The position numbers were made by a program, and so were the translations under genes. A stretch of 63,220 nucleotides of DNA, the filler included, from Phoronis australis (taxonomy: Eukaryota > Animalia > Phoronida), in NCBI GenBank assembly GCA_002633005.1. It is 13 parts of 13 records of this genome, joined end to end, with 100 filler letters (N's around TTAATTAATTAA, not from the genome) between each part and the next. Parts side by side here need not be neighbours in the genome. Positions count along the whole stretch, not along the records: positions 23,847 to 36,012 come from NMRA01001652.1; 12 more parts are not named here. One strand, written 5' to 3'. The notes beneath the pieces were generated by a model. The model was not told the DNA's origin, did not search any database, and saw only the letters and a list, made by a program, of their open reading frames with translations. Of this stretch, positions 1 to 63,220 are shown one piece after another (positions within the stretch are counted from its first letter, which is position 1; the number at the start of each line of letters is the position of its first letter).

Positions 1-86
1 AGTCTTCAAAGATTACATGGCTTACCTCTGAAGGTGTGAAGTCTTCAATGATTACATGGCTTACCTCTGATGGTGTGAAGTCTTCT
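1..86. repeat. 39-bp tandem duplication spanning the exon/donor junction
   Basis: AGTCTTCAA(A/T)GATTACATGGCTTACCTCTGA(A/T)GGTGTGA occurs twice plus a partial copy; truncated by the window start. Confidence 0.9.
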
Positions 87-673
87 TCTTTAGCTCCAGC
101 TTCTCTCACATAGAATGCTTGGTTTGACTTCATCACTGCATCATCAGGTCTTAACAACATGTAATTGGCTACACATTGACAAGCTTTCTGGACATCCTTC
201 ACTGAAAAAGACAATATTTGTCAAGAGCAAAACAAACTCTATAAAGTGCCAATCAGATAACTGATGCATTATTAACAGTGAAGTGTTCATTACTGATAAA
301 AATAATGTCAACAACTGAATGTAATGTACAACTTCCATTTGAAACGTTAAAAAATTACCACTGCCGAAATTACAGATTTCAAGCCATTATGATGACAGAA
401 GTAACGGTATTCAGGAGGCATCAATATCAAACACTCAATAGCACAAATACAACAGTTGACCAAAGTCTTTTACTCTCCATACAGTTACCTTGAATTTAAC
501 ACTGGTCAATGTAAAACAGTACAATTCCTTGCTGATCAGCTTCTTACCTTGATAGTATGCAAACTGAAGATAATGATGGAAGTCTGCCAACATGTTGTCA
601 ATAGTTTTGTCATGGTAACGCGATAACTTCACATCACAATGGAGTTTACATTTCAAAACATCTGCATAAATAT
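65..673 (-). CDS. CRTAP / prolyl 3-hydroxylase (leprecan) family protein, two internal exons (673-548, 201-65)
   Basis: Spliced translation DIYADVLKCKLHCDVKL...MLADFHHYLQFAYYQ-V-KDVQKACQCVANYMLLRPDDAVMKSNQAFY...EEDFTPSE resembles the CRTAP/P3H 'LxCKxxC...HYLQFAYY...xYLLxxPxDxVMxxNxxYY' region. AG/GT sites are canonical and phases compatible. CRTAP and P3H cannot be distinguished from this fragment. Confidence 0.85.
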
Positions 674-899
674 CTGAAAAGGAACGTAATTCTCGAGGTC
701 TTAGTTCACCTGAGGCACGTTAGCGCAAATCCTTTTCCATGTCAGGAATGGTATAATTTTATAGCAAACCATGTCTGTTTTATTCTAATCAAAAACACAC
801 AAAATAAGAAGAACATACAAAGAGATTTGTGACTAAATTACCCTGAATTTAAAGCAGCCGTCCATACCATCCATAACAGGGCTGCAGGTATCGGAGCAA

Positions 900-1410
900 T
901 ACCGACAAGCAAGGTGAAATTATACCCAGGTAAGTGTATTACCAAATGCAGGTCAGTGCATTATTACACAAAGTCAGCGTATTATTAAAGGCATACTAAA
1001 TTACAAACAGGCCAACATATTACCACACACAGGGCAGGGTATTATTACAACCAGGCTGGAATTTTATAGCAAAAAGGTCAAAATGTTATTACAAGCGGGT
1101 CTGAATTATTACAAGCAGGTTACTCTATCTTTAAAAACAGGTCAGTGTAATGTTACACGCATGTCTGCCTATTATTACAAGCAGGACGACATTAGCAGGT
1201 CAGCATATTACTACAAGCAGGATGGCATCTTATTACACGCAGGTCAGAATATTACAAGCAGCATAGTGTATTATTGCAAGCAGGTCAGAATGTTATAACA
1301 TGCAGGTCAGCGTGTTTTCAAAAGTAGGTCAGCATGTTGTGACCATCATGTGAGCATATTACAACCAGGCCAGCATATCATTACAGGGCAGCTTATTATT
1401 ACAAGCAGGT
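900..1410. repeat. degenerate ~22-bp minisatellite (core ATTATTACAAGCAGGTCAGC)
   Basis: Many imperfect copies of TATTACAAGCAGG(T/C)CAG are visible in tandem. Confidence 0.8.
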
Positions 1411-1675
1411 AAGCAACACCACACAGATGATGGCAGTAAATATATGCCAGTTCATAAACGGTTGTTACCAGAAACTGTCCTAGAAGTATAAGCTTCACTG
1501 ACGACCGAGTACTTCTCTTCACACACGTTTTCACATTTCTCCAGGTCCATCAAGAAGCTGTGAACGGCACGTGACATGTAGTCAATCACATGAAGCCACA
1601 CTCCCTCATGGTACGCTTTCAAGCCATGGATATAGAGGCTCTGGAATTGAACACACATACAGAATACATGTGGAA

Positions 1676-2204
1676 AACAAGAGCAACGTGGAGCGTTGAA
1701 ATGCGCCCACGAATGTATCGCAAATGGTGTGCTTTCAGGGTTATTTATTTGTATCATAAAAATGGCCATTAGATGGCGCAAAACGTACAATCAAAGCAAA
1801 AACGGGAATATGCCATATTATTTCATAAAAATCTGTCAAGAAACTTCAGAGAAACAAAGGAAAACAGAACAAAATGAAATTGCCACTTGTGGGCACAGCG
1901 TCCGTTCCATCCGCCTGAAAGTTGCGTCTGTTATCTTCATGTATGGGTTTTGGAGATACAGCTATGGGCGCAAAACAAAACAAAACTATCAAACGTCCTC
2001 TTCACATTGAAAACATATATGCCAATTTTCAAAACCATTCCTAGAATGATTTGGTTGATCAAGGAGTGGACGCCAAAAACAAAATTTGAAAACAGCAAAA
2101 ATGGCCACCAGGTGGTGCAAAATACCTCGATTCCATCCAAAAACAAGATGATAACATCATCTCACCAACAGATGCCTATATTCAAGATTTTATGAATATC
2201 TGTT
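1676..2204 (-). mobile_element. Helentron/HINE-like repeat, 3' end fragment
   Basis: GAGCAACGTGGAGCGTTGAAATGCGCCC is the reverse complement of the family's 3' subTIR + hairpin; internal CCA(C/T)(T/C)AG(A/G)TGG motifs are shared with the copies at 14675 and 53197. Confidence 0.7.
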
Positions 2205-2304
2205 NNNNNNNNNNNNNNNNNNNNNNNNNNNNNNNNNNNNNNNNNNNNTTAATTAATTAANNNNNNNNNNNNNNNNNNNNNNNNNNNNNNNNNNNNNNNN
2301 NNNN
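2205..2304. other. artificial contig-joining linker (44N-TTAATTAATTAA-44N); same linker at 4841, 8735, 12996, 17158, 23747, 36013, 40058, 44186, 46566, 50838, 57920
   Basis: Identical 100-bp spacer with a six-frame stop cassette occurs 12 times. Confidence 0.98.
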
Positions 2305-3219
2305 TACGACATGCAATCAAGTTTGTTACTTTGTGATTACATATTTTATAGGGTTATCCTCTTCTTTGAAGAAATTTGAAATTGATATGGTCCTGTATTC
2401 GTTGTACGGCTATTGCAAATTTAGTTTTGCATATACACAACATATTTTGCTACCTTTATTTGCTCCCTTCGCGTCAATAGTACTCTACATGACATACATG
2501 TACTGAGGGTTAACAATCAGATTCGATGCTGTGGCGTTATACCCGCACAGCCATTACACGATTTTGTTTCATAAGAAATTATAATCTAACGAGTCTCACA
2601 GTTAGTTGTTGGCGTCATTGGGACAGAAATACCTGTCACACAGTTTTCAGCACCCTGCATGATTAATTGCCTGAACACTTGACCGAGTTTATCGGAATGG
2701 ATCTTATCTTTCAAATTACGGTTTCCTGGCCAGATCACCACCCACAGTTAGAAAACTGCGGTGAAGGGGCCCCAAAACCGGCTGCTGAAATTTTCTGATA
2801 ATTTGCCGCGGACTATAAAACACACCGCCACTTAGACAAGTGATACTTGTGTAATTTTACGGCTAAAGTTCGTGCTCTCCAATTCACTTTCGTCAAGCCT
2901 GAGAAGATTATATCAGCTTTAACTTTTTAAGGGTAAGTGTGCTTTTTTATTGTTTTTAACTTTTAAATTCCCAGTCATATAATCTTTAAACGTCAAAAGA
3001 ATAATAATCTTTGGCTATATAGCTAAAATATTCGGCACACGAGAAAAGGAATATCGTTTCCGTCCCGTGAACAATGTCATATTTTTGATCTGCTAATGAA
3101 AATGGCTGCAACTAAATGGGAAAATGGTAATTGTTTACAATCCGAGCCTTTATTTTATTGAACCGTTCTGCAAAAGTTTTAAAATTCAAAAGTTGATACA
3201 TGTACGTTTTTTATAGACA

Positions 3220-3393
3220 ATGGCTGAAAATGTCATCTCTCGAATACAATCGTTAATCAACGACTTATCCCAGTCCAGCACAACAAATCCATCCAACCAG
3301 CCGTCGACTTCGTCAACCACACCAGCCCCTGGGATGTCAGCTTCCCGGCCGTCTGCCATTCAAGAACACCGCCGACTGTTTGCACGAAACCAG
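3220..3393 (+). CDS. first coding exon of an unidentified gene (MAENVISRIQSLINDL...SAIQEHRRLFARNQ)
   Basis: Acceptor TTTTTATAG ends at 3216, followed by acaATGG (good Kozak) and donor CAG|GTAAGA at 3394. An upstream donor GTAAGT at 2933 suggests a 5'UTR exon. Confidence 0.6.
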
Positions 3394-3740
3394 GTAAGAA
3401 TGTTGGTAATTCAAATGAACAGCCGCCCTTTTTTGTGAGTCATAGCGGCCGGTATGGCGCCGGGTCGATGTTGGACATTCTAAGGAGCCCTTAAAGTTTG
3501 GGGGTCGACTGGCCGGGGTTAATGAAACCCCAGGGAATCGACAGGAAGTCGGCCCTTGGATTGTTGAAAATTTCAAGAGAACAGTTCATTTAAATTCGTT
3601 AACTTAAGAGATACAAAATTCTATTTGTTTTGCCAAAAATGGAACATTTTGTCAAGTATGCGCGCATCATAGTAAAATATAACAAGCTTGCAGTTATACA
3701 GTACATGTATTTAAAATTCTACGCGTATGTCACTGCGCCT

Positions 3741-4149
3741 GGTTGCATGAAACAGTCCCAAATTGGGACTCAACAAAGTTCCCTAAATTTACTGCGTATT
3801 TGAGGGTCTTTGAATACACTGGTTGTCCTGTCTTATGCTGCTTGAGTCGACTAAATCAATTTTATCTTTGATACAAATCGAGAGTGACTTTACGTTGAAT
3901 TCTCATACTATTGAAAATAAGTAGGGATGTTTTCATGTAACGCGCATTCAAGGACTAAGTCCCTAATTGTTTTGACTGAATTAAGGGCTCAATTTTTAGT
4001 TTTATTATTAGAAAATGCCATTAGTGAAAGAAAAGCTCATAATAAAGATAGAATAATATAACAAATATTACATCTGTGCCTAAAGAACCAACAACGATAA
4101 GATTTAGGGAACTTAGTCGAGTCCCTATTTGGCCCTGTTTCATGCGACC
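3741..4149. mobile_element. MITE with ~50-bp terminal inverted repeats
   Basis: Left end GGTTGCATGAAACAGTCCCAAATTGGGACTCAACAAAGTTCCCTAAAT; reverse complement of the right end GGTCGCATGAAACAGGGCCAAATAGGGACTCGACTAAGTTCCCTAAAT. A related copy lies at ~28950-29180. Confidence 0.8.
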
Positions 4150-5298
4150 TGACAATGGAACGTAAAAAACAAAAAATCGAAATTGTCGCATAAAAATCAT
4201 AAAGACAAGACAAGAAGGTGTTTGGGTGATCGAGGGACGTAGTGAAAGTGCCGCTCATGGGGAAAGAATGGGAGAGCACTAAATGGTGACGACTGTGCTT
4301 TATTAGACTAGTCACAAAAACGCGGTCTGGTTGGTCTCTCTGGGCTGGTGGGAAGCATTTTCATTTGGTGCATTGTGATCTCCTCTTTAGATATCCTCAC
4401 GGTATTAAGCTATTATTCTAAATAATTTAATTAATTATTCGATTCTGAATAGTTTAATTAATGATTACTTGTCATTTTTTCGTTTATTTTATTTTGGCAT
4501 TGCTTCTTGCATGAGTAGCAGTTTCTAAAATGGAAATCATTAACAGTGCGTGAAATATGCATAACTGCAAGATGATAAACCTATTTAAAATGCACGTCAG
4601 AAAAAAGAAATGGGACTGTATTTACGGGCTATGTGACGTGTATTGTAAGAGCGTCACGCTGCAAACCGGAGTGGAAAATTAGAAACGAATTAACGTCCAT
4701 TCAAAAAAAACAAAAAACAGTGATACTCAGCACGACTCAAGCGAGATTAAGATTATGCAGGATTCTACACAAGTGTCCAAACTTGGTTAATTTCCTAACA
4801 TCATATCTCAGAAATACCTGATCGGATTCATATGAAACTCNNNNNNNNNNNNNNNNNNNNNNNNNNNNNNNNNNNNNNNNNNNNTTAATTAATTAANNNN
4901 NNNNNNNNNNNNNNNNNNNNNNNNNNNNNNNNNNNNNNNNCGGTATACTGCACGTGTGCAAGAAGGATCATGATGTAGAAATGTGTCTAACATCGGTAAT
5001 GATTACATGACTGCGCCTCTAAATTCCAGTTATGATCTCTAATCCCCAGTTCCGGGGCAACAAACATTAAGCCCATGATACAAATTCTATACCTGCGCTA
5101 AACCCTAAACTCAACACATGCCAAAGATACTACATACTTGGGGACAGATTCCCCATCAGAACACATGGTCTGGGTCTGTAATTTGGTCACCAGGCATGAA
5201 GTATTTTCAGTGCATGTGTGGAATTTGTTCCACAGGGTTTGTATTTATTGGTCCAGGTCTGGGGTTTAGGAGGTATCGAAGCTACAATTTAAAGGGGC

Positions 5299-5402
5299 AA
5301 TAGTCTGATATAACGTGCCTGCATTTTAAGAACCAGTTTGATGCCCATTATTTAGTGGGGAAAACTGGTTCTCAAAATTCGGGCATGTTATATCAGACCA
5401 TT
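5299..5402. repeat. ~100-bp foldback palindrome / mini-MITE
   Basis: Arm AATAGTCTGATATAACGTGCCTGCATTTTAAGAACCAGTTT versus reverse complement of the other arm AATGGTCTGATATAACATGCCCGAATTTTGAGAACCAGTTT. Confidence 0.85.
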
Positions 5403-5691
5403 ACCATTTAAAGGTATGGCCATGGAGTATGCTATCAGCTTTGGACAAAGGGAATGAAAAGTAATAACTAAGGAATATTACATTATAAGCCATCAGGTGA
5501 AACTCACATCAACAAATCTCTTCTCTTGATCACATGCCTCAAAGTAGGATTTGTGCAGAACCCAAGAACCAGTAGCGATGCAGGCCAAAAACTTTTCATT
5601 CCTTGTCGGCGAACCTAAGATGAAACAAAAAAGTTTCATTTTCAAATTCTGACACAATCAAAAACACAATTCAACTATTGATCACTCTTAA

Positions 5692-7658
5692 GGTAGGTGT
5701 ATACACAAAAAATACTTTTGACTGTTTTTTACATATTTATATCATCCTAATCTTCAATTCTTCATGCACAGTATACTGAAGAAAAATAAAACCATTCTGA
5801 AAATCCAAAGTTTTTTTATTAATTATATTTGACCAAGCTTCAGTAAGTCATATGGCTTGAGTGCTCACCAGCTAAGTGACTGACAAGTGGGGCGGAGCTT
5901 ATACCAGGACACTAATTCTAATCTAACCCTGTCAACAAACATTGCGTAACCAGGCAATCGAGAATGCTGTACCAGCTGATATTGATGTTGTAGCAAGGCC
6001 AAAAATAAAATAATTCTATTTTTGACCATGTGAATGTTGGTGGTGAAATGGTGAACTAGCTCCTGTTCCGAACCTGAGCCCATCTGCAAAAAATTAAGTT
6101 GAGTACGCCAAGTTCTACCAAAGCCATCACTGCACTCAGCTTTAGGAGTCAGTGCAGAAATTGTGCGTGCGCAAGAGAAGTCGGAAAGGTGAGGTGGCTT
6201 GCGAGAGGACGCTGAGCATCGACAAGGGTGGTGTTGCACTATTCGATGAGAGTGCATGCATGCGCTGTGAAGACGCCGCGCGCGAGACAACTACATGCCG
6301 TCAGAGTAGAGTTTTTGGAGATAAACCGTGCTTCTGTGCTAGGAATGCGCCATGGAGAAACTAGGCTGACAAACTCAGGGGATTTTTTAACTTGCCGCCA
6401 GCCGTAACCCAAAGAATTAGAGAAATGACCCATTGTTCAACATAACAAAATTGTTCTCCTGCATAGATTCAAACGTATCCCTGAATTAAAACTCATGATA
6501 TTATTATACGATTTTAGTGGAAAGCAAGATAAGAAACTTTGGTAACTTGAGAATCTCACCCAACCAACGCTATTTGTGCTGAAAGTGCTATTTTCCCAAA
6601 GTCCATTTGGTCAAAATGTTGGCGGTACAGGCAAGTGAAAATGTTGAACCATTATGATGAAAGTAGTTCTTTATCCTCGTCGCCAATATTGTTATGTAGA
6701 CAGTAACGCGGCGATTTGATATAACACATATATTGGTTGATGAAGAGATGGTAACTACATATAATATTGGAATACTAACAAATAGGTCTATGTAATACAG
6801 TTAGAGAGTCTTTTACCAATCTGAGTGGAGAGTTCAGATGAGTTGCATAAACAATCAACAAATGGTTTTAATGATATGTGGTCGACACACCAGTACAGCA
6901 GACAATAGATCAACGCTAAGCTCCGCCCACGTGACAGCCATATTTGTTTCGGTCGTCTGTCGTGCTTCACAAGTTCGCAAAAATGATAAAAATTACGCTA
7001 TAAACAAACAGGAATGTCACATTTTCTAAACATGCAGTAAATATCAGCTTTACTTTTAGTACATCAACAAAAATCGGAACAGAATGACCACGCATTCTGA
7101 ACAAATTTTGACCTCAAGTAGCAATCGAAGCCCACTTAACTTCAAAGCCGTATTTCTCGGCTCGTGACTTCACGTTAGTGACAAGATTCTCAGGCCTATT
7201 TTTCCGCAACACGTGGGTCAATTTTTACGAAATTTGCAAATTTGAAATCCTCTAGGACTGAAGCAAAATCCCGTGCCAGGGTTTTTTGATACATGGACCA
7301 GATTTTTAGTTATTAGACGGAAAGTGACCAAACGACAGAAAGTGCCGTGCTTGCCCAAACTCACACGCAAAAAAGGCACAAAATCAAGATCATGATGATT
7401 TTGTACATATATTTGGTATGGATAAGTAGAATATAGCGTAAGGAAACAGTTGATGATAATCCCTGTGCATTTTGATAAAAAATCGAGGTAAAATTGGATT
7501 TTTTGAAAAATATAAAATATGATTTAAAAAAAAAAACGAACTACAATAAAAACATTTTTTCGATTTTTGTCGCTTTCAGAGTCATTTCTAACTAGTTAAA
7601 CCCCTTTTATCCTTATTTTAGATAGGAACCTGGAGATTTGACCAGAGTATAACCTACT
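5692..7658. mobile_element. Kolobok-like non-autonomous DNA transposon
   Basis: TTAA|GGTAGGTGTATAC ... GTATAACCTACT|TTAA: short imperfect TIRs starting with purines, TTAA on both sides, no intact ORF. Confidence 0.55.
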
Positions 7659-8839
7659 TTAAGAAAGTTTAATTTTCTTTTACCAAGACACTAGTTTTTT
7701 TGTAAGCATGGTTGTGTTCTCTTGAGTGAGAAAAAGAAAAAAGAGCTTCCCCTAAGCCGACTCTTCGTCAGGTCTGCCAACACTTACCTACAACCAAGTG
7801 TGTACAGTCTGCATCATAATACAATGAGTCCAGCACCCGCCCACCCAGCTGTTCCACTATGGCCCCATAGTGGTCTCGCTCCTGAAATTGTATTAAGAGT
7901 TGACGTCACGTCGGTATATTCATGTATACGCCGCACTTGACAGTGTACTAAACCAGTGGTTGCATCAACAAACAACATTGAATTTAGACCACAATAATTT
8001 TTAAGCTTGAGAAGACCTGACAGTTGGTTATTGTTTCAGATCAGGCTCATCCAGTTTGCCCATCACAGAGGGTTAACTTCAACCGCCAAATCATGTTGTA
8101 GCCGATTATTTCAACATTCAAGGAATCAGTAGTGCAGTTTAGTAGTTGCCCTTTGTTGAGACAAACGTGTTTAGAACACCACTGTAGTTTCTAGTTGATG
8201 GCTTCACAGACACTTGTACTTGCTGTATAGATTTCAATCATCAGGTGTAGTAATGAATTAAATTGCCAGTGCACAGAACTGTTTACCTGACGAAAACTGT
8301 ACAGAGAATATGAGCAATTGTCTGTGAAGCTGTCCAACAGGAAATACAGTGGTGTTTTTAATCAAGTTTATTCAAGGAATGGATATGAATGCAATGACAC
8401 TGCTTTGGAATAGCAAATACGGTCAAGAAAAAAGCTACTTTTGACACCCGAAACTGGTTTATGGAAGTATTAAATACGATTTGTACTGACAAAAGGTGTT
8501 TTTTCGTTTCCATGTGTTTTCCAGAACATAATTTCCATTTTCCACGTGTTTTAAAGGGCGTAACTTTCAATTTCATTTTCCACAAGCCAGCTATTTTCTC
8601 ACACAAAAGTAGCCATAAAGAGCTCTTTAACTGATTGTAGCCAGGCATAACAGACTGTATGAACAGGCCTCGCAAAATGGCGTGTTTTTATTTACCTTAT
8701 AAAAATTTTGACACGTCTCGATTTACATGGAAATNNNNNNNNNNNNNNNNNNNNNNNNNNNNNNNNNNNNNNNNNNNNTTAATTAATTAANNNNNNNNNN
8801 NNNNNNNNNNNNNNNNNNNNNNNNNNNNNNNNNNGGCCC

Positions 8840-9140
8840 TGACCCAGCGTATATTGACGGTTCTTTCAATTGCAAGCTTGTTAAGCTCATTAATACAAGC
8901 ATTAACACAAGTTGACCCTTAGTTTCTTTGAGGCTTTTATTGCTGCCTGGCTATCTGAAAACTTGGTAATTGGCCGATTGCCAAGTTCAGTGTTATATTG
9001 TTGTGCCAGTTGAGCAGCTCTATTAATTGCAGTGATCTCAGCCTGAAACACCGTGGCAAGATTGCCTAGCGATACCCAGTTTTCTGCATCTGCAACAGGG
9101 AGGCTTGGAAAGTAGACCCCAGCACCTGTAGAAGTAAACA
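8840..9140 (-). pseudogene. non-LTR retrotransposon RNase H fragment
   Basis: TGAGVYF...SLGNLATVFQAEITAI...FSDSQAAIKA matches non-LTR RNase H motifs (GAGV, TVFQAE, SDSQAA). Confidence 0.85.
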
Positions 9141-10249
9141 GTGGGAAGTGTGAAGTTTTCTCCTGAGACGAGTAACCCAAATTACACACAATAATACTAC
9201 CGGGTGAGATCAGCCTCATCTGACGTCAGGTTTGGCGCTTATCCCATAACGACGGCAGTTTTACGTGCGTCTCATGTTTCCGTCTAGGATATTACTTCGC
9301 TAGAGACTTGACTTCTCAAATGTTTACTGTGTGTAATGGTCACGGTCTTTTCACTTTTTAATATCTGGTTATGATTAATTGATACCCTCTTCTTTTCATT
9401 CGTAATGGATTTTGAGGTGATGGGAACAGTTATATTGTTTTACATTTTTGTAATTGTTAAGGGTTAATTCACTTATGACGTAATATAGTTAGGGCTGACA
9501 ATTAAGTCAGGTCAATGATGTTTAATGATTTTTGATGTATGCACGGCAATTACGATGATGTGTTAATTAAATGTGAACACTAGATTAAAAATTTAACAGT
9601 AAGAATGGCACTTCATCATTGACATTTGTCAAGAAAGTCATTCATTCAGCTGCAAACTCAATCACTCAAAATTTGTGCGGGAGCAAGTGCATATTCCAAA
9701 GTTCTATTAAAGAAAATTTTGAAGTCAACCTTAACATCAAAGGGACGCCTCTTTCAACCGGGGAGCCAATACCGAAAACGCTATACATCTGAGCCTATTC
9801 ATTAGGTGCTAACCATATCTATACTGGTGTCTCAATCAAATTGTTTCCAGGCAGGAAGTTTTACACCTATCAGCTTTAAACCTACATAGCGGCAAGTCCT
9901 CATAGCTAGCGCCGAAAGGCATTTTGTCAATTACGCTTCACGAAAAGAGAGATGAGGGCGAAGCCCTTGGACAGCTTCAAGCAAGATCGGATGATCTCTC
10001 CTTCTGCCCTCGCTGTACTTGGTGTGGACGTGGAACAGTCGGCGTGGAACTGGCTGGAAGGTGATGGTGTTCTTCTTCTTTGATTTGACGCTGGCTGGAT
10101 GGCAACAGCGTCGTTGGACTTCATAGAGGCAGTTTGACTTGCATGAGGCCGACTTGGTGGCAACAGCGTTCATGCTTGTCCTAAGTTGTCTTTTTACTGC
10201 CTCGTCGGGACAGTTACCAGTTGAGCAGGGCCAGAACCCTTAGGTACAA

Positions 10250-10542
10250 GCTTGTCACGGAAATTCGGCTTAGTGTGGCTTCGCGTAGTGATTGCAATCT
10301 GTTGGAGACAGATTCATGCAGTATGTCGGTTCGGGAGTACCTGGGCTGCCCGAGAGCAATTCTCTGCGCCCAGTTCTAGATCCTCTGGGGATCATCGATT
10401 GTAGAAGGGGCACAGGTGGAGATGTTGATGGCATCATATTCGAATAGGGGCCTAATAAACATTTTGTAAATCAGCAGTAGGCAGTCGCTCCTAGCGCCCC
10501 ACCCTGTCCCCTTCAATCGATACATAATCTTGACTCTGGTAA
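10250..10542 (-). pseudogene. non-LTR retrotransposon RT C-terminal fragment, decayed
   Basis: Minus-strand translation RVKIMYRLKGTGWGARSDCLLLIYKMFIRPLFEY...QRI*NWAQRIALGQPRYSRTDILH matches the LINE 'LxGxxWGA...YKxxIRPxxEY' motif and contains an in-frame stop. Confidence 0.8.
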
Positions 10543-10696
10543 TTATGCTAAGCTACGTTTATGTACTAGTTACGAAATATTATAAGTGGTGGCCGGCAGG
10601 GGTAGCGAGGGAGCTAGCCCCATCCTGAAAATGCGTTTTAGGGGCGCCAAAATCGCAGAGTTGGGACTCAAAATCACAACTTTTACTGCTTTAAAA

Positions 10697-10727
10697 GCGC
10701 GCGCACACACACACACGCACACACACA
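10697..10727. repeat. (GC)n(CA)n microsatellite
   Basis: GCGCGCGCACACACACACACGCACACACACA. Confidence 0.85.
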
Positions 10728-13095
10728 ATGTTCAGACCGTGAGCTACCCAATCAAGATTTAGATTTATCGTGCAGCGCATAGAGAAATAACCCATTAGAT
10801 TTGGACAAAATTACATAAAATCCGGGCAAATCAAGGAAAACATTGGGCAGGGACCGTGCAATGGAAAAATACGGGAGAAACTATAGATATAATAAATCGC
10901 AGCGCCGACACAAGGAAGGAAGATAACCGGATGGACAAAATTGTTGGCGACCGGGATGAAACGGATGGCGATGAGCCGGGGGGAACACATGTAGTTTCAC
11001 AAATAATTACTCAAGCGAGAACATAACAGACAGGTTAAATTTGAAAAATATGTAAACAATTTAACTGCGGAATGCAGCAGACCAAAAATTGTGTCATCTA
11101 GGCTGGAAACATAAATTCGAATAATTTATCTGCTTTATCATATCACACAACACGTTATGCGGTTTTAGACCCGATGACCGAAAAACATGTCTAAGAAAAA
11201 GTCTGGTTCCTAGAACGGGAAACTGAAAGCTCTCAGAGTCCAAGAAATCAAACAACTGGAATCTTCAAGGGAAATTTTCCTTGCGAAGCAGAAGCAGCTT
11301 CGTCTAATCTATGGCTAAGACTGGAACCAAGCGAACACCTCTTGAAATATCAGACAGCTCAAACTGTAGCCTATCGAGGACGAATCCCACAGTGTCATGT
11401 GTGCATTTGCATCATCAAATATTGTTGGGATCGCCAGTGAGGACATGCGTTAAATGCATGTCTTGAATCATCCACGTCGCAGTTTGGAACTGTAAATGCT
11501 CTAAGCATCGTTGGGCACACTTGTCCCAACCCCCTACCTTTGAGGGGTTTTTTCGGAATAAGCCCCCACAACTTCACTACGCACCCCCCTTAATTTCCAA
11601 TTAAGCGCTCACAGCTCAGGCTGTAACGACCACCCGTAATTTACTTCACTAAATTGAGTTTCAAAACTGTAAGTAGGCCCGCAGACAACTTAGCAAACGG
11701 ACCGTTCGACTATCGGAGTAAGCAGAACAGACACCATAGGCAGAAATAAGATATCAGGATGACAAGGCACCCGCACTTTTGAGACGACGCACCACCATCA
11801 AACGAAGGCCTGCACACGTGGAGAGGCGTGCTTCCGTAAAAAAGTAGAGCACTATGTGAGTATGCAACCTGTGCAGACTACCGTGTGAGGTCACGGTGAG
11901 TCGAAATTAGACAGGCCCGCTGAACGGACAATACAATTCTCGAATTTTTTGCACCGCAAGGCAAAACATGGCATCGCGTCCAATATGCATTATCTTTAAC
12001 GGAAAAGATATCAATTTCGGGCTATAATGCCACGGGATAAATTTCTCAACGAAATAAACAAGAGTTTGATTTCTTTGACGTTATTACCCGTCACTAAACA
12101 TATAATCTTCACACAACAGACGCTTTTCCTATTACCGATATTCATACAGATTTCTGGTTTGGCGCTTTGCCAACATAGTGGTCAAGATCAAATAAGTGGT
12201 GCTAATGAATGAGGTATACAGCCAGTGTGCTCAGCCGCTCTTGACCCATCGACGCTCGTATGTAACTACTCAGATGCCACATAGTATTTGCACTCATCTC
12301 ACAGTCGCATGAAGTTACTGGAATTTACAGGCAACTCAGAAGCATGTTTGCCAAACAATTTCCGTCAAACGATTTAAGGGCTTCCGCTGCAGTTGTAGGC
12401 ACATCTTCCACTTCAAAATTACAGTATTTGGTATTCCTTCGCCTAAGCTCCAGCTCAGACAGTTCCGGAAATGGCAAATCCGACTGGTAGGTGCAGAATT
12501 ACGCGTACATTAACTGAGAATAGGCCTGTTCAACATTTCTTATTTGCATACCAAGCGAAACACTAATCTCAAATAGGGGGGTTGTCCGAGTCCCACGCCC
12601 GTCCCCGGCTACGGGCCTGAGTACCACATTTTTTCGAAGAAAAATGTTCAACTTCTTGGCATATAAATCCAGTCTTTTAGCGCGTGCTATGGAACGAGGT
12701 CTCTACTATTAATTAGCGAATAGATTTTGTAGGGGCAAGTGGGTTAGTTTTGATTCAGCTTTTCTCGGTTGGTTAAGCAGTGAAAATTGTAGTTTTAATT
12801 TAAACAGACATCACGTCAACATCGCAGCAACAAAGCGTCCAAATTTTAATCGTGTAATTATCTTTTCACGGTCAGCACAAACACTTCGATAGCATTAAAA
12901 ACATGGCTGCAACGTTTCTGTCATGTCTCGATAGCATGGGCTGCCTCCGCCCTCCTCCCTGTGGGCAGGGGCGGATCTACGTTTTCAGTAAGGGGNNNNN
13001 NNNNNNNNNNNNNNNNNNNNNNNNNNNNNNNNNNNNNNNTTAATTAATTAANNNNNNNNNNNNNNNNNNNNNNNNNNNNNNNNNNNNNNNNNNNN

Positions 13096-13531
13096 CCCGC
13101 CAGTAATACTCCGAGATCGGAATCCGTTGATAACACACCCAGGAATTGTGGCGACACAGTCAATAAGGACTCTGTAGTCTCTAATTATTTATTAACTGAC
13201 CGGACTCATTCCGTGGGTGTTAGCCCACTGCCGGTGTATAGGAGTCCTGACCAGGCGACTGACGGCTCAGAGCAGGAGACGCGTTTGTCTAGGGCAAGCA
13301 TGATATCAAATGCTGAGAGCGATCCGGTGGACATTGATTTGCCATCAGACTGTGATAGTGGGCCCCCGTCAGAGAGGCTTAGAGCCCCCGAGGGCGTGAA
13401 ATATGATAATTTTATGTGCACCTCTACTCCCTCACGCGGGGCTGTGCCTGGCAGCCGTGCGTCACAGGTCACGAACATTCCCGATGGTAGCTACTGTGGG
13501 CAGGGAAGGCACAAGGACGGTTCAATCCTAG
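13096..13531 (+). CDS. exon of an unidentified Ser/Pro/Asp-rich protein (5' truncated by contig start)
   Basis: Open for 145 codons from the contig start, higher GC than its flanks, ending at CTAG|GTGAGA where composition shifts to AT-rich intron-like sequence. No recognisable domain. Confidence 0.6.
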
Positions 13532-14674
13532 GTGAGAACTTGTTTTTGCATCCTATTCGTCGTTGCTCTAATTGGCTGAAGGAATGTTACCATAACGGAG
13601 ATCAGTATTATATTGTTGATGATGCTTTAAGCCAATTTTCTGCCAAAAAATTAACTTTTTTTTGCTATATTATAAAAGTGGTCTTGTCTTGTTCTGTTCT
13701 TTTGTTAGAGGTGATGGACTTAGGGATTAACAAAGTACTCATCTTCCCAGGCCCGCGTTGCTTCAAGATTGAATTAAGAACAAGTTGAGACTAGTTTTAC
13801 TTTGTTCTGAATCAAGATTTAGACAAGTTTTCTTGACAGGAGTCGTGTTCGTAGCATCTGCAGTAATGCAGCAGTGTTTCAGTGTGACAGTTACGACTTG
13901 TGGATACTGTCTAGTAGGGAAATCAGTCGTGTAAATTTTTATAAAAACTGAGTACATATAGCCATTGTGAGCAACACAATTGATGCCCTGTTGTTAAACA
14001 CAAATTTTACCTTTTTGAAGGTGTTTGAGTCGATTTGGCATGTTTTACTTCTTCTGTAATGTATTTTGAACCTTTGAGTAGATTTTTCTAATTTCATTTT
14101 AAAAATTGTTGAAATCATAAATGTGACACTGGGAGCAAGTCGCTGAATGAAAACGCCGCTGTAAATCATATTTTTGCTACTTTCATTACCTGTTTCTGCC
14201 CTAATTGCTCAAACTTCAAATGGCAAACGCTGTGTCAGAACTGAGACTGAAAATTGGCAGACATCTTGGCCACTGAGTAAATTGACAAGAACAGGAAAGT
14301 GAGAGAACAAAGCTTACTGGGACCAGCGAACCTCCTCACCACGTCTCACGTAATGACGTTATTCCTATCAATTTTGTTTTTATCAAGCTGCAAGTGAAAC
14401 ATGTGACATTGGAGTTGTACTTCGGTAGTGTGTCGAGAGTTACGTTCACTAATTTTCCGGTACTCATACAAGCTTCACTTTCGTCTCTTTGTGGCTTTCT
14501 CTCAACTGAGAACGATGTCAGTTTTTGAACAGACCATTGTGGAAGTTTGCCTGTTTGGAAATGAACATATTGAAAAGTTCATCATAGGTGTCTTGTCAAA
14601 TGTTGGCCCTTTTTTTGGTTTTAATTAGAAAACAAGATATTTACGGAAGGGTTCTATGAATGCCATGTTTTATT

Positions 14675-15788
14675 ATGCGCCCACATATTTATATGTGGAC
14701 GCATTATGCCGTCATCTCCGTCCGTCCGTCCGGGCGGCGTCCGTCCGGCGTCCGCTGCTTTATCTCCAAAACCCTTTGACATACGTTCATATATGTTCCA
14801 TTCATGAATGGGACGGCATATGCGAACTTTCGGACGGATCCGGCTACCGGTGTGCCCCCTAGTGGCAATTTTAGTTTTTTACGCTTACCTTTGTATCTTC
14901 AAAAGACCTGAACGGATTTTCATGAAATTTGGTATGTAGGCACCTATTAGTGAGATGACACTATCCTGCCGTTTTCAGATAGATTCGACATATTTTACGC
15001 CACCTAGTGGCCATTTTTAGTGTTTTCGAGTCTGTTTTTGTGCTTCCACCCCTCTATCAACCAAACTGCTCGAAGGATGATTGTGAAAATTGGCATGTAT
15101 ATGCTTACTATGTAGAGGACGGTTGACGATGATTTTCAGACGATTTGGACTACTGTGGCGCCTCCTAGTGGCAGTTTTGTTTTTTTTGCGCCTATGGCTG
15201 TATCTCCTAAACCGTTCGCAGGATCTTTANNNNNNNNNNNNNNNNNNNNNNNNNNNNNNNNNNNNNNNNNNNNNNNNNNNNNNNNNNNNNNNNNNNNNNN
15301 NNNNNNNNNNNNNNNNNNNNNNNNNNNNNNNNNNNNNNNNNNNNNNNNNNNNNNNNNNNNNNNNNNNNNNNNNNNNNNNNNNNNNNNNNNNNNNNNNNNN
15401 NNNNNNNNNNNNNNNNNNNNNNNNNNNNNNNNNNNNNNNNNNNNNNNNNNNNNNNNNNNNNNNNNNNNNNNNNNNNNNNNNNNNNNNNNNNNNNNNNNNN
15501 NNNNNNNNNNNNNNNNNNNNNNNNNNNNNNNNNNNNNNNNNNNNNNNNNNNNNNNNNNNNNNNNNNNNNNNNNNNNNNNNNNNNNNNNNNNNNNNNNNNN
15601 NNNNNNNNNNNNNNNNNNNNNCCCTAGCCTATTGAGGAGACAATGACCATGCCTTTCCATTTTGCAAAGTACAACATACTACATATATGCCCTCTACTGG
15701 CCACTTTATGGTACCAATAAACAACCCTAGAAGGATACCGTATGCGGTGCAATTGTGGGTGCATTTCAACGCTCTGCGTTGCTCTTGT
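14675..15788 (+). mobile_element. Helentron-associated (HINE/DINE-1-like) non-autonomous element, internal N gap 15230-15621
   Basis: T-rich site, then subTIR ATGCGCCCAC, then palindrome CACATATTTATATGTG, then (GTCC)n microsatellite. The 3' end is GGGTGCAT + CAACGC-TCT-GCGTTG hairpin + CTCTTG. This is the HINE/DINE-1 architecture. Confidence 0.75.
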
Positions 15789-17257
15789 GGTAATGTGGAA
15801 CTCTAGAAAAATGTCCAAATTTAGCTAACTTCAGAACATCACATCTCAAAAATGGATGATTGGATTCAAATGAAACTTGCAGCCACTGTACTTTATGCTT
15901 TGTTCTTCAGAAAGCTGTGAGGAATTTTTTTTTTATGTTCCACTTTTGCAGGAGTGATCAGCAACTCAAACATTGCATAAAATGAAAACAAAATGATAAT
16001 TTAGAAAACGGTAACGGCATTTTAGAGATTGCAACTTGTACATTTGTATCAAACAAAATTTGTTATTGATACGGTTGTTTTGCTGTTAAAGTAAAAGTAT
16101 ATATTTTCAAAATTTAAAGTAGAAAGCTTTCATAATTCGATTGTTTACTGTCTTTTACCAATCTGACAATAAGTGGATCACATGACTGTGCTTTTTTAGG
16201 AAAAAATAGCTAGAAAGGAAGGTTCATCTATAGCAGAACAATGGTATCAATATCATGACAAATTAAGTATAAATATTAAATGTTCAAGGTGAATTCACAT
16301 AACCGCTGTTGCAGTTTTCTGGTGTTATTTCGTTTTCATTTTACACTTGTTTTCGATTTTTTTCTGAAAAATCATAAATATACAATTTTTTGATAGGCCT
16401 TCTTCATACGAAATTGGAAAGAATTCCTAACAGCATTCTGGAAAAAAGTGGTGTCTGAAAGTTTCGTATGAATCCGATAGCCATTTCTGAGATATGTTCC
16501 AAAGTTTGCCAAATCTATCCGAATTTGGAGGGCCCTTCATAATCTGAACCCTTCATTGCGAAGAAACAAAAAACAACACGACAGTAACTAATCAACCTAT
16601 CTTCCATAAAGTGATTCCGCATGCCATAGTTATTGTGTATGGTAAACCCAACTATTTCTTGCTCACTTGTTCTCCATACAAGTTTGTACACCTAAGCTTC
16701 ACTCATAGGCCTAGGCAACTATCCCTTGTATACGCTCGATTTGGCGATCTGCAGGTCACCAACATGACCTCAGATTATGCTTGGTAACCTGGAAAAATCC
16801 CAAGGCATCGCAGCGAGTATCTTAAGTTGGACAATAATTCTCCAGAAATTTCAAGGTTTATGTCGTGACTTGTAAAGTTAACAGTTGTCTTGATTTAATG
16901 TCTTTGGTTCACAATTGTTCCATTTATTTCGTGAAATCGGTGCTTTTGCCACCCTCAGCAGTTAGCAAGCATCAGACACGCTTAACTTACAGACGGAAGT
17001 GGGAATTGTTGGGTATGAATCGGGCAAGATGGATGAAACACGCATCCAGTGTATGCGAACATCTGCGTTTTATTGCAGTTGGCAGGATGAATTGAGTTAG
17101 AAGTTGAATGGTACATTTTTTTTTGGAAAAATGGAAGAGGTAATGCGTAAGTTTCTGNNNNNNNNNNNNNNNNNNNNNNNNNNNNNNNNNNNNNNNNNNN
17201 NTTAATTAATTAANNNNNNNNNNNNNNNNNNNNNNNNNNNNNNNNNNNNNNNNNNNN

Positions 17258-17631
17258 TCTAGTGGCAATTTTAGTATTTTACATTGACCTCTGTATTTTC
17301 ATAGGTCTTCAGGTGTATACTTTGTGTTACTTCGTGACTGTGAAGGAAAAGTTCCAAGTAGAAATTTGTTTCTGGCATTCTAATGCTGTGCTAATCTCGT
17401 ATGTTGGTAAATTTGTTTTTAATTCTATGTTTCTGTGGTGCTTTAAGCAACTGGTGTATAGGATGTGCTTGTATCATGAAGATTACTCACATTTTGCCCC
17501 TAGCCTATTGAGGAGACAAGGACCATGCCTTTCCATTTTGCAAAGTACAACGTACTACATATATGCCCTCTACTGGCCACCGTATGCGGTGCAATTGTGG
17601 GCGCATTTCAACGCTCTGCGTTGCTCTTGTT
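17258..17631 (+). mobile_element. HINE-like repeat, 3' fragment
   Basis: 17498-17630 is nearly identical to 15622-15788, including GGGCGCATTTCAACGCTCTGCGTTGCTCTTG. Confidence 0.75.
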
Positions 17632-17824
17632 GAAATATAATTATCATTTATTTTTGATAGCTATATGTTTATGCTTGTTATAAGTGTACATTTTATCATA
17701 GCGAAATTACTTATTGATATTTTATTAACAATTAGGTATTCTGAAGTTTGATGCTAAAATCAACATTATGCTTTACTGTGTGCAGATGACAAGGTTATGT
17801 GTTAGGCACTAAATTGATGTTTAA

Positions 17825-19451
17825 GGTGAATGCCACCCAAAAACAACCTATTTTGTATCGATTTAGATCGAGTAGTTCCCCTCGATAACAACAAGTTCAG
17901 TTGTTTTACCTGACACCTCACGGCAGACATAGGTGTTGAAATTAACCAGTGACGTAATCAGTTCGAATGCAGTCAGCCATTCACAGCACGCTTACTGGTG
18001 TCAAGTTATTGCTTGAATTCATCGTTTTACACCAATAAATGATCAAAATTCGATGTAAATCCCTTACAAATACATTGACTTCTTGAACAAACGTGTTGTT
18101 TTATTTCACTGTTACGGATTTATAGGTATTTGAAAGTACTGTAGTCTACAGAGTTTGGTAGGCAAATTTACCATGGTCGATTGCGGGAGTTTGGGTCTAT
18201 TTGATGATAAATTCTGATCATTCTTCTGTGAAATACAGACGGGGAAACATAGCTGCGTGTTTTACTTTTAGACTTGCGATTTTTTCAGTTCTAAACACAC
18301 ACTAAATGCTTGTTACTCTCCGCCAGTGGCTCGGAATCCGATCAGGCCTGTCGCGGCTGCCGGGACTGGACTTCACGAACATAAACCAGCTTAAGTTGGA
18401 AACTAAACCTCCAGTCACGAAAAGACTATAATAGTGAGCTAAAGAAATAATGTGCACATAATTATTGATGTGAATTAGCCATGAAACTGAAAATCTACTT
18501 ATTTGACGGGGTCCGTGAAGTCAGGTTCCCCTTCCACAGACCGTCAGAGCAAAGGTTGTACAGTAATAATGGTTTGAATAATGTTTTTGTGTATCTATAT
18601 AAAGATTCCCCTAACATGTGACCATAGCATATAAAATCGAGTTATTGTTTCACAACAGCTTTCTGTCAACAAACACCGAATTAGCATGCCAGGTCAATTA
18701 CCTTTATTGCATCTAAAGCTGGTAATGCAGTGGTTTACTCAAAACATTTACACTCACGAATACTCCAAAGGTATTGCAAATTGTATCTAGAGACAGACTT
18801 TGTTTCAGTTTTATATAAACATTGGTTGGGGTGAGAATAATTCATTTTGAAACAGAATGCAGAATAATAAACGTCTACATGGCAGCTTGCCCAGCGCCAA
18901 TCCCGACGTAGTCGAGAGCTCATCTGACGGGGACTTCACAGGTTGGATCGTTAGGTTTCACAGGCTATCAGTTCGAACCGAAATACACTGATCAAGAAAT
19001 ACTAGAGAGGCGCCGTGAACATGCACAGGCAACGGAACGTATGGATAGTTCTTTGGTAAGCTGGATTTTGGCAGAGAAGTCACTGTCGACGCCTTGCCGG
19101 CCACAGACACAGAGATGTTTCACGGCCTCATATTTGCTATTAACAGCGTACTTTTCATTCTTCACTACCGTGAGCCACTTCCTTAGCATTTCGGGCTCTC
19201 AAAGAAGTCGAAAAAACGATATACCTGCTTTGTTCGCAGCTTCATAGTTCGGACAAGTGGGATCGATGCACCGCAGTATAGCGGGATTCACTCTGCAGAC
19301 AAACCACTAATGTCGCTGCGTTGTTTCTCACCTTCTTCACAGGTAAATGCGACACCTCTCGGCAAGGTGAGGTTGACCGTATAAGAGACGATGTGGATAT
19401 AGACCGATTAAGATGGTAAAAAAGTCTAATTAAATTGGGTGGCATTCTCCT
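17825..19451 (-). mobile_element. Kolobok-like DNA transposon with decayed THAP-domain remnant
   Basis: TTAA|GGTGAATGCCACCCAA ... TTGGGTGGCATTCTCCT|TTAA. Minus strand ~19272-19090 reads RCIDPTCPNYEAANKAGISFFRLL*EPEMLRKWLTVVK...LCVCG, a THAP-like CxxxxC..F..W..C pattern. Confidence 0.75.
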
Positions 19452-19619
19452 TTAAACATAGGTGTATACGACTGAGGTCATGTTTCTCAGGATTAGTGTA
19501 TGTGACAGTTGCACAGTAAGGAGGTCTGTAACTACCATGATAACAATTTTTCTCAAGAGTGAGTGTTTGGATCTATTTATCAGGTTTCCAGTATTGATTC
19601 ATTCTTGTGTTAATTGCAG

Positions 19620-20012
19620 AGAACTGAAGAATCTCTGAGAAAGTGGATGAAAGAAATTGAAGACAAGCACAGTAACCCTTCAAGATCGCTTCAAGAATCA
19701 GCGTCATCAGCCAGTATTCACTCATCTAGCAGTCAACCAGTTCTTGGTAAGCTGCTAGTATAGCCTGCATTATGTAATGACAATTTCTTGAAAGTTTGGT
19801 GAGATCACGCAAGCTTTTGTCAGATTTCGCCATACATTGCAAATGGAACCCGTGATTTTGCTAGTTATGATTTTGCTGCTAACTTATTTTGTCAGTTGTT
19901 AATATGTTATTTTTCCTACAGAATCTCCAGATGGTTATTTTGAGGTTGGCAAAATAAAATTTGACCTTAAAGATGTGCTGGGCCATGGGTGTGAAGGGAC
20001 ATTTGTGTACAG
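19620..20012 (+). CDS. ERN1: IRE1 kinase/endoribonuclease, two exons (19620-19746, 19922-20012): cytosolic linker and start of kinase domain
   Basis: Spliced RTEESLRKW...[39 protein letters not shown] matches the IRE1 kinase start VGKIxFxxKDVLGHGxEGTxVY. Splice sites canonical, phases match. Confidence 0.9.
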
Positions 20013-20160
20013 GTGAGTGGGATAAGTTGTTTGTAAAATATTTGTGTACAGGTGAGTGGGACAAGTGTTTGTAAAATATTTGTGTACAGGTGAGATGGAC
20101 AAGTTGTCTGTAAAATATTTGTGTACAGGTGAGATGGACAAGTTGTTTGTAAAATATTTG
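20001..20160. repeat. 4 copies of a ~39-bp unit containing the IRE1 exon end and GTGAG donor
   Basis: ATTTGTGTACAG|GTGAG(TGG/ATG)GA(T/C)AAGTTGT(T/C)TGTAAAAT repeated four times. Confidence 0.9.
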
Positions 20161-20349
20161 CTTGTGATGTTGCAGCTGTGACTGTAGTATTGACAGAGAT
20201 CTAACAAAAGTTGAAGTCAAAGTGCACTGATAGTTATGTTGTATTTTGATACATTGTATTTTACAGGAGTTCTAAATCTTGAAACAAACTATTGATTTCA
20301 AGAATCACATTACCATGGCACACGCTACAATTGTATAAATGGCTGAGGC

Positions 20350-23021
20350 TTTCACATAATTAGTCAACTTCCTTTTTAGCCTGGTTATTTTCACATAATT
20401 AGTCAACTTCCTATTTAGCCTGGTTATTTTCACATAATTAGTCAACTTCCTATTTAGCCTGGTTATTTTCACATAATTAGTCAACTTCCTATTTAGCCTG
20501 GTTATTTTCACATAATTAGTCAACTTCCTATTTAGCCTGGTTATTTTCACATAATTAGTCAACTTCCTATTTAGCCTGGTTATTTTCACATAATTAGTCA
20601 ACTTCCTATTTAGCCTGGTTATTTTCACATAATTAGTCAACTTCCTATTTAGCCTGGTTATTTTCACATAATTAGTCAACTTCCTATTTAGCCTGGTTAT
20701 TTTCACATAATTAGTCAACTTCCTATTTAGCCTGGTTATTTTCACATAATTAGTCAACTTCCTATTTAGCCTGGTTATTTTCACATAATTAGTCAACTTC
20801 CTATTTAGCCTGGTTATTTTCACATAATTAGTCAACTTCCTATTTAGCCTGGTTATTTTCACATAATTAGTCAACTTCCTATTTAGCCTGGTTATTTTCA
20901 CATAATTAGTCAACTTCCTATTTAGCCTGGTTATTTTCACATAATTAGTCAACTTCCTATTTAGCCTGGTTATTTTCACATAATTAGTCAACTTCCTATT
21001 TAGCCTGGTTATTTTCACATAATTAGTCAACTTCCTATTTAGCCTGGTTATTTTCACATAATTAGTCAACTTCCTATTTAGCCTGGTTATTTTCACATAA
21101 TTAGTCAACTTCCTATTTAGCCTGGTTATTTTCACATAATTAGTCAACTTCCTATTTAGCCTGGTTATTTTCACATAATTAGTCAACTTCCTATTTAGCC
21201 TGGTTATTTTCACATAATTAGTCAACTTCCTATTTAGCCTGGTTATTTTCACATAATTAGTCAACTTCCTATTTAGCCTGGTTATTTTCACATAATTAGT
21301 CAACTTCCTATTTAGCCTGGTTATTTTCACATAATTAGTCAACTTCCTATTTAGCCTGGTTATTTTCACATAATTAGTCAACTTCCTATTTAGCCTGGTT
21401 ATTTTCACATAATTAGTCAACTTCCTATTTAGCCTGGTTATTTTCACATAATTAGTCAACTTCCTATTTAGCCTGGTTATTTTCACATAATTAGTCAACT
21501 TCCTATTTAGCCTGGTTATTTTCACATAATTAGTCAACTTCCTATTTAGCCTGGTTATTTTCACATAATTAGTCAACTTCCTATTTAGCCTGGTTATTTT
21601 CACATAATTAGTCAACTTCCTATTTAGCCTGGTTATTTTCACATAATTAGTCAACTTCCTATTTAGCCTGGTTATTTTCACATAATTAGTCAACTTCCTA
21701 TTTAGCCTGGTTATTTTCACATAATTAGTCAACTTCCTATTTAGCCTGGTTATTTTCACATAATTAGTCAACTTCCTATTTAGCCTGGTTATTTTCACAT
21801 AATTAGTCAACTTCCTATTTAGCCTGGTTATTTTCACATAATTAGTCAACTTCCTATTTAGCCTGGTTATTTTCACATAATTAGTCAACTTCCTATTTAG
21901 CCTGGTTATTTTCACATAATTAGTCAACTTCCTATTTAGCCTGGTTATTTTCACATAATTAGTCAACTTCCTATTTAGCCTGGTTATTTTCACATAATTA
22001 GTCAACTTCCTATTTAGCCTGGTTATTTTCACATAATTAGTCAACTTCCTATTTAGCCTGGTTATTTTCACATAATTAGTCAACTTCCTATTTAGCCTGG
22101 TTATTTTCACATAATTAGTCAACTTCCTATTTAGCCTGGTTATTTTCACATAATTAGTCAACTTCCTATTTAGCCTGGTTATTTTCACATAATTAGTCAA
22201 CTTCCTATTTAGCCTGGTTATTTTCACATAATTAGTCAACTTCCTATTTAGCCTGGTTATTTTCACATAATTAGTCAACTTCCTATTTAGCCTGGTTATT
22301 TTCACATAATTAGTCAACTTCCTATTTAGCCTGGTTATTTTCACATAATTAGTCAACTTCCTATTTAGCCTGGTTATTTTCACATAATTAGTCAACTTCC
22401 TATTTAGCCTGGTTATTTTCACATAATTAGTCAACTTCCTATTTAGCCTGGTTATTTTCACATAATTAGTCAACTTCCTATTTAGCCTGGTTATTTTCAC
22501 ATAATTAGTCAACTTCCTATTTAGCCTGGTTATTTTCACATAATTAGTCAACTTCCTATTTAGCCTGGTTATTTTCACATAATTAGTCAACTTCCTATTT
22601 AGCCTGGTTATTTTCACATAATTAGTCAACTTCCTATTTAGCCTGGTTATTTTCACATAATTAGTCAACTTCCTATTTAGCCTGGTTATTTTCACATAAT
22701 TAGTCAACTTCCTATTTAGCCTGGTTATTTTCACATAATTAGTCAACTTCCTATTTAGCCTGGTTATTTTCACATAATTAGTCAACTTCCTATTTAGCCT
22801 GGTTATTTTCACATAATTAGTCAACTTCCTATTTAGCCTGGTTATTTTCACATAATTAGTCAACTTCCTATTTAGCCTGGTTATTTTCACATAATTAGTC
22901 AACTTCCTATTTAGCCTGGTTATTTTCACATAATTAGTCAACTTCCTATTTAGCCTGGTTATTTTCACATAATTAGTCAACTTCCTATTTAGCCTGGTTA
23001 TTTTCACATAATTAGTCAACT
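20350..23021. repeat. 39-bp tandem satellite, ~68 essentially identical copies (downstream of the IRE1 donor, presumably intronic)
   Basis: Unit TTCACATAATTAGTCAACTTCCTATTTAGCCTGGTTATT; only the first copy differs. The array ends at a single N (23022). Confidence 0.95.
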
Positions 23022-23095
23022 NGGGGCTACAGGCACTGAGGGATGGATAGCGCCAGAGATGATGCAAGATGGACTACGCACAGTAAGACACAAAC

Positions 23096-23249
23096 TCACT
23101 GTCATCATCAATGTCATCACCATTACCACCAGCACGATCATCACCGTCATCATCAATGTCATCACCATTACCACCAGCACGATCATCACCGTCATCATCA
23201 ATGTCATCACCATTACCACCAGCACGATCATCACTGTCATCACCATCAT
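23096..23249. repeat. 45-bp tandem repeat, ~3.3 copies, (CAT/CAC)-rich
   Basis: GTCATCATCAATGTCATCACCATTACCACCAGCACGATCATCACC repeated about three times. Confidence 0.9.
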
Positions 23250-23899
23250 ACCCAACATTTTGTTGCGTTGTTTTGTTACAGTTGACATGGCGGCTCAACT
23301 TGTACATGTAAATAGTTGACAATGAACCACTGGACACTTTCAGCAGATTTCATAAAGGTGGTTTAACAAAACCAGGTGTAAGACTTAAACCTGGTCTTCC
23401 TAAACCTGGTCTAATTTTAGACCTAACTTGCATTTCACCAACATGGTTTAAGAGTCTGAAAGCCTGGGTTTGCTAGACCAGGGAGCTGGTTCAGTAGAAC
23501 CAGGTTAAAGTATCAAAGGCACCCCACGGTGTCGAGCTGGGTAAACCCAACAAAGAAACTAGTGAAATGCTTCAATGAACCTTGGTCACGTGGGTATAGA
23601 ATGACATACACCAGTAGAATCAGTGCAGACATTTACGACAAAGGTCTAAAAGCTTTTCTCATGAGGAAAAATGTAATTTGTGTGCCCAACACACACACAT
23701 TAAAGAACATGCTCACGATCAGATGTAACATGATAAATGCCCAAATNNNNNNNNNNNNNNNNNNNNNNNNNNNNNNNNNNNNNNNNNNNNTTAATTAATT
23801 AANNNNNNNNNNNNNNNNNNNNNNNNNNNNNNNNNNNNNNNNNNNNGGGGTGTGGGGGTCGAGGGTGTCGAGGAGTTTTTAGAACAATCCTCTAAGCGC

Positions 23900-24500
23900 T
23901 AACAAAATCAGTAAGATTCTGGTGAGCTGACTGATGCTAGGTTGTATAGAGAGATTGCTGGAAGCCTAGTGTATGCCATGACATGCACAAGAACTGATAT
24001 GTGTTATAGGCCTACATTATTGTCTCAGAATATGGCGAAGCCAACCATGGCTCACGTCCTAAACACGGCTAAACATGTCCTTCGTTATATGACTATGGTT
24101 TGAAGTTTAGAAAGACAGATTCACAGTTGAATTTGACTGGATACAGTGATTCTGTTTAGGATTCATTTGTTGACCAAAAAAGTGCGGGGATATTGTTTTC
24201 GCCTGAGAATGGGTCTTTGGTATCTTGGAAAAGCAAGAAGCAGAAGACGGTTGCTTTATCTAGTTGCGAATCAGAGAGTACGGCACTTGCTCTTGCTGCA
24301 CAAGAGGGGAAATTTCAGAAGCAATCGTTTGCTGATATTACTTGTAGTTTTAACTCTGCAACAACTATACGTCTTGACAATCGGGGTGCAATGGCTCTAC
24401 ATAAAAAAACAGTGTATCATCAGAGGTCTAAACACATAGACATCCAATTTCATTAGATCAGTGGTTCAAACAGGTCGTGTAGAGTTGTCTTATACCCCAT
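23900..24500 (+). pseudogene. Ty1/copia retrotransposon RT-RNase H remnant (frameshifted)
   Basis: YREIAGSLVYAMTCTRTD..., GYSDS, LVSWKSKKQKTVALSSCESE...DNRGAMAL...VYHQRSKHIDIQFH* are copia pol motifs with frameshifts and a stop. Confidence 0.92.
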
Positions 24501-26587
24501 TATCCCATACGCGTTGAATCAGTCGAGGGAAATAATAATGTTTCCGCATTCACCTCCCGCACGTCTACTTTTAACAGTGACCTCTGACATGGAAAGTTCA
24601 AAAAGTAGGTCAATGTCGACTCGACGTCGTTGGCCTGTTCGATCATCAAACTTTTCGAATACAGTTTAAAGTAATACAGTTGCAGCAGTATAAATAACAC
24701 TCAACATGCAATCAGGCCCTAAACGTAACATCTAGTACAAAACTGCTAATTGTATGACACTTCTGTCTCAGTTTTCAATATTATTGTTAAATATTATATC
24801 GTCTGCAACTCAGGAGCCGATTTCTCGGTAACTACAATATCAAATGATGTTGTTTGTAAAACTATTTTCAGGAAATGTTACAAGTTCAATGCTAAATTAC
24901 CGTTGTTTTCATCTTTGTTATCTCTTTTCAAGTAAGAAACCGTTACATTTAAAACTGTTTCTTTTACTAGAGAAAACTGGTAACCTAACGCTCAAGTATA
25001 TACAGTATACTCAAAACGTACCGAGAGTGGCGTACATCTCAGATAGATCCAAACAATGTGACCCAAATTTCGCCACAAAACTTGCAATAACTTTACACTG
25101 CTTGCCCCGATTTTGATACTTTTTCGATTTTTACTGAGTAGAATGCGCTACCTTTCCGATAATAACAAAGTACTTTTTCAAAACGAGAAAAAAAATAAAA
25201 CCGAAAAAAATTGTTTCGACCCATATTTGTTCCTAGGTTCAACCGGCCTACGTATGGAACTAAACACCAATGCTATTTTAACATATTAAGTACGCGTAAC
25301 ATTCCAAAAAAAATCAACGACCACTAACTACAAACTATAAATACACTACATATGCAAGCGAATCACGAGATATTGCTAATAAAACAAAATAATGAAGACT
25401 TTTCGAGTAAGCGATAGCACATTTAGTTACAAGGAAAAAATGGCGGAGTTCAGGACAAGTTTCTGAACTGATGAGCCGGAAATGTGGGTACGGAAATAAC
25501 CGATGACAGCCGGTAACTATACGCTCACAGAGACTGTTAAAAAATCGCTTTTGGCAAGAAAGGCGAAAAGAATATAAAGGGTGTCGAAAATAAGATTTTA
25601 TGTAGTAAGTATTTTCGGATGACTGGAACCACATGGGCATTTTGAGACCAGGTCTTTAAAATTATTTTTTTGATTCACTTTATTTATATTTTGTTTCAAT
25701 TTTTATTTGGTTTTAAGTAAAAACATTATTTTAACAAGAATAACTCAACGTTTCTTAAAAGGACACAATCTCCAACCCCAGACCTCTGACATAGAAAGTA
25801 GTTACAAAAGCCGAGGCTAGTCGATAAAGGTAGATCGATTCTTTGAAATGTTTATCGTTTAGTGTGTGGTATAAATATATTATTACATGTTCTCAGTCGT
25901 TATCCCCCTTATCTTTTGCTCTCGGGCGATAATTCTCCAAAATCCACTCGGGCTCTAGATTACGGGGAATAACGACTTCGCCATGTAATAATCTACATTT
26001 ATACACCATCTCATGGGCGCATCCAGGGGGCCGTGTATGGAACGCCCCTAGCGTCACCTTGTGACGGGTCTTTTCTGACACGTGACGAGTCATTTTTGAC
26101 ACGCTGACGCGTCAATGATGCTTTCGAACACATGTGGACGTTGTTAAAAGAACCAATCAGTGTTAAGGTTACATAGTGTGTTGACTAAACCAATGAGGTC
26201 GTCGTGTTTTGACGTGACTGACAACTACAAATGCTGTCAATCATATATCGACTAAGTCCTCGAATGCAGAGCGCGAAATCGTCACTTGAAGTGTGCTGCC
26301 TCACAGAGATTGGGGTGACTGAAAGGAATTTATACGATCAACAGGTACTGTGACGGGTACGGTGACGGCAATTTCGTTTGATGGTGGTGTATTTCAGGAA
26401 TTGCTTTCACCAGACAGGAGCTTGACCTAATAATTACATTAATACCAACAACAGCAAAGCCTAACATCGTGTGGCGAGGACAATTCGAGTTCTGCCAACA
26501 GGCAACATGGCGGTCAGATGAGCGACATTACAATTGAACTTCACGGAGCAAGCTTGTGTAGGCCTACTGCATGGAATACATGTCAGA

Positions 26588-29500
26588 ATGTCTGAATTTG
26601 TTCTCGATTGTAAACGTGAGCTGGAGTGTTGCTGTAGACATCTTTCAACGGACCAAGTGTCGCAAGAAACTGTCACTTTCGTGAAAGCGAAGTAAGTTGA
26701 CCTTTTTCTGGCTGGGTGTGATGTGCTCGACTACTTTAGTTTATGTACTATAGCAGTGGTTCAACCCAGTGTAGGTTATACAAAAGAATAGAATCGTACC
26801 TAACCTGGGGTAACGGTTTACTATAGAGTACTGCATGAAAGTACTTATGATCTGGAAAATTATGATGTGCACCCATTTACACAGTGAAGAAACTTGGCTC
26901 AAAAACTTACCTTTTGACAAAATGTTTCCCAAAAAACACTGCCTTTTTGTTGCTTTAATTTCACCACGGGGTACCTGGGGGAGGGTGGTTCTTTTGAAAG
27001 TGTACCACATACAGGTCAGAGTCTATATACCTTTTGGCTAGTAAAAGTTTAAGCCCCGTATGGTGCACCGCTCATGACCAGCCCCAGGATATCCACATTT
27101 CCTTAAAAAGCTCTTGCCTTGAGCTTATACCCACATGTTTGAATCTTTCCTATGATTAAGGGACTTGGCCCACCCATTTATTTCACAAAGCTTTGTGTAA
27201 AGACAAAATTATTTTCCCTGTCTTGATTAATAACTTAGAACGTTGCTTATGGTTACCTTTCAGATTGACCACTTTAACTAGAAGTATACAGAATGCTGTT
27301 GGTGGTGGTGTTGTCGATGAGGCTTCTTCAGCAAAATTATTGAATTTTGCTAGGAGGTTAACGGAGGAGGCAAATCAAGCTGCATTTGAATCAAGTGAGC
27401 GTCATTGTCTGTGTATTATAGTTTCGGCCACATAAAGACAGTGAATGAATAACATGATTTCCTCTGTTACACAGCGTTATTTTAGCAATTGAACCGATGC
27501 TTATTAAATTAAAGATACCAACATGTCACCTTTATCTTTACCTTGAGGTACCCTTTGCAGTGAGCACTTTTAGGTTATTCCTATTTGCATGTCTGGGTGT
27601 TCATTGCTGTCACGTTTATTGCACAAGTTAATAGAGAGCTTACATATCGCTGCTTACTAAGTAATGAATTCCAAGAACGTATTTGAAAATGATATGCCGA
27701 GATCCCTCGTTTTACACGACCAAAACTCACTTGTGTGCATTTCAGCGGGATTGTTTACGCACATGTTTGGTATCTGGTATCGTGTAACTGGCCATATGCG
27801 AAAACTCGGTTCTTTTGTTTAAAATAATCTTTCAATGTGTGATGTGTATTGCAGGTCAAAACACGTGTACATTGCAAGTGCAACGCTTTTTGGGTACATC
27901 GAAGTTTGACATAACCTCATCTCAGTTAGAGTGTATGATAAAAGCAAACTTCACACGACAAGAGATGGCTGAATCAATGGGAGTTAGTTCCTCTACCATA
28001 TCACGTCGACTGAAGTATGTTATAATTTTATTACTACTGTTTAAGCATGGACACTGACTCTTGACTAGTGCTTAAGGCCTACCAATTAGATGGATAGAGC
28101 TCTTAATTAGTGGTGATTAATGTAATTCTATCACTTTAGAATCTTTAGATTGCATCTGGTAAATGTCATCCATTGCATAGGTGGATCCAGGATGTCTTAA
28201 GGGGCGGGGCACTACATCTTCCAACTGGCAACTACCCAGGAAGTCTAGTAATTCCCCATATTTTTTAGTCACACCCAGTTTCAGACTAGTGTTCTTGATT
28301 TTGATTACTTGCTATCAGAGGGGGAACCAAAAATCTTGTTTAATTGTGGCTTTCACAAATTGGCCGCAGTACAGTTACTATCCCCAAGTATCACAATTTA
28401 CATTTTGTATATGACTGTAACTAAGCAATCACTTGAAGTTTGCATAGGCCTTGATGTTAATATATCAATGTTTCTTGGTTCTCAGGCAGTATGATATGTC
28501 TACAAGACAATACAGTGAGGTTGCGGACTCAGATCTAGACTCAGCTGTTAAAGGCATAGTTGGTTTGTATTGTAAAATTGCACTTCAAAGTTGAACTAAA
28601 TTATTTATCATTGGATTATGATTGCCGTAGACACCTACAAATGACCACATGTGAAACAGTACACTTTTGCAAGACCTCCCGACTCAAATGTTTCGCATAT
28701 ACATGTGCATTTGCTCAAGATTTGCAATTACGTGGATGCGGGTCACCTCACCAAGATGCTGTCTGGTGCTCCGATTACAGACAGACTTTTTTGTTTTTGA
28801 ACAAACACTATTCCACGCAATGTGTGGTGTGACAGCTCTTGCAGTAATAAAAATTAGAGTAATTGTTCAAAAATATACCAAATTGTACTTGTATGTTAAG
28901 CCTTGAATGGTTGTTGAGAAAAGTAATTAAGTACGATGTTCATTCCAGTGGCTGGTTGCATGAAACAGTCCTTATTAGGGAATCAACTATGTTCCCTTAA
29001 ATGTTTGGCATATTTGTTTGGTTCATAACTCACTTGTGTAATGTTTTCCTATCATTTTACTTTTGTTGCATGCTCCTCTAATAATATACGTGAAAATTGA
29101 GCCCTTAATTTCATCAAAACTATAAGGGACTAAGTCCTTAAAGGGCGTTGCACGAAAAGATCCCTACTTATTTCCAATAGTAATGCGTCTTCTATGTTGT
29201 ATTTATACAATCTTCTTGACAGAATTATTTTGTTGTATAACCATCCATTTCTTGCAGTCAAATAGTGTTATTCTTGAACTTTAGTGAGAGTTTTGTGATG
29301 GGTTGTTTAATTGGCATTGCATTTGAATTAAAACTGGTTAAAGTCGAAGAGAAATGGATATTTAGGTGCAGTTTTATGCGGTTGCGCATTAGGTACCTCA
29401 AATTTTGGCGCTGGCCTTTGTATTTTGGAAACTTCTTTTTATGCGCCCACATATTTGTATGTGGACGCATTACACCGTCATCTTCGTCCGATGGGCGTCT

Positions 29501-32340
29501 GCCCTATCTCCAAAACGCCTTGACGTACTGTTCATAAAATTTTGCCTGAAGGCACTGTTGTAGTGCTTCAGGCATTGTAAGACATAAAAATTCTAAGAAA
29601 ATGCTCATTTTTACGAAAAAATTTGCACCTCATTGAGTTCAAACACAAATGCTTTTGAAGTGTAACATATTTGGTGTTGTATTTTACCGGTAATTTCTCA
29701 TCTGCTCAGTATAAATTTTGTCTGCTTGGGTACCCAAAGCATTCATCCAATTAATAATGGCAATTTTCCTCATGCACACCATATTTTGCCAGTCTTCATA
29801 CAGTAAAACCTCTGACTCTAATTTCGGAAAATCTAGGACACTAATTTCAGACAAACATAATTGCCAAAATTGCCCATTTTTCATGTTTCAAAGGCTTCTA
29901 ATATTGTTATAAGTACCCACACTTTTTCTAAACTTTGTCTGATGGTAGCTATGAAACTGTGAAGCCATCATTTTAGACAGCTATTGCTGATAGGATACAT
30001 TTTTACAGTCTATTGAACATGATCATAAACTATATCACACTGAGTTGCACACAGGTCAATTTCGATCAGGTAAAATGTGGGACCCAAATAACCAATAACA
30101 CCCCTGAACCTGTGCGAATTTGGGTACGTTTCGTTTACAAATATGTCTTTGTCCGGTAACCAGCCTTGCGCAAAAGCTCCCTTAGTGTCAGACATTCAAA
30201 GGATTCGTTTCAACTCTTTTTCGTTTGACTTTTAGGTGACAACCAACAACTGGGTGCTAAATCTGTACTGGGTAGCTTATCTGCACAGGGCATAAAAGTC
30301 CAAAGACGGCGTGTTCGTGACAGCTTGGTGAGGGTGGATCCTGCTGGAGCAGCAATGCGTGCAATGTCCAACAAAATTCAAAGGAGGACTTACAAAGTAC
30401 CTGGTCCTAACTCTCTGTGGCACATTGATGGCAATCACAAGTTGATAAGGTAAACCAGGGTTCATTGTACAAATCTCAAGCCATGGGTCACATAACACAT
30501 TACAGCTAAAATCAATTGGCCATTTTTCAGACTCGAGCGTGTCATCACCCAAGCAGCCTGAGGAAAACAAACATGACGAGACTTCAGTATGTCATTTGAA
30601 ATTTTAATGTGCCCAGGTGTTGTAGTGCAGTTCGGCAAAAATGAGCCCTGTAAACTTGTTTACTTTCATTATGGTTCTCAAGTTGTTTTTGAAAAGGAAC
30701 ACTTGAACTAAATGCTTCTAATGTGATGTTAAAACAATGGAATGTAAGACGTTCTCTATAGCGGTGCTATTGTTTGTTCTTTAATGAGAAATGTCAGGAT
30801 GTCTTAGAAAAATGGAACTGCAAACTGTATACAGATGCTGCTGTCTCATTCGCGCAATTCGTGGTATTATGCTAGCAGGGCAACAACAAACATTCTGTCG
30901 TATGATAGTCGGCTGTATCGACACATTCGCAGTCACATTTGTTGTACGAATGTCATACAATATTAATCTAAGGTTTCACTAACTATATTGTATGCCTGTC
31001 ATTAGATTTGTAGTCCCATTTTAAAGTACGACATTCCCAGGGCATGTACATGATGGTTAAACATTTGTGCGAGTGTCCTTTGTCTCGTGTAAGATGATTA
31101 TAGGACTATTCTAGACTCTCGGACATACCAAATATCGTGTGTCAGTCATAACTGTCATACACAAATGTAAGGCATCCCACGACACTCTCGCGATTTAGAT
31201 CTGTTGTTGAACAGTTGCAATAAGTTGACATGCTTTTGCACAAGTTCTCAAATTTCCCGACGCTGTTCTATGACAGCATACTCCAGCGCGTGATACAGTA
31301 AAATTGCACGAACTTTGGACAAAAATAACTGCCATAATCCACCATTTTTCAATGGTTCTAATTCATGGGCGCATTTCAATGCTCTGCATAGCTCTTGTTG
31401 TTTCACTGTTGCCTGTTTTGTTACAAAAGAGTTCAGTTCCGATAAAAGATAGTAGCCCCTATGAAACCGAGTGCCTTGGTACAATACTCCAAATGTGCTT
31501 ACATGGGGTGCCACACATGTTTGTTGCTGACACATTTTTATTAATACTACCTGTTCAGAAACATGGCAATATTGTTTCTCATCTTATATCTGGTATAAGT
31601 ACATATTTTGTTTTAGATGGAGAATTGTCATACATGCTGGAGTAGATGGGGACACCCGTTTCCTAGTGTATGCGAAAGCATCCTCCAACAACTGTTCTAC
31701 AACTGTACTTGATTGTTTCCGAAAAGCAGTGATGAACTATGGTGTGCCTTCTCGAGTTAGATGTGACCATGGTGCGGAAAATGTGCATGTATGTGCATTC
31801 ATGGAAATGTTCCGTGGTCTGGACAGAGGGAGTGTCATTCAAGGGAAAAGTGTGCATAATCAGAGGATAGAAAGATTGTGGCGAGATATGTGGCGTGGTG
31901 TCACCAATGTGTACCATGAGATGTTTAGTTTTTTAGAGGAGAAACGTCTTTTGGATCCAGATGACCAACTGTCCTTGTGGTGCTTGCACTATGTCTTTAT
32001 ACCCAAAATCAATGAATCGCTGAAAGCTTTCCAACATCAGTGGAACCACCATGGTCTCCGCACAGAGAGGGGCAAGTCGCCATACAAGCTGTTTGTACGA
32101 TTGTTGGCATTACAACATAGCAATCTCACTGCTGTATCAGAGCTTTTTGACAACTTCTCTACAAATTGTGAGTTACATAACCAAGAAAGCATAGCACCGG
32201 ACTCTTCTCCATGTCCGCTCTCAAATAACGACCTTTCTCGGCTTGACGAACTTGTATCTTCACTGTACAATAGAGGAACTCACAAGTTACAAGTTTATCA
32301 GAAAACACTAGAATATGTAAAATCAAGTTCTCATTCATAA
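26588..32340 (+). CDS. DDE transposase, integrase-core/IS3EU-like, 6 exons (26588-26691, 27264-27394, 27855-28014, 28486-28562, 30236-30449, 31617-32340), 469 aa
   Basis: All five introns are GT-AG with compatible phases and the exons sum to 1410 nt with no stop. HTH ([22 protein letters not shown]), then [65 protein letters not shown] (D-D-E triad intact), [11 protein letters not shown]. Confidence 0.9.
28950..29180. mobile_element. truncated relative of the 3741-4149 MITE in transposase intron 4
   Basis: GGTTGCATGAAACAGTCC end plus an internal segment (AAAATTGAGCCCTTAATT...GGGACTAAGTCCTT...ATCCCTACTTATT) matching the reverse complement of ~3917-3996. Confidence 0.7.
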
Positions 32341-32823
32341 CCTAGGTGCTGCTGTTAATGTTAAAATGTTCGTTTGTTTGTTAGTTTTGTCTGTCAATTT
32401 CAAATAGAAATGTAACCCCAAGAATAACCTGTCCTCACTGAGAGCAAAAGTCCGCTTACATCTTCGATTACCAGGTTCTTATGCTCAAGGATCTTCATTG
32501 TACTTAGGCATATACCTAAATTCATACTACGAACTATTTTGATATTAGTGCTGTTGTCTGTGGATGTATCTTTAGGAGAGTGGTGTTGAACACCAGTCTC
32601 GGATAAAGTTCGGTTAACCACCCCCTCCTGGACTTGTTGAAATTTCATGTTTTAGTGCCCAAGTCAGGTTAATCTCCCACCCTCGAATTTTTGGCCATGC
32701 CAGTTTAACCGCCCAGGGCGAAAACCCGAATGTTTACAGTAAAAACACAACTTAATAGACTGTCTCCACTGAGCAAGACTATATTACGTACTGATACATC
32801 ATTACTGATCAAGAAAATAGAAC

Positions 32824-35800
32824 CTATAAGGAATCAACAACTGATGGCACAGCACTGTGAAAATCAGCCAATGTCACTGTCATCAAGTCCTGGTTACTGA
32901 CCGCATTGCCCTCGTTTATTTGGATAAACAGTCTTTCGTTAATGACATTTTTGACTGCACAGGCTACCCTAACGCAGAAGCCACCGTTGTACTTTTGCAG
33001 GGTGCTACACTCCACACAGGTTTCTAAGTAGCATTGAACTTCCTTGTGTGATGGAACCACTGTATAGCCGTCTGTTTGTAACATTTGAAATAGAATGTCT
33101 GTTAACTCAGACATGGAATAGTCATGGAATGTAAAAGTGTGACTAATCCGACTCTTAAGGCCTGGGTTCGAGTTTAACAACCTTGACATCTCCTTTGGAT
33201 ATCCCGCTAAGATAATGCTGGGCCTTAGAGTGCTTGTTGATGCACCACCCTCCATGGTCGCCATTATCGTCTCCAAAGCTTCTTGCCCATAGTCCTTGCT
33301 CTCCCCACCTCTAACAAGCCGGTACGCTTCGTCTACAAACAGAGTTACTCCCATGGCTTCCATTAGCACATCCTGGGTCTTGATTGCAGTCTGGCCAATG
33401 TGGCCAGCTACTAGATCTTCTCGCTGGACCACAAAGAGCTCTGGGCTGTCAACAAGACCTGACAAGTGCATGACATCTGAAAACCAAAATTAACTGTATA
33501 AACTGGAGACGTTATGGACACATACCAATAATTTTTCGGTTACAGCCCCCTACTTTGAAGGCTCTTTGCGAAAAAAAATTAATCCAAAGGCCATAATTGA
33601 AATTCTTATGATTAACCTGAATTAAGTAGCACAAAAACAGCTTAATTACTTATGAAAGGTTTTCCCCGACTAGGAGCTCAAAGCTACCTTTTGGATTTAA
33701 TTTTATGAATCTATTTTAGTTAATCAAAATTCTTGTAAGTGTGCATAGACATGTTGAATGTTGCCACTTCTGTATTGGCGTCTGCTGTTAGTGTTGTTTA
33801 ATTGTATGAAGCACTTCTGAAATTATATACTGATTCAAAATAACTGACAAAAATGAAAATTTTCACTTGGAAATGCAGTATTTACAGATATGTTATGGAA
33901 CACACCGTACAAGTTTCGTGAAGATCGTTAAGGACAGGTAGGGGTGGAGGGAGGCACAACGTGACAGAAAATGAAGGTAAAATGCACTTCCAAATGAACA
34001 AGCAGAACATGGAAATGCATTACAATCTGATCTTTGTGCGTAAGGAATGTTTTTAAACAACGACGCATCATAACATCTGAAATATTTTACAATTTCAACT
34101 TACCAGCTACTATCTTGGCAAATGATGTTTTTCCCGTCCCTGGATTGCCTTGGAAAACTATATTTGGCCGACTGCTTGATACTGGCAAACCTCGTACTGA
34201 GCGAACTTTGTTGACAGCGGCCGTCATCGCAAAATTCCTCAGCTCGGTTTTTAACCCTTCTTGTCCTACAACTGATGACAGCTTCTTTCTCACTGTGTCA
34301 CTCAAGTGCGCGATGAATTCTGTAGAATTACAAGTAACTCGTTTTCATTGCAAAGGAAAGGTGAAAGTAAGGAGTGGGATCTAAAAATGTCAAAAATTTT
34401 TGTAAACTTTGGAACATCATGTCTCGCTAATGTCCGGTTGATCAAAATACATTTACACATACGATTTGTGGGCTGTTCTCCAAAATATTGTTAGAACTAT
34501 ATATGTGTAATGTTTTAAATTTGCTATCAAAAGACTGTTACTTCAATGATTTTTATAAAAAAAAACTAAGCTTGCATTAATTTTACGCGTACATCCTGGA
34601 TCCCGCTTAATGCTTTTACAGGATGTTGGATGAGGTCCAACATAACCTTTACATACAAACTTAAATTACCTTTATCATTGAAACAGGTCTCGGCTTGACC
34701 ACAAAATCGCCTCTTCTTTTCTGGCACTTCAGAGGACTGAAAGGAATACCAGGGCAGATCTAGTCCAGTTTCCAGGAAAGACAAGTTTTTACATTGCATG
34801 CTGTAGCCTTGTAAAAATGTAAATAGTTAATTAAATTGGTCTTTATACTTGTGGAAGTAATTCATCACCTCAGTGACCTTCAACAGTAGTACCTCAGACA
34901 AAGTAAATTTACTTGCTGATAACTGAATCCCAATGCTCTTACAAGATGAATGTAGCTAAGTTAAGGTAAATGACAACCCTTGTTACAAAGTATATCATTA
35001 ACTTGTTAAGTATTAGTTGAAGATCCATAAAACTAACCAAACCTCACACAAACATTTATGTAGGTACGGAATAAAGATGCACAACGGCACTTTAGATAGC
35101 ACTTTGTTTGAAGATTTACTTCTAAGCAGAGTAGTTAGCAAGAAATTTATGTACTTAAATGTATTTGCATGTTTAGTACAAAGTCATTTTTAAGTTGTGG
35201 ACCCACTGTCAAATTATGTCATCTAGTGCCTGTTACATCATCGTTAAATATCTAACTTTGGGCGACGTGCAAAATCCATCTGACTTGATTTCTGTATTTA
35301 GTCGTCCTGTTAACTCAGCGAAATAGAGCGTATGGAAGGATAGCAGAGGTTCTGGGTGCGAGCCCTAGTCCTAACAGGAATATTGTCATAGTGTGTGACA
35401 GTGCAAAGCCGTATTTGACACGTAATTACTTCTCATAACTGCTTACCTGTGTTTCAACATAGCAATCTTCACTGGAATCACTCAAGTCAACTGGAGTTGA
35501 TGATGTGACAGCACGTTTTCTATATACAAATCCACCTGTAAAAAGTGAATGTTAAATTGATCTACAGTATAAATCTTACTACTGGCTGTTAATACAAATA
35601 ATTACAGGACACCGAAGTTTTCTGAAATTTGAATTTCAGTACTCAGATATTAACTTAACTTGAGTCTTGCCAATGCATACATTTGAATGCTCATTAATTT
35701 TTTGTACTAAAAGTTTTGATGTTACTTTAATTGTACATTGTCTTCTAGTGACACATGTTGCATAAAATTGTTGTTAAGGCTAAAAGATAATCTTTTTCAG

Positions 35801-36012
35801 GAATATAGACCGATGGGAGGACAAGGTAAACTGAAGTTTGAATATCAATGTCTAACGAGATGCCGCTATACTTTCAGACTTATTCAAGTTTGGTCAAAGA
35901 CTATTTCTGTACAACTCTTCATTACTTACAAGCGACATTATCAGGCTCCCTTAACCACTCATCAAACGTTTCACTGGACATCAGTGACACTGAGCTATTG
36001 TCAAACAACAAC
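32824..36012 (-). CDS. CbbX/CfxQ/SpoVK/EccA-family AAA+ ATPase, 5' truncated; exons >36012-35930, 35535-35447, 34736-34670, 34319-34104, 33476-32824 (>368 aa)
   Basis: LSSVVGQEGLK, Walker A FQGNPGTGKT, QREDLVAGHIGQT, Walker B LFVDEAYRL, DYGQEALETIM, IILAGY, NPGLKSRI..F.F.DYS are diagnostic of the CbbX/SpoVK clade. The last two exons are firm; the three upstream exons rest on GT-AG sites and phase continuity only. Confidence 0.88.
35305..35380 (+). mobile_element. degenerate tRNA-like / tRNA-derived SINE head in an ATPase intron
   Basis: TCCTGTTAACTCAGCGAAATAGAGCG (A-box-like) ... GGGTGCGAGCCC (decayed B-box) ... TAACAGGA; terminal stem TCCTGTTA/TAACAGGA. Confidence 0.5.
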
Positions 36013-37804
36013 NNNNNNNNNNNNNNNNNNNNNNNNNNNNNNNNNNNNNNNNNNNNTTAATTAATTAANNNNNNNNNNNNNNNNNNNNNNNNNNNNNNNN
36101 NNNNNNNNNNNNAAGTGACAACAGATGGCAACGTTTGGACGTATCTGACTACCACTGTGTCGCCTGTTTTAATTTTTTTATATTCTTGAGAGGTGTGTTC
36201 TTATATAGTATTCTTCCTGGCTAGTATCTGCGCTATATGTGATGCACTCGTCGGACGCATATCAATGATTCGCGTTGCTCTTGTTTAATATGAGAAGTGT
36301 GTTGTGCTCATCAATTTTGGACCAGAATTGAAGTTCTGCCTTACCTGTGATATGATGATTGTGTATTTGACTAAAGCACTCTCCTTTGGGTCTTGAGGGG
36401 AGAGTTAATGGTCTGCAAAATGTCTTTCAGTTTTGTGGATGGTTGTAAATCCATTCCATGTCATCACAGACACTCAGCCATTTGAATTTGACTGGTATTT
36501 ATTGCTGCGGAATACCAAGATGACTGTTATGTTTATTTGATTATGTTAAAGGAAAAGCAGCTGAACAAGGGCTTCATGGCTGTGGCTAATAAGATTATTT
36601 CTTTAATCCTATAGGTTTTGAATATGTGTTCCCAAAAAAAGTTTGTTAAACCAAAATTGGAATAACTTTGTCTCATTACAAAACCACTGCTGCCCTCCTT
36701 TAGTGTGGTGATCTGTAAACAGTTTTAAGCTATCTGTTCACTGCTCTTCTTTTGTTGGAGCTGGTTATATCAAATGGACCACAGACTGTTCTAGACAGTG
36801 TTCTGGGACAGTGTGTTTTAATGCTTTCTGAGGCTCTGCTTCAGTCTGCTTTGTTGATCCCTCTAACTGGCCATCTCTACCTTGATAGTAAATGGAGGAT
36901 AGTATTTGCTCTGTAATGTTTCTGTCTGACTCTTAATTCATCTCTTGGTGTTTATCTTTAGATGTTCAGACGAAGAGCTGAGGTCTGGTAGATGTGCTTT
37001 AACTCAAGGTTGGTCTCTCTGTTTCCATAAGCTGAGTGGAAAAGATTCATGTATTAAATTTTGCAGTTTTTCATAAAACCCATTTTTTACCTGTTTGCTG
37101 TTTTGGTTTTGAGTTTTGTGCAGCATCCCCAGGTCATGTTATTCATTTCCTCACGTGACCTGGATTGTGTTATGACATGACTTGTTAATAACACCGAGTA
37201 TGTTTTTTTGATATTACATGCATGAATCACAAAGTAGTGCAAACTAGAAATCTATACGCCTTACATTTTATCGTCTGCAAAACAACAATACCAACAACCA
37301 AACACGCCCATTGCAAACAATGTCGGAATTCCATGAAGGTGACAGATTAATGATTGACAAATCGGGTGTTGCAACTATACGTACTCCCAGTCAGAAGGAC
37401 ATGCAAACAATTTTTCAAACGGACCCATCTTCAACCCGAATTCCATATCGATGTTCATTCAAAAGGTGACGAACCCCAACCCAAGAAAGGTGGTGAGACT
37501 GTTTAGCTGTGCTGTCTCAAGGTCAATTCAGTGCTCACACGCGGGGAAGCTATGCTGATTGTGTTTTTTATAAACATTTACAATTTCAAAGACTATTTAT
37601 TAAATTCTATCTTGAACACTTGTTATGAAATCACAATGCAATTTATGTTAAGCTTAAAATAAAACTACTAGCTAAAAGTAACTGAGTTTACTTTACAGTG
37701 CACAAGGTTGTTTTTACAAAACTTGTGTCATGTGATTGAAAGTTTTAGACACGTCGAGTTTTTCGGCAAAAAAAGATCATTTTTACGGTTCATATGAGAA
37801 AACA

Positions 37805-37944
37805 AATCCTACAGTCATCTCAGGTTGATGAAATGAGCAAAATCTCTTGGAAATTTCATCAAAATCCATCGGCAAACCTTGGGATTTTGACGAAATTTCC
37901 AAGAGGTTTTGCCCATGTCATCAACCTGAGACGAGTGTAGGATT
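37805..37944. repeat. 140-bp foldback palindrome (MITE-like) with ~63-bp arms
   Basis: Left arm AATCCTACAGTCATCTCAGGTTGATGAAATGAGCAAAATCTCTTGGAAATTTCATCAAAATCC; reverse complement of right arm AATCCTACACTCGTCTCAGGTTGATGACATGGGCAAAACCTCTTGGAAATTTCGTCAAAATCC. Confidence 0.9.
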
Positions 37945-38762
37945 CTCTATGTCTATGTAATGAATGGGGAAGAGTCTACTCATTGTAAAGTGAATGCCAT
38001 CGCTAATGTTGGTGGTCTATGGCGTTTTGTACAAAAATCATCTCCTAAATCTCTTTCGTCCACTGTTGCCTACCTTCATTAGGAACTCTTTCATGTTATG
38101 GTCCAAGTTAGAGGACAGTTTGTCTATTAAGTTGTGTGACAATCTGAGGCAATTTAGTCAGCTGTTGCAAGTTGAAAGGTTAAAGTTTTTAAACTCTCGT
38201 CTCCTCACCCACAAGTGGTCTATTAATTTGAAAAGAGACCACTTGAGGGTTTACAAACTTATTAGCGGAAATTTGGAAAAATCTTGTTGCATTACATCAC
38301 TTTAAATGGTGTATAGCTATGTGTGTGAATGACCCAACATGAGGTATTGTATCATATCTGGTGGGGTATTAATTTCGACCGAAATCTTTCATTGACCTTT
38401 GATAGTGTTTGCTTCACCTGAAATCTTTATTAGTCTGCCTAGCCAATACCTGCATCAAGGTATTAATGTCGTAATATCATAAAGTGATGTCCGTGCATCT
38501 TATTATGGAAGTTACGTGACAATCCACGAAGACAATTTAGAGCATTTTAGTGATTGCATCTGATGTGATACATATCATCAATTTTTTTTGGCACTGGCAA
38601 ATGCACTTCTGTAAAACTTGGCTGTGAAAGAATTAAGCCTCGCCAACCTAACGTCTAACCCGTCACCGATGAGGTGCATAGTTTGTCTGTTGTTTGTGAG
38701 AATTTCGTCATCAAACATCTTGATGATGAGAATGTCTTCAGTTCCTGCTTTTGTCAGACCTA

Positions 38763-38902
38763 CCTGGGACATTCCACCAATCAGAAGAGCCTTTCTGAAC
38801 AGTTGTGGCTTTATTTTCAGCCCAGACATACAACGGTGTGTACATAGCTTTGGGTGTAGTGGCATCTGTAATTCTGGGTGGTTTGCTATTAGGCCTACTG
38901 GT
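38763..38902 (-). CDS. possible internal exon, product unknown
   Basis: Acceptor CCTTTTCCAG and donor CCAG|GTAGGT bracket 140 nt that are open in two frames; no recognisable motif. Confidence 0.3.
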
Positions 38903-40326
38903 CTGGAAAAGGCAAGTAATTTAATTTATACAGCTGTGTTGTTGTTTTTTTAAATTCGGAAATTTTCACCTATTTGTGGGTGTTTAACTTCATTAAAGTT
39001 GTGTTATGAATTTGGGGTGGAAGTTTAAAGGTGGAATGTTGTGAAAAGCATCAAGGATATACTAGCTGACTACAGGAACAAAAATTATACGTGCGACTAG
39101 CTAACAAAAAATTTAAGATTAGTGGCTTCAAGTTGCAGAAAGTTTAGCTGAAAACTGAAGTTTTGTGTAGTTTTTCTGAGAAAATGAGATTAGTTAATTA
39201 TAAATATTTTGCAAGTATTCTTTTTTCTTAATTTGCATTTTCTCATTCAGTTTGCATCCAAGTGTCTAATTTTATGTCTTGATAATTTCAGACGCAGAGT
39301 GAAGGAGCAAGCTACAGCAGAGATGTCACTCACGTATGCTAATCCAAATTACCATAACATTAGTATGGAGTCTGTCCAAATGGGGGCAGCGGCAGTGCCA
39401 TGGCGATTATTTCTTTATGAAAAGCATGAGGTTAGGGATACATCAAACTTAACATACTTTAAGTCCCAACTTAAGCTCCATCTTGTGTTGTTTTGCAAGA
39501 ATAAACTCATGGCAACCATTTTACTCTTGACCTGTAAAATGACAGACAAGTCTTACAATTCAAATTTTTGTTTCGATTTCTGATCAGATCTGTCAGTTCT
39601 TCTTAAACTTAAAAATCAGGTCTAAGATGTGTGAGGAATGCATTGAGTCCAGTTTTGCACTAATTAATGACAAAATGGGTCATTTATAATCTCTCTTAAT
39701 GTAAGACACTATTTCGCTAGTGAAATTTACTGTTACCGTAGTTCAATTTTTCGTAAACAATAAGTAACACCAATAAGTAGGTTGTTTTTTACTTCTAAGT
39801 GTACTGTAGCTAGTGTCAGACAACATTTTAGAAAAATTGTGGACATTACCATTATAAAATTGCAAAAAAATGAAATTCTGTCATTTTTTTCTGATGTTGG
39901 TAAGATTTTGCATAATAAGAAAGTTTTGAGAGAGTGACCAGTTACTCCAATCTAAAATTATGACTTGGTGATAACAGAACTTGATGCTGGATTTCAAATG
40001 TAAAAACTGTTTTTAGGAGCGAGTTTCTATGCTACCAGCGGGAGCATGTTATGGGGANNNNNNNNNNNNNNNNNNNNNNNNNNNNNNNNNNNNNNNNNNN
40101 NTTAATTAATTAANNNNNNNNNNNNNNNNNNNNNNNNNNNNNNNNNNNNNNNNNNNNTTGTGACAGAAAGCAGGTTTATTCATTTGCCACATGTGAAAAT
40201 TTGACATTACGTACTTCTAATTTATGGGAGTTTTACTGAATTCACTCACTGTCTCATTCCTTTAAGTTGTTTATTTAACAAGTTGATTGTCATGTCACTT
40301 CATTGGTTTACTTTCTCATATTGTAG

Positions 40327-41477
40327 GCTACCAAAGTTATCCTGGGATCTCATGCTATTCTTGCTAATGGTTATGTCATGTCTCGTGTTGGCAACTCACA
40401 GGTGGCGCTGGTTGCCAAAGCGTATAATGTTCCTGTACTTGTATGCTGTGAGACGTACAAGTTCTGCGAGAGAGTGCAGACTGATTCATTTGTCGTAAAT
40501 GAACTAGGTAATGATACAATCATGTGCTTCATGGGTGTACTTTTTAAATAAGACATTTTCAAAATTCACGTAATGATGAGGTCATTTTTGAATTTGCTAT
40601 AATGAATAGCCCTAGAAAAATGTTAAAAATTACCAAGTAAACATCATCACATCGTATCTTACAAAATGCTGATCATATTCAATTGGATTTTTTTACACTT
40701 TTGATGAAGGACCATTGATTTTTAGGAGAACCGTTTGGCTGTTCATTCAAATATTTTGCAAATATCCAAAAAGATTAATTAAAGACTGTGTCAGTGTTTT
40801 TGACTCAGATTGTATCAAAGGAAATTGGGTTATGTCATTAATGCCTTTGTTCAGCAATGGAGACACGCTTGCAAGAATTTTTTACTTTTGCTTAAATATA
40901 TATAGAATTCATTTATTACTTGCAAACTATGACTGACTGCACAGACTGGTCACTACATTAGTAATTCTTCAGTTATGTAGCTCACAATATGGCCAGCAAG
41001 TGAAATTCTATTTTCTTAGATTTCTCTACAAAAGTAAGGATTTGGGACATTTTATTCTATTACAACCATGGTTTGTAGTGTATAGGTGTCGTAACACAAC
41101 ATTTACTGAAGTTCCCATTTTTTGCAAAAAGATGATAAGCCATTGAAAAATGGCAAAATTGGTAAATACTTTTGTGCATAATTAAGTGGAGAAATACCAT
41201 TGGTAATATTTTGTTTGTGTACCTTAAATTGTTTTCAATTGATACATTTTGTTTAATTAATTTCACAGGTGATCCAGATGATTTGGTGGAAATTGGCAAA
41301 CCAGAGAAAAAGCTGAGTGACTGGAGGGAAATCAAGGATTTAAGTCTTTTGAATCTTGTTTATGACATCACTCCACCTGAATTTGTTTCCACGGTGATCA
41401 CTGAACTTGGAATGTTGCCTTGTACTTCGGTACCAGTCGTTCTTAGAATGAAACAGTCAGAAACTACTGAAGCATAG
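40327..41477 (+). CDS. EIF2B4: translation initiation factor eIF2B subunit delta, last two exons (40327-40507, 41269-41477)
   Basis: [66 protein letters not shown]...[34 protein letters not shown] is the eIF2B-delta C-terminus; canonical splicing. Confidence 0.96.
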
Positions 41478-43212
41478 CAGACTGTGTTTGATTTACACAC
41501 GACTCCAAGTGTATTAAGTGGTCAGTGAAAAGGAAAAGGACCATGAAACGTACTAAGAATACCAGGAACACACCAGAGAAGCCGGCAGAGCTACTTGACT
41601 TTTCTCTTAGAAGGCATTTGATTGTATAGTTTCCTTACTTCATACTCTAATGGCCATGAACTGAAAAAGTCTAAAAAATCTGTAAGCTGGACTCACTCCT
41701 TCAACTACCATGGCTAAATTCGACAACCTGTAGTTGCTACCTCAGATTTTTTCTGGCAAACTGGTAAAAATTCCAAGTTGCCACAAAGTCGCGAGAGCCT
41801 GTAAACCAATCAAATGTCTTATCCAGTTAACCCAGCGGAACCCACGAATTCAATCAATTGCAGCCAATGTATTTGGATCACCTGTTTGCTCCTAAGGCAA
41901 GAACAGGAAATCGGTGTCCTGTGCACTCGGTTTATCCTGATTTTCTGTTGGATTAAAAATCGCCACCGGCTCTTTTTTGGGTGGTGCGTAGGACATTTGC
42001 ATTGGACATTTGTTTGTGGCTTGTGCTTCGGCATGATTATAGACATCTCATTTTTTCATTCAGGAATTGTTGGCAACTAATATATGCCACTTTGCATCGT
42101 TTGTGAAGAGCATAACTTTTCACAGACGCATGTCACGGATTTTTCTTGTTTTGGTGACCTCTTTTGTTCCCATTTGATGACCTGAGAATTTTGTCAGGTC
42201 GCCTTTGGCGAGAGTGACCACATACCAAGCGCATTAAATTGTATCAGCATGGTATTCCAGTTTGTGATAATGAGTGGTTGGAGTATGCTTCACCCATTTT
42301 TGGCCTATTGCAACATCAAGTGGAAAATTAATATGATTCAGTGGCCCTTACTCATCTGACTGCTTAGGTATTTTGTATTTACCTTGTATCGTAAATACCA
42401 TGTGGTAAACATGCTTGGTGAAGAAATTCGTCTTTTTATTCATTGTTTGAAGATTAAGCTACAAACACAAAGCTTGCCAGTTAAAGCTCACAGCAAATTG
42501 CTAACAATGAAGCCTCTTACCCCAGGGCTGCATGCGACTAGGTGCCAGTGGTTTTTGGTCATTTCGTTTGTGCACAGTTGAGTCTTCGATTTTTAAACAA
42601 CTCTGAACTATTGACTGAAATCTCAATAACATTTAATGACTTCAGAAAGACTGACTTTCGGAGGTCCTGATGATTACGTTTCGGCTTTATCAGTTTACTC
42701 ATCTCCACATACTATAGGCAGGTTCTGCTAAGCAGTGCAGAATGGTTCAGAAGGCTTTGCTGCAATTGTAGAAAATCTCGTCAGTAAGGCGGATTTTGGG
42801 GTGCTGGGCACCGAAATTTGTAGAAACTGGAAGCTTCATCAATGGTCTAAATCAAAAGTTATTTTTGACTGGAACGCGGGTTTATGTAGTCGCCTTAGCC
42901 TAAATTTCTTGTTTGTTTCAGTCTGCTAGTTTTTCTTCAAGCGGCTACCTTCCCCATTCAGTGGCGTCAGTAAGGCGTTAATTTGTCATGTTATTTCAGA
43001 GGGTCTCCAGTTTATTTATCTTCTCCCCGTGTGGCAGTAGCAGCTCCTCGTCCATGGCCGGGTCTCCGTTCCGTAGATGCAATACACTCGCGAAACCGCA
43101 ATATCTCGCAAGTCTTCGTGAGATGTGAGATATTGCCATGCTTTGGAAGCAAACACGCGATCACGTTGCGTTACTCGCGAGAGTCTACGGAACTCATCCC
43201 GCGTGTGGTGAT

Positions 43213-43680
43213 TTACGCCTCTGTTTCCACTCCCCATCTTCTCTTCCCGTGTGACGACCGTTGCCGCCTTCTTCTTTTCTCCACATCCAGTGCGTAGCCA
43301 GAATTTTTTCTTATTTCCCATCTTCTTGTACCTGGATCTTTCTCAGACGTTGGCGGCAGCGAAGAAGGTGCCTCATGTTTCTTTGCCGACTTACTCTTTC
43401 GCCTCCTGCCATGTTTACTTTTAGGATACGTTTCGCCTTCATCCGGTAGAAGTATATCAGATACATTGGACTCCCGTCTATGACTCAATTCCATTGTTTC
43501 GTATGTGTGAGCGTCGGTGTCAGCGTCTTCACCCCGGTTTCCAAAAGCTTTATGTCTTTCCGATAAACTTCGTCTTTTTGATGATTTCTTTCGTGTCTGT
43601 TCAGTTGTCTCATTAATATCTTGCTTTTTATCAGCGTCTTTCAATCTGTCCTTGCTTGGCTTTTCCATCGTGATTTTAAT
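43213..43680 (-). CDS. Lys/Arg/Ser-rich exon (probably terminal) of an unidentified gene convergent with EIF2B4
   Basis: Acceptor CTATTTTAG at 43681, then 155 open codons (IKITMEKPSKDRLKD...GVETEA*) with basic NLS-like clusters; no domain recognised. Confidence 0.5.
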   Translation of the reverse strand: MKITMEKPSKDRLKDADKKQDINETTEQTRKKSSKRRSLSERHKAFGNRGEDADTDAHTYETMELSHRRESNVSDILLPDEGETYPKSKHGRRRKSKSAKKHEAPSSLPPTSEKDPGTRRWEIRKNSGYALDVEKRRRRQRSSHGKRRWGVETEA

Positions 43681-44549
43681 CTAAAATAGCAAGGTAACCT
43701 TTGTGACATCTCGGAAATAAATTCGTTCACTAAACTCGTATTTTAACCAAACTGTTTCTGTCGAATGTCATAAGCCTTATGAGAACAAGCTGAGCTGTTT
43801 TTTTTTTTTCGTAAACTCCGTTCGAAAGGTGAGACTGGGGATTTTGTCCGTTGATATGGACCGGGAAATGGAGATGTGATGATTTCTAGTGTTGGAAATT
43901 TGGAGTACCCATAACAAATCGGTAATGTCGACATAATTGAAATAAAATCAAGGTTTTATATGTAGGACCTTCTCTGCGACAAGCCATTTCTGAGATATGA
44001 TGTTCTTAGATTAGTCCGGCAAACATGGGCATTTTCAAGGGTTACACACTCATAACCGTTGAACTGAGAATGTCAACAGAACGTGGCGTCATGACACATT
44101 TCCATCTAAATTGTGAAAATGATGCTCAAATATTTAAAAGGATACCAAACCCGGTTTTGGTCTATGACCAGATGTTAGAAATGACNNNNNNNNNNNNNNN
44201 NNNNNNNNNNNNNNNNNNNNNNNNNNNNNTTAATTAATTAANNNNNNNNNNNNNNNNNNNNNNNNNNNNNNNNNNNNNNNNNNNNAGATTATTTTATAAA
44301 TCATTTTATAAATAATAACATTGAAAACACATATAAATTAAAATGGTTCTCCTTGTTATCGTTAATAGTAAAATATCGCAATCATCTTGCCCGTTACAAC
44401 AGCCGTCTAACAAACGTCATTTTCTTGGGTCATTCTCCGCCTTTTGTAACAAAGAAAAGTATTTCGTCGTTTGGTTAAAAGTACAGACTGTCCATAAAGT
44501 ATCACAGAACCTTAACGAAGTAAAGTTGTAAAATGTGCATCATACTCAC

Positions 44550-46102
<1,553 letters not shown>

Positions 46103-47869
46103 CTGAAATGGACGCGGAAATGTTAGTGACGCTGAGCACGCGGCACACAGACAGCGTAACAAGGCAGATAATATGACAGAAACACACAATATTTTCCATC
46201 ATTGAATTCACGTACAGTCTATACAGATAGAATTTTCAGACTTGTTATGCTTTCACTGATGACACTTGGCAATAAACTGAACAATTTCAACCACATCAGT
46301 AGATTGCGAAGCCTAAAGTTGTTTCTTTTACATCCAAAGTCCGACGAACTAAAAAAGATGTACATGACAAGAAATTCATACCCAAACGCATATTTTTTTC
46401 AACAAGTGTGTCAAAGTAAGTTCCACAACAACGTGAACCAAAACCCAAGATGTGGCGTGGCTCTAGAAATTCTAGAGACAATACATCCATTTAAGGTGGG
46501 ACGCTACAAACGATTTTACCATTTTTGATGTTATTTTGACAATTTGAGATTTTCTCATTTTCGATNNNNNNNNNNNNNNNNNNNNNNNNNNNNNNNNNNN
46601 NNNNNNNNNTTAATTAATTAANNNNNNNNNNNNNNNNNNNNNNNNNNNNNNNNNNNNNNNNNNNNCTAGGCTGTGATTGGCTAACACTCACACGACGATC
46701 GCCACCTTGCGGATGGCCTAGTTCACGAATTTCTGGTGATGCGCGCACATCAGCCCGTCACAGATATATGCTCGCCATTATCTTTATTATAAGTGAACAA
46801 TGGATACATCTATCTATTGATGTCTAGTCGACGAGCCTGCGACCTAGTTTCCCGTGGGAAACGGGAACTGTACATTTAAAGAACAAGGGCTATATGCCTA
46901 GTCATTAAAACACGCCGTTAATGGTTACACCAAGAGTTCACTTAATGCCTTAAAGTACAATAATCCTCTTGTTCATCTTTCCAAAAACTCGAAACTAGAA
47001 CATTTATAGGATCTCATTTCCGCTCCCACAACTTGTGGCGTTTCAATTACGGTCAAAACATTGTAATACAAATAGCTCAGACTGACCAGGCAGACATTCC
47101 AAAATTTGGGAGCTCCAACTGAGTGACGGGACACACTTAGTGAACTCAATGTTGAGCCGCTGCTACCATAGCAAGACCAGTTTGGTAGTCTTAACGGAGA
47201 TATTTATATATCTTACCATTTACCCACAAAACAATGGAAGAACAGTCCCAATATGGATCAGGATGGGGTTATGTTGAGCATGTCAATCTCCCAAATAGAA
47301 TATAGAAGAACTTTTAAAGAAGCAAAATGTTTACTATAATGTTTCTTAAACGTTTGCGAGTCACGTTTCATTCAACAAAAAAGAAATTTCAGCATGTTTC
47401 AATTGACGCTACAACAGTATTGCACTTGCCTCGTTATTGTCATTGGAATAGATCAGCTGACTGAAGGTTTCCAAGCCCCGAAGAACACCCCACACCTCAC
47501 GGGCCCTTAGGAAACGCTTTTCAATGTTGATCAAATCTAAAACAACAAGGGACGAGACGATTACTAGCGGCAACTTCACCCAAGCTGCATGCAGGTATAT
47601 CAATTAAAGATTACAAGTAGGAACTTGAGTAGACAATGATAAATCTAAGTTGAAATTGTATTCGTTAAACATTTCCCTAGCACAAGAAAATCAATGCTAG
47701 CTTCTTGGGACTTTGACGAGATCCCGCGAGACATTACTCGGAGTTGCAAGCGTTATTTATTACTCTTCAAACAGAACGGTGTGAAATCTGGTAAAATCCT
47801 CGTCGCGAGTTGGCAGAGGGGAAATTTAAACCTGAAAAAAGTGTTGATCTTATATTTCTAAGTCTAATA

Positions 47870-48569
47870 ATACTCATTTCCAAACAAATCCAACACTGGA
47901 ATTATCACTCAATGGGGAAGTTATCCCCAATAAGTTCACGCACAAACATCTTGGCTTGCTACTCGACCATAAGCTTACATTTACTCCTCATTGTCGCGAA
48001 CTCGTTCAAAAAGTACAAAAATTAATTAATTCAATTAGAGTTATCTCTCGTCATCTCAACTCCATGCATCTTCAAACTCTGTTCAAGTCTTTTGTACTTC
48101 CACATCTAGATTACTGTGACATAATCTACCAATCGGCAAACGCTGGCATACTTCTCCAATTAGAAAGACTACAATACCAAGCAGCTTTAGCCACAACTGG
48201 GGCATACAGAGGGTCCAACACAATCAAGGTTCTAAATAGTCTTCACTGGAGCAAACTAGCAACCCGTCGTAAACTTCACCTGTCTATGTATACATTCAAA
48301 GTCTTAACCAACATAAACAATTACTCTAACAAAATCCTCTTTGACTCCTACAAAAGACCAAGCACGAGACCAGGACTCCGGCAAAGCAATATGTATACTA
48401 TTCCAGCCTCCATCAGCCAAGCCTTTAGAAGATCAACGATATTAACTTGTATTGACAACTGGAATTCCTTACCATTCAAAATAAAAGAAAGCACTTCAAT
48501 CGTCACTCTCAAAAATAACTTTAAAATGCATACCACTACTCCAGACTTGCCAGTCCCATTGACATCATT
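47870..48569 (+). mobile_element. CR1/L2-type LINE, 5'-truncated ORF2 RT C-terminal region (runs into N gap 48570-49378)
   Basis: LNGEVIP...HKHLGLLLDHKLTFTPH...LFKSFVLPHLDYCDIIY...LERLQYQAALATTGA...LHWSKLATRRKLH...WNSLP. Confidence 0.9.
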
Positions 48570-51500
48570 NNNNNNNNNNNNNNNNNNNNNNNNNNNNNNN
48601 NNNNNNNNNNNNNNNNNNNNNNNNNNNNNNNNNNNNNNNNNNNNNNNNNNNNNNNNNNNNNNNNNNNNNNNNNNNNNNNNNNNNNNNNNNNNNNNNNNNN
48701 NNNNNNNNNNNNNNNNNNNNNNNNNNNNNNNNNNNNNNNNNNNNNNNNNNNNNNNNNNNNNNNNNNNNNNNNNNNNNNNNNNNNNNNNNNNNNNNNNNNN
48801 NNNNNNNNNNNNNNNNNNNNNNNNNNNNNNNNNNNNNNNNNNNNNNNNNNNNNNNNNNNNNNNNNNNNNNNNNNNNNNNNNNNNNNNNNNNNNNNNNNNN
48901 NNNNNNNNNNNNNNNNNNNNNNNNNNNNNNNNNNNNNNNNNNNNNNNNNNNNNNNNNNNNNNNNNNNNNNNNNNNNNNNNNNNNNNNNNNNNNNNNNNNN
49001 NNNNNNNNNNNNNNNNNNNNNNNNNNNNNNNNNNNNNNNNNNNNNNNNNNNNNNNNNNNNNNNNNNNNNNNNNNNNNNNNNNNNNNNNNNNNNNNNNNNN
49101 NNNNNNNNNNNNNNNNNNNNNNNNNNNNNNNNNNNNNNNNNNNNNNNNNNNNNNNNNNNNNNNNNNNNNNNNNNNNNNNNNNNNNNNNNNNNNNNNNNNN
49201 NNNNNNNNNNNNNNNNNNNNNNNNNNNNNNNNNNNNNNNNNNNNNNNNNNNNNNNNNNNNNNNNNNNNNNNNNNNNNNNNNNNNNNNNNNNNNNNNNNNN
49301 NNNNNNNNNNNNNNNNNNNNNNNNNNNNNNNNNNNNNNNNNNNNNNNNNNNNNNNNNNNNNNNNNNNNNNNNNNNNNNTGTATGCCTATAAATCAGTTAT
49401 AATATATTACGACAGGCGTGTTTTGAAATGACCGGAAGATGATGACTAAATGGTGTTCTGGGAACTGTTTTAGTCTCATACGTCACTTGACACCATTTTG
49501 ATTTCGGTATTGCCAATGCGAGAGAGGCACGGATCTGGTGTAGCTTGAAACTCATATTTTTATCGGCTACCAAAACTCTCAGCCTTACGTAGTCAATAGT
49601 TGTTAAACATAAATTTTGGGCGATTGTGTTCAATTTTGAGTCTTACACTTTTACAAGTCACTGCCCTCGATCATGTCATTTTAATCTCCTGGATATAGCC
49701 AAAGAAAAAAAAGTGAATTTAAGCTGAAAATTGATATTTTAATAATTGCAGAGCTCTGGTCAGCAAGCCATAATAATTGGGCAATGGTTTACCCAACTTG
49801 AACAAGTCATTGGATTTCTAGATCTTGTTACTGTCAAGAAAAACGGTCTAACACTTTTTCGGGATCATCAAATTTTGCAATTGTGCCTTTAACATGACAT
49901 TGTTCAGGTTAATGGTGTAAATTAACGCTCTTTGTCATATGAAACGAAATTATGAGATTTTATCAAACCCGAGCAAGAGCTAAATATAAGGATTGTCATG
50001 ATATTTAACCAGCCGTAAGCCAGCATTCGGTGCTTCATGAAACCGATATGAGGCGCGTAGTATCAGACTTTCAACTAAACATGAGCTAAGGATCAAAATG
50101 ATCTTGGTTTGGTAGTCTTTTAAACAAAAAGAACGCACATGCTTGTAATTATTTGTTTTTAAGAGATTCTATGAAACCTCGTTTTTGCTTCAAGTTTCGA
50201 AACTTATCAACGCAAAACATGCGAGTAAGATTAAAATAAAAGCTTTACTGGACGGAAATTACCTTCCTTCTCGTTTGTCCATGCTCTCACCCCTGTAACC
50301 CACGTTGTCACCTACTTCATGAGGTATGCCACTTTGCGTGCGTCCATCTGCAGGCATAAAATGAATCCACTTCAGGTTTTAATCTCCGTGAGGAGGATTC
50401 AGAGATAAACTGTCCTCACACACGCTTAGCCTACTGGTTTGTCGAAATTCCCTTTCTTTTTGCATCTGTTATCAGCACCGTGATGATTGGAACGTATTCT
50501 TCCGCGTCTACGCCATTGTACATAGCGAACTTGAACCATAATCATAGCGTTTCAAAGTCTGCATTCACTGAGCTGACTACGGTACCATTGCCCGCTTGAA
50601 CGAAGCGGTCCCAAATAGGGTCATCGCAAAGTTCCCTAAATCTTACGCGTAGGCCTATCTGTTTCAAACACGCCTTTATAGACTTCGTTTTTCCCCGGGG
50701 TTTTCAATGCTCTGCGAATATATACTATTAATGGGTGTTTAAGTGATGTACAACAAAGACTTTTATTTTAGCTACAAGGTATTTGCGCATGTCTCTGGAT
50801 CATCACTCTTACCGCCAGTCTGAACATGGGGCGGGGGNNNNNNNNNNNNNNNNNNNNNNNNNNNNNNNNNNNNNNNNNNNNTTAATTAATTAANNNNNNN
50901 NNNNNNNNNNNNNNNNNNNNNNNNNNNNNNNNNNNNNAGTATTCGTGTGTTGTTTTACTTTTTACCACGTGCGCGCCATTTTTCGGCCACAACACGCATT
51001 GATATACCACACGCATTCATTAACTAGTTTTGCACAAACAACGTCGAAATACTTTGACTTGGTGCAAGATTCTATTATTGGGTGATTCCAGTTAGCTACT
51101 CTGCCACTTATGACGTGCCCTAGATATGGAAAAAAGATCAGCGAAAACCTGCCACCTACAGAGAACCTGTTAATTTGGCTTCATACGAGACAGATTTGCC
51201 TCTTAAAACAGTGAGAAAAGAATGGTTCTTTTGAAGAATAAATTTGTTGTGTAGATATAAAGGGCTGTGGTGGATTTCAGACCTGGTAAGTGTCAATCTC
51301 ACAACTCAACCCTCATAAAATACGCTACAGAAGATGCTAATGCCACAAAGTCCACGGCGACTACGTAGCACTGCAATGAATTCTGAATTGTGAGTGAAAC
51401 TGTCGAATATACAAACAAGTAGAAAATTGGCCTCACTCTTAGGGACACCAGCAGTTTTTTGGTTACCACACTCAACCAACCAAAATCCAGATAAACGAGT

Positions 51501-53196
51501 GGCGAATTTGCCGTCACTCATATTTGCGAGAGAACATATTCGGCTGCGTAGTGTTGACTCCGCTCTATTGCTACAACATCGGTCATGGCTGCTTCACGGA
51601 AATGTTACTTAGCAAAAACCGTACAAGAGTTGAATCCCACAGTATCAAATCAACAAAAGCCTGATAAGGGTTTTCTCGGATTCCCCAGTCAAGGCCAAAG
51701 TACTACAGGTACAGTAAGTGAAACAAAAATGCAATGTGATTATCCTATGCAGATAACAGATGTTCTAACATTACGACAAATATAATCTGCGCATACAGTC
51801 ATTTTTCTCTTTTAAAATACAAACAGCGAAGTTTTCACACCAATAACAGTGAAGTTTCACCATTTCACTGCCATACCACTAGAGCATCAAAAGGTAGACT
51901 CAAGTCTAACCAACTCAATGTGTGTGTTCCAAAATCCTGGTGAGATATGTTCAAAATGTTTCTTTCAATTTTTGGGTGATTATCTTGTTAGAGCATCATA
52001 AATATTTTGACCCAAAATAGCTCATTTTTGGTTCAAAGAGGTTCAGTATGTAAAGTGGTCTTTAAAGCGGTTCAAAGACCTGAAAAAAATGTTCATGACA
52101 TTTATGTAGACATTGAACATCTCCATCAGAAGTCAGCCTATAATTAAAGGGGGCTTCCGTTAACCTTCAGAGCATCAAAGTTTCATAATTTTGCTTAATT
52201 TTGGTATATGTTTGGCCATTTTTGAGTTGCTCTGAAGGCCAACTTGATGGCGATTTCAGTTATTTTTCATAACTTAAACCGGGCTTCACTTATAATTATA
52301 AGTATGTTTTTGTGGTTTTCTGGTTATGAAACTGGTCAACGTCAATTCTTAAATGTTTAACTGCTGCTGCCCTCCTCGCAGAAGTTTCCATGACTAGATT
52401 CCTTTTAGTGAAATTTCATAAAATGTGGCCACAATGTTTCCATCCACCCCAAAATGGGTATAGGCACGTCTTCGAGTGATTCTAACCTGTGCTGAACCAC
52501 CAGACAGTTTTACCATTTTGGAGATTGCTCATCCGCCTAACCTGTGCCATCAGCTGTTAACTTATGCTGCATCCTGATAACGTCCACGTCATTACATATA
52601 TATAAACTCACATCTATCTGAGTCTTGTTATTTTTAAAGGATGTTAATCGCTTATTAATTCTATCCAAAACTGATTTTGTCACGTATTGTCCTACACCCA
52701 TCAGAGACAACAAGACTAACGAGGAGCATTGATATGCGCCCACTGTGTGCACCATATATAGCACTGACACAAGGAATGATTACTATTTTAAACATTCTCA
52801 ATAAATGGAGCAAAGCTAGTATTAAACTTGAAATGGCTTCTAGGGATGCATAGCAAGTCAGCAATGCTCTCCTCTATAAGAACACACTTGCCAAGCCAGT
52901 AAAAAATTGAAACTGGCACTGGGGGCCAAGTGGTAGTCAGATATGTTCAAATGTTGCCATCTCTTGTCACGTTCGTAGGAACACTTTGCCAAAGTTCATG
53001 AAGAACCAGCAGGTAGAAAGAGCAGTGAATGTGGAAAATGCAAACTGCCACTAGGCGGTGCCACAGTAGTCCAACTGGTAAAAAATCAACAACAATGGTC
53101 TTCCCACAAGGAATACATTTCCAAAATTCCGTAATGATTCTTAGAGTACTTTGGCCGATAGAAAGATGGACGCAATAAACAGACTAAAAGATAATA

Positions 53197-54902
53197 AACA
53201 TGAGCAACTCGGAGCGTTGACATGCGCCCACGAATGCACCCCAAACGGTGTGCATCAAGAGTTGTTCATTTTTTGTATCATAAAAATGGCCACTAGATGG
53301 CACAAAACGTCCGATCCATCTGAAAACGGAACATGCCATAGCTTATTTAAAAGAAAGCTATACCAAATTTCATAAAAATCAAGGAACTAATCACAGAAAC
53401 AAAGGAAAACGAAAAAAAAAATGAAATTGCTCCTAGAGGGCACAGCCTCCGCCTCAAAGTCCACTATTGTTAGCTTCATATAAATACAGTTACTAAATAT
53501 AATAAAGAACCTGCAGTAGGCTTAGGAGATATAGCTATGGCCTCAAAACAAAACAAAACAAAACAACCACTAGGAAGCGCCACAGTAATCGAAGTTGTCA
53601 GCATAACCATCCTCTTCACAGTGAGAACATATACGTCAATTTTCAAAATCATCCTTAGAATGGTTTGGTTGATAGACAGGTGAATGCCAAAAAGCAGACT
53701 CAAAAACAGTAAAAATGGCAACTAGGTGACACAAATTACCTTGAATCTATCTGAAAATGGGAGGAAAGCACCCCCTCAACAATACATGCCTGCTATATTC
53801 CAAATTTCATTAAACTCCGTTGAGGACCCTTGAATATACAGAGGAAAGCGTCAAAAACTAAAATTGCCACTATGGAGGACACTGGTGCTCAGATCCGCAC
53901 GAAAATCGTCATTGTCCGTGGTCAAAATCTTATACACTTGCTAAATGTAGTAATAATACCACAATAATTAGGAAATACAGCCATAGACGCAAAAAGAAAC
54001 AAAACTGCCACTAGGAGGCGCCAGAGTAGTCAAAGTCATCGGAAAATCATCGTCAGCAATCCTCTTTACAGTAAGAACATACACGCCAATTTTCACAATC
54101 GTCCCTATAACGCTTTGGTTGATAGAGTGGTGGACGCCAAAAAACATTCTAAAACACTAACATGGCTACTAGGTGGCGGACACTACGTCGAATCCATCCG
54201 AAAACGGGAGGATTGCATCATATCACCAAATTTTATGAAAAAATGTTGAGGACCTTTGAAGATACAGAGGTAAACGTAAAAAAATTACCACTAAGGGGCA
54301 CACTGGTAGTTTGATCCGTGCAAAAGTCGTCATCGTCCGATGTCGTAACATCAGGTAAGTACTCTCGCTAAATTTAGTAAAGACCCTGCAAACAGTTTAG
54401 GATACAGCCATAGGTGCAAAAAAACTGCCACTAGGAGGCGCCACAGTAGTCAAAGTTGTCAAGAAATCATCATCAGCCATCCTCTTCATAGTAAGAACAT
54501 ACATGGCAATTTTAACAATCATCTTTAGAGCGGTTTCGTTGATAGAGGGGTGAATGCCAAAAAACAGACTCGGAAACAGCAAAAATGGCTACTAGATGGC
54601 GCAAACTACGTCGAATCCATCCGAAAACGGGAGGATAGCGTCATCTCACTAATAGATGCATGTATGCCAAATTTTATGAAAATACGTTGAGCACCTTTGA
54701 AGGTAAGCGTAAAAAACTAAAATTGCCACTAGGGGGCACATTGGTAGTCGGAAAAGTTCTAAATTTGTTGCCATCTGCCGTCAGCTTCATCTGCCAAATT
54801 TCATCAAGTTCCTGTTAGCGTTTTAGGAGATACAGCTGCGTACGCCGTGGCAGACAGTGATGACGGCAATATGCGACCACATATAAATATGTGGGCACAT
54901 AA
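53197..54902 (-). mobile_element. near full-length HINE-like element with internal tandem sub-repeats (~300-430 bp)
   Basis: 5' end CCACATATAAATATGTGGGCACATAAAAA at ~54877-54905; 3' hairpin GAGCAACTCGGAGCGTTGACATGCGCCC at ~53202. CCACTAGGA(G/A)GCGCCA(C/G)AGTA blocks recur at ~53568, 54008 and 54428. Confidence 0.75.
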
Positions 54903-55298
54903 AAATGGCCAGTACGAGGCTTACACTAATGCCAAATCCATTTGATAACCAAAAGGTGTTCTCGCCTCATTAGTAAAAATCCATCAAGCAACAGAGAAAA
55001 ACACAGAAAAAAGTTGCCACAAGGGGCACACTAGGAGTCGGACCTGTATGAAATGTTTTCATCAACCGTTGTCACCTTCATACATGGGGCTAGTTCAAGA
55101 ATGAAATGAAGTGACTTTTCGGAGTTCGTAGCTCAACTTTTTTGGCAAAAATAATGCTTTTACAAAACTTTTTTTAGTTTCTAAATTTAAATTCTTCCTG
55201 TTCCATTTTGACTACAAATCGGCGTATTAATTGAGAAACAAGCGGATTACTCTCTTTTGAATTTGCCGAATTTTCGTATTTCTGCCTGGTCGTGCATA

Positions 55299-56610
55299 CC
55301 GTATTCGCCCTAATAAGAGCCCATGCCCCTATAAGCGCACCCCCCACGCGTTTTCATACTTTGATAAAATTAGCGCCCAGTCCATGAATGCAGTGTACAT
55401 GCAAAAATGCCTTACCTACAGTTCTAAAATTCTACAGTGACGTCTTCAATATATCAATAAGATGCGACAGTCCAGAAAAAATCATTGTGCGCGGAATTTG
55501 TAGACCTCGAGCCTCGCCACTATGTCGGTATTTAGCCGTGACTGTACCCTTGAAACTTCCGCCGTGTTTCAAAAAGAACGCAAGCGCGAATCGAAAACTA
55601 AAAAAACTTGACCTTTGTTCAGCTGAAAAGCACGTGACCAGGAAATGCACGCTACAAGTACCCGTCATCGAAGATTAATCTTCGGGAACTATCTACTCAT
55701 GAAACATGTAGCATAGCATCGGCAAGAAATAAATACTGGCACTTATTTCCGAAAGTTTCTAATACCTTAAAAAATGTTTGCGTTATTTTTAAGAGGAAAT
55801 TAATAAATTAGTTGTAAATGGTGTTTTTAGAGTCAAAATAACCCACTATAGTGAACACTTCCGCACCCTTACACCCAACAATCTCCCGGCGACTCAATGA
55901 CATCGGCCTTACCGAGACAATTCTCGAATGTTTTTAGCAGATGAGGTGAACAAATGCTAAATACAACACGTTCTGCTTTACTGCTTGTGTTCATTTCCTT
56001 AGCTACGAACAAATAGATCGTTACATCGCGTTTACTGTGGCAAATGAACTCTCATCGGATGTCACGCACGGGCTCGCTCGCTCACACAATACGCAGACGA
56101 AATTCAAAACAAACATCACGAGACAACAACATGTGCGTTCGTCCAGAGATTTTTCTCGTGTTGCGGAGTACAATCTAGCGCAGATTTGGACTTACGGTGC
56201 TGTTAATCCCGACTCCACAGGAGCTTAAAAATCTTAGAGGTGCTATTTTAAAAACTTAAGGAGGACTTCAGGTAATTTGTTGAACCTAAACTATATTTTT
56301 ACTCAAGAATTCAAGTTGACCAATCGGCGATCGCGAGGCAGCAACGCATCATTCGGCGAGTTTTCGCAGTGGAATTTTATGAAAAATGCTCGTAATTTAC
56401 CAATAAAGTTTTATAGCAATGCACTACAGTTTTGTTGAAACTCTGTCATAGGTTACTGACGAGACACAGGGTGTAACTTTGATGAACTCTATCTTACGAT
56501 TTCACCTGTTTCGGAGATGGGGTTTCAACCACTTTTGGTCTATAATAAGCGCCCCCTTTCCTGAAGCGAATTTTTCTAAGCGCCCTAGGCGCTTATCAGG
56601 GCGAATACGG
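55299..56610. mobile_element. Tc1/mariner-pogo-type non-autonomous element
   Basis: TA|CCGTATTCGCCCTAATAAG ... CTTATCAGGGCGAATACGG|TA: TIRs with TA TSD and subterminal TAAGCGC repeats; no transposase ORF. Confidence 0.85.
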
Positions 56611-57339
56611 TACTTGCGTACTAGAATCCTTATTTTTTGCGAATGGTGCACAGGCTTGTTATTCTTAGTAGAATTCAATGACCATATTGTTTTTGTCGGT
56701 GCCCTGTGTTTGTAAAGGTAACTTAATTTTTGGAGAATTGCAGAAGCAAAAAGTAGTACTATGAAAGAATTCCTAAGGTGCTCTGGAATTTAAAATTAAA
56801 GGAATACATGTCAAGTTTCTGTTCAGCTGGAGCATGCGCCCACCCAGCCTTCAATATGACGGGGCTCGTGGATCTTTTGGTAACAAAAACCCGGGCCGAA
56901 TAAAAGAAATTAAAAAAGACAGGGCACCACTGTGAATTGCGCATTTGTGCTTGTGTAGGACTTTTGCCTCCTTTTCTCGGACTTTTTGTTTTTCGGAGGC
57001 TTACCTTTTTGCCCACTTCGCCAAATGGAGGGCTCATTTGAGCCTCCCCTTCTGGGTGCGCGCATGTGGAGTCAACGTGTTATCTCCGCTCCGAAGTGAT
57101 GTCAGTGGCGGATCTAGGATATCACAAGGGTGGGCAACTTTTTTTTTCTGCAAGCATTTGCGTAAACCACGATTGTAGTTGTGCACAGCAGCGAATGGGC
57201 GGAGGTCGGGAGCGGGGTTTGCCCCCTCCCGCCCAGGAAATTTTTCTGTTTTTTCCTCTGAAGATCAAGCATTTTCCTTGATTCCTGAAGTATTATCCAA
57301 AAAAAGGAGATCGTGTCAAACAGGAAAAACTGCACACAC

Positions 57340-57400
57340 CACAGACTCGAACTCACGACCTGACGCATAGAGCACGCGTGCTTTACCTGACTACACCAGC
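57340..57400 (-). mobile_element. tRNA-derived SINE head
   Basis: Minus strand TGGTGTAGTCAGGTAAAGCACGCGTGCTCTATGCGTCAGGTCGTGAGTTCGAGTCT has A-box and B-box (GTTCGAGTC) at tRNA spacing; no convincing acceptor stem. Confidence 0.6.
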
Positions 57401-58611
57401 ACGATTTCACTGCTTAGCTCTCACTAAGAGACCTACTTGTTTTGGCGGTCCACAGCGTTTGCGCGCGAAACCTACCTCTTTTTGTAATACTTATTGCACG
57501 TTTTATATTTTGTGCTCTCGGTTCGTAACAATTTTTTTGTATTTAAAATAGTCTTCGAATGCCCCAAAGACCAAATCCGTTTTTCGTGTTGGCAATAATG
57601 ACGGGATTGCTTTGGAAATCGTCTTAAGTTAAGGTTTGACAAAGTGAGAATTATGAGTTTCTGAGTGATTCACTAAGGCTTTGATTAAAATTCACATCAT
57701 ACCAGCAGCTTCTGTTTTTTCATCGTCACTCAGGTTCCATTTTCTTTAAAAAAGAAGTAAATTTTCTTCATTGCTCAGTGGAGCAGACGACGGAAACGGA
57801 GTCGTAGTGCGCAGCGCTACTGCCGGTCGCCTGGGATATCGCGGGAGAGCCTCCACTTAGCCATAGTTCCGTTACGATTGCGCCGTGTTCCTAATTTGAC
57901 ACTTGAAATTGGATCTGAGNNNNNNNNNNNNNNNNNNNNNNNNNNNNNNNNNNNNNNNNNNNNTTAATTAATTAANNNNNNNNNNNNNNNNNNNNNNNNN
58001 NNNNNNNNNNNNNNNNNNNCCATGCGTTTATTCAAAATTCAACGCATATTCAACAAGGCCAGTTTTGCAGACCAGGTGCTCATTAACTGCAGACTGTTCT
58101 TACCAACTGTATAAATGGTATGTTGGATAAATTTTATATCATCATTTTGAATAGTGTTGATTTCACTTGCAACCATATCTAGACTGGTATGAGACTGGTT
58201 TATGGATGTTATATAGTACGTTTTCAAAACAACAATTACATCACTCACGATTTTCCTTGCTTGTAAAGCATCTATTCATTAATTTCCAAGTCAAACTTTC
58301 ATTTAGTTAACATTAAACCATAGACTATCCAGTAAAACAGTGAATTGCGGTCAGATTTTGTTCTTTCAGTTAGTCATGAATTACCGCCTCTGCCACTAAT
58401 TTGACACCCAATGCTTAATATTTAACAATGATGTTTTCAACTGGCCTTTACCCGGTGCTTATTTGAGACCCGGCACTTATTAAAGGACTGGCGGTAATAA
58501 GTGACACTGCAGTATCTTGTTCTTCCAATTTTGTGCTGAATTATTGAAACTCATGCACGCTAGTGGGACAGTCGGCACTAGTGAAATTGCATGTCTCGTA
58601 TCTCTCACTAG

Positions 58612-61600
58612 GGGTAAGGTCTATCAAGAGCAGCGTGAAACGACTGGAGAAACTAGACCCAGAGATGGTCCCCGCGATGGTGGCTTGTCGAAAGGACCTT
58701 CACAACAGAGGTGCCGTGGAACACCTGCGGCTGCTGCGTTCTGAGTGGACCACAGAGTTGGAGACGTTGGTCAACACAGTGGACCTGCTGTTGGATTCGA
58801 GGCATTTTATGGAAATTTCTGGTAATAGCTGTTCGTTTTTTTATCCCATTTGCTATGTTATTGTTGGAAGTGTATTGTGATATCTTTAGTCTTAACAACA
58901 TTGATGATTTTAATTTGGCATTGTGCAAAAGATGGTGAAATATGCTAATAGATAGTGGGCTACAATTTTATGACGTTTGTCATTATTTATCAGCCATTTT
59001 GGGATGACTTTAAATTTCAAAGGTTAATACGCTTGTTATTTAAAGACTCCTAAGGCAGTGGTCGTACTATGTTGTAGTGGAATGCATCATGTTTTTTCGA
59101 ATCACGCTGCTTTTACTTTTGCATAATGACTAGTCGTTAGAACATAATTCATTGCCAATCATGTTTTAGAAAAACTCTTGAAGGATAAGGTTGAAGTATG
59201 CAAAGAATCCTTATACATGACGGAGTCATCACTGTTGTCCGATGTATCACGAGCTGTCATTGGCTTATCCAAGAGGGTTCGAAAGGTAGCTAAGGAACAG
59301 CTGGAAAACAGCGACGACCCAGTATTCAGAAATGGGCTGCTCGTGTACGTCAGGCAGCTGGGAAAAGGTGAAAAAATCTTTCTTAACACTGAGGCCCTGG
59401 TCACATGTCGACATTTGTACGTACATCTGTTTTGCTATTGTGAAGGTTTTGGAGGTATTCTACTACCCAATAAACAAGCGGTTGATAAACGGACTGTTTT
59501 CTACCCGTGTGTAAACATACAGTTTATAAAGCTGCCACAGAAATGTGAATGAAACTTCTGTGAATGGGTTTTAGAGGTTTTTGTACAACCCAATAAGCAG
59601 TTGGTTGATACGGTAACGGTTTGTTTTAATCGCACGTAAATGTATGGCTTTATATAAGGTGCATGTATTTATTCTTTTATATATTGTCTGAAACAAGTTT
59701 TTTTCAGCAGTATCATTTTTAATGTTATTCAGTATTAAATTGAATCCGCATTAACATCTACCATTTTGTAACGGACACGTTAAGTTTAGTTTAACATGAC
59801 ATTTTGTAAATTTATTCTTTGGGTTTACTGATAGTGCTTCACACATGGGCATATGCTTTTAATTGTAGACATTGGCACAATTTCACATAAAAGCACATGG
59901 GCTTAAATACCTTGTATATTTGCCCAGGATAGAGATCATACGCTGGATTGAAATCTTGACTTCCTAGAATGATTTTGAAAATCATTGTATTTGTCAAGTA
60001 TTAGCTAACACAGTCGTGCAGATGACAGACTGGCTTTAGTATAAATTTTTACTTTTTGTCATCTAATCAACAGTCAATCTTTCCAGCCATCGATGGTGTC
60101 AGGTCTGCCTTCCACCAGGTATCACTAGCTGACAGTGATGCCAGTACGCATCACGTCCTGCACAGGCGCTGTGACGTTCTGTTGAAGTGTGTTGACAAAG
60201 TAGTGCTGGGGCTGGAGTCAGAGAATCACCCTGACCTTCTGGATCCAGCACGGAGGGGACTCCGACCTTTACAAGGCCTGAAGGGATTGGGTAAGTCAAA
60301 GTTCAAAATTCAACAATGACATCACTTCACTTTTTAGTAATACGGTAGATTACTGTGGTCACTCATTTGTACTGGGAAGCAGTATTTTGTCCAATTACAT
60401 TAATTTTGTCCTCTACTGTGTCTGTGTTTATGGACTAAATGTTTGTTTCCAGATCTCAGTGATGAAGAGAATGAAGACTTGCCAACTGTTGAGAGTGATG
60501 CTAGTCAAAACAAATTTCTCAGTTTCCATATCAAGGAGAGCAGTACAAAAGGTGGTTTTACAGACATCAGCCAAATGGAAGCCAAAAAAACACCAGACAA
60601 TTCAAATCTGTCTATCAATGGTAAATATCAAAATAGTTTTTTTTTTCAATAAAGCGTGACCTGTGTGACTAGAATGTTCTTGATTATGTGTTTAAAATTA
60701 TGAAATGTAGTGGAAATTGCATTCTTCTGTTTCAGAAAAGACATCTGTGTCAAATTCAATTATTGTTAGTGTTTTGGTATAAAAGTGCAGGTTATAACAT
60801 GTCTTGCTCGTCATATAATGCTAAAGATTTTATTAATTTTGAACTTTTTAAAGGATGTCGACTGTCACATACAGTAAATTGAACTGCTACGTTTTTAAGA
60901 AGTAATTAGGACAGCGGTACATTCATTTTATTTCAATTATTGATTACCATCTGCAGGTGACCTCTCCCCTTTGACCCGTGACCTTGTTCGTGCTGCAATA
61001 GCCATGGACCGAACCACTGTAAACTTGCTGTGCAATGATGTGATGTCTCGCGCCAACAATATAATGGACTTGGGCAACTTGCTAGTCATCTGTAGTCCAG
61101 ATCAAAGTGTGAGGGAGTATGTATTCAAGATTATTTTGTGAGCAGCTACCCCTTGTGGTCAAACTGTTGTCTCCTTGTATTGTACATGAAACCCTGGAAA
61201 CATACCTGTCCATTTGTGGTGGATTGTGGGTGCATATCAACGCTTTACCTAAGTTGTTGTTCAAGTTTCTCTAATAAGCTAGAACTCTCAAAATTTCATT
61301 GTTCTTGGGTCTAAGTGGAATTCGATGGAAACAACACCACAGTTTCAATTTTAATTTGATCTCCCAAATGGCACTGCATGTTTTGAGTTAGTATAATAGT
61401 AACTAAAATAACTAGATTTTTTTATTTCTATTAATGCAGGTTTTATTCATTATCAAAACTTTCTTACCTGTTGGATTGATTTTGCAGAGTCATCAGAGAT
61501 TCAACATCTGAAATAACTCGATTAACTCCCCTGTTAGTCACCAGAGTGAAAGAAGCAGCCAATAGCGTGATTGAAGCTATTGAACCTATGCACCAATTGG

Positions 61601-62617
61601 CTGACCAGTGGGCATCAGCGGTAACTAGACCAATAGATTAATGGTGAATTCTGTAAGAATTTAAAATTATGTCATTGTATTGCAAAGGTCACCTTCATAT
61701 TACAATTTTCTTTAAAAACTTTTAAAATTGACATCCCTGTTATTAAAGATTGAAGTCACACTTCATATTGAACATTAAGTTTGATATGATATCTTTTTTT
61801 TCGACTAGTGGGCGAGTCTATTGAAGTGTGAATGTAAATTTCCATCCTCCTGTTATAAATTTCTTGGCTGTCAATAATTTGTAATATGCTGACAGTGGCT
61901 TTTGTTTTGATATTTAGTTTCTGCTTGGAGCTGGTTGCACTGTGATTTAACCCATGGCTTACAGTTATGCCAAACATTGAGACAGTTCAAGTAAACTTAA
62001 AGTCATTGACGAAAAGTTATACTGTGGTGAATATCTTCCTTCACCTACCAGTTATGTCATTTTTGCAGCTGTAAAAAGGCAAAATATGAATGAGAAGTAC
62101 AATGAAGTTGAAAGCAAGCTTCACAAGATTCGAGTAAAGCCTAAAACTTCAAAAGAAATTGGGTGTTGATCAAAAAGTGTATAGTACAAGACAAACCAGT
62201 TGGTAATCAGACAAAGTGTGGTTTCCCTGTCACAATGGCTCATTCTGATAACAGCAAAAATTACTGGTAATAACTGTTACGGTGGCAAGATTTTAGTTAC
62301 ATAACGGCTTAGCCACCTGACTAACTTTCCAGTGCGTTTTCCTTCATCCTCGATCTTGAAGGAATACTACTGCTCCAACGTCATGACGGGGAATTGTGGG
62401 TCATTTTGTCTGAATACTTTTGACTTGTACTTTATATGTATGTGTTAGTGTGGAGAGGAGCCTGGAACATGTATTAACTAAGGCCATTTATATTGTTTTG
62501 TTTCAGATGTCAGTGGTACAGTTGAAGATTACAGAGACCACTCGACCTTGGAGTGACCTTGGAAGGAAAATGTGCGATGTTGTCAAAATTAAGAACTCCA
62601 GACTTCTGGCAGACGAG
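58612..62617 (+). CDS. vinculin/alpha-catenin family protein, 7 internal exons (58612-58821, 59170-59367, 60087-60290, 60453-60620, 60957-61116, 61488-61620, 62507-62617)
   Basis: Phase-consistent GT-AG exons. LEKLDPEMV...EHLRLLRSEWTTELETLVNTVDLLLDSRHFMEISE...VIGLSKRVRKVAKEQLENSDDPVF parallels the alpha-catenin/vinculin M-region helices (LExLxPQV...WExQVxxLxxAVDDI...FLxxSE...RVxxVxxxExxN). Confidence 0.8.
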
Positions 62618-63220
62618 GTACGTTTGTGTTGTTTTCGTTATTTGGGCATTGTTTTTTTTTTTTTTGTAGTGTTCAGGTAGGCATTTCATCAACAAATTTT
62701 TGCTCTAGGTTTAGGTTGAAGCAGTGGTTGCTGGTATTTTCAGAGGTACAGTTAAATTGATGATATTTGAAATGTATGGTTTTCAGAAAATTGCATGTTG
62801 ACGTCACGATTACAAGTTTAACTGTTTCAGTTGTATCTGATATGTACTTGTTGTGCAATTAGTAACCCTAGAACACTGTTAATGTTATGTGGGACTCAAA
62901 AGAAAAATTTCCAAATTTGGCCAATTTCGGAACACCATATCTTGGAGATGGCCGATTGGATTCATGTGAAACTTGGATGGTTCTTGCACTGTTCCCCAAA
63001 ACGCCCAGAGGAATTGTCTTTTAAATATTCCAATGTTACATGACAGGCTGTCAAAAAGTCTTTTATAATTTTTATGAGAAAGCTCAAAAGTTGTATAAAG
63101 TGAACATGAAATGACAATTTAGAAAATAGGAAATCAATATTTATATATTAAACAAAGTTTTGTTGTATTTTTGGTACCATCATTTTGCCATAACTCAGGG
63201 CTTGGAATTTTCCGCGGAAA

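Follow-up and report, generated by a model that had tools for sequence, protein, structure and literature searches.

DDE transposases adjoin AAA+ ATPases in IS21 (IstA/IstB), Mu (MuA/MuB, with ClpX) and Tn7 (TnsB/TnsC). IS3EU transposons have been described as encoding two proteins (PMC10853768); their ends are of the type TA..TA, which in fungi reads TAYGG..CCRTA (PMC12730594), they are flanked by 6-bp duplications, and in rust fungi they carry an alpha-kinase gene in opposite orientation (PMC12730594). The characterised AAA+ ATPases of the SpoVK/CbbX/EccA clade are chaperones with a narrow choice of substrate, which they recruit through their N-terminal part, and the clade is marked by GY in sensor-1 and by a conserved Asn before the arginine finger (PMC11513918).

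Here we analysed a window of 63,220 nucleotides from Phoronis australis, in which 13 short contigs follow one another with spacers between them. One contig (23847-36012, bounded by assembly spacers) holds a transposase gene and an ATPase gene, and we consider it likely that the two belong to an IS3EU/GingerRoot cut-and-paste transposon which is truncated by the contig end and in which a SpoVK/CbbX-type AAA+ ATPase is the tail-to-tail partner. The transposon family and its two-gene make-up are known, and the ATPase is probably a partner of a new type. The locus shares with IS3EU/GingerRoot the integrase-like DDE core of the [12 protein letters not shown] subgroup (PMC10045372, PMC6839031), a probable TA.. 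left end, an N-terminal HTH and a size in the known range; it differs in having an AAA+ ATPase as candidate partner and in that the right end and target duplication lie outside the contig. With the rust-fungus alpha-kinase elements (PMC12730594) and with two complete related elements described below (L010 and L065) it has in common a probable TAYGG end and an opposite-orientation candidate partner that is a protein-modifying enzyme, whereas here this enzyme is a protein-remodelling ATPase instead of a kinase or ligase, and we infer its linkage.

The transposase gene and the ends of the element

The evidence on copies was taken from the contigs of one DNA sample, in which unique contigs had a depth of 20-28 and contig depth serves as a hint rather than as a copy number. 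RNA runs were chosen by the same species label, and the RNA mapping covered positions 31420-36012. Introns and matches to vinculin-family and leprecan-type proteins were seen elsewhere in the window and mark the DNA as that of an animal.

Table 1. Features of the contig carrying the two genes, in window coordinates
Feature	Position	Strand	Remarks
High-copy repeat	24500..26002		separate, just outside the left end and not in the element; loose ends ahead of 24500 and past 26002
Candidate target duplication	26030-26035		GCCGTG, directly before TATGG
Probable left end of IS3EU element	26036..26210	+	TATGG and GTGACG/TGACGC-type short subterminal repeats
IS3EU transposase gene	26588..32340	+	6 exons, 469 aa, HTH and DD(34)E core
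Transposase exons	26588-26691, 27264-27394, 27855-28014, 28486-28562, 30236-30449, 31617-32340	+	predicted gene model
Spacer between the two stop codons	32341..32823		483 bp; no CCRTA end motif
ATPase last 65 codons and 3' flank	32754..33021		common to a dispersed, heterogeneous, indel-carrying repeat family
AAA+ ATPase core exons	34807-34670, 34319-34104, 33476-32824	-	join in frame
Upstream ATPase exons	34955-34913, 35535-35447, 36011-35930	-	prediction only

The transposase model (Table 1) has five introns, all GT-AG, and its translation is free of internal stops. The product matched the Pfam model rva_4 (PF24764, E 1.7e-70), gave weak HTH matches in exon 3 and carries the catalytic residues D222, D279 and E314; in a by-eye comparison its core agreed motif by motif with the Repbase IS3EU entries (PMC10045372, supplement part 12). 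The best named homologues came from fish, echinoderms, a priapulid and a sea anemone, and in a tree built with a quick method the transposase nested among fish, echinoderm and priapulid relatives (SH support 95). On these sequence comparisons the predicted protein is classified as an IS3EU/GingerRoot transposase with an integrase-like DDE core. An earlier, sequence-only reading of this DNA had described an uninterrupted spliced 469-aa DDE transposase of IS3EU-like identity with an intact D-D-E triad on the plus strand and, on the minus strand of the same contig, an ATPase ending 483 bp away; all of this was borne out by the gene models, the catalytic residues, the rva_4 match and the Repbase comparison. 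Contig depth was low over exon 5 of the transposase, which was not counted as evidence.

Parts of exons 4 and 6 were covered by a homogeneous sister transposase family (depth about 600-900), described as young, which is transcribed in sense. It diverges from the locus after 32309 and has no continuation into the spacer. Among the differences listed for this family 17 of 28 fell on third codon positions (p 0.003, for selected rows).

The TATGG at 26036 lies 33 bp beyond the end of the unrelated high-copy repeat and fits the TAYGG end given for IS3EU in PMC12730594, and it is weak on its own because 26003-26587 contains two such 5-mers. Many diverged contigs with a summed depth of about 1000-5700 (22-28 for unique contigs) lay on 26123-26204, within the 170 bp or so that follow TATGG, and loose ends do not mark the exact left boundary at 26036. 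No matching right end or end repeat was found anywhere in the window, and the spacer lacks the CCRTA motif and holds the end of a very high-copy small repeat (depth 98,000 at 32721, loose ends at 32741). The terminus that had been proposed about 470-550 bp upstream of the transposase start thus stands in so far as the TATGG exists and fits the family; by itself it is weak, and the right end that would pair with it is missing from the window. The contig stops at 36012, beyond which the right end would lie, and contains the left-flank GCCGTG as the only copy of the candidate duplication.

Structure, transcription and relationships of the ATPase gene

When the predicted upstream exons are added to the core exons, the ATPase has an open frame of 406 aa with a candidate ATG at 35981, which remains open to the contig end; the 43-bp exon (34955-34913) is required to keep this frame. 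The upstream exons had weak RNA cover (in the bin 35424-35577 only), no NCBIfam match and no detectable similarity to the HECT partners of related elements. RNA confirmed two joints of the core, 33476/34104 and 34319/34670, on the expected strand: positions 33477-34103 were skipped by one read each in X5 and X6 and by one X8 contig, and positions 34320-34669 by 2 and 7 reads (X5 and X6, respectively). The sequence motifs are intact (Walker A GNPGTGKT, Walker B FVDEAY, sensor-1 AGY and the arginine finger NPGLKSR).

The ATPase matched the NCBIfam models TIGR02881 (E 1.1e-37) and TIGR02880 (E 3.2e-35), in both cases below the curated cut-offs: the cut-offs are 423 and 459 bits, whereas the last exon scored 130 and 122 and the Walker A exon a further 40 and 28, and these scores fall short of what would identify a true CbbX or SpoVK orthologue. 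A search of solved structures returned CbbX (PDB 3SYK, 3SYL, 3ZUH), and the predicted model (pLDDT 83) had CbbX as its top fold match, followed by Vps4, the proteasome and p97. Profile, solved-structure search and predicted fold together place the ATPase in the SpoVK/CbbX/EccA clade. IstB models matched the Walker A exon only weakly (E 0.003 in Pfam and 0.026 in NCBIfam; range 0.003-0.05) and no transposition ATPase was among the fold matches listed, which indicates that the protein, as predicted, is not IstB-, MuB- or TnsC-like. The sequence-only reading had assigned the ATPase to the CbbX/SpoVK type, set it apart from the IstB/MuB/TnsC clades and regarded its Walker A/B and arginine-finger motifs as intact, all of which agrees with these results; the RNA-seq check of junctions that it had called for confirmed two of the ATPase introns.

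The ATPase has the clade's GY signature in sensor-1, the Asn before the arginine finger within an NPGLxSR region and a CbbX-like fold, features that it shares with the chaperones of this clade (PMC11513918). It differs from them in being an intron-containing animal gene. At the positions that we take to be the pore loop and sensor-2, it has His instead of Tyr and a replaced Arg (YNGGF), respectively, as do its protist MIT-AAA relatives. Sensor-2 reads NGG or NAG in the close relative P0121 and in the protist MIT-AAA rows of the alignment, as opposed to NAR or NGR in most of the bacterial rows in which the motif was found, and judged from these residues the loss of the sensor-2 Arg would mark a derived eukaryotic branch of the SpoVK/CbbX/EccA clade.

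A protein search with the last exon was crowded by bacterial multi-AAA proteins and yielded one close relative, P0121 (44% identity). In two maximum-likelihood trees (56 and 55 rows with long enough matches, midpoint-rooted) the ATPase and P0121 were paired (99/95 and 98/96) and had protist MIT-AAA proteins as their sister group (100/99 in each tree), on a branch apart from the bacterial and viral versions. Three of the sister protist proteins carry a Pfam-verified MIT domain; in the ATPase itself such a domain was not seen. P0121 starts where the last exon of the ATPase starts, which suggests a shared intron and hence that the family is present in at least one other sample. The seven ATPase loci found in metagenomes comprised two protist MIT-AAA loci, one intron-containing eukaryotic fragment and four that are probably bacterial.

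Partner genes of related elements and the linkage of the ATPase

Related transposases were examined at 27 loci, 19 from prokaryote assemblies with apparent animal host contigs and 8 from fetched regions, and the 20 loci longer than 13 kb were scored for a partner gene. A partner gene faced the transposase tail-to-tail in 6 of these 20: the gene of a HECT ubiquitin ligase in L010, pieces of such a gene in L012, L025, L059 and L062, and a kinase gene in L065. Since the tree shows L012 to be a near-copy of L059, the cases number five independent ones rather than six. Pieces of HECT genes in other or broken arrangements occurred in a further four (L011, L060, L061, L064), and the other 10 long loci had no recognisable partner. 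Two of the elements are complete: the 7.3-kb element of L010 (8824-16130) with a facing spliced HECT gene, and the 8.1-kb element of L065 (4072-12132) with a facing kinase gene, both with 20/20 end repeats and an exact 6-bp duplication. Two-gene IS3EU elements are common. A possible N-terminal domain common to the ATPase and the L065 partner was considered and dropped, as it had one other full-length match, too few for a profile.

In five of the loci 236-2893 bp separate the end of the transposase frame from the stop of the partner (upper bounds where a further exon follows), compared with 483 bp here. In L010 some 590 bp separate the likely start of the partner from the right end upstream of it, and at the same spacing the right end here would fall off the contig. 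Because of this family layout, and because no right end was found in the spacer or the window, we think that the ATPase probably lies inside the element and fills the partner slot. The claim of the sequence-only reading that the ATPase is the second gene of the element is to this extent made likely. Recurrence of the pair at other loci, which that reading had proposed as a check, failed to appear: the searches turned up no other locus at which the two genes are linked, the window contained no further copies of either gene, none of the 27 related transposase loci had an AAA match, and the ATPase gave no match in the 8 host-contaminated genomes searched (a search run without a positive control). 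No such transposase lay beside 80 viral ATPase loci (kept of 485) or the 7 metagenome loci, and scans of viruses for the transposase gave 1 bacterial IS481-like match and then none. Our literature search found no IS3EU element with an ATPase partner; Repbase itself and Kojima's 2019 review lie outside that search and may record one.

In the DNA contigs, positions 33434-36012 were represented by a single unbranched 2.6-kb contig at the unique depth of 27.7 (at least 80% identity), and the sample thus gives no indication of a two-gene family present in many copies. An ATPase that is single-copy, and syntenic in related species without the transposase, had been named beforehand as evidence against a two-gene element; in part agreement with this, most of the gene does look unique. 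Its 3' end does not: the repeat over 32754-33021 had a summed depth of 750-890, to which as many as 17 contigs contributed, with a breakpoint common to them at 33021 and RNA from both strands, and ATPase coding sequence from near 33424 is dispersed in pieces as well. This repeat has no visible continuation into the transposase, and in one RNA contig with the 3' fragment the sequence extends for roughly a further 1.3 kb, over which no match to the transposase is listed. The idea of the ATPase as a multi-copy gene was dropped, since it is the fragments alone that are multi-copy. Dispersed coding pieces are as expected for transposon-borne sequence; the copy data fit one complete copy with deletion derivatives and also fit a host gene with a captured fragment.

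A rival account would make the two genes chance neighbours, a right-truncated IS3EU copy beside an ordinary single-copy host AAA+ gene of a MIT-AAA-related family. Near-identical ATPase transcripts (about 98-99%) in three other samples (S2, S3, S5) from two other studies are as for a fixed host gene, and the uniqueness of 33434-36012, the membership of the ATPase in an old eukaryotic clade with intact protist members and the 0/27 related loci with an AAA partner agree with such an arrangement. It requires, however, that a deletion removed the partner and the right end and that a host gene nevertheless came to face the transposase tail-to-tail, with a typical distance between them, in a window where recognisable genes are sparse (a Pfam match in 5/71 frames, all from three genes), and ATPase coding fragments are dispersed as repeats; we regard it as unlikely.

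A more improbable account, in our estimate, is a fixed or domesticated pair, that is, an old immobile two-gene element of which selection keeps one or both genes. It would explain that both reading frames are intact despite several repeats inserted in introns, and that the other samples contain, besides the ATPase transcripts, one 164-base transposase contig (4 differences). Against it, the left-end motif and the multi-copy subterminal region are preserved and a young sister family is present, and the third-position bias noted above is also expected of active transposons.

Possible role of the ATPase

In the preferred reading, a mobile element with the ATPase in its partner slot, the gene would stem by capture from an old eukaryotic lineage related to MIT-AAA proteins and would have taken the place of the ligase. 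Its product could form a ring that remodels a single dedicated protein substrate. Most likely this would be either the transposase complex of the element itself or a host factor for silencing or turnover, two options that are not separable here. That related elements have a ligase or a kinase in the same slot suggests an accessory gene that can be exchanged, not a motor that the element requires. Since ligase, kinase and ATPase share the slot while the transposase stays ordinary, we infer that the partner is an exchangeable helper acting on a protein and not a DNA-targeting motor like IstB or TnsC.

The converse, that the ATPase is a core transposition factor which, like IstB, MuB or TnsC, binds target DNA and recruits the transposase, draws on the general pairing of DDE transposases with AAA+ ATPases and on the weak IstB scores of the Walker A exon, and on nothing else. 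The protein scores far better to SpoVK/CbbX/EccA, its listed fold matches are CbbX, Vps4, the proteasome and p97, and close relatives of the transposase occur in complete elements without an ATPase (L010). The locus also differs from IS21, Mu and Tn7 in the AAA+ clade involved, in genes that face each other instead of being co-transcribed, and in having transposase relatives without the ATPase. We regard a core factor of this kind as highly improbable.

A complex prediction with the two last-exon products scored 0.00, which for partial domains and with alignments not used is no evidence either way. Tentatively, and with considerable doubt, the transposon may carry its own AAA+ unfoldase to dismantle or activate the transposase complex, much as ClpX acts on MuA but encoded within the element. 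If so, ligase, kinase and ATPase would be interchangeable ways to remove or reset the transposase after integration. The locus bears on how eukaryotic transposase complexes get dismantled and on the reason for a second gene in IS3EU elements: a slot open to a ubiquitin ligase, a kinase and an AAA+ remodeller alike suggests that these partners do the same work on some protein substrate.

Related IS3EU elements and their partner genes

Two complete IS3EU elements related to the candidate element were delimited (see table), and in each a spliced partner gene was found to face the transposase: a protein-kinase gene in L065, whose transposase belongs to the other transposase subgroup, and a gene for a HECT ubiquitin ligase in L010. 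The L010 element is also flanked by a larger inverted pair (7240-17606). A deletion derivative was recognized in L026, and the start of its element end closely resembles the left end of the candidate element. The loci with transposase relatives (L009-L027, L058-L065) lie on long intron-rich contigs inside several prokaryote genome assemblies, and these contigs look like animal host DNA. The fish gene model P0381, in which a HECT fragment is fused to an IS3EU transposase exon, is probably an annotation merge of adjoining transposon genes. SpoVK-like AAA+ ATPases were encoded on many giant-virus contigs (L091-L157), and all those included in the tree fell outside the clade of the window ATPase.

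Coordinates of IS3EU elements and repeats
Feature	Location	Details
IS3EU element, complete, 8.1-kb	L065 4072-12132	ends TACGG..CCGTA, duplication CTTTTC
IS3EU element, complete, 7.3-kb	L010 8824-16130	duplication CTACAC
IS3EU deletion derivative, 1.66-kb	L026 9186-10845	long end repeats, exact duplication
Tandem array, near-perfect, 39-bp unit	window 20350-23021	68.5 copies, 99% match
Very high-copy small repeat, flanking	window 24500-26002	
Very high-copy small repeat, inside candidate element	window from 29436	
Very high-copy small repeat, inside candidate element	window up to 31399	
Very high-copy small repeat, inside candidate element	window up to 32741	

Transcripts of the sister transposase family

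At window position 31637 the loose ends of RNA reads from the sister transposase family carried exon-4-like letters directly 5' of exon 6 (21 reads, agreement 0.73). This suggests that the exon encoding the first catalytic Asp is left out of these transcripts and that they are non-autonomous.

Repeats and allele signal over the candidate element

Four very high-copy small repeats were located, one flanking the candidate element and three within it. The segment at 23915-24453, without a Pfam match, carries motifs of what we take to be a broken copia-like reverse transcriptase/RNase H remnant. A 98% variant was present over 27281-28076, whereas none was found over 29552-31822 and 33434-36012, where long unbranched contigs of single depth were obtained and a second allele was not seen; these single-depth stretches could represent a hemizygous insertion.
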